The notes: a model not told the origin generated them from the sequence alone. Numbered from the stretch's first letter, positions 1-35,211 are shown. The stretch is 35,211 nt of DNA from Erysipelothrix sp. (GCA_012511085.1 JAAZGU010000008.1:1-35211), one strand, 5' to 3'. A program made the numbers and translations.

Positions 1-489
1 ACCTATCATAAAAGTGATGGTGGCTCTTTAGGTAACATCAAGGGCATCGTGCTGTTGTTGTTATCTTCCTTGTCGGTTTCGCTCTATCATGTGTTGGTAA
101 AGCGGACCACCATTGCAGTGTCAACCATTGAAATGAGTGCTTTGATGATTATTCTAAGTTTCATTGTTTTCAATGTGTTTGCACTTGGCTATCATGCTTA
201 TAACCATACTTTGGCAACTTTTTTCCAACCATTAACTAATCAACGTTTTATTATTTCTATTTTATATTTGGGGGTGCTGTCATCATTATTAACATCGTTT
301 CTTATCAATTATGCGATATCTAGAATGAGCGCTACTAAATTTTCTGTGTTCTCAAATTTAGGGGTTGTGGTATCAATTTTAGCGGGGGTGCTTCTTTTAC
401 AAGAGCATCTAACCTATTATCATTTGATTGGTTGTGTGTTGATTGTTGGTGGTGTGTTTGGCACAAACACACTTGGGAAGCGGAATTAA
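1..489 (+). CDS. EamA/DMT-family permease, C-terminal part (5' end lies off-window)
   Basis: Frame 1 has no stop between position 1 and the listed ATG at 49, so the gene continues off the left edge. The translated part is a run of hydrophobic helices resembling the second EamA repeat (LGVLSSLLTSFLINYAISRMSATKFSVFSNLGVVVSILAGVLLL). Confidence 0.6.
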   Translation, partial: TYHKSDGGSLGNIKGIVLLLLSSLSVSLYHVLVKRTTIAVSTIEMSALMIILSFIVFNVFALGYHAYNHTLATFFQPLTNQRFIISILYLGVLSSLLTSFLINYAISRMSATKFSVFSNLGVVVSILAGVLLLQEHLTYYHLIGCVLIVGGVFGTNTLGKRN

Positions 490-544
490 TTGAAAATGGT
501 GAAAAAATCTAATTTTAGGGTTGGTTAAAAAAAGCGTTGTTTGG

Positions 545-573
545 TTGAAATATATGGTGAAATAGCCTAAAAT
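545..573 (+). promoter_or_regulatory. Candidate sigma-A promoter for the ABC importer operon
   Basis: TTGAAA (545-550), a 17-nt spacer, then TAAAAT (568-573), about 40 nt upstream of ATG 613. Motif match only. Confidence 0.35.
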
Positions 574-612
574 GATACATGTAATCGTTTGCATTACGAA
601 AAAGGAGGGAAT

Positions 613-1737
613 ATGAAGCGATTATTTACAAGCCTTATGGTGTTATTGCTCGTTGGCGCAGTTCTTGCTGCATGCGGACCTAAGACACCTCCATCCAACG
701 GAGACGATGGAAAATTAGGCGGAGAATTGGTAGTTTATTCACCTAACTCTGATGGTGAAGTTGAAGGTTTATTATACTATTGGGCTGAAAAGAACGATGT
801 TAAGGTTAACCTTCAATCCATGGGTACCGGGGAAGCATTAACAAAAATTGCTGCTGAAAAGGATAACCCACAAGCTGACTTAATGTTTGGTGGTATGAAC
901 TTAGGTGCATACTTGCAACATGAAGGTCTGTTTGAAGAATACGTAGCGACAGGCTACGACAAAATTCCTGCGGGATATCGGACACATTTAGAGAAGTATC
1001 CATTCTTTACCCATTATGGTTTAAGTGGAAGTAACTTACTCGTCAATGTTAACTTAGAAGCAGAATTGATTGAAAGTGGAGATCTTAAAGGCGAAATCAA
1101 AGGTTACGCTGATCTTTTACAACCTGGCCTTAAAGGCAAAATTGCTATGGGTGATGCAGGAGGATCTTCCAGTGCATTAGCTCAATTAACAAACATGTTA
1201 TTGGTTATGAACCCTGATGCGAAAAAAGATGGCCTTGATGGTGAATTGGCATATGGACCTGACGCAAAAGGTTGGGACTATGTCGAAGAATTCATGGCTA
1301 ACTTAGATGGTAAGATTTTAGGATCATCTTCAGCGCTTTACAAAGGTACTGAAGCTGGTGAATACGTTGTTGCTGCAACTTATGAAGATCCATCCATCGC
1401 TTTATTGACAGACGGATCCAAAAACGTTCGCGTTGTTTATCCAGAAGAAGGAGCTGTATGGCTACCAGCGGCATCTGCAATTGTTAAAGGTGCTAAAAAC
1501 TTGGAAAATGCGAAGAGTTTCATTGACTTCTTAGTATCCGATGAAGGACAAAAACAAATTGCTAAATTAACCTATCGTCCAGTACGTGATGATATTATTC
1601 ATGAAAATGAATATATGCAACCATTTAGTGATATCAACGTTGCTTTTGAAGATATTGAGTATGTTTCAAATCACCGCTCTGAAATTCAAGCACAATTTAA
1701 AGATATTCTAACGAACTTAGGTATCGCAACAGATTAA
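613..1737 (+). CDS. ABC importer substrate-binding lipoprotein (family-1 SBP, Fe3+/AfuA-type)
   Basis: The start listed at 589 is a TTG. ATG 613 sits behind AAAGGAGGG (601-609). The N-terminus MKRLFTSLMVLLLVGAVLAACG is a signal peptide plus lipobox Cys. It lies first in an SBP-ATPase-fused-permease operon typical of FbpABC/AfuABC-type systems. The substrate cannot be read from the sequence. Confidence 0.8.
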   Translation: MKRLFTSLMVLLLVGAVLAACGPKTPPSNGDDGKLGGELVVYSPNSDGEVEGLLYYWAEKNDVKVNLQSMGTGEALTKIAAEKDNPQADLMFGGMNLGAYLQHEGLFEEYVATGYDKIPAGYRTHLEKYPFFTHYGLSGSNLLVNVNLEAELIESGDLKGEIKGYADLLQPGLKGKIAMGDAGGSSSALAQLTNMLLVMNPDAKKDGLDGELAYGPDAKGWDYVEEFMANLDGKILGSSSALYKGTEAGEYVVAATYEDPSIALLTDGSKNVRVVYPEEGAVWLPAASAIVKGAKNLENAKSFIDFLVSDEGQKQIAKLTYRPVRDDIIHENEYMQPFSDINVAFEDIEYVSNHRSEIQAQFKDILTNLGIATD

Positions 1738-1758
1738 TTAAAAAATAGGGGTGACCAA

Positions 1759-2898
1759 ATGAGTGTAGAGATTAAAATCCGTGACGCGATTAAGCGTTAT
1801 GGTGATTTCACTGTTATCGATGGTCTTTCCTTGGACGTAAAGGAGGGTGAATTTTTCACCCTCCTTGGTCCATCTGGATGTGGAAAGACAACGTTATTAA
1901 GAATGATTGCTGGTTTTAACACGATTGAAGGTGGAGATTTTTATTTTGGGGATAAGCGCATTAATGATTTTGATCCAGCAAAACGAAACATTGGAATGGT
2001 TTTCCAAAACTATGCTATTTTCCCGCACCTGACGGTTGAGAAAAACGTAGCTTTCGGTCTCAAAAATCGTAAAATTGACAAACAAACGATTAAAATGGAG
2101 ACCAACAAGTTTTTAGAGCTTATGCAAATTAGAGAGTTTGCAGAACGTTTACCGGAGCGATTAAGTGGTGGTCAACAACAACGTGTGGCGCTCGCCAGAG
2201 CACTTGTAATTCAACCGGATGTGTTGTTGATGGATGAACCACTTTCAAACTTAGATGCGAAATTAAGAGTTGAAATGCGGCAAGTCATTAAAGACATTCA
2301 AACCAATGTCAACATTACAACGGTTTATGTTACGCATGATCAAGAAGAGGCGATGGCCGTTAGTGATCGCATTGCGATCATGAATTTTGGTGAAATCCAA
2401 CATGTGGGTTCCCCCAAAGACATTTATCAACGTCCTGCTAACTTATTTGTCGCATCGTTTATTGGGCAGACAAACATTCTTGATGCTCAACTTAAAGTAG
2501 AAAATAATCAACCTAAATTAGTTTTCGAGAATGGTTATGAACTTGAAGTAAATAACATTCGTGATGATTACAAACACGATCAAAACGTTAAAGTTTCGAT
2601 TCGACCCGAAGAGTTCATTATTGCATCAGATGCAACGGGCTTGACCGCAGTGACAGAAAACTATGCATTTTTAGGTTTAAATACAGTTTACAACGTCATT
2701 GGGCTTAACGATCAACGTTTACAGATTATTCAAGAATCCAGTATTCACGACATCATTGAGCCAAATGAGACGGTTAATTTAAAAATCAACGCAGAGAAGA
2801 TTAATATCTTTGTTGAAGATGGAAGTGTGAATATAGTAGAAGGTGTCAACAACGACTATGATATATACAATCAACCTAAACAGGGTCAGGAAGGCTAA
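1759..2898 (+). CDS. ABC importer ATP-binding protein (PotA/FbpC-like)
   Basis: Walker A GPSGCGKTT, signature LSGGQQQRVALARAL, Walker B LLMDEPLSNLD and H-loop VTHD, plus a C-terminal regulatory/TOBE-like extension. Confidence 0.9.
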   Translation: MSVEIKIRDAIKRYGDFTVIDGLSLDVKEGEFFTLLGPSGCGKTTLLRMIAGFNTIEGGDFYFGDKRINDFDPAKRNIGMVFQNYAIFPHLTVEKNVAFGLKNRKIDKQTIKMETNKFLELMQIREFAERLPERLSGGQQQRVALARALVIQPDVLLMDEPLSNLDAKLRVEMRQVIKDIQTNVNITTVYVTHDQEEAMAVSDRIAIMNFGEIQHVGSPKDIYQRPANLFVASFIGQTNILDAQLKVENNQPKLVFENGYELEVNNIRDDYKHDQNVKVSIRPEEFIIASDATGLTAVTENYAFLGLNTVYNVIGLNDQRLQIIQESSIHDIIEPNETVNLKINAEKINIFVEDGSVNIVEGVNNDYDIYNQPKQGQEG

Positions 2899-2903
2899 CC
2901 ATC

Positions 2904-4556
2904 ATGGTTAAGACTAAAAAACCTTTAGATATATGGACCGTGTTGTCGTTGGCGGTTCTCGGAATCTATGGCCTTTTTCTACTGTTTCCATTGTATAAAA
3001 TTTTAAACGGGGCACTCGTTGATGAGGCAGGTGCTTTTTCCTTTAAATGGTTTAAGATGTTCTTCGATGACCCTTATTACTTTAAAATTTTATCCAATAG
3101 TTTTAAGGTGTCCATCAGTGCTACAATTATGACATTGATTTTTGGGTACCCAATGGCTTATTTCTTTAACTTGTATGATGTTAAGGGGAAAAAGCTAATT
3201 CAGATCTTTGTCATTTTAAGTGCGATGTCAGCACCATTTATTGGTGCATACGCATGGATTCAATTGCTAGGTCGAAGTGGTTTTATTACAAAGTTTTTAA
3301 AAGCAACTTTCGGCTTTGAAATGCCAACCATTTATGGTTTTAACGGGATTGTCCTTGTTTTGACATTGCAATTAATCCCGCTTGTGTTCATGTACATTAC
3401 CGGAGCCCTTAAGAAGATTGACCGTAGTTTAATTGAAGCTTCTGAAAACATGGGAGTTTCAGGCATTCAACGTTTCTTTAGAGTAATCGTACCGTTGACC
3501 ATGCCAACCGTGCTTGCTGCAGCATTATTAGTGTTTATGCGGGCCTTCTCAGACTTTGGTACACCGCTGTTAATTGGTGAAGGGTATCGTGTCTTTACGG
3601 TTGAAATTTATCAACAGTTTATGGGAGAGGTAACACGTAACTACAATTTTGCTTCAACCATCAGTATTATCACGGTCATTATTACGGCAGGGATTTTCTT
3701 ATTCCAGAAGTACTTGTCGAAACGTTTCTCGTATTCCATGCATTCAATTAACTCGATTGAGCGTAAAAAAGCGAAAGGACTCTCAAACATTTTGATTCAT
3801 TTCTTCTTGTATTTTATGATTTTCCTTTCATTCTTACCGCAAATTTTAGTAACCTATCAGTCCTTCCAGAACACATCTGGGAAATTGTTTGTTCCAGGCT
3901 TTTCATTGAACAGTTATCGGACCGCCCTTTATCGTGTTGGTGATGCGATTCCTAACACCTTGTACATTGGTGGCATGGCAATTGTCTTGACTGTGTTGTT
4001 TGCGATTTTTATTGCCTACTTAGTTGTCCGCCGCAGCAATGTGATCAACAACTTTGTTGATACAGTCAGTATGATTCCTTACATTGTTCCCGGTAGTGTG
4101 GTTGCGATTGGATTGATTATGGCCTTTAGTAAGAAGCCGCTTGCCTTAACCGGAACGGTTGCCATTATGGTAATCTCACTTGTCATTCGGCGAAGTCCTT
4201 ACACTATTCGTTCATCGGTTGCGATTTTGCAACAAATTCCGATGACCATCGAAGAAGCCGCAATCAGTTTAGGTGCGAGTAAATTAAAAACATTCTTTAC
4301 AATTACTGTACCAATGATGGCTTCTGGTATTATATCCGGTGCCATCTTATCCTGGGTGACCATCATCACTGAATTATCAGGAGGTATCCTCTTGTATGGT
4401 CCAAAGACTTTAACGCTAACCTTAGCGATTTATGCGTTTGTCTCGCGCGGTAGTTACGGCTACGCAGCGGCTTTGGCGACCATCCTTTCAATCTTTACAA
4501 CGATATCCTTACTAATTTACATGAAGGTTTCAGGATCGGACGAAATTACATTATAA
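2904..4556 (+). CDS. ABC importer permease, fused two-domain (FbpB/AfuB-like)
   Basis: 550 aa with about 12 hydrophobic helices in two repeated halves, each carrying an EAA-like loop (LIEASENMGVSGIQRFFRVIVP and IEEAAISLGASKLKTFFTITVP). It starts 5 nt after the ATPase stop. Confidence 0.85.
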   Translation: MVKTKKPLDIWTVLSLAVLGIYGLFLLFPLYKILNGALVDEAGAFSFKWFKMFFDDPYYFKILSNSFKVSISATIMTLIFGYPMAYFFNLYDVKGKKLIQIFVILSAMSAPFIGAYAWIQLLGRSGFITKFLKATFGFEMPTIYGFNGIVLVLTLQLIPLVFMYITGALKKIDRSLIEASENMGVSGIQRFFRVIVPLTMPTVLAAALLVFMRAFSDFGTPLLIGEGYRVFTVEIYQQFMGEVTRNYNFASTISIITVIITAGIFLFQKYLSKRFSYSMHSINSIERKKAKGLSNILIHFFLYFMIFLSFLPQILVTYQSFQNTSGKLFVPGFSLNSYRTALYRVGDAIPNTLYIGGMAIVLTVLFAIFIAYLVVRRSNVINNFVDTVSMIPYIVPGSVVAIGLIMAFSKKPLALTGTVAIMVISLVIRRSPYTIRSSVAILQQIPMTIEEAAISLGASKLKTFFTITVPMMASGIISGAILSWVTIITELSGGILLYGPKTLTLTLAIYAFVSRGSYGYAAALATILSIFTTISLLIYMKVSGSDEITL

Positions 4557-4564
4557 ACATATAA

Positions 4565-4586
4565 CACCTCCGCAGAGGTGTTTTTT
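4565..4586 (+). terminator. Rho-independent terminator of the ABC importer operon
   Basis: CACCTC (4565-4570), loop CGCA, GAGGTG (4575-4580), then TTTTTT (4581-4586), 9 nt after the permease stop. Confidence 0.7.
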
Positions 4587-4601
4587 AAATCAATTATTCT
4601 T

Positions 4602-4630
4602 AAAAACTATCCTTTAGGTTAGGGTCTTTT
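4602..4630 (+). repeat. Degenerate copy (C) of a 29-bp hairpin element
   Basis: AAAAACTATCCTTTAGGTTAGGGTCTTTT matches the reverse complement of copy A (22586-22614) at 25/29 ungapped positions, and copy B (26348-26376) at 25/29. The stem complementarity is lost in this copy. Confidence 0.55.
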
Positions 4631-4816
4631 ACTTCAATAAAAGCTACAATGAGATTGACATTAAACGTGGGTGGTTAAGTGCAGTCGAAAGTCTGGTTTG
4701 GGTATTCAAGATTCAATCAATATGATGATTGAGTCGCAACTCTTTGATGGGGTATGTTATGCAAGCTAACTATGATGCTTGTCATAACGATGTTGACCAT
4801 GTGGTTCAACAAGAAG

Positions 4817-4838
4817 ACTAGCATAGGCTAGTTTTTTT
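4817..4838 (+). terminator. Orphan terminator-like hairpin with no annotated gene upstream
   Basis: ACTAGC (4817-4822), loop ATAG, GCTAGT (4827-4832), running into TTTTTTT (4832-4838). It lies between the importer terminator and the exporter promoter. Confidence 0.5.
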
Positions 4839-4884
4839 AATTGACAAAGAAAAAGAGGCTCCTCGCTATAATAGTAGTGAATTT

Positions 4885-4893
4885 TGTTATAAT
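4885..4893 (+). promoter_or_regulatory. Candidate extended -10 promoter for the ABC exporter gene
   Basis: TGtTATAAT (TG at 4885-4886, TATAAT at 4888-4893), 25 nt upstream of ATG 4918, with SD AAGGTGA in between. Confidence 0.35.
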
Positions 4894-4917
4894 GGAAAAG
4901 AAAGTTAAGGTGATACA

Positions 4918-6819
4918 ATGCGGTACATGAGCGATGCAAATCAAAAATTAAAAGAGCCAAAGCCCAAATCCATCAAGGAAGTGATTCCTTATTTGAAGAA
5001 TTTGGTTGGCAAATTCTTTTATCGTTTGTTTTATATATTTAAATTAGTGTGGGATACCCGACCATGGATTTTAGCGGCCATGGTTTTTATGGCTATTTTT
5101 AATGGGGTTTCACCTGTTATTTCCGCTTTTATTGGTGCTGAGCTTCTCAATGCCTTGCTTGCAGCCTACAATGCAAGCGTGGCTGGCTTAAGCAGCGGTT
5201 TTCAATGGGTGATGACGCTCTTGATTTTACAATTTGGTTTTATGTTTATTGATGATTTACTCAATAGCGTTAATCGGATTTTGATTCGGATTTCCAATGA
5301 GCTGGTAAGCAACCAAGTCAACTTAAAAATTATGCACAAAGCCAAAACAATCGATCTTGCGAGCTTTGATTCACCCCAATTTTATGAGAAGTTTGAAAAC
5401 GCAAGTCGCGAAGCTTCGAACCGCCCAATTCAAGTAACCAATGCCACCTTTACGATCATGAGTTCACTCATTAGTGTGGTTTCTTTCGTCACAATTTTGG
5501 CCGCGATCAGTCCTTTTGCACCACTTATTATTATCGTGCTTTCCATTCCATCAGCGATCATTAACTTTGTTTATCGCCGCAAGAACTTCCAATACGTACG
5601 TAGGCGTTCAAAAGATCGGCGTGAAATGAATTACTACAGTCGTTTAATGATGGACAAGGACATCGTGAAAGAAGTTAAAATGTTTAATCTGGCGGATACC
5701 TTCATTGATCGCTATCAAGCCACCTACATGCAGTATTTTAAAGGCTTACGCCGTTTGATTACAGTGGAAGGCATGTGGATGATTTTAATCACAATGATCA
5801 CAACCGTTGTCCATGGTGGCATGTTTTTATACATCGCCAGAGCCGTCAGTGTTGGGACCTTAGAAATTGGTGCTTATGCTTTGTACACCGGTGCTTTAAA
5901 ATCGATTGCGCGTGGCATTTCATCTCTAATTTCCACAACCGCCTCTATTTATGAAGGCACCTTGTTTATTGATAACATGATTGAATTTATGAATGAAGAA
6001 CAATCGATCAAGCCCATCATCACAAAGCCACGCTCAGTGCCACGCCACCAGCAACATGAAATCGTTTTTGATAATGTGTCTTTCCATTACCCGGGCACCA
6101 ATCATGATGTCATCAAGAACTTATCGTTGACCATAAATAGTGATGATACAGTTGTGTTGGTGGGGCTCAATGGGGCTGGTAAAACAACGTTAATCAAATT
6201 GTTGACGCGTCTCTATGACCCTAGTGAAGGTGTGATTTATTTGGATGGTCATGATATTCGTGAATACGATGTCAGTGAGCTGTATCGAATTTTTGGTATT
6301 ATCTTCCAGGACTTTGGGAAATATGCCGTCAGCGTTAAGGAAAACATCGCCTTTGGAGAAATTGAAAAGCCGATTAAGCTGGCGATGATTAAAGAAGCAG
6401 CGCACCAAAGCAATGCCGATGCTTTTATTAAAGATTTTGAACAAGGTTATCAAACGCAATTGATGCGCATCTTTGATGAAAAAGGCCAAGAGTTATCCAT
6501 TGGTCAATGGCAAAAGATTGCAATTGCGCGTGCCTTTTACAACAATTCCGATATTTTAATTTTAGATGAGCCTACCTCGGCACTTGATGCGATTGCGGAA
6601 CAAGAAATTTACGATCAATTTGATAAATTGCGTAAAGATAAAATGACCATCTTTGTGTCGCATCGGCTCTCGAGTGCCACCATCGCGAATAAGATTGTGG
6701 TTTTAGAGGATGGCAAACTCATTGAACTTGGCAACCATCAGCAATTGATGCAAGCGCAAGGTCATTATTGGAAACTCTTTACCACACAGGCGGAACGTTA
6801 CATCAGTGGTGATATTTGA
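4918..6819 (+). CDS. ABC exporter, fused TMD-NBD half-transporter (MsbA/multidrug-type)
   Basis: The N-terminal part has about 6 TM helices. The C-terminal NBD carries Walker A GLNGAGKTT, signature LSIGQWQKIAIARAF and Walker B ILILDEPTSALD. Confidence 0.85.
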   Translation: MRYMSDANQKLKEPKPKSIKEVIPYLKNLVGKFFYRLFYIFKLVWDTRPWILAAMVFMAIFNGVSPVISAFIGAELLNALLAAYNASVAGLSSGFQWVMTLLILQFGFMFIDDLLNSVNRILIRISNELVSNQVNLKIMHKAKTIDLASFDSPQFYEKFENASREASNRPIQVTNATFTIMSSLISVVSFVTILAAISPFAPLIIIVLSIPSAIINFVYRRKNFQYVRRRSKDRREMNYYSRLMMDKDIVKEVKMFNLADTFIDRYQATYMQYFKGLRRLITVEGMWMILITMITTVVHGGMFLYIARAVSVGTLEIGAYALYTGALKSIARGISSLISTTASIYEGTLFIDNMIEFMNEEQSIKPIITKPRSVPRHQQHEIVFDNVSFHYPGTNHDVIKNLSLTINSDDTVVLVGLNGAGKTTLIKLLTRLYDPSEGVIYLDGHDIREYDVSELYRIFGIIFQDFGKYAVSVKENIAFGEIEKPIKLAMIKEAAHQSNADAFIKDFEQGYQTQLMRIFDEKGQELSIGQWQKIAIARAFYNNSDILILDEPTSALDAIAEQEIYDQFDKLRKDKMTIFVSHRLSSATIANKIVVLEDGKLIELGNHQQLMQAQGHYWKLFTTQAERYISGDI

Positions 6820-6908
6820 CAAAGATTTTGTGGCTTACTATACTGAAATTAGAGAAGTTTATCAATTGAAACGTTTTTAATAATAGCATTATATAGAAAG
6901 AGGACATC

Positions 6909-7634
6909 ATGTTAATTCAAGAATTTAAGCAATTGATTCAACAGAGTCATGAGATTGTTTTTTTTGGTGGAGCCGGGGTTTCCACAGAAAGTGATATTCC
7001 TGATTTTCGCTCAGCAAGCGGTTTATACACAACCTCAAAAAATGAGTCGTATCCACCTGAGTACATGCTAAGCCGTTCATGTTTTATCAATGATACTGAA
7101 TCGTTTTATGAATATTATAAAAGCCATATGATTGTCACCCATGCCAAACCCAATCAAGCGCATCTTGCCTTAGCGCATTTGGAAAAAATTGGTAAATTAA
7201 AAGCAGTGGTGACGCAAAACATAGATGGTTTGCATCAAATGGCTGGTTCAAAAAACGTGCTCGAGTTGCACGGTTCTATTTATCGTAATTATTGCATGCA
7301 ATGTCATCAGTTTTATGATTTGACCGCAATTATTGAAAGTGATGCGATTCCAAGGTGTTCAAAATGTGGCAACATCATCAAACCTGACGTTGTACTTTAT
7401 GAGGAAGGGCTTAATATGGATGTTGTCAATCGTGCGATTCAGCACATTCAACGTGCTGATTTATTAATCGTGGGAGGCACCTCATTAAAAGTGTACCCAG
7501 CAGCAGGATTATTGGATTACTTTAAGGGTGATTATCTCGTTTTAATTAATCGTGATGCAACCCCCTATGATCGACTCGCAACCTTAAACTTTAACGAAAG
7601 CATTGGTCATGTACTTTCAAAAGCCATCTTATAA
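6909..7634 (+). CDS. cobB: NAD-dependent protein deacylase, Sir2 family (CobB-like)
   Basis: GAGVSTESDIPDFRS, QNIDGLH and HG motifs, plus a CxxC...CxxC Zn module (CMQCHQ / CSKCG). At 241 aa it is a single-domain protein. Confidence 0.85.
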   Translation: MLIQEFKQLIQQSHEIVFFGGAGVSTESDIPDFRSASGLYTTSKNESYPPEYMLSRSCFINDTESFYEYYKSHMIVTHAKPNQAHLALAHLEKIGKLKAVVTQNIDGLHQMAGSKNVLELHGSIYRNYCMQCHQFYDLTAIIESDAIPRCSKCGNIIKPDVVLYEEGLNMDVVNRAIQHIQRADLLIVGGTSLKVYPAAGLLDYFKGDYLVLINRDATPYDRLATLNFNESIGHVLSKAIL

Positions 7635-8324
7635 TTTAAAAATCGCATCCACTTCGTGAGATTCTAACAATCGGTAGGCTCCTGGTGATAATGATTCATC
7701 AAGTTTGAGCTTGCCGATTTTTATGCGTTTTAAAAAGACAACTTCATTTTCACAATATCTCATCATGCGCTTCACTTGATGTTTTTTGCCTTCAGAAATT
7801 GACAAGTGCAGGGTGTAATCGTCAATGACATTTACCTTGGCAGGTTTGAGCTGCACATCATCGAGGGCGATACCGCGTTCTAAGTCTGGGATGTAAGCAC
7901 GATTAAAAGGGTCTTTTAAAGTCACGTGATATTGTTTTTCAATTGCTTTTTTACCATGGGAAACCTGATGTGAAAACAAACCATCGTTACTAATTAACAG
8001 CAAACCTTCGGTATCAACGTCCAAGCGTCCGACGATGATTAAATCACTACGTTTTTCGTGAATGAGTTCAAGCACACTCGGGTAACGATGATCGATGTGG
8101 GCACAAATGTAACCTTGCGGCTTATTAAGCATGTAGTGGACTTTGTCACGATGAGTGAGTGTTTTATGATCAACCGTTATGTGGTCAAGTTCAGCGTCAA
8201 GCTTAAAAGCAGGGTCAACAACAAGGTCATCGTTCACCCGCACCCGCTGTGCTTTGATGATTTTCTTAACATGGTTGCGTGTTCCAAAACCATGCAAGGC
8301 TAATAATTTATCAAGGCGCATCAT
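7629..8324 (-). CDS. Pseudouridine synthase, RsuA/RluB family, with N-terminal S4 domain
   Basis: S4-like N-terminus (MRLDKLLALHGFGTRNHVKKIIKAQRVRVN) and the catalytic motif VGRLDVDTEGLLLISNDG. Confidence 0.85.
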   Translation of the reverse strand: MMRLDKLLALHGFGTRNHVKKIIKAQRVRVNDDLVVDPAFKLDAELDHITVDHKTLTHRDKVHYMLNKPQGYICAHIDHRYPSVLELIHEKRSDLIIVGRLDVDTEGLLLISNDGLFSHQVSHGKKAIEKQYHVTLKDPFNRAYIPDLERGIALDDVQLKPAKVNVIDDYTLHLSISEGKKHQVKRMMRYCENEVVFLKRIKIGKLKLDESLSPGAYRLLESHEVDAIFKL

Positions 8325-8331
8325 GACATCA

Positions 8332-9444
8332 TCACGCCTTGAAGTTATAAATAGGCTTTAAAATATCAATGACTGAAATCGCATCTTTGGTGCTCTCAAT
8401 AATAAAATCAAGAGTTTTATAGACAAAGGGACTTTCATCAATGGTACGTTGACTGACGGATGTGGAATAGACATGTTTCATGCTTTGTTCAAAATGATGC
8501 AGGTTCACGGCTTTGCGTGCTTGCCTGCGGCTCATCAGCCGGCCTGCACCATGGGGTGCGGAATAATTCCAATCAGGGTTGCCCTTACCTCTGGCTAAGA
8601 TGGAACCATCCGCCATGTTAATTGGAATGAGTAGCAATTCATCTTCATAAGCGGAAATCGCACCTTTGCGGGTGATGTTATCTTTAAAGTTAATGTAGTT
8701 GTGGATGGTTTCGAAGTAATCAAACGCGGTTAGATCCTTATCGTACAATCGATTTAAGATAATATTGGCAATTGTTTGGCGATTAAGTGATGCGTATTGT
8801 TGGACAATCCGCATGTCATCCAAATAGTTGTCCTTTAAAGTATGTTCTAAATAACATAAATCACGTGGAATGTTGATGTTTTGTTGGGCACAATAGGTGA
8901 TGGCCTTGCGTTGGTAAAGTTCCGCAACTTGTTTTCCGAGATTGCGACTTCCGGAATGAATGATGAGGTAAAGATCATCGTTTGAGTCTTTAGCAATTTC
9001 AATAAAGTGATTGCCGCCACCTAGGGAACCGATGCTGCGTCGCACACGCTCCAGGTTCTTTATTTGTTTTAAAACATGCAGGTTTTTTAGTGGTTCAAAA
9101 GCGACCTTGATGCCACGATGGACATTTTTGCCCGCCGGGATATTGTAGCGAATCATTTGGTCTAAATATTCAAAATCGATGGGTTGTTTTGGTAATTTCA
9201 CCGTTAACATCCCACATCCTATGTCGACTCCTACAATGTTTGGAATGACTTTATCTTTTAAGTTCGCTGTAAAACCAATCACACAGCCCTTGCCTAAGTG
9301 GACATCGGGCATGATCGCAATCTTGAGAGATTTGCTGAGTTCTAAATCGAGTAATTCAATAATTTGATCAATCGCACTTGCTTCAATTTGGTCAGTAAAT
9401 ACTTTAGCTTCGCCATAAGTTCCTTTTAAAGTTAAAATACTCAT
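8332..9444 (-). CDS. rtcB: RNA-splicing ligase RtcB
   Basis: Motifs VGVDIGCGM, HSGSRNLG, IHNY and PHGAGR. The ORF-track start at 9600 adds 52 non-homologous residues that overlap the upstream gene. ATG 9444 (MSILTLKG...) lies 5 nt after that gene's stop. Confidence 0.9.
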   Translation of the reverse strand: MSILTLKGTYGEAKVFTDQIEASAIDQIIELLDLELSKSLKIAIMPDVHLGKGCVIGFTANLKDKVIPNIVGVDIGCGMLTVKLPKQPIDFEYLDQMIRYNIPAGKNVHRGIKVAFEPLKNLHVLKQIKNLERVRRSIGSLGGGNHFIEIAKDSNDDLYLIIHSGSRNLGKQVAELYQRKAITYCAQQNINIPRDLCYLEHTLKDNYLDDMRIVQQYASLNRQTIANIILNRLYDKDLTAFDYFETIHNYINFKDNITRKGAISAYEDELLLIPINMADGSILARGKGNPDWNYSAPHGAGRLMSRRQARKAVNLHHFEQSMKHVYSTSVSQRTIDESPFVYKTLDFIIESTKDAISVIDILKPIYNFKA

Positions 9445-9448
9445 CGAA

Positions 9449-10099
9449 TTAAATAAGCTCCCATACAAATAAAAGTGAATCAGAAACTTCAATATCCTCA
9501 GGTACAAATTCTGAAAGCACACGCGCACGTGGCATTTCATTGGCATGTATGAGGACGTCCGTTTTGGCGTGCAGCTCGACTTCAATCCAACTGTAGTCAA
9601 TGCGTATTAGATTTCCAAGTTGCAGCTTATTTGTTTCAGCGAGTGTATTGGCGATGCGATGTGCATTGTCACTGGCAGCTTTTAAAAGTGCATCGTTGAC
9701 CGCACGATTGTCTTTAATCGAGAATTTGATATCAAATTCAGGGGTGCTTTCACTTTGACTGATGGCAGTGATCACCTGTGCCAGACGTTTCATATCCAAA
9801 TCAAATGAAAGTTTCAAATGGTGATTACTTTGGTAACCAGCAAATCGGCTTTTATATTGATTGTTTTCATCTTGATAACTTTCATAATGAGTGTTCACTT
9901 GATAGAGGGTCGTCTTAAAATCATCTTTTTTAAATGCCAATGGTTCTAATTGTGCCAGCATCTTGTTGACTTTAGAATCGTTAATTTGCACAGATTGTGC
10001 GTAGTCTTTGGCAATGCTACTAAAGCGAAATGATAAGATTATTATATCAGGCTTAAAGCTCAAGCTAGCTTGCCCTTTAACATTTATGGTTTTATTCAT
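9449..10099 (-). CDS. SIMPL/DUF541-like protein with no signal peptide
   Basis: The N-terminus INVKGQASLSFKPDIIILSF and the overall pattern (..GYQSNHHLKLSFDL.., C-terminal ..PEDIEVSDSLLFVWEL) resemble the SIMPL/YggE family. This is a recognition-level call. Confidence 0.55.
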   Translation of the reverse strand: MNKTINVKGQASLSFKPDIIILSFRFSSIAKDYAQSVQINDSKVNKMLAQLEPLAFKKDDFKTTLYQVNTHYESYQDENNQYKSRFAGYQSNHHLKLSFDLDMKRLAQVITAISQSESTPEFDIKFSIKDNRAVNDALLKAASDNAHRIANTLAETNKLQLGNLIRIDYSWIEVELHAKTDVLIHANEMPRARVLSEFVPEDIEVSDSLLFVWELI

Positions 10100-10342
10100 T
10101 GATCTCTCCTTTTTCGTTCATTTCCATTATACCATTAAAGCTAAAATCGTAGGTCTGGAGGGCTTATTTCTTGTTTGTTACGACTCGTGTATAATTAGGT
10201 TAGAGAAGTTTGGATATTGATTTAAACGAATCAAATAGGTAAAAATAACGAAATGGTGGGGACAGTTCACCATTTTTAATGCAATATCCTATCATGGAAA
10301 CTCAGGATTACATGTTTTATAATGAGGTTGGGAGTGATAACA

Positions 10343-11044
10343 ATGGAAATTGAAGTATGTGTAAGTAGCATTGAAGATGTTGTCACAGCAGAAAAAGCAG
10401 GTGCAACCCGGATTGAGTTGTGTACTGCGATGGAAGTGTTGGGTGTTACACCGACCATTTCTAATTACATCAAAGCAAAAGAAATTTCTAATTTACCAAT
10501 TTTAGCCTACATTCGTCCCCGGGCTGGTGGCTTTGTGTATTCAGATTTGGAATTTGAAATCATGAAGATGGATGCCAAGCTCTTTTATGAACACGGGGCA
10601 CGTGAGTTTGTCTTTGGAATCTTAACAGAAGATCATCAAATCGATCAAACACGCACACGTGAGCTAATGGATGTTGTGGGGCAGGATTGTAAATTTGTCA
10701 TTCATAAAGCATTCGATTATGTTCGAGATTTTGATGAAGCAGCCCAAGCCTGCATCGCGGTTGGTTTTCACCGTATTTTAACAGCAGGGGGGCCCAAAGG
10801 AACTTTGGATCAACTTGATGTTTTAAAACATTTGATATCAACTTACGGTGATGCCATTGAAATTATGCCTGGTGGTGGCATTGTTGCTTCTAACATTGAA
10901 GAAGTGTTGGATACATTACCGCTGACCAGTGTGCACCTTTCCGCCAAAATGATGAAGGAAGACACCTTTGATTATGTTATTACTGATTTTGAGCATTTAC
11001 AGCAAGTTGTGACCATTGTCAATGATCATCAAAAACAACGTTAA
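10343..11044 (+). CDS. cutC: CutC-family TIM-barrel protein
   Basis: MEIEVCVSSIEDVVTAEKAGATRIELC...GVTPT matches the CutC N-terminal signature. ATG 10343 sits behind GGGAG (10331-10335) and is preferred over ATG 10322. Confidence 0.8.
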   Translation: MEIEVCVSSIEDVVTAEKAGATRIELCTAMEVLGVTPTISNYIKAKEISNLPILAYIRPRAGGFVYSDLEFEIMKMDAKLFYEHGAREFVFGILTEDHQIDQTRTRELMDVVGQDCKFVIHKAFDYVRDFDEAAQACIAVGFHRILTAGGPKGTLDQLDVLKHLISTYGDAIEIMPGGGIVASNIEEVLDTLPLTSVHLSAKMMKEDTFDYVITDFEHLQQVVTIVNDHQKQR

Positions 11045-11061
11045 TCTATCGAGGTTGAACT

Positions 11062-12981
11062 ATGCGAACCCGTCAAATTGAATTACTACATATTATGTTA
11101 AATAACTTAAGTGTTGATGTGGAGAAGATGCTTAATATTTATGAGATTTCAAAACGCACACTCTTTTATGATTTGGAAGAAATCAATTATGAAATTGGTG
11201 CCTTTGGGAAACTTAAAGTCATTCAAGATGAAGTGGTTGTCGATGGTAATTTGGATGCCATTAAAAAGCACTTATCGGATAATGTTTTAATCCCGTATTA
11301 TCAGGCGAAAGAACGGCAAGAGCGCATCTTACTCACGGTTTTAGAAAATAAAAAGTTAAGTTTGGATGATTATGTTGATCTTTTTAATGTCAGTAAGAGC
11401 ACCATTTTTTCCAACATTGAAACTTTACGCGCAGAATTAGCACCTTATGATATTCAATTGGAATATGAAAAGCAATACAAGCTTAAAGGTTCAGAGCGGA
11501 AAATCCGCGATATGTATTTACAGTTGCTGTCCTTAAAAACCTTTGATTATGAAAAGATAAGCAAGGCTGTGATTCAGTTTAATCAAGAACATCAACTGCA
11601 TCTTTCCGACTATTCAATGTATTACCTAAGCAGCTTCATTGAGTTTATACAAGCACGTTATTCACAACATGATGCAATTAGTGATAAGCTTGGTGCTTCT
11701 GATTATTATTTGATTGATGACATCAATTTGGATGTGCAACATTTGCTTCAAATTGATAATGTCTCAGAACAACGTTATTTAAAATCATACATCTTGAGTT
11801 TATCAACGATTACACATAAAGATGTGACAACGATTGTCAAACAATACGTGCATGAACTATTACATGAAGTGAAAGTTCGTTTAGCTCTTGATCTTGAGTG
11901 GAATCAAGCCCTCATTAGTAATCTGGAGAATCACTTGATGGCATCGTTTTATCGCATTCATTTCAATTTTGCGGCGCTTAATCCGACTTTGACGGACATC
12001 AAGGTCAAGTACTTCTATTTATTCCTCAACGTGAAGTCAATCATCCGTTCTTTAAACCATCAAAGTGTCTTTTACAAGATGCGGGATGAAGAAATAGGAT
12101 TTGTGGTAGCGTATTTGGGCGGTTACATTTATGAAAGTTTGTCACAAATCGGACAAAAGCAATACAAGGTAATCTTAATATGTCCCCAAGGACGTGCGGT
12201 TGCTCAACATTTAAAAGCCCAACTTGAAAACACGTTTCCTGAAATTAATATTATTGGTGCCTATTCCATCAATCAATTGGGATACATTATCAAAAACTAT
12301 GATTATATCATCACTACTTTGGAATTACCACATTATCAAAATGTCATCAAAGTGCAACCAATTTTATCAGAATATGACAAACAACAACTTGAGAATTTAT
12401 TTGGCTTGCATGCCAGTGAAAGTCTGTTGAGCAAGGTTATGACTGTTGTTGAGAATCATACCCTTATTAAAGATCGCGAATCTTTAATGAGCGCCTTAGA
12501 AAATGTGCTAGGGCACAAACATGAGTCAAGGAGGTATCAACCAATGTTACAAGAGTTAATAAAAGCAGAAAGGATTCAAGTTGTCGATTATGTTCCCGAT
12601 TGGGAACAAGCGATTGCTTTAGCGAGTCAACCGTTGCTTGATGCAAGCGTCATTGAACAAGCTTACATCGATGCGATGATTGCCGCAATCCATGAATTTG
12701 GTCCTTATATTGTCTTAGCGGATGAATTTGCACTTCCGCATGCATCCAATGCTGGTCATGTTAAGGAAGTCGCAATTGCGTTGCTGGTGCTTGAAGAGGC
12801 GGTTGATTTACTTGGTAAGCCCGTGAAAGTCTTTATGGTGTTGGCTACCATTGACAATCAAAGCCATTTAAAAGCTTTGGCATCCTTGACCAACATTCTT
12901 TCCGAGGATGAAAATCTTGAACTCATTAAAAAAGGTAACATTGATGAGATAGTAAGCCTATTCAAAGGAGGTAGTAAATGA
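11062..12981 (+). CDS. PRD-domain transcriptional regulator (BglG/MtlR/LicR-type) with EIIB-like and C-terminal EIIA(type 2) domains
   Basis: 639 aa with an N-terminal HTH region, a central PRD-like helical region, an EIIB-like segment (VILICPQGRAVAQHL) and a C-terminal EIIA-2-like domain containing FALPHAS. Its stop overlaps the EIIB start (ATGA). Confidence 0.8.
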   Translation: MRTRQIELLHIMLNNLSVDVEKMLNIYEISKRTLFYDLEEINYEIGAFGKLKVIQDEVVVDGNLDAIKKHLSDNVLIPYYQAKERQERILLTVLENKKLSLDDYVDLFNVSKSTIFSNIETLRAELAPYDIQLEYEKQYKLKGSERKIRDMYLQLLSLKTFDYEKISKAVIQFNQEHQLHLSDYSMYYLSSFIEFIQARYSQHDAISDKLGASDYYLIDDINLDVQHLLQIDNVSEQRYLKSYILSLSTITHKDVTTIVKQYVHELLHEVKVRLALDLEWNQALISNLENHLMASFYRIHFNFAALNPTLTDIKVKYFYLFLNVKSIIRSLNHQSVFYKMRDEEIGFVVAYLGGYIYESLSQIGQKQYKVILICPQGRAVAQHLKAQLENTFPEINIIGAYSINQLGYIIKNYDYIITTLELPHYQNVIKVQPILSEYDKQQLENLFGLHASESLLSKVMTVVENHTLIKDRESLMSALENVLGHKHESRRYQPMLQELIKAERIQVVDYVPDWEQAIALASQPLLDASVIEQAYIDAMIAAIHEFGPYIVLADEFALPHASNAGHVKEVAIALLVLEEAVDLLGKPVKVFMVLATIDNQSHLKALASLTNILSEDENLELIKKGNIDEIVSLFKGGSK

Positions 12982-13244
12982 AGATTCTAGCGGTATGTGG
13001 CTTTGGAGTTGGTTCTTCGCTCGTTTTAAGAATGACAATTGAGAAAGTTTGTCGTGAACTCGGCATTGAAGCGGATGTGGAAAACACAGATCTTAGCAGT
13101 GCTCAAGGTTCCGATTGTGATTTTGTCTTTACCAGTGAAGAACTAGCAACACAGTTGCGTTCTCGAATGAAATGTCCCGTCATTCCAATTCAAAAGTATA
13201 TGGATAAAGCTGAAGTAAAAGCGAAATTCCAAGAGCATTTATAG
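12978..13244 (+). CDS. PTS EIIB component, ascorbate (UlaB/SgaB) family
   Basis: MKILAVCGFGVGSSLVLRM contains the active-site Cys context of UlaB-type EIIB. The protein is 88 aa. Confidence 0.85.
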   Translation: MKILAVCGFGVGSSLVLRMTIEKVCRELGIEADVENTDLSSAQGSDCDFVFTSEELATQLRSRMKCPVIPIQKYMDKAEVKAKFQEHL

Positions 13245-13270
13245 TTATTAAATAACAAAGGAGGAGAACT

Positions 13271-14527
13271 ATGCAGTTTATTATTCAAAACTTTATTCAA
13301 AACCCACCAATTTTACTTGGTTTAATTGCAACATTAGGTATGCTTCTGCAAAGAAAACCAATGGGTGAGGTTGTCAAAGGTGCTTTATTGGCTGCCTTTG
13401 GTATGGTTATTTTAGATTTCGGGGTTGGGATTTTAGTTGGTTCCATTGTTCCCATTAACAATGCCTTTGCTGGGATTGTTGGTGGTGAAGTAGCTGAGGG
13501 GCTAAATGATGTAACCTTCACCGCTCAATACGGATCAAGTGTTGGACTTGCAATGTTTATTGGTCTAGGAATTCACTTACTCATTGCACGCTTTACACCA
13601 ATCAAGACCATCTTCTTAACCGGTCATATGATTTGGTGGTTCCCATTTGTTTTCGTTGCAGCTGGTGTTGAAGGTGGCTTAAGTGGTACACCACTCATTG
13701 CTTTCGGTGCAATTACTGCTGCCTTATATTGGTCAATTATGCCATGGCTCCTACGCAAATACGTGTGGAAAACAACGGGTGATGAAGACTTCACACTCGG
13801 TCACCCAACCGGTATTTTGTCGTTGATTTCTGGATTTGTTGCTTCCAAAGTTGGAGACACAAGCAAATCCACAGAAGATTTAAACATTCCAAAAAGCTTA
13901 TCGTTCTTACGTGAAATTTCCATCACTGGTGGAATTGTAATCGCAATCATGTTCATCGTGGTTGGCTTAATGCAACCAACGTTGGTACCTGAAGGCGGTA
14001 ACTTAGTCATGTACGCAATTGAAAATGGTTTGATGTTTGGTGCTGGTTTAATTGTAATGCTCCAAGGTGTACGTATGTTAATTAACCAAATCGTACCAGC
14101 ATTCCAAGGTATTTCAGAAAAACTTGTACCAAATGCGTTACCAGCATTTGACTGCCCAATTATTTTTAACTACAAGCCAAATGCAGTTATTATTGGATTT
14201 ATCATTGCGATGATCACATCAACAATTACGTTGGTAATCGCAAACTCCATGAATTTATTTGGAGTGTTATTGATTCCACTTGTGATCACTTCATTCTTTG
14301 AAGTTGGTACTGCAGCAGTTATCGGTGAAGGAAACGGCGGACTCCGTGGTTCCATCATCGGAACGATTGTGGCAGCCGTCGTTATGGTTGGTATTATGGG
14401 AATTTCTGTGATTGCATATCGCACCACGATCCAAAACTGGTTACTCATTTTTGGTGGAAATGACTTCTCATTCTTCGGTACCATCCTGCGCTACGTTGCA
14501 CAATTCTTTGGTGGTATCTTCGGTTAA
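13271..14527 (+). CDS. PTS EIIC component, ascorbate (UlaA/SgaT) family
   Basis: 418 aa and polytopic. NPPILLGLIATLGMLLQRK and TIFLTGHMIWW resemble UlaA. SD AAGGAGGAG lies upstream. Confidence 0.9.
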   Translation: MQFIIQNFIQNPPILLGLIATLGMLLQRKPMGEVVKGALLAAFGMVILDFGVGILVGSIVPINNAFAGIVGGEVAEGLNDVTFTAQYGSSVGLAMFIGLGIHLLIARFTPIKTIFLTGHMIWWFPFVFVAAGVEGGLSGTPLIAFGAITAALYWSIMPWLLRKYVWKTTGDEDFTLGHPTGILSLISGFVASKVGDTSKSTEDLNIPKSLSFLREISITGGIVIAIMFIVVGLMQPTLVPEGGNLVMYAIENGLMFGAGLIVMLQGVRMLINQIVPAFQGISEKLVPNALPAFDCPIIFNYKPNAVIIGFIIAMITSTITLVIANSMNLFGVLLIPLVITSFFEVGTAAVIGEGNGGLRGSIIGTIVAAVVMVGIMGISVIAYRTTIQNWLLIFGGNDFSFFGTILRYVAQFFGGIFG

Positions 14528-15267
14528 TGTTTCAGTTTTTTGACAAGATTATTGACAACCTAAATGTCGTTCAAGTGGAAGAAAAAGAAAACATCTTAAA
14601 GCTTACGGACATGTTGTACGATGCTGTACAAGCAAAGCAGAGTATTTACATTTTTGGCGCGGGACATGCTGGAATTGTAAGTCAAGAAATGTATTTTCGT
14701 GCCGGCGGGTTCATGTTGATAAATCCTATCTTTCCTAGAGAATTATCAATTGATAATGAGCCTGTCACAATCACAAGTCAAATTGAACGTTTGGAAGGTT
14801 ATGGCAAAGTCGTGGCTATGAAAGCCGATTTTAAAAAAGACGACGTGCTAATTATACACTCGGTTTCGGGCCGAAATAGCGCGGGTATCGACATGGCACT
14901 GACAGCGAAAGCAAAAGGTGTTAAAGTCGTCGCTGTAACTAACTTAGCGTATTCAAAAAATGTAACGTCGAGACATTCAAGTGGTTTACGTTTATTCGAG
15001 ACAGCAGATCTTGTTTTAGATAATCATGGTGTCCTCGGTGATGCAGTTTGTGATATTAAAGGCAGTGAGCAAAAAGTTGCGGCTACTTCCACGATTGTGG
15101 CAGTCGCAATGCTCAATGAAGTCATTACGCAACTAGCACAACGTTTGGTTGATGATGGCGTGAAGCAACTACCTTACTTCTATAGTGCTAACATGGATGG
15201 TGGCGATCAAAAGAATCGAGAACTCCATGAGTTGTACGGTTCTCAAATCCACTATCGATTCAAGTAA
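14527..15267 (+). CDS. SIS-domain protein (UPF0309-type putative sugar-phosphate isomerase/deglycase)
   Basis: IYIFGAGHAGIVSQEMYFRAGG and IIHSVSGRNSAGIDMA are SIS-fold signatures. The start overlaps the EIIC stop (TAATG). Confidence 0.75.
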   Translation: MFQFFDKIIDNLNVVQVEEKENILKLTDMLYDAVQAKQSIYIFGAGHAGIVSQEMYFRAGGFMLINPIFPRELSIDNEPVTITSQIERLEGYGKVVAMKADFKKDDVLIIHSVSGRNSAGIDMALTAKAKGVKVVAVTNLAYSKNVTSRHSSGLRLFETADLVLDNHGVLGDAVCDIKGSEQKVAATSTIVAVAMLNEVITQLAQRLVDDGVKQLPYFYSANMDGGDQKNRELHELYGSQIHYRFK

Positions 15268-15269
15268 AC

Positions 15270-15303
15270 AAAAACACTTCTCTACATAGGGAAGTGTTTT
15301 TTT
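15270..15303. terminator. Bidirectional terminator between the SIS gene and fda
   Basis: AACACTTC (15273-15280) pairs with GAAGTGTT (15291-15298). It is flanked by an A-run on the left and a T-run on the right, between convergent genes. Confidence 0.65.
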
Positions 15304-15322
15304 GTCTTGTTATTTTAATAGC

Positions 15323-16210
15323 CTAAGTGATGGAAGCATCATAAATTGTTTTGACACTCTTTTTTAGAAGCGCATCGAATTCAGCTTCGCTTTGTGAGAC
15401 AAGCAGACCTTCTGTCAAGGCCCGTGAAAAACTAGCCGCGACACCGTGGTTGGCAGCGAGTAATGTATTTGCATGCTCGCGTGAATGTCCACCGGATAAG
15501 AAAACGATTCTTAAAATACGAGGATCTTCTAGAAGATCAGCAAACAGATTGGCTTGCTCTGGAGGTGTCAACTTAAGCATGACTTGTTGATTTGGCTTTA
15601 AGGTATCAAGTTGTTTAAAAATCTCAGCTTTCATTTTTACTTCAATGTCGTGCTTATTTTCAGCATGAATGTTTACCTCAGGTTCCACGATTGGCATCAA
15701 TTCAAATCCCAAGATTTGACGAGCATATTTAAATTGTTGGGCGATGACCTCAGCAATGCCTTGGTCATTATCTTCATGAATGACTGAGCGCATTTTGGTA
15801 CCAAAGATATGTTTTTCATTGGCTTCTTTTAAGAGGGCATCAAGTTTAGGCATTTCTTTCATCAGTTGTACACCATCTGCCTTATCTTGTAAGCCTTTGT
15901 CGATTTTTAAAAAGGGGACAACACCTTTTGCTTCCCACAAATAATCAGCGGTTAATTGATCATCGATCATTGAACGCATGGTTCTTTCAAATAAAATGGC
16001 ACCGATGATGTGTGCTTGATCAAAAGCGGGGCTTTTAATAATGCGCGTCCGCATGGTATGCACTTGGGCAAACATACTTTCTTCATCATGATATTGATCG
16101 TCACTGATGCCATAGTTTGTCAAGGCACGCGGGGTGCTACCACCACTTTGGTCTAATGCTGCAATAAAACCTTTTTTATTTTTGATAACTTCATATTGTT
16201 TTTGATTCAT
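15323..16210 (-). CDS. fda: Fructose-bisphosphate aldolase, class I (Staphylococcus Fda type)
   Basis: KGFIAALDQSGGSTPRAL, PFLKIDKGL, IFGTKMRS, IVEPEV and LSGGHSRE are collinear with Gram-positive class I Fda proteins of about 296 aa. Confidence 0.9.
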   Translation of the reverse strand: MNQKQYEVIKNKKGFIAALDQSGGSTPRALTNYGISDDQYHDEESMFAQVHTMRTRIIKSPAFDQAHIIGAILFERTMRSMIDDQLTADYLWEAKGVVPFLKIDKGLQDKADGVQLMKEMPKLDALLKEANEKHIFGTKMRSVIHEDNDQGIAEVIAQQFKYARQILGFELMPIVEPEVNIHAENKHDIEVKMKAEIFKQLDTLKPNQQVMLKLTPPEQANLFADLLEDPRILRIVFLSGGHSREHANTLLAANHGVAASFSRALTEGLLVSQSEAEFDALLKKSVKTIYDASIT

Positions 16211-16269
16211 ATTTTACCTCCTGAAATTATTATAACGCTATTCTTATTGTGAATCACGACATTTACATG

Positions 16270-16294
16270 AAAAAAGGCGAGGTTATCTCGCCTT
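16270..16294 (-). terminator. Terminator of the six-gene operon
   Basis: Read on the minus strand: AAGGCGAG, loop ATAAC, CTCGCCTT, then a T-run. It begins 9 nt after the TPM gene stop. Confidence 0.6.
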
Positions 16295-16302
16295 GACTTC
16301 TT

Positions 16303-17058
16303 TTAAAATTTGCCTTTTGAGGCAACCTTTTTAGGTTCGGGAGCATCTTTTTTCGCTTTTGGTTTTTTAGTGACTTTCTCATACAAGAAGAGATCGTGTT
16401 CTTTTTCCTTTTTCAAATTACTTTTAACCAAATAGTTTTTTGCACCTCGTTGTTTAACCACGGATTTCAAACGTGACTTGGTGCCACTTGCCATCAACAA
16501 TGCGATGATGCTACCGATGATGAGTGACGTGATTAAACGTTTTAGAGAAAAAATCTCTTTTGTTTTCTTTGGAAGGGTTGTCACTTTGCCTTTATTTTTG
16601 TAGGCAGCTTCAACTGAGCTTCCGTATTTTTTAAAAGCGTCACTGTAATTTTCTGCGCTTAAGAGCGGGACAATTTCAGCTTCAATGTCATTGATGATTG
16701 CTTTTGTAATGACATTGCTTGCGTAGCTATCCGTCACTAAGACCCAATCACGGCTATCCAACACAACAAGCAACAAGCTGCCTTCTTGATTTTGTGTTAA
16801 AGGCGCAAGGTAATCTTGTAACAGGGTGTCGGCATGCACTTTTACGTCTTCGCCATAGGTTGAATACACCAGCGCCGCATGCACGTTTGTTTTTTGGGCC
16901 TGGCTAATTTTTGTAAGATGGTCATTGATTTCTTGTTTTGCTTCTGTTGATAATATTTGCGCAAAATCATGCACGTAAGTGTCTGCATCTGCCAGTATTG
17001 GGGAAGTAAACAAGATCATTGCCATCAAGAACATTAATAATGTTATTATTTTTTTCAT
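16303..17058 (-). CDS. TPM-domain membrane protein (YdjH-like)
   Basis: Signal peptide MKKIITLLMFLMAMILFTSPILA, then a TPM-like start (YVHDFAQILSTEAKQEINDHL...), one TM helix (LITSLIIGSIIALLMA) and a Lys-rich tail. SD AGGAGG lies upstream. Confidence 0.7.
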   Translation of the reverse strand: MKKIITLLMFLMAMILFTSPILADADTYVHDFAQILSTEAKQEINDHLTKISQAQKTNVHAALVYSTYGEDVKVHADTLLQDYLAPLTQNQEGSLLLVVLDSRDWVLVTDSYASNVITKAIINDIEAEIVPLLSAENYSDAFKKYGSSVEAAYKNKGKVTTLPKKTKEIFSLKRLITSLIIGSIIALLMASGTKSRLKSVVKQRGAKNYLVKSNLKKEKEHDLFLYEKVTKKPKAKKDAPEPKKVASKGKF

Positions 17059-17068
17059 GGTTTACCTC

Positions 17069-18145
17069 CTAAAAGATGAAGTATGCAATCGCATACAAGA
17101 TAGCACTTACTACAAGTGCACGTTTGATAAAGTATTGCCAATACAAACCTTTATCCAGCGGCAAATCACCGACGAATTTACCAGTTTGACCATTCATGGC
17201 AAAGGTGTACTTATTATTTTGCCAGGTTGTGTTTAAAAACCAAACAGGGTAGAGCACGTACCGTGCTTTACCATCATGAAGATGCACGTGCCCACTTTTT
17301 TGATTGGTTTCATCGTAATCACGCAACGAGTCTTCAATTTCTTTTTCAATACTTTTTTTAATGCGTTCGTTGGCACGATTGACACTATCTGTTTTAGAAA
17401 CATCATATTTATCCGCAAGATAACCTGCTAAATAAGCCGTTTGAAACGGCGTTGCTTCCTTTAAGTCGAAGGGTTCAATCGCTTCCATGAGCGTATCATC
17501 AACCTTGGCCGAACCATCGACCGGGACCCCTTCAAATTTAAAGGTGCCATCACGGACAACAGAATAGAAACGGCGTTTGACATAATCAAAGTTGTTGTCA
17601 CTGTAATTTTCTTCCTTGATGCCTTCGTAGCGATAGGCGGCTTCTGAATCCGTGTCAAAAATCCAAAAGGGGACATACACACCTTTGATTTCATCAATAT
17701 GGTTTTTATCCGTAAACACTTTTGGTAGAAACTTTTTATCCTTAAGATGGTTCATCAAGTTAGCTTTTGCTTTTGTTTTATTAAGCTTAAAGGGGATGAT
17801 GAGTTCCGGTTTGATGCCGCGTTGCAATTGATCCATTAAAACGATGGGATTATCACAAAAAGGGCAGGATGTTGCGGTGGTGCTGGCTTCCACAAGCAAT
17901 TCACCGCCACAGGATTTACAACCATACATTTGTAATTCGTGGTCATGATCCAGCCACTCATCTTCAAGTGGCGTCTCCCAGTCCATCACATCGTGATCAT
18001 CACCTTTGAGCTGCTCATCATAAGCAAGCAAAGATGCAACTTCAAATTCACTGTCACAATAAGGACACTTCATGTTTTGTGACTGTGAGTCAAAACTAAT
18101 CCCACCCCCACAAGCAGGGCATTTATATTCTTGTAAGGTCGTCAT
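17069..18145 (-). CDS. Double zinc-ribbon protein with C-terminal TM helix (YdjG-like)
   Basis: Two CxxC-x(n)-CxxC units (CPACGG..CPYCDS and CKSCGG..CPFCDN) and a C-terminal helix ALVVSAILYAIAYFIF. ATG 18145 (MTTLQEYK) sits 5 nt behind AAGGAG. The listed start at 18160 is a TTG. Confidence 0.65.
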   Translation of the reverse strand: MTTLQEYKCPACGGGISFDSQSQNMKCPYCDSEFEVASLLAYDEQLKGDDHDVMDWETPLEDEWLDHDHELQMYGCKSCGGELLVEASTTATSCPFCDNPIVLMDQLQRGIKPELIIPFKLNKTKAKANLMNHLKDKKFLPKVFTDKNHIDEIKGVYVPFWIFDTDSEAAYRYEGIKEENYSDNNFDYVKRRFYSVVRDGTFKFEGVPVDGSAKVDDTLMEAIEPFDLKEATPFQTAYLAGYLADKYDVSKTDSVNRANERIKKSIEKEIEDSLRDYDETNQKSGHVHLHDGKARYVLYPVWFLNTTWQNNKYTFAMNGQTGKFVGDLPLDKGLYWQYFIKRALVVSAILYAIAYFIF

Positions 18146-18163
18146 AAAAACTCCTTTCAATGG

Positions 18164-19447
18164 TTATTCTTCTAAATTATTGCCACACTCGGGGCAGAAT
18201 TTGCCTGCTTTGCTACCAGCTGGTGCTTGCCATCCACATTTGGCACATTGCACGGGTTGCGGCTGTGGTTTACCGCAGTTGGAACAAAACTTGCCAGTGT
18301 TTTCAGTTTCACATTCACACACCCAGACATCGGCAGGTGTCGGTTGTGGTTTTCCACACTCTGAGCAAAACTTGCCAGTATTGGTGGCGCCACAACTGCA
18401 CACCCATCCTTGCGCTTGTGGTTCAGTGCCTTGGCCTTGAACTTGGCCCATCGCAAACAGATCTTGGGTGCGTGTGCCACCGGCAGCCTGTGCCATGCCC
18501 ATACCCATAAAGCCTGCTAATGCTCCGCCTTCGTTGCTTGCCGCAGCGCGCATGGCATCGGCTTGCGCACCGGTTAAGGTTGCGGCCGCCATGGTAGGAT
18601 CACGTAAAATCGCTGCACGTTGTGCTTGTTTAATGATTTCAGCGTCTTCCTCTGGCAGCGTAATTGGATTTAGACCGATGGAAACAATTTTTAAGCCTCG
18701 GATTTCACCCCATTTTTTTGTGAGCACTTCATTCATTTCAGCGGTTAATTGATCGGCATAACCAGGAAGTTCACTGGGACGCACACCCTGTTTTGAAATG
18801 TTTGCGAACGCTGGTTGGAGTGCAGAAACGAATTCAGTCTTTAATTGACCATCAATTTCTTCACGGTCATATTGGTTACTGACATTGCCCGCGATGTTGG
18901 TGTAAAACAAAATTGGATCTTCAATTTTGTAGGAATAGACACCGGAACAGCGTACGCCCACATCAATGTCAAGCCCAATGTTAGCGTCTACCACCCGAAA
19001 TGGAATCGGATTTGGGGTTCCAAACTTGTTATCTAATAATTCTTTGGTGTTAATGTAATAAACTCGCTGATCTTTACCGGGTTCGCCTCCGTAGGTGAAC
19101 CGTTTTCCGATGTTTTTAAAGGTATCTTTAATGCCTTGACCCAAGGGTCCTGTGAAGATGCTTGGCTCAATCGAAGTGTCGTAGGTAAACTCACCGGGTT
19201 CAGCGCATACATCGACAATTTCGCCTTGTTCGACGATGATCATGCATTGGCCATCCGCAACAACAATTCCTGAACCGTTGGAAATGACATTGTCAGAACC
19301 TTTGGTGTTGGATGAGCGCCGTCCAATACGTTTCTCGCCTTTAACCATCATGACTTCTTTTGGCATTGTTTCACAATAGAAAAATTCTTTCCATTGATCC
19401 GCTAAGACACCACCGGCTGAGCCGGCAATTGCTTTAATTAATCCCAT
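18164..19447 (-). CDS. SPFH/Band-7-like protein with C-terminal zinc ribbons (YdjI / 'virion core protein-like' type)
   Basis: N-terminus MGLIKAIAGSAGGVLADQWKEFFYC..GRRSSNTKGSDNVISNGSGIVV is typical of this SPFH subgroup. It is followed by an Ala/Gly/Met/Gln-rich linker and three CxxC..CxxC ribbons. SD AGGAGA lies upstream. Confidence 0.7.
   Translation of the reverse strand: MGLIKAIAGSAGGVLADQWKEFFYCETMPKEVMMVKGEKRIGRRSSNTKGSDNVISNGSGIVVADGQCMIIVEQGEIVDVCAEPGEFTYDTSIEPSIFTGPLGQGIKDTFKNIGKRFTYGGEPGKDQRVYYINTKELLDNKFGTPNPIPFRVVDANIGLDIDVGVRCSGVYSYKIEDPILFYTNIAGNVSNQYDREEIDGQLKTEFVSALQPAFANISKQGVRPSELPGYADQLTAEMNEVLTKKWGEIRGLKIVSIGLNPITLPEEDAEIIKQAQRAAILRDPTMAAATLTGAQADAMRAAASNEGGALAGFMGMGMAQAAGGTRTQDLFAMGQVQGQGTEPQAQGWVCSCGATNTGKFCSECGKPQPTPADVWVCECETENTGKFCSNCGKPQPQPVQCAKCGWQAPAGSKAGKFCPECGNNLEE
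18260..18421 (-). repeat. 81-bp tandem duplication encoding two near-identical Zn-ribbon units
   Basis: 18260-18340 and 18341-18421 align with an 81-nt offset, for example GGCTGTGGTTTACCGCAGTTGGAACAAAACTTGCCAGTG against GGTTGTGGTTTTCCACACTCTGAGCAAAACTTGCCAGTA. They encode WVCECETENTGKFCSNCGKPQP and WVCSCGATNTGKFCSECGKPQP. Confidence 0.75.
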
Positions 19448-19465
19448 ATCAATCTCTCCTTTATT

Positions 19466-20926
19466 TTAAATAATAATAATGCGTGGTTCGTGTGTAAATT
19501 TTAAACGATGGTGGGAAGTTAAGTATTCCACTAAGATATCTTGTGCCGATGTTGACAGAATCATTGGTTTTTGATTGGCCTGCACGGCTTCAAGCGGTAC
19601 GTTTAAAAATTCTTCAATGTTTAAGTAATGAAAGTTTTGTAAACCGATTGTGTAAAAATGGGTATCCAGGACATCATTGTCGTTGTAAGTCAGCGACTTG
19701 ATTTCTTTGTCCTCCTTGGAGTAGGTCAGTCTTAAACCCTCTGAAAGTTGATAATACTCGGTAATTCCTAAAAAGGCATCATCACGCAGCATGTGCATCA
19801 ACATGGTTTTAAGTTGTAGACCATTCACTTTCACCTTATGGATTTCATCATCATAAGGGAATATTTGAACTAAAGTTCCATACTCTACGATGGGGCCAAG
19901 TTTTTGGCCACGAATGCTGCCGGAACCTAAAAACATAATGTCTAAACCCAGACTGTTTCTAAAAATATCAGTAAACAGACTTCCTAAGGGTGTTTCCATA
20001 TTGCGTTGTGGGTGTTCCAATTGTTGGTTGAAACGTGTCAAGATGCGTTGATACTTACGATCGGTGATGTCTTTGTATTTGTTAATAACTTCTTCAAGTT
20101 GCATATCTCTTGAGGCTGTTTCATTATTAATGGGTTCAAAGGACCACGTGTAAGAATCAATGCAGTTGTCATCGGTATCGACAATGATGTCAAAACGACC
20201 GATGTTGTCGGTACCTTCACCGGCTTGGGCAATCACGATGTTGTTTTCAATGATTGGTTGTTCCATAAAAGTATGGGAGTGACCACCAATGATTAAATCA
20301 ACGCCCCATTCCGGTTTTAACAAGCGCGCAAGTTCAATGTCTTCCTCAATCCCGATGTGCGTCAGCAAGACGGTAAAGTCAATGTCAATGGCATTGTAGG
20401 CATTGCATATCTTACCGACTTCTTTAGCAGCTTCAGCCGTGTCGATAAATGTGCCAACCAAGCCTTCTGCTTTGGCTGCAGCGAGAATTTCATCCGTAAT
20501 AATACCGATGAACAAGATTTTCATATCATCCATTTCGATAATATGGTGGGGTTGAAACAAACGGGAACCGTTGGTTTTAATGTATAAATTCGCATTGATA
20601 ATTGGAAACTGTGCACATTTTTCAATAAAAAGTAAATGCGCAATTCCATAATCAAGCTCATGGTTACCGATGGTAACCACATCCGGGGAAAGCATGTTCA
20701 TGATTTCAATCGTTGAAATGCCTTTAAATTCAGAGTCAATGACCGAGCCTCGAAACATGTCGCCGGCAATGACATAAATGACGTTTTCTTCTTCTTCACG
20801 GACTTTACTAATGTATCCAGATAACATGGACACACCACCAACATCTATTTTCCCGATGCGCTCTTCCAAGAAGTCACCGTGCAAGTCGTTGTTGTGTAAA
20901 ATGGTTAGTTTCTTTGTGGTTTTCAT
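19466..20926 (-). CDS. Bifunctional metallophosphatase/5'-nucleotidase (UshA/CpdB fold) with no signal peptide
   Basis: Calcineurin-like motifs ILHNNDLHGDF, AGDMFRGS, GNHELDYG, LTHIG and GGHSH, plus a C-terminal 5'-nucleotidase-type domain. The N-terminus MKTTKKLTILHNND has no hydrophobic leader. Confidence 0.85.
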   Translation of the reverse strand: MKTTKKLTILHNNDLHGDFLEERIGKIDVGGVSMLSGYISKVREEEENVIYVIAGDMFRGSVIDSEFKGISTIEIMNMLSPDVVTIGNHELDYGIAHLLFIEKCAQFPIINANLYIKTNGSRLFQPHHIIEMDDMKILFIGIITDEILAAAKAEGLVGTFIDTAEAAKEVGKICNAYNAIDIDFTVLLTHIGIEEDIELARLLKPEWGVDLIIGGHSHTFMEQPIIENNIVIAQAGEGTDNIGRFDIIVDTDDNCIDSYTWSFEPINNETASRDMQLEEVINKYKDITDRKYQRILTRFNQQLEHPQRNMETPLGSLFTDIFRNSLGLDIMFLGSGSIRGQKLGPIVEYGTLVQIFPYDDEIHKVKVNGLQLKTMLMHMLRDDAFLGITEYYQLSEGLRLTYSKEDKEIKSLTYNDNDVLDTHFYTIGLQNFHYLNIEEFLNVPLEAVQANQKPMILSTSAQDILVEYLTSHHRLKFTHEPRIIII

Positions 20927-20949
20927 TGTGTCACCTCACTGAAAGGTAT

Positions 20950-21435
20950 TTACCAATCACTTTCTTTTTTTGGTTTTCTAACATCCATGACAATGCCTGG
21001 ATAATCCCAAATGAACCATTGGTCATCCTTTTGGCGTAGTTGGATGGCACGTTTTGAATCCGCACCCGCAGTGTGTAGGTAGAGGCGTAAATAGCCAGCT
21101 TCCACATCTTGGGGTCGTTGGTCTTCAAACAGTCTAAGTGTCAATGGCATATCGGGTTGATAGTCATTGTCTGGGGTCGCCCCTTCGAAGTAAACCAACG
21201 GTAAATAAGGTTTATCCATGACGCGGTCCCTTAAAAAATTAATATCGAAAGGGCTTAAAGGTTTCGGTCCTTTCAATAAATTAATGGCTTCCACCCCCGC
21301 ATCACAATCATGCACAAAGAGATTCAATGCGCATAAAAACAAAGTGCATGTGTTTTCTGGTTGTCGCAAATCAAATTGGGGCATGGCTTTAAACGCTTCG
21401 AGGTTTAAAGGCAAGCTTTCAATCACTACGTTCAT
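20950..21435 (-). CDS. Hypothetical 161-aa acidic cytoplasmic protein, family not recognised
   Basis: Clean ORF with SD AGGAGGA, lying 35 nt after the upstream gene and 23 nt before the downstream gene. I recognise no TM segment and no known motif. Confidence 0.6.
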   Translation of the reverse strand: MNVVIESLPLNLEAFKAMPQFDLRQPENTCTLFLCALNLFVHDCDAGVEAINLLKGPKPLSPFDINFLRDRVMDKPYLPLVYFEGATPDNDYQPDMPLTLRLFEDQRPQDVEAGYLRLYLHTAGADSKRAIQLRQKDDQWFIWDYPGIVMDVRKPKKESDW

Positions 21436-21470
21436 ATTTTCCTCCTTCTGGTATTAAAAAACGTATTAAT

Positions 21471-22463
21471 TCATGGTTGGATACGTGTTAGTGTGTATCG
21501 AATTCCTACCTCATCATTAAAGAGGGGATCGCCACCAACATGCCGCATAATCAGCGTATCAAAATTTAAAAATTGCCATACAAATTTTGAATAAGATTCA
21601 TAGGGCTGCTCATCATGCTGTTCAGTAAATTCAATGTAAAGCAAATAACTATCATGATCGATGGGTTCACGTTGCGTTTCTTTTACACTGAAAGCAAACG
21701 TGCCTTTGTAGAAAGTATCTGCCATGAGGTTGAAGTATTCGATGGGATGAAAATCATCGCTGCTTGAATGATCCAGACCATGGAAAGTAAGTCGCACCAA
21801 GTTTTCATTACCATTTGGCATTGTGTACGATGCTTCCCATTCACCTTTAAAGACGAAAATGTTAAACTTGAAATCTTCAAAATCATGGGTAACATATAAG
21901 GAAACATCTTGCACACCTTTTGCTGGCAAACTAAGTTTTGTGTCTTTGCCATCCAATATTGGTGACATGCTGACAGATTCATCATTGAAGCTAACCGTGA
22001 TGATGGATTCTGCGTGCAAATCAGACAAATTAGTTTTCAACAATGCGGCGGTTTTACCATCACCTTCATATTGAACATCATGGTTAACATCAGTAATGTT
22101 TACCTCGCTATCAAAATAACGTGGGATAACCAAAAACACTTCGTCACCATCCATGTAAACCTTTTCCACAACCTTGATTTCATTATGGAAGGCCATAAAG
22201 GTTGAGAACTCACCAGTTTCAATATAACGTGCGAAGTCCGTTTCATCGCTGTATCCTAAAAATGCAAGCGCGAACAAATCATCGTCACGCCACTCAATGC
22301 CACCCAATTCTTCATAAATGATGGGTGGCTCTTTTGGATGTTCATCAAGCGGAGGTTCAATGATGGTGACATTTTTCGATGGATCATCGGCAGGGGGTTG
22401 TTTTATTTTACAGCCACTTAAAATAAGCAATCCTAATAAAAGCAATAATCGTATATTTTTCAT
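21471..22463 (-). CDS. Hypothetical lipoprotein, about 330 aa, domains not recognised
   Basis: MKNIRLLLLLGLLILSGC is a signal peptide plus lipobox, followed by a Pro/Asp/Glu-rich linker. ATG 22463 lies 5 nt behind AAGGAG (22474-22469). The listed start at 22469 is a GTG. Confidence 0.7.
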   Translation of the reverse strand: MKNIRLLLLLGLLILSGCKIKQPPADDPSKNVTIIEPPLDEHPKEPPIIYEELGGIEWRDDDLFALAFLGYSDETDFARYIETGEFSTFMAFHNEIKVVEKVYMDGDEVFLVIPRYFDSEVNITDVNHDVQYEGDGKTAALLKTNLSDLHAESIITVSFNDESVSMSPILDGKDTKLSLPAKGVQDVSLYVTHDFEDFKFNIFVFKGEWEASYTMPNGNENLVRLTFHGLDHSSSDDFHPIEYFNLMADTFYKGTFAFSVKETQREPIDHDSYLLYIEFTEQHDEQPYESYSKFVWQFLNFDTLIMRHVGGDPLFNDEVGIRYTLTRIQP

Positions 22464-22585
22464 AAGCACTCCTTTATATTGTTGTAAACTTAAAGGAACG
22501 ACGAATCGTTATATAAAAAAACATATTTGTGAAAGATGTGTAGCTGCGCCATTAATTTATAAAATTATTATATCAAAATTATTTT

Positions 22586-22614
22586 AAAAGACCCTATCTA
22601 AAAGGATAGGTTTT
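22586..22614 (-). repeat. Copy A of the 29-bp hairpin element (orphan, in a divergent intergenic region)
   Basis: Plus strand AAAAGACCCTATCTAAAAGGATAGGTTTT. Its reverse complement AAAACCTATCCTTTTAGATAGGGTCTTTT matches copy B at 27/29 positions. It forms a 7-bp stem (CCTATCT/GGATAGG with one wobble). No gene ends next to it on either strand. Confidence 0.7.
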
Positions 22615-22751
22615 GTGAATATATGCAGTGTTTAAGCGAATTATTGTAAATTAAGGTTGATTTTCATCATATATTTGTAAATGAAATACAAAATGTGATT
22701 GGCGTAACTGATATTTTGGTATACTATAATTGTTAGAAAAGGTAATTAAAT

Positions 22752-24446
22752 GTGATTAAAAGCAAGAAAAACACACTTTCTATTATTTTTATCGTTTGGG
22801 TTTTACTAACCTTTGCGAGTCTGATTCGATTGTATCGTTCAAGTTTCTACTTCGTTAACGAAACAATTTTTTTAATTAATTTAACAGTGTATTTGAGTTT
22901 ATTGCTTTGGTGGGCCTATACGATTCTCAAACGGACTGGTAATCATCAAACCCGTTACTATTTATTGGGAATTGTTGGTTTGATTGTTTTTTGGTTGTTT
23001 GTGCGTTCAGTTAAATATCAACCATTCAATGACATTGACCTTGTGGCTCGCCATTTATGGTATGCCTATTACATCCCTATGATTTTAATCCCAGTGCTCA
23101 GTTTTTATTTATCCCTGAATCTAGGACAACCTGAAAATTACACAATACCAAAAATATATTATTGGTTGTATGTGCCAGCGTTGGTGCTGATTGGGGCGGT
23201 CCTAAGCAACGATCTTCATCAACAAGCCTTTGCTTTTCAGGATAATTTTGTCAGCTGGAGCAACAAATATAGCTACCGTATCTTTTTCTACCTTACGATT
23301 ATATGGATTGTTGTGTTATCACTTGCATCGTTAAGAATTCTATTTAAAAAAAGTTTTCAAGCGCACACGCGTCGGAAACTTTGGGTGCCCTTGATTGTGA
23401 TTGTGGTGGGACTTGCCTACGTTATTTATTATGCGATTGATAACTCCAGAACCGGAGGCGGTTTTTATGAAGCCACGGTTGCTTATTCCGTTTTTGTGAT
23501 TGCCTTTTGGGAAAGTTGCATGCAGAGTGGGCTCTTACCGACAAATACAAAATACAAGAAGTTTTTTAATGCATCCAATTTGCAAATCATGCTGGTTGAC
23601 TACCAGGGGACAACGCATTATCAATCACAAAAGATGATGGATTTAAACACCTATCAAATCATGGAAGTGCTCCGTGAGCATGTGATTCCTGTTGATAAAA
23701 ACACGTTATTGAAAAGCAAGTCGATTCATGGCGGTCATGTGTTGTGGTTGGAAGATATTACGAAGCTGCAAACCATCATCGATCAACTGCAGCAGGTTCG
23801 TCTGCAATTGTCTAATGAAGTCGACTTGTTGCAACAAGAGGTTGAAACCAAGGCAAAGATTGTGCATTTGCAACATGAAAACTATTTATTGGATACAATT
23901 TTAGATCAAGTGGAACCTCATCTTGCGAAAATTAAATCACATCTTGATGAGTTGGAAACCGCAAAGCCACTTGTGAAACATCAACTTTTAATTAAAATTA
24001 ATATCTTGGGGGCTTACATTAAGCGCCGCAGTAATTTAAGCCTTGCTTATGAAAGCCAACAACAAGTCCACCTGCATGACATCACAAACAGTTTTAATGA
24101 ATCCTTATCGATGCTGGATTCCCTCGCTGTGGAAAGTGCGCTCTTGTTTCAAAAAGAGCTTGCCTTAACATTGAGACAGGCACTCTTGATGTATGATATG
24201 TTTCAAACAGTGCTGGAAACCTTGTATTTGGATTTATCAAAAGTTGTTGTTTCTTTATCACATCTCGACCATCAATTCATCTATGGCTTTCATTTGGAAA
24301 CGCATCATTCAATGAATCATGATTTGCGTTGGTATTTGTTTGAAAACAAACTAAGAAACACTTACCAAGATATCGTTATCGAACATGAAAGCGATCATGT
24401 GTTTCACATCAACTTCAAGTTTAAAGCGGGTCATGACGATGCATAA
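22752..24446 (+). CDS. Multi-TM (7-8 helices) sensor-like protein with a degenerate histidine-kinase core (pseudo-kinase)
   Basis: GTG start. The N-terminal ~270 aa are polytopic (HisKA_7TM-like look), followed by a PAS-like segment, a coiled coil and a DHp-like helix (..VHLQHENYLLDTILDQV..). The C-terminal domain is collinear with the CA domain of the next gene but has no N-box, DxGxG or GxGL motifs. Confidence 0.65.
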   Translation: MIKSKKNTLSIIFIVWVLLTFASLIRLYRSSFYFVNETIFLINLTVYLSLLLWWAYTILKRTGNHQTRYYLLGIVGLIVFWLFVRSVKYQPFNDIDLVARHLWYAYYIPMILIPVLSFYLSLNLGQPENYTIPKIYYWLYVPALVLIGAVLSNDLHQQAFAFQDNFVSWSNKYSYRIFFYLTIIWIVVLSLASLRILFKKSFQAHTRRKLWVPLIVIVVGLAYVIYYAIDNSRTGGGFYEATVAYSVFVIAFWESCMQSGLLPTNTKYKKFFNASNLQIMLVDYQGTTHYQSQKMMDLNTYQIMEVLREHVIPVDKNTLLKSKSIHGGHVLWLEDITKLQTIIDQLQQVRLQLSNEVDLLQQEVETKAKIVHLQHENYLLDTILDQVEPHLAKIKSHLDELETAKPLVKHQLLIKINILGAYIKRRSNLSLAYESQQQVHLHDITNSFNESLSMLDSLAVESALLFQKELALTLRQALLMYDMFQTVLETLYLDLSKVVVSLSHLDHQFIYGFHLETHHSMNHDLRWYLFENKLRNTYQDIVIEHESDHVFHINFKFKAGHDDA

Positions 24447-25713
24447 TATCTTTATTAATCCTGTGGTGCAGGCCCTGATTGGCACATGTTTGTTGTTTGG
24501 AGTTTTTGTGTTTTCAATTTTAATCATGATTCGTGGGTTACGTTTGGAACGATTTAAATTAAGCATGTTTGAAATCCTAGTGTTGGTACTGTTGATTCTT
24601 AATCTTCTACTAGTCATTGGCATGGATGCGCATTATCCGATGCATGCATTTTTTGAGATTTTAAGCAACGGTTATCTACAGATGATATTTATCGCATGCG
24701 TGTATGGGCTTTTGTTGTATTGGGTACTCATTGAGCGGCAGCTGGGGCATCAATCGCTTTCTGGTAATTCAGTTCGCGAAGCCATTGATAACTTGCCAGT
24801 CGCGATAGGTTTTGCGGATGAACAGGGGCTACCTATCTTAAGCAATCGCAAAATGCAAGCCATCTCGCAACAACTTACTAACCATCACTTTCGCAATGCC
24901 TTTGAATTTTGGGAGGGTAGTGTTGTGAATCACGAAACAAAGGTTCATAGTCAGGATCAAGTAGTCATTCAAAGTGATGATGTACATTGGCAAATCTCAA
25001 AACACAAGTACAAGATCAGTGATGATTATTTTATTCATGTCAACGGCATCAATGTTTCAAAAGTGTATGAACTGCACAATGAGTTGCAGCTTGAAAATGA
25101 GCGCTTAAATAATCAACAACAACGGCTCACAACGCTCCTACAAGATATTGAACAAATTAAAAAAGACGAGGAAACTTTAGCCTTAAAAATGCGGATTCAT
25201 AACGAGCTTGGCAAAGTTATTTTAGCGAGCAAACAATACCTGCATGCGCAATCACCGCATGATTTAAACACCATCATCCATTTTTGGAATCAAGTCATTG
25301 AGAGCATGGGTGTCTCTGGTAATTATTTGGATGGTAGCGTGTTTGAGATGTATCAACAAATTAAAGATGCTGCTCATATGATTGGTTGTGAAATCGAAAT
25401 AGTCGGGCAGCTACCCGTTGAAACGAACCACGGTTATTTGGTGATGATTGCGATCAAAGAAGCCATTATTAATGCCATGAAACATGCACGCGCTAATCGC
25501 GTTCATGTTGAAATCAATGCCATAGAAACAGGGTATGACATCATCATCAAAGACAATGGCACCTTCAATGGGCAGCCCTTGGTTGAAGGTGGCGGTTTAG
25601 CTTCTTTAAGGCAAAAAATCGAACAAGCCAACGGCAGCTTGCGGATTTTAGGCCACGAACAGGTGCAATTAAACATTCATTTACCTTATAATGAAGGCGA
25701 GGTGGTGTTATGA
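24433..25713 (+). CDS. Sensor histidine kinase (NarL-partner, HisKA_3-like)
   Basis: 3-4 TM helices, a PAS-like segment, a coiled coil, H-box MRIHNELGKVIL, N-box EAIINAMKHA, IIIKDNGTF and GGGLASLRQKIE. The start is uncertain (ATG 24385, 24433 or 24439). The later ones overlap the upstream stop by 8-14 nt and give a sensible N-terminus. Confidence 0.8.
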   Translation: MTMHNIFINPVVQALIGTCLLFGVFVFSILIMIRGLRLERFKLSMFEILVLVLLILNLLLVIGMDAHYPMHAFFEILSNGYLQMIFIACVYGLLLYWVLIERQLGHQSLSGNSVREAIDNLPVAIGFADEQGLPILSNRKMQAISQQLTNHHFRNAFEFWEGSVVNHETKVHSQDQVVIQSDDVHWQISKHKYKISDDYFIHVNGINVSKVYELHNELQLENERLNNQQQRLTTLLQDIEQIKKDEETLALKMRIHNELGKVILASKQYLHAQSPHDLNTIIHFWNQVIESMGVSGNYLDGSVFEMYQQIKDAAHMIGCEIEIVGQLPVETNHGYLVMIAIKEAIINAMKHARANRVHVEINAIETGYDIIIKDNGTFNGQPLVEGGGLASLRQKIEQANGSLRILGHEQVQLNIHLPYNEGEVVL

Positions 25714-26333
25714 CGCGTGTGTTAGTTGTTGATGATCAACGAACGGTTAGGCAATATTTAGAGACAATCATTGATGCCTCGCAACGCTATCATTTGGTGG
25801 CAGCGATTGAAAGTGCTTTTATGGCAGAAATGTATTGCGTTAACCACGATGTCGACTTAATTTTGATGGATGTGTACACTGCACATCGTGAAAGTGGTTT
25901 ACAAGCCGCTCAAGAAATTAAAGAAAAATACCCGCATGTCAAAATCATCATTATCACATCCTTACCTGAGCATAGCTTTATTAAAAAAGCACGTGAAATA
26001 GGATGTGAGAGTTTTTGGTACAAAGATACCAGCGATTTGAGTTTATTGGAAGTTATGGATCGTACCATGGCAAATGAGTCGGTGTATCCTTTGGAGACTC
26101 CGATTTTACAAATTGGTAATGCCCAAAGTGATGAATTCACCAAACGCGAGTTGGAAGTGCTCCGTCACTTGGTTGCGGGTTTAACGCAACAAGAGATAGG
26201 CGAGCAACTTTTCATTTCCCATTCAACGGTTAAATACCACATCAACAGCATTCTTTCAAAGAGTGGTTACCATAACACGGTGCGCCTTTTAATTGATGTG
26301 GCCGAACAAAAGTTTATTATTCCTGATTTTTAA
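25710..26333 (+). CDS. Response regulator, NarL/LuxR family
   Basis: Canonical receiver (VVDDQ, LILMDV, IIITS, FWYKD) plus a LuxR HTH (ELEVLRHLVAGLTQQEIGEQLFISHSTVKYHINSIL). ATGA overlap with the kinase stop. Confidence 0.9.
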   Translation: MTRVLVVDDQRTVRQYLETIIDASQRYHLVAAIESAFMAEMYCVNHDVDLILMDVYTAHRESGLQAAQEIKEKYPHVKIIIITSLPEHSFIKKAREIGCESFWYKDTSDLSLLEVMDRTMANESVYPLETPILQIGNAQSDEFTKRELEVLRHLVAGLTQQEIGEQLFISHSTVKYHINSILSKSGYHNTVRLLIDVAEQKFIIPDF

Positions 26334-26347
26334 AATCAAGTTTAAAT

Positions 26348-26377
26348 AAAACCTATCCTTTTGGATAGGGTTTTTTT
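26348..26377 (+). terminator. Terminator of the two-component operon, which is also copy B of the 29-bp hairpin element
   Basis: AAAA, CCTATCC (26352-26358), loop TTTT, GGATAGG (26363-26369), G, then TTTTTTT (26371-26377). Confidence 0.75.
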
Positions 26378-26447
26378 ATGTTTTTTTTGATAGACTAACT
26401 TTAGTGAGCAGTTATTTAACCCTAATTTGAAAGCGAGGTGTTAAACC

Positions 26448-26828
26448 TTGAAACAAGTCGTAGTAAGCATTCCAAATTCATTGCTTGCGGGGGGTCTTTG
26501 TTTGCATTTAAAAGATAAACATCAACTTAATGTTGTCACGCAACAGCGCCAATCAGAAATTCTGGCGACGTGTTTGGAAGTTAAAGCAGATATTCTGTTA
26601 GCGGAAGTGCGCGATTATCCGCCACTGACAATTATGGATTGGGTTAAGCATCATCAAGAAATTGTGAACCATTTACCGAACTGCAAGTTAGTCGTTATTG
26701 TCGATGAAAATAGTAGCCCGGAAGCTTCACTTGCGGTTAAGGAGGCAAAGAAAAAAGGACACCTGCATATGTTTTTCTTCAGTAGCGTGTCCGGTGAATA
26801 TTTAAGTGCTGTGCTTGAGAGTTTATAA
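26448..26828 (+). CDS. Stand-alone receiver-like protein with all phospho-chemistry residues substituted (pseudo-receiver)
   Basis: TTG start 7 nt behind GAGGTG (26435-26440). By-eye alignment to the neighbouring receiver gives VVVSIPN vs VVDDQ, DILLAEV vs DLILMDV (Asp to Glu), KLVVIVD vs KIIIITS, and MFFFSS vs FWYKD (Lys lost). It has an alternating beta-alpha pattern over 126 aa. Confidence 0.45.
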   Translation: MKQVVVSIPNSLLAGGLCLHLKDKHQLNVVTQQRQSEILATCLEVKADILLAEVRDYPPLTIMDWVKHHQEIVNHLPNCKLVVIVDENSSPEASLAVKEAKKKGHLHMFFFSSVSGEYLSAVLESL

Positions 26829-26859
26829 GTGGATGCAGCAATAATACATACCATCGACT

Positions 26860-27393
26860 TTATTTTTTGAGGGTTGCGAAATAAGCGATGGGCGCGTTGA
26901 GTACACCAGGGTAGGTGTATTGTTTTTTAATATGAACATGATCTTGCAACCAGTTGTATACAGCATGTGCTTCCTGCTTGCCATGTGGATGACCTGTATA
27001 AACGGTAATGCATAACCAACCATCATGTTTTAATAATGTTTTCGCATGCATAAGTGCTTGAATCGTAGTCCCTTGTTTGGTGGTTGAACTGCGATCACCA
27101 CCTGGTAGATAACCACAATTAAACACAACCCCATCAAGGGGTTCCTTGATATGGTGTAGCATGTTTTCATGACCATCTAAAATTAAAATGACGTTGGTTT
27201 GATGTTGCACTTTGTGCTTGGTGTTGGCATAAGCTTGAGGGTTGATATCAAAAGCGTAGACCCTGTGGGCGTGTTCACTTAGAAACAAGGTGTCGTGGCC
27301 ATTACCCATGGTCGCATCAACAACAACACTTTTTGGTGTCAAAACATCCAGTAACCACTGATGCGTTATGACGTTGATGTTAGTATGACGCAT
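26860..27393 (-). CDS. mnmM: Class I SAM-dependent methyltransferase, YtqB/MnmM type
   Basis: VVDATMGNGHDTLFLS and VYAFDIN SAM-binding motifs, about 177 aa. It overlaps and follows the ytqA-like gene, as in B. subtilis ytqA-ytqB. Confidence 0.7.
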   Translation of the reverse strand: MRHTNINVITHQWLLDVLTPKSVVVDATMGNGHDTLFLSEHAHRVYAFDINPQAYANTKHKVQHQTNVILILDGHENMLHHIKEPLDGVVFNCGYLPGGDRSSTTKQGTTIQALMHAKTLLKHDGWLCITVYTGHPHGKQEAHAVYNWLQDHVHIKKQYTYPGVLNAPIAYFATLKK

Positions 27394-28327
27394 GGTATTT
27401 TCCTTGGTAGGTGTTGCGTTTCACCATTTCTTTATCAAGGTTATTAAGCACTACGCGTTTTTTAATGGTCCATAAGGGGCCGATTAAATCATCGACCAAA
27501 CCATCACCAGTTAAGCGATGAATGACCATTTCTGGTGGCAGGACTTCCAATTGCCCAATCACAATGTCAATGAATTGTTCCATACTCAACAAATCAAAGG
27601 GGTTTTTCAAATAATCGTTCGCCATTTTCGTGCCTTTCAATAAATGCAACATGTGGATTTTAACCCCTGCCACCGGTTGTCGAGCAACCCATTTGGCACT
27701 TTCTAGCATCATAGCTTTATCTTCATAGGGTAAGCCATTGATGAGGTGCAAGACCACATCAAATTGTTTGGTGGCGCACTGTTTTAGAATCTTTTCAACC
27801 ACATCGAGACCATGACCACGATTGATAATCTGATTGGTACGTTCATGGATGGACTGCACCCCAATTTCAATGGTAGTTGGCTTGCCGCGCGCTTGTTGAT
27901 CAAAGTAGGCGATGGTTGCATCGCTTAAACAATCAGCGCGTGTGCCTAAGGCAACCCCAAGGTTATCGTATTGATTCTCATAAAAAGGATCATAGATGAT
28001 TTTAAGGGTGTCCAGGGCCGCGTAGGTGTTGGTGAAAGCTTGAAAATAAGCGATAGGCTGCCCCTGCGGCCACTTGCGCAACATGATTTGTTTTTGATGC
28101 TCGTATTGCTTGTTGAGGGCAACACTGGCGTTTAAGGTGAAGTCGCCGCTGCCACGAATTGAACAAAAGGTGCAACCGCCCACGCCATTTTTGATATGCG
28201 GGCACGAAAAACCAGCATCCAACACCACTTTAAAAACTTTGTTGTTGAACTTCTTTTTGTAGTGGTAATTTAAGGTGTGGTAGCGCTTGTTGTCATCGCT
28301 GTATTTAAAAGGATTGCTTTTAATCAT
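27380..28327 (-). CDS. ytqA: Radical SAM protein, TIGR01212/YtqA family
   Basis: DAGFSCPHIKNGVGGCTFCS has the family-specific Cys cluster context. The protein is 315 aa. Confidence 0.85.
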   Translation of the reverse strand: MIKSNPFKYSDDNKRYHTLNYHYKKKFNNKVFKVVLDAGFSCPHIKNGVGGCTFCSIRGSGDFTLNASVALNKQYEHQKQIMLRKWPQGQPIAYFQAFTNTYAALDTLKIIYDPFYENQYDNLGVALGTRADCLSDATIAYFDQQARGKPTTIEIGVQSIHERTNQIINRGHGLDVVEKILKQCATKQFDVVLHLINGLPYEDKAMMLESAKWVARQPVAGVKIHMLHLLKGTKMANDYLKNPFDLLSMEQFIDIVIGQLEVLPPEMVIHRLTGDGLVDDLIGPLWTIKKRVVLNNLDKEMVKRNTYQGKYHASY

Positions 28328-28374
28328 GCTTGCTCACTTTCCACTGATATTTTAACACAATTGTGGTGGTTGCA

Positions 28375-28403
28375 TTGACAGAAATCGCTTGATATCTTAT
28401 TAT
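28375..28403 (+). promoter_or_regulatory. Candidate sigma-A promoter of the leuS leader
   Basis: TTGACA (28375-28380), a 17-nt spacer, then TATTAT (28398-28403). Confidence 0.45.
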
Positions 28404-28404
28404 T

Positions 28405-28613
28405 ATCTAAGATGCGATGAAAAGAAGTAGTAGTAAGTTTAAACCCTTCAGCGAGTCGATGGTTGGTGAAAATCGATGGGGGCAGCTTATGAACTCGTCT
28501 TGGAGCAAAGGATGATACCTTCGTGAATCTGCGTTAATGATATGAGGGCATAGCGATGGCTATGAACTAAGGTGGTACCGCGTGAATACGTCCTTAGAGT
28601 GGGCGTTTTTTTT
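28405..28613 (+). promoter_or_regulatory. T-box riboswitch leader (Leu-specific) with terminator
   Basis: Stem I elements are present: GCGATGAAAAG (GA motif), AGCGAG bulge and distal hairpin TCGAT-GGTTGGTGAAA-ATCGA. The T-box sequence AAGGTGGTACCGCG is at 28569-28582. The terminator is ACGTCC (28588-28593) paired with GGGCGT (28601-28606) plus a T8 run to 28613. Leu codons CTT (28486-28488, followed by A) and CTC (28494-28496) lie on the 3' side of stem I. Confidence 0.85.
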
Positions 28614-28630
28614 ATGATTAGGAGGATACG

Positions 28631-31024
28631 ATGGAATACAACCATAAGAAGATTGAAAAACAGTGGCAACAATATTGGGATGAAAACCAGTCATTCTATA
28701 CGAATGTTTTGGATTTTGAAAAAGAGAAACTTTATATTTTGGATATGTTTCCATATCCATCTGGCAATGGTCTGCATGTTGGGCATCCGCGTGGTTACAC
28801 AGCTACGGATGTGCTAGTGCGTAAAAAACGCATGGAAGGCTACAACGTGTTGCACCCCATGGGTTGGGATGCTTTTGGATTACCAGCCGAACAATTTGCG
28901 CTACAAACCGGCAACCCACCAGCCGCGTTTACTAAGCAAAACATTGAGACATTCAAACGGCAAATCAAATCATTGGGGCTTTCCTATGATTGGAGCAAAG
29001 AAATCTCAACAACTGATCCCGAATATATGAAGTGGACGCAATGGATTTTCTTACAGCTACACAAAAAAGGCTTGGCCTATGTTGAAAACATGCCTGTTAA
29101 CTGGTGTCCGGAATTAAAAACAGTGCTGGCTAATGAAGAAGTAATCAACGGCCGTTCTGAACGTGGCAATCACCCCGTGTATCGGATTTTGATGCGCCAA
29201 TGGGTATTGAGGATTACAGAATATGCGCAACGTCTCTTGGATGATTTGGAGCTTGTGGATTGGCCTTCATCCACAAAAGAGATGCAAATCAATTGGATAG
29301 GTCGTAGCGAAGGGGCCAACGTTATCTTTAAGATCGATGGTCATGATAAAGAGTTTACAGTTTTTACGACCCGCTCCGATACTCTTTTTGGAGCGACGTA
29401 TTGTGTGTTAGCACCTGAACATCCTTTTGTTGCGGACATTACAACCCCTGAGAACAAAGATGCGGTGGCAGCCTATTTGGAAGAAATTCAAACCAAATCG
29501 GACCTGCAACGCACAGAATTAAACAAAGATAAAACCGGTGTCTTTACTGGTGCTTACGCAATTAACCCGGTTAACAATAAAAAAGTACCCATCTACATTG
29601 CGGATTACGTGCTCATCAGTTATGGTACCGGTGCCATCATGGCGGTACCAGCCCATGATAGTCGTGATTATGAATTCGCAAAGAAATACAAGATCGACAT
29701 CACGCCTGTCATTGAAGGCATCGATCCCGAGCTTGGTTATTTTGAAGGGGACGGTCCCCACATCAATTCTGATTTTATCAACGGTTTATCAAATGACAAA
29801 GCGCAAGCAGTCATGAACCAATGGCTTGTTGACAATCAAAAAGGGGAGCCGAAAGTGACCTTTAAATTACGTGATTGGCTCTTTTCACGCCAACGCTATT
29901 GGGGTGAGCCGATTCCAATTATTTTTATGGAAGATGGTACGGAGCGGAGCGTCGCGCTTGAAAATTTACCGCTTGAATTACCAGTTACGGATAATTATCA
30001 TCCATCCGATAGTGGTGAATCACCACTGGCCCATCTTGATGACTGGTTGTATGTTGAAATTGATGGTGTCAAGGGCAAACGTGAAACCAACACCATGCCC
30101 CAATGGGCAGGCTCATGTTGGTATTACATGCGCTTTTTAGACCCTCATAACGACACTGAATTTGCCAGCAAGCAATTGCTTGATCATTGGTTGCCCGTTG
30201 ATTTATACGTTGGCGGGGCTGAACATGCCGTCTTGCATTTGCTTTATGCGCGTTTCTGGCATAAAGTCCTTTATGACTTAGGCTATGTTTCCACGAAAGA
30301 ACCTTTTATGAAACTGTTCCACCAAGGGATGATTTTAGGTGAAAACGGTGAAAAGATGAGTAAGAGTCGTGGAAATGTGCTGAATCCTGATGATTACGTG
30401 GAATCTCATGGTGCCGATACCTTGCGCGTGTATGAAATGTTTATGGGGCCGCTGGAAGCCTCCTTACCATGGAGTGACCAGGGCATGGATGGTGCACGCA
30501 AATGGCTTGACCGTGTGTATCGCTTGATTTTGAAAGAAGACAAGTTGGTTGCTACCAACAACCATCAACTTGATAAAGTCTACCATTACACGGTTAAAAA
30601 AGTGTCTCATGATATCGACACTTTGAATTTAAACACAGCGATTTCGCAAATGATGATTTTTGTCAATGAGGCTTACAAAGCCGACGAATTGTATGTTGAA
30701 TACGCCAAGGGCTTCATTAAGATGTTTTCGACCTTTGCGCCCCATTTAGGCGAAGCCTTGTGGCAACATTTTTCCAAGGAAAACATTACCTATCAGCCAT
30801 GGCCAACCTACGATGAAGCGATGTTGATTGATGAAGAAGTGGAAGTTGTAGTTCAGGTCAACGGTCGCTTGCGGGCGAAGTTGGTGGTTGATGCGGAAAT
30901 TGAAAAAGAAGCACTCATCGAGTTAGCGCAAAACAACGCGAACGTTAGCGTGCATTTGGAAAATAAAACGCTTGTCAAGACCATCGTTATTCCTAAAAAG
31001 ATAGTTAATTTCGTTGTAAAATAA
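28631..31024 (+). CDS. leuS: Leucine--tRNA ligase
   Basis: HVGH ([12 protein letters not shown]) and KMSKS motifs with the CP1 editing domain. 797 aa, SD GGAGGA upstream. Confidence 0.97.
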
Positions 31025-31026
31025 AA

Positions 31027-31057
31027 ACGGTCAGTCCTTAGGACTCACCGTTTTTTT
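31027..31057. terminator. Bidirectional terminator shared by leuS and the convergent yihY-like gene
   Basis: ACGGTCAGTCC (31027-31037), loop TTA, GGACTCACCGT (31041-31051), pairing at 10/11 positions. It is flanked by A5 and T7 runs and overlaps the last codons of the minus-strand gene. Confidence 0.7.
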
Positions 31058-31849
31058 ATATTGATCCAAAGCATCATTGATTTCAGCACCTAGCAAAATC
31101 ATAATTCCACTAATATAAAGCCATATTAGAAAGACCATGATTGAACCAAAGACACCGTACAAGGAATAGTTTGCGATGTAAGTAACATAAAGTACAAACC
31201 CATAAGATGCGACAATCCAACCAAGCAGTGCAACAAAGGCACCCGGCCAAATGGCACAACCGGGACAGCGCTCCGGTATGACTTTATAAAAGAAAGCCAG
31301 AATCAACAAGATGATAACTCCAGAAATGGCCCAACTTGAGCGACTTAACAACTCAAATAAAGCAAGCAGGTTGGGGAACACGTGTCCCAAAACTGGCAAT
31401 ATGGAAGCACCAAGGATTGGGATGATTAAGAAGACGATAAAAACCAAGCCCAACAACATGGTAAATACTAGCGCTAACAAGCGTTTTTTAAACCAATTCA
31501 TGCGATGTAGTTGATTGTAGGCAACAAGCACACCGGTAATGATTGAATTAAAGGCAGCGCTCGATGCATAGATGGTTCCAATAAAACCAAGTGATAGCAC
31601 CCCAAAGTTTTGGGCAGCGATCGATTGGATATAGTATGTCAACAGGTCCACGACATTGCTTGGTAAGAGCGGTTGAATTACATCAAGTAAATGAAACAAT
31701 TCGACATCAAAATAACCAAGCAAAGCTTGGAGAAAGATGAGCATTGGGAAAATCGCAAGCGCAAAAAAATAAGCTAAGGCGGCCGCTGTGTAGGTAATCC
31801 GATGTTTTTGAAAACGTTGAATTAAATCGATGAGGATGGCTTTAATCAT
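31031..31849 (-). CDS. YihY/BrkB-family membrane protein
   Basis: HRITYTAAALAYFFALAIFPMLIFL is the family signature. It has about 6 TM helices. Confidence 0.8.
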   Translation of the reverse strand: MIKAILIDLIQRFQKHRITYTAAALAYFFALAIFPMLIFLQALLGYFDVELFHLLDVIQPLLPSNVVDLLTYYIQSIAAQNFGVLSLGFIGTIYASSAAFNSIITGVLVAYNQLHRMNWFKKRLLALVFTMLLGLVFIVFLIIPILGASILPVLGHVFPNLLALFELLSRSSWAISGVIILLILAFFYKVIPERCPGCAIWPGAFVALLGWIVASYGFVLYVTYIANYSLYGVFGSIMVFLIWLYISGIMILLGAEINDALDQYKKTVSPKD

Positions 31850-32708
31850 TGTTGGTTTGCCTCAAGGTGTAATGATGAATTTGTGGGTTGGCAAACAGCC
31901 GCATATCAAAACGGGTGGTACCAATCCCATTAGAAACATCCAAGATGATGGTTTCAACCGTTTGTGATTTTGGGTATTGTGTTGCGAATGGTACTTTGTA
32001 GATGGGACCAATCAGCGGCAAGGCAATTTGACCACCATGGCTATGGCCACTTAATTGCCATTGCGTTGGTGTGTTTGTTAGCTCACTGACGATATCAGGG
32101 GTGTGTGAAAGAGTGATAACAAGTTGTTGTTCATCCACATCTTGAAAAGCCTGTTTAATGTCTGGTTGCCCTAAGAGTTGGGAATCCAGTCCCACCAAGG
32201 TGATGGAATCAAATTGTTCATGATAAATTTTTACAGACTCATTCACGAGTAATTGAAAACCACTTTCTTGATAGATGTTGGCGATTAATGATTTCGTCAG
32301 TGATGATTCTAAATCATGGTTGCCGTACACCGCAAATTTACCGAGTGGAGCCAGCAAATTTTTAAACATTGATGTCATGGTTTCAATGGTGGTTTCCGAT
32401 GGGTAGTCAACGGAAGGGTGATCAAATAGATCGCCCCCAAATAAGATAATATCTGGGTTTAAATCATTGATGGTTTCAATGAAAGGCATCAAACGCTCAG
32501 CATCCATGAATTTATTAAAATGCACGTCACTAAAAAACACAAGGGTCTTGTTATCAAACGCTGACGGTAAATTATCAAAGACGCGTGTTTGCACATCAAT
32601 TTCAATGCGACGTACGCTTGCTTGTGTTAGTTCATAGTAAAATAACCCAAGTATCACAAGGGTTACAATTACTAAAAGGATACGTTTTAAAAGTTTTTTA
32701 ATGGTCAT
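31842..32708 (-). CDS. Membrane-anchored metallophosphoesterase (YkuE/YaeI-like)
   Basis: N-terminal TM helix, then FFSDVHF, GGDLFD, GNHD and SGHSHGGQ motifs. Confidence 0.8.
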   Translation of the reverse strand: MTIKKLLKRILLVIVTLVILGLFYYELTQASVRRIEIDVQTRVFDNLPSAFDNKTLVFFSDVHFNKFMDAERLMPFIETINDLNPDIILFGGDLFDHPSVDYPSETTIETMTSMFKNLLAPLGKFAVYGNHDLESSLTKSLIANIYQESGFQLLVNESVKIYHEQFDSITLVGLDSQLLGQPDIKQAFQDVDEQQLVITLSHTPDIVSELTNTPTQWQLSGHSHGGQIALPLIGPIYKVPFATQYPKSQTVETIILDVSNGIGTTRFDMRLFANPQIHHYTLRQTNND

Positions 32709-32713
32709 GATTT

Positions 32714-34435
32714 TTAACCAATCTGTGCTGATTTTTGATTTAAAATAACAGGGATCACAATCGGATTACGATGGGTTTGTTGGTAGAGGAAAGGTTCCAA
32801 GGTACTACGAATCGTGTTTTTGAGTTCCCCAAACGTGGTTTTATGTTGCATTTGTTTCTTAAGGGCTTCATAAACTAAGTTTTCTGCTTCCTTTAATAGT
32901 GGTTGATTTTCTTTAATAAAGACAAAACCACGACTTACAATGCTGGGCTTGACCAAAATTTTATTGGTTTTGGAGTCAATCGATACAATGATGGCGACCA
33001 AACCGTTGTTGGATAAAATCTTACGGTCTTTGATTACCGCGGTTGATAAACCTGAAGCATCGTTACCATCCACATAAACATCGTCTGCGACAATGCGTGT
33101 CTTGGACAAATACGCTTGATGATCGCGTAAAATCACCACATCACCGTTGGAACAAATAAAGATATTTTCGGGTTTGACCCCGGTTTCAATCGCATGATAG
33201 GCGTGTTGCTTAAGCATTTTATATTCGCCATGCACCGGCATGAAGTATTTGGGTTTTAACAACTGCAACATGAGTTTTTGTTCATCCGAAGAAGCATGAC
33301 CAGTAGTATGAATTGAGTTTAAGACAGAATTGGTTAAAACATTTGCACCGGAACGTGTCAGTTGGTTGACCACCTTGTTGACACTGTCACTGTTGCCAGG
33401 AATCGGTGAGCTTGAAAAGACAACCGTGTCACCTGGGATGACTTTGATGTAGCGGTGCGTGCCGTTGGCGATGCGCGATAAAGCCGCAAGTGGTTCACCT
33501 TGGGAACCGGTACTGATGATGCAGAGTTTGTTGGCCGGGATTTGATGCAACTGATCGGGTGTGATGAAGTGGCTATCATCGGCGGTAATGTGTCCTAATT
33601 TACGTGCAATCGAGACCACGTTTTCCATGGAACGTCCAAAGATGATGACTTTACGATCACAAGCAATGGCAGCGTCGATAATTTGACCGACGCGATAGAC
33701 ATTGGAGGCAAAGGTAGCGACAATTAAACGACCCGTGGTTTTGCGGGTGATCTCTAAGATGGACTGTGCCACTTTTTTCTCACTGATGGAAAACCCATCT
33801 ACCCCTGCATTGGTGGAATCACTCATCAAAAGATCAATTCCAATTTGACCCATGTAGGCCATGATTTGATAATCCGAGTTTTCACCAATTGGTGTTAAGT
33901 CAAATTTAAAGTCGCCGGTGTGCACAATCCGACCATTAGGGGTGTTGATTAAGACACCGAGTGTATCCGGAATCGAGTGTACGGTGTTAAAAAATCCGAG
34001 TTTGAAATATTGAGTATCAACTTTCGAACGGTTGTTGATTTCTTCAATTTCAACATCGCGAATAATGCGTCGTTCGCTTAACTTTTTCTCAATGAGACCT
34101 TTTGCGAACTTTGGTGCGTAAATGATGGGCAAGCGCAACACTTGCATCAAAAAGGGGATGGCCCCAATGTGGTCTTCATGGCCATGGGTGATGACCAGCG
34201 CTTTAATTTTATGTTGGTTTTTGATCAAATGATTAAAATCAGGGATGACATAATCAACACCCCACATGGTTTCATCTGGAAACATGACGCCACAATCAAC
34301 AATGATGATTTCATCGTTATGTTCGTAAACGTACATGTTTTTGCCAACCTCATTTAAGCCACCGAGCGCATAAATAAGTGTGTCATCCGCTTGGGTTGAC
34401 GTTGTTTGGTTTAAATTATCACTAATGGTATTCAT
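32714..34435 (-). CDS. rnj: Ribonuclease J
   Basis: Metallo-beta-lactamase/beta-CASP architecture with ITHGHEDHIG, an N-terminus IYALGGLNEVGKNMYV typical of RNase J1/J2, and a C-terminal domain. Confidence 0.93.
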   Translation of the reverse strand: MNTISDNLNQTTSTQADDTLIYALGGLNEVGKNMYVYEHNDEIIIVDCGVMFPDETMWGVDYVIPDFNHLIKNQHKIKALVITHGHEDHIGAIPFLMQVLRLPIIYAPKFAKGLIEKKLSERRIIRDVEIEEINNRSKVDTQYFKLGFFNTVHSIPDTLGVLINTPNGRIVHTGDFKFDLTPIGENSDYQIMAYMGQIGIDLLMSDSTNAGVDGFSISEKKVAQSILEITRKTTGRLIVATFASNVYRVGQIIDAAIACDRKVIIFGRSMENVVSIARKLGHITADDSHFITPDQLHQIPANKLCIISTGSQGEPLAALSRIANGTHRYIKVIPGDTVVFSSSPIPGNSDSVNKVVNQLTRSGANVLTNSVLNSIHTTGHASSDEQKLMLQLLKPKYFMPVHGEYKMLKQHAYHAIETGVKPENIFICSNGDVVILRDHQAYLSKTRIVADDVYVDGNDASGLSTAVIKDRKILSNNGLVAIIVSIDSKTNKILVKPSIVSRGFVFIKENQPLLKEAENLVYEALKKQMQHKTTFGELKNTIRSTLEPFLYQQTHRNPIVIPVILNQKSAQIG

Positions 34436-34451
34436 AGATTCTCTCTTTCAA

Positions 34452-35021
34452 TTATTCAATGATTGTTGTATTTTCTTTAGCAAGCCATGGGTTTTCTTGA
34501 TCAATGTAATCATAAAATAGGATGCCATTGAGATGATCGATTTCATGTTGGAGCACGATCGCTAGATAACCGCTTGCTTTGATTTCAATTTGTTGATTGT
34601 TAATGCAATCGTAAGCGTCAATTCGAACGCGTAAATAACGATGCACGTAACCAGGTTTTGCTTCCAGCACCGATAAACATCCTTCACCGGTTGCTAAAGC
34701 ACTATAAAAGGGTGAGTGCGCAATAATTTTTGGATTCGCCAATGCATACTCAATCAAGGATGATTCACCTTGTTCATCAATGGTTTCAATTTCAACAACG
34801 ATGAGTTGTTTTGAAACGCCAATTTGCGGTGCCGCAAGACCGACCGCTGGTCTTAATTTTTCTTTTTCTGCAAGATCTTCATTTTTTGAATCATGAACGT
34901 ACTTACGCATCGCCATGATTACTTTTTGATCCACTTTTGATAATGGTGTTGTTACAGGTTGTGCCTTTGCTCGCAGCAAAGGATGTGGATCGATAAGGAT
35001 ACTATCCAAGTTAATTTTCAT
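34452..35021 (-). CDS. def: Peptide deformylase
   Basis: GLAAPQIG, EGCLS and QHEIDHL motifs. ATG 35021 (MKINLD) lies 6 nt behind GAGG. The listed start at 35033 is a TTG. Confidence 0.93.
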   Translation of the reverse strand: MKINLDSILIDPHPLLRAKAQPVTTPLSKVDQKVIMAMRKYVHDSKNEDLAEKEKLRPAVGLAAPQIGVSKQLIVVEIETIDEQGESSLIEYALANPKIIAHSPFYSALATGEGCLSVLEAKPGYVHRYLRVRIDAYDCINNQQIEIKASGYLAIVLQHEIDHLNGILFYDYIDQENPWLAKENTTIIE

Positions 35022-35051
35022 TATTAGCCTCAATCTCTTTTGACTCTAAAC

Positions 35052-35060
35052 ATTGTAACA
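35052..35060 (-). promoter_or_regulatory. Candidate extended -10 promoter for def-rnj
   Basis: The minus strand reads TGtTACAAT, about 30 nt upstream of the def start. Confidence 0.3.
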
Positions 35061-35211
35061 AACTCTAGAGTCATTGTATAGTATAAAATATAAAAAATGC
35101 AAACAAATGCATTTTATAAGGGAGAATTAGCAAATCTTATTTGTGATTCGCTTTTTTTTGGTACAATAGTACCATAGAAATGGGGATGTGTTTTGTTTTC
35201 GATTTTTAAGA

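Follow-up and report, generated by a model that had tools for sequence, protein, structure and literature searches.

A six-gene operon around a membrane-scaffold trio of the YdjI/G/H kind, without pspA and beside a divergent sensor cluster, in Erysipelothrix sp.

The closest described relative of the locus reported here is the pspA-ydjGHI (pspA-samGHI) operon of Bacillus subtilis. YdjI is a Band-7 protein that is soluble and has a Zn finger at its C-terminus (PMC8581546, PMC11237479), YdjG carries two Zn ribbons and a TM segment, and YdjH is a TPM protein of the membrane whose tail is of low complexity (PMC11237479). Popp et al. have assigned YdjG to PF08271. The soluble YdjI needs YdjG/H to form membrane foci (PMC8581546). 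Signalling roles independent of PspA have been reported for SamGHI, and PspA is dispensable for the SamGHI phenotypes (bioRxiv 10.64898/2026.02.06.704340).

The window analyzed here is a stretch of 35,211 nucleotides from Erysipelothrix sp. (GCA_012511085.1 JAAZGU010000008.1:1-35211). Its minus strand carries, from 22463 to 16303, a real six-gene operon (g1–g6, Table 1) around a membrane-scaffold trio of the YdjI/G/H kind. An ORF scan bore out the layout given in an earlier reading of this DNA (the sequence-only reading): six co-directional ORFs are separated, from g1 to g6, by exactly 35, 23, 18, 18, and 10 nt, and each start has its own Shine-Dalgarno sequence of the GGAG/GAGG type 5–9 nt 5' of it. 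Both g1 and g5 start with ATG; the GTG at 22469 falls within the Shine-Dalgarno sequence of g1, and the TTG at 18160 sits 5' of that of g5. A single strong terminator stands behind g6, where the sequence-only reading had placed it; a terminator scan gave no match in any intergenic gap of g1–g6, and the few weak terminator-like matches are all within coding sequence (e.g., 17450..17436). The genes g4–g6 may also have a transcription start of their own, since a promoter-like match lies directly 5' of g4.

Table 1. Positions of the operon genes, the divergent cluster and the transcription signals in the window.
Feature	Position	Strand	Basis
g1, 330-aa lipoprotein, fast-evolving	21471..22463	-	lipobox LSGC, residues 15-18, Cys18
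g2, 161-aa cytosolic DUF6935 protein (PF22043)	20950..21435	-	Pfam E 1e-46
g3, 486-aa signal-less 5'-nucleotidase/UshA-family metallophosphatase	19466..20926	-	Pfam and NCBIfam matches
g4, 427-aa soluble SPFH protein (Band_7_1, YdjI/SamI type), MGLIKA N-terminus	18164..19447	-	Pfam PF13421
g5, 358-aa YdjG/SamG-like protein (predicted)	17069..18145	-	two N-terminal CxxC..CxxC ribbons, ~230-aa cytosolic domain, C-terminal TM anchor
g6, 251-aa YdjH/SamH-like TPM protein	16303..17058	-	PF04536
Intrinsic terminator, operon end	16274..16294	-	8-9 bp hairpin, then TTTTTT; dG -14.8 kcal/mol
Possible internal sigma-70-like promoter, just 5' of g4	19470..19498	-	TTTACA-17-TATTAT, 10/12, consensus match only
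Putative operon promoter	22567..22610	-	palindrome CCTATCC-TTTT-AGATAGG (22610..22593), a 20-nt spacer and TATAAT with an upstream TG
s1, 564-aa polytopic membrane protein, divergent from operon	22752..24446	+	32%-identical homologue carries Pfam HisKA_7TM
s2, DesK/LiaS-class (HisKA_3) histidine kinase, 3 N-terminal TM segments	24385..25713	+	DesK E 2.7e-10
s3, NarL/LuxR-type response regulator	25710..26333	+	Response_reg and GerE
s4, 126-aa protein, travels with sensor set	26448..26828	+	family in 22 loci
Second palindrome, between s3 and s4	26352..26396	+	CCTATCC-TTTT-GGATAGG, 21 nt, then TAGACT preceded by TG

The last three products had been matched to YdjI, YdjG, and YdjH, and their domain content and topology agree with the literature. 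In profile searches, g4 scored 80.5 bits for Band_7_1 (gathering cut-off 24, E 1.7e-22) and g6 matched TPM_phosphatase with 66.8 bits (E 2.4e-18). The g4 protein is free of any hydrophobic segment, TM or hairpin anchor, carries three C-terminal Zn-ribbons at about residues 359–421, and has more than 8000 homologues at 60–90% identity across families. Both CxxC..CxxC pairs (CxxC at residues 9, 27, 76, and 94) and the C-terminal TM (339–357) of g5 were confirmed, and its profile matches are weak Zn-ribbon matches only (PF08271 at E 0.004). Architecture, gene position and this weak match, which is shared with YdjG, suggest that g5 is YdjG-like, and in each of the related loci a g5-type gene stands behind or near the SPFH gene. 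A YdjG-type protein would also have a YpeB-related/NTF2-like domain at its centre; the single-sequence AF2 model of g5 has a pLDDT of 35 and is unusable. The g6 protein begins with a signal/TM, exposes its TPM domain on the outside, has a further TM at 175–193 and ends in a Lys-rich cytosolic tail, and BA41 (5anp) is a solved relative.

Profile searches of ORFs of at least 110 aa across the 35 kb gave no match to PspA_IM30 (PF04012), in agreement with the sequence-only reading. With E. coli PspA as query, phmmer gave nothing under E 0.09 across the window and 100 loci (about 1.4 Mb of related loci, searched without a positive control). Eight independent SPFH-centred contexts were sampled from Clostridia and Erysipelotrichia; in all eight the order is I-G-H, and no PspA Pfam match lies within 9–10 kb of these triads. 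The lack of PspA and the I-G-H order, presented earlier as peculiarities, are common to all of the sampled contexts, and PspA independence is observed only at the level of the locus. The locus could nevertheless be a classical PSP module with its PspA encoded elsewhere, in which the triad, as in B. subtilis, brings a PspA/LiaH homologue from another locus to damaged membrane, and the genes for DUF6935, nucleotidase and lipoprotein are simply stress genes under shared control. The adjoining regulator s3 is of the VraR/LiaR class, which would suit this explanation; in Bacillus, a regulator of this class controls the PspA-like LiaH. Experiments have shown a single role for YdjI, that of linking PspA to the membrane (PMC8581546), and Ravi et al. 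have suggested that abbreviated Band-7 operons may use PspA homologues from elsewhere (PMC11237479). We consider this explanation rather unlikely, however, in view of the searches above and of the SamGHI phenotypes that arise without PspA; it also leaves unexplained why DUF6935, the 5'-nucleotidase and the lipoprotein stay linked through order shuffling.

The three genes upstream of the triad encode its partners. The g1 product had been called an unknown lipoprotein, and this description stands, with a lipobox present and no Pfam or NCBIfam family matched in profile searches. A word search found a single homologue of g1 (97% identity), and an iterative search placed members of its family in 17 of 80 DUF6935 loci and in loci centred on the 5'-nucleotidase. 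The g2 product, in contrast, is no orphan, as had been thought, but a full-length DUF6935 protein (profile positions 2–158 of 158) of a family with 1194 representative clusters. Its AF2 model (pLDDT 93) has an alpha+beta fold for which Foldseek found nothing at E<0.07 in either PDB or BFVD, and it is probably a ligand-binding module. Relatives of DUF6935 elsewhere include lipoproteins, surface repeats and forms with an N-terminal amphipathic helix, and many bear a PspA-like 'MGLFD' helix of this kind. A DUF4428-DUF6935 fusion protein also exists, and DUF4428 genes adjoin the SPFH gene. The g3 product matched Metallophos (E 2.2e-10) and 5_nucleotid_C (E 1.4e-15). Among solved structures it is closest to 3ivd (E 1.7e-33), and its metal-binding and catalytic motifs are intact, with DLHGD, GDMF, GNHE, THIG, and GGHSH invariant among orthologues. 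It is predicted to be a cytosolic enzyme because a signal peptide is absent; no hydrophobic N-terminus was found either, and the catalytic DxH motif already begins at residue 14, as expected of the signal-less enzyme described earlier.

A census of 80 species-level DUF6935 loci was used to examine the company of these genes. Triad genes were present in 32 loci (all three in 20), and the sensor set (7TM protein, HisKA_3 kinase, VraR-like regulator) in 23; one or the other was found in 46 of the 80, and in 25 of 31 when only loci flanked by 8 kb or more on both sides are counted. The remaining six well-flanked loci (about one-fifth) had neither nearby. The 5'-nucleotidase, present in 10 of the 80, is an optional partner, and DUF6935 is more constant. 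The g3-type nucleotidases form a tight orthologous group (57–87% identity) adjoining DUF6935 and SPFH genes, and together with g1-like lipoproteins they recur with DUF6935, triad and sensor genes in several shuffled orders. A scan centred on the 5'-nucleotidase gave I-(DUF4428)-(lipoprotein)-G-H-DUF6935-Lp-Lp-5NT, 5NT-I-G-H, and 5NT-DUF-I-G-H-Lp, and three loci (L009, L013, and L014) have DUF6935, I, G, and H with the sensor set in three distinct layouts. Beside the triad, all three partner families turn up repeatedly, in various gene orders and in a number of lineages not related to one another. The refuting condition of the sequence-only reading, that they are never co-conserved with it, therefore fails, and the 161-aa protein, nucleotidase and lipoprotein do not adjoin the triad by chance. 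They are accessory rather than obligatory partners, because the extra genes are missing from the majority of triads that were sampled starting from the SPFH gene.

This last observation, together with the promoter-like match 5' of g4 and the lone DUF6935 of some genomes, would fit an operon of convenience, in which the I-G-H triad is ancestral, has a promoter to itself and merely stands 3' of unrelated, functionally uncoupled genes. Such an arrangement is improbable, since these families are found together time and again, in no fewer than five different orders, in MAGs of the Erysipelotrichaceae, Clostridiaceae, Oscillospiraceae, and Lachnospiraceae type and in an abundant human-gut taxon. Recurrence of this sort is a textbook sign of functional linkage. 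The DUF4428 fusion and the DUF4428 genes beside the SPFH gene also speak against convenience, and the present sample already points to adjacency far above chance, the chance of a single-copy triad falling within a 20-kb locus of a genome of about 3 Mb being <1%. What is newly seen is the company of the trio, namely DUF6935, a cytoplasmic 5'-nucleotidase, lipoproteins and an envelope-type two-component sensor, in many gut and soil Firmicutes.

The sequence-only reading had also taken the operon to be self-contained; it is not, as a co-conserved cluster of 7TM protein, histidine kinase, LuxR-type regulator and small protein (s1–s4) lies divergently beside it. The s1-type protein is co-conserved with DUF6935 in 23 of the 80 loci. 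The kinase s2 has a DesK-like DHp/ATPase region, and its true start is likely 24433, from the gene call on a near-identical contig (L005). VraR (E 1.3e-17) and LiaR are the closest solved relatives of s3, and an s4-type gene sometimes lies immediately 5' of DUF6935. Profile searches of the window gave no Toastrack or LiaF match and no match at equivalog level (LiaS 17 bits against a cut-off of 450, MadR 89 against 300).

Two perfect copies of CCTATC-N6-GATAGG are found in the window, one at the operon promoter and one 5' of s4. The former is followed by the extended -10 TGATATAAT (22575..22567), with no -35 hexamer found at this putative promoter, and the latter by TGATAGACT. The copy behind s3 resembles an ordinary terminator as well. 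An Erysipelothrix MAG related at 86% has this palindrome/-10 architecture at both sites, and in locus L021 the promoter block is kept and the remainder of the spacer has diverged. Related non-hairpin boxes occur 5' of DUF6935 in Lachnospiraceae loci. The palindrome after s3 may double as the terminator of s1–s3.

On balance, and with modest confidence, we regard the locus as a sensor-controlled envelope maintenance or stress module on a PspA-independent scaffold of the SamGHI (YdjGHI) type with new clients. By analogy with B. subtilis, g5 and g6 would draw the soluble g4 protein with its SPFH domain to the cytoplasmic side of the membrane, for g4 to build an oligomeric platform there. This platform would be co-expressed with the DUF6935 protein, the cytosolic phosphoesterase and the external lipoprotein, and the scaffold could gather the first two of these in a complex at the membrane to act on a phosphate-containing envelope precursor or a nucleotide signal. 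The 7TM protein, the HisKA_3 kinase and the VraR/LiaR-like regulator may turn the operon on through the palindrome in response to a stress; centred at about -41.5 relative to the extended -10 promoter, the palindrome would be the operator of the regulator. It is unlikely, if conceivable, that DUF6935 replaces PspA as the SPFH client or effector in PspA-free loci, recruited by SamGHI, working with the 5'-nucleotidase, and controlled by a VraSR/LiaSR-like sensor. DUF6935 would then act close to the membrane, on both of its faces, as a ligand-binding domain, and with a dedicated cytosolic 5'-nucleotidase it would detect or process either a nucleotide signal or an envelope precursor linked to phosphate; if true, this would be a new and widespread envelope-homeostasis pathway of Firmicutes.

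A nucleotidase could in principle also deplete nucleotides or degrade signalling nucleotides, and parts of the literature link PspA to CBASS regulation, as would suit a conflict or anti-phage system with an SPFH scaffold governing a nucleotide-degrading effector. We hold this to be highly improbable. Searches with 5027 PADLOC models gave only generic HTH or receiver similarity for any component, there are no mobile-element genes and housekeeping genes lie on both flanks, and, in contrast to typical defence islands, the SPFH protein is highly conserved, present once and apparently inherited vertically. The defence or conflict option of the sequence-only reading has found no support.

Compared with known systems, g3 resembles the 5'-nucleotidases UshA, CD73, and 3ivd in its two domains (Metallophos and 5_nucleotid_C) and in every metal-binding motif; those enzymes are secreted, periplasmic or surface-anchored, whereas g3 is without a signal peptide. 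The SPFH-NfeD and flotillin operons (FloA/FloT, YqiK/YuaF) likewise combine an SPFH scaffold with dedicated membrane partners, but here the scaffold is of the Band_7_1 subfamily without TM or hairpin, and its partners are Zn-ribbon and TPM proteins rather than NfeD. With LiaFSR-LiaIH and VraTSR, which answer cell-envelope stress in Firmicutes, the locus shares a HisKA_3-class kinase, a NarL-type regulator and an accessory membrane protein beside a membrane-protective effector operon. It differs from them in that no LiaF/Toastrack or LiaI domain was detected, the LiaS and MadR cut-offs were not reached, the accessory protein is 7TM HisKA_7TM-like, and the effector is an SPFH scaffold instead of a PspA homologue. 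A PSP system is centred on a PspA/IM30 gene in the operon or neighbourhood, and none was found here. The likeness to pspA-ydjGHI of B. subtilis lies in the Band-7/SPFH protein with Zn finger, the TM protein with two Zn-ribbons, the membrane TPM protein, the tight gene linkage and the envelope-stress context. Unlike that operon, the present locus is without pspA, has the order I-G-H rather than G-H-I, an SPFH protein with three ribbons, and DUF6935, a cytosolic 5'-nucleotidase and a lipoprotein as partners, and is probably under two-component rather than sigma-W control.

The six genes g1-g6, described in the sequence-only reading as a single operon, are co-directional, with intergenic gaps of 35, 23, 18, 18 and 10 nt, and a GGAG/GAGG-type Shine-Dalgarno sequence lies ahead of each start. 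Its position fixes the choice of ATG 22463 over GTG 22469 for g1 and of ATG 18145 over TTG 18160 for g5. A strong terminator stands behind g6; the weak terminator-like matches of a pattern scan of the window are every one intragenic. The operon was confirmed in its ORFs, gaps, ribosome-binding sites and terminator. A promoter-like match within the 3' end of the nucleotidase gene g3, just ahead of g4, makes an extra internal start for g4-g6 possible and could supply these genes with a transcript of their own. An Rfam search of the 288-nt spacer upstream of the operon revealed no riboswitch or leader; the sole match in the window is the ordinary T-box of leuS (130 bits). The GC content rises to 0.48 at 18001-19000 against about 0.40 elsewhere, which matches the Gly/Ala/Cys-rich linker and Zn-ribbon tail of g4 and is not a mark of foreign DNA. 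The nearest genome is an uncultured Erysipelothrix MAG. The flanking genes are of a housekeeping kind (PTS, aldolase, LeuRS with its T-box, RNase J, deformylase) and PADLOC matched no defence system, so that the conflict or defence function once suggested for the locus is very improbable.

Features of the operon, the divergent sensor cluster and neighbouring elements
Feature	Coordinates	Strand	Description
g1	22463..21471	-	ORF, lipoprotein
g2	21435..20950	-	ORF, DUF6935
g3	20926..19466	-	ORF, 5'-nucleotidase (5'-NT)
g4	19447..18164	-	ORF, SPFH protein
g5	18145..17069	-	ORF, Zn-ribbon/TM protein
g6	17058..16303	-	ORF, TPM protein
Operon terminator	16294..16274	-	strong hairpin and T-run 3' of g6, dG -14.8
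Promoter-like match	19498..19470	-	TTTACA-17-TATTAT, sigma-70-like, 10/12, pattern scan
Palindrome, g1-s1 spacer	22610..22593	-	CCTATCC-TTTT-AGATAGG
Palindrome, between s3 and s4	26352-26369	+	CCTATCC-TTTT-GGATAGG, second perfect copy
Palindrome, third copy	4606-4623		weaker, degenerate
ABC exporter gene	4918-6819		MsbA-like
s1	22752-24446	+	polytopic membrane protein; 32%-identical L009 homologue has Pfam HisKA_7TM
s2	24385/24433-25713	+	three-TM kinase; catalytic core aligns with DesK (HisKA_3 class)
s3	25710-26333	+	Response_reg+GerE regulator; closest solved relatives VraR/LiaR proteins
s4	26448-26828	+	126-aa protein, no family match
T-box leader	28408-28598	+	ahead of leucyl-tRNA synthetase gene
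Leucyl-tRNA synthetase gene	28631-31024		leuS

Profile searches found no family for g1, which has the lipobox LSGC with Cys18 and for which a word search returned one 97%-identical protein only. The 161-aa product of g2 matched Pfam DUF6935 over its full length (E 1e-46) and is therefore no orphan; the earlier view that both proteins were unassignable holds for g1 alone. The g3 protein contains Metallophos and 5_nucleotid_C domains, and among solved structures it is closest to 3ivd, a putative nucleotidase of E. coli (E 1.7e-33). Its metallophosphatase motifs are complete and invariant across orthologues, and because the first begins at residue 14 the enzyme has no signal peptide, as had been proposed. 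The g4 protein belongs to Band_7_1 (PF13421, E 1.7e-22), with three C-terminal Zn-ribbons and no hydrophobic segment. Two CxxC..CxxC ribbons and one C-terminal TM make up the recognizable features of g5. The g6 protein begins with a signal/TM, which is followed by a TPM domain (E 2.4e-18; BA41 is a solved relative), a further TM and a tail rich in Lys. These results bear out the initial assignments of g4, g5 and g6.

PspA_IM30 had no match in any ORF of at least 110 aa across the 35-kb window, in agreement with the earlier statement. The g4 protein has >8000 homologues at 60-90% identity, and eight independent contexts with precomputed Pfam annotation were compared (L009, L013, L014, L015 from Eubacteriaceae, L018 from pig gut, L182 from Sedimentibacter, L183, and L184 from Eubacterium sp.). 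The order SPFH, Zn-ribbon, TPM (I-G-H) was found in 8/8, with PspA absent within 9-10 kb in every one by Pfam annotation, and five of the eight were bare three-gene units. G-H...I orders are also present among DUF6935-centred loci. E. coli PspA, used as a phmmer query on six-frame translations of 100 related loci and of the window itself, gave nothing below E 0.09; this search was without a Firmicute PspA as positive control, and the absence of PspA in related loci therefore rests mainly on the Pfam annotations. Since all eight contexts agree, the PspA-less I-G-H triad is the normal state in these classes, and the trio in Clostridia and Erysipelotrichia is normally without PspA; its absence and the gene order are not the peculiarity that the sequence-only reading had seen in them. 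A classical PspA-recruiting role of the triad, with PspA encoded elsewhere, is rather unlikely.

The distribution of the partner genes was followed from DUF6935 and from the nucleotidase. A DUF6935 word search returned 37 relatives, including stand-alone loci (L001, L003, L006) and three contigs shared with SPFH homologues. The latter are arranged as 7TM-HK-RR-small-DUF6935-I-G-H-Exo_endo_phos (L009), ..-HK-RR-small-DUF6935-5'-NT-I-G-H (L013) and 5'-NT-lipoprotein-DUF6935-I-G-H-7TM-HK-RR-small (L014), where HK is a kinase and RR a regulator. A scan with the DUF6935 alignment, one genome per species, found 111 species, and the 80 loci kept were annotated by iterative profile search starting from the window proteins. 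Any triad gene was present in 32/80, all three in 20 and the SPFH gene within 1.5 kb of DUF6935 in 19; the 7TM/HK/RR sensor set was present in 23, the triad or sensor set in 46, the 5'-nucleotidase in 10 (adjacent in 8) and a g1-like lipoprotein in 17. Among loci having at least 8 kb on each side, 25 of 31 contained the triad or sensor set; the probability that a single-copy triad falls by chance in a given 20-kb stretch of a ~3-Mb genome is <1%. Orthologues of g3 form a tight group (57-87% identity), and a metagenome scan yielded 339 relatives, from which 80 loci were kept; there is redundancy among these, as a single human-gut taxon accounts for many. Their layouts include I-(DUF4428)-(lipoprotein)-G-H-(small membrane protein)-DUF6935-Lp-Lp-5'-NT, 5'-NT-I-(I)-G-H and 5'-NT-DUF6935-I-G-H-H-Lp (Lp, lipoprotein), and the nucleotidase was alone in just one locus among those fully flanked on both sides. 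The same six families thus occur together in at least five different orders, which argues for functional linkage, and the families of g1-g3 are linked to the triad as predicted accessory partners. The sequence-only reading had named a complete lack of such co-conservation in related genomes as a refuting outcome, and these loci show the opposite. An operon of convenience, whose partners are merely adjacent, is contradicted by this shuffled co-conservation and is distinctly improbable.

Several other genes recur at these loci. In L009, which is without a 5'-nucleotidase, an Exo_endo_phos (EEP) phosphoesterase gene (L009:12276-13103) follows the TPM gene and may encode an alternative phosphoesterase partner. 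In 14 loci a DUF4428 and Zn-ribbon protein (cluster c9; L060, L078, L127:1199-2065) is encoded next to the SPFH gene. A recurrent gene pair, found in the vicinity of the triad whether or not DUF6935 is there (L015:3824-6857; clusters c7/c8, about 16-19 DUF6935 loci), encodes an SBP_bac_8 lipoprotein and a membrane protein of ~520 aa that ends in a GerE/LuxR HTH; it may be a second, one-component sensor tied to these loci. DUF6935 neighbourhoods are also unusually rich in diverse Pfam-less lipoproteins (clusters c2, c10, c14, c20, c21 and a HEAT lipoprotein), and one ~480-aa lipoprotein family is present in 24 DUF6935 loci.

The system reaches past 16303-22463, the stretch first assigned to it. 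The sensor cluster s1-s4 (22752-26828) is divergent from g1, and in the 23 species-level loci that have the set with DUF6935 it lies upstream, downstream or divergent. The two-component system of the locus is probably the dedicated regulator of the module. The palindrome in the g1-s1 spacer is followed 20 nt downstream by TATAAT with TG ahead (TGATATAAT, extended -10); this promoter element has no -35 hexamer, and the palindrome is centred near -41.5. The copy between s3 and s4 has the same spacing to TGATAGACT. Before both the operon and s4 the element reads as a near-identical palindrome AAAACCTATCC-N4-GGATAGGGT with the extended -10 about 15 nt on; allowing up to 2 mismatches, the chance expectation for this pattern is only 0.44 matches across the window. 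The Erysipelothrix MAG (L021) has kept the palindrome/-10 block although the rest of the spacer has diverged, and has an equivalent element ahead of its s4 gene (copies at ~8850 and 3873-3890). Lachnospiraceae-type loci with the divergent sensor/DUF6935 layout contain AAAACCTAACC-AAAA-GGCGGGGGT at the same distance to TGATAAAAT. This box is unable to form a hairpin, and a protein-binding site is therefore favoured over a terminator on sequence grounds. The palindrome may be the operator for the adjacent regulator, with s3 as the evident candidate to bind it; the copy that follows s3 could act as a terminator as well. About 300 nt separate the third copy from the ABC exporter gene downstream of it.

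In the confident AF2 model of DUF6935 (g2; pLDDT 93) a four-stranded sheet packs against four helices, and Foldseek against PDB and BFVD gave no match at E<0.07. The weak top matches (PBP5/PBP2a N-domain, IseA, YbjP, MlaC) had TM<=0.44 and were set aside. Kinship to the cytosolic domain of g5, said to be NTF2-like, was rejected on an hhalign probability of 0.8% between the two local family alignments. When 1.84 billion representatives were searched with a profile, 1194 DUF6935 clusters were returned at E<=1e-3. Among the top 150 representatives, sorted by a simple N-terminal heuristic, 44 are stand-alone g2-like proteins, 47 have a signal peptide or lipobox, 36 have an N-terminal MG[LI][FL]D-type motif (MGLFD/MSLFD) and linker (also L127:5707-6246), and in several the domain is repeated in tandem within a surface protein. 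Large secreted or surface proteins that also have SLH, cell-wall-binding, Fn3, Big_2-like or dockerin modules contain it in tandem arrays of 3-6 repeats; repeats or lipoproteins are represented by P0159, P0161, P0165, P0172, P0175 and P0270. DUF6935 is thus in use on either side of the membrane. The MG[LI][FL]D start resembles the amphipathic PspA N-terminus (MGIFSRF) and the MGLIKA with which 110/120 SPFH homologues begin, and the DUF4428 neighbours begin MGLFDKK. One of the 150 (P0206) is a fusion of a DUF4428-Zn-ribbon to DUF6935, a possible Rosetta-stone link. Residues conserved family-wide (LxGP, YFxGAxPxNxYxP, GADxxR, W161) suggest a ligand pocket. No mention of DUF6935 was found in the literature, and no link of Band_7_1/COG4260 to these partners beyond PSP papers.

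Overall, the best-supported reading of the locus is a sensor-controlled envelope module; the original observation was confirmed, and its interpretation partly supported. By analogy, g5 and g6 would tether the g4 scaffold to the membrane, a role demonstrated for the homologues in B. subtilis, and DUF6935, the cytosolic phosphoesterase and the lipoprotein would be lineage-specific clients of the scaffold. Nearly all understanding of SPFH scaffolds and of the YdjGHI/SamGHI trio has come through PspA in a single organism. New here is a conserved, previously undescribed partner set for the SamGHI/YdjGHI-type SPFH module. Its recurring members, namely DUF6935, a dedicated cytosolic phosphoesterase, lipoproteins and an envelope-type two-component system, provide specific candidates for what is organised by the scaffold in the absence of PspA. 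The locus gives DUF6935 its first functional context and offers a testable regulator-operator pair together with directly testable predictions. The architecture of g4, g5 and g6 agrees with that published for B. subtilis YdjI, YdjG and YdjH (PMC11237479, PMC8581546, PMC9239133). Nothing established is overturned, and the PSP/SPFH field gains a natural PspA-free system.
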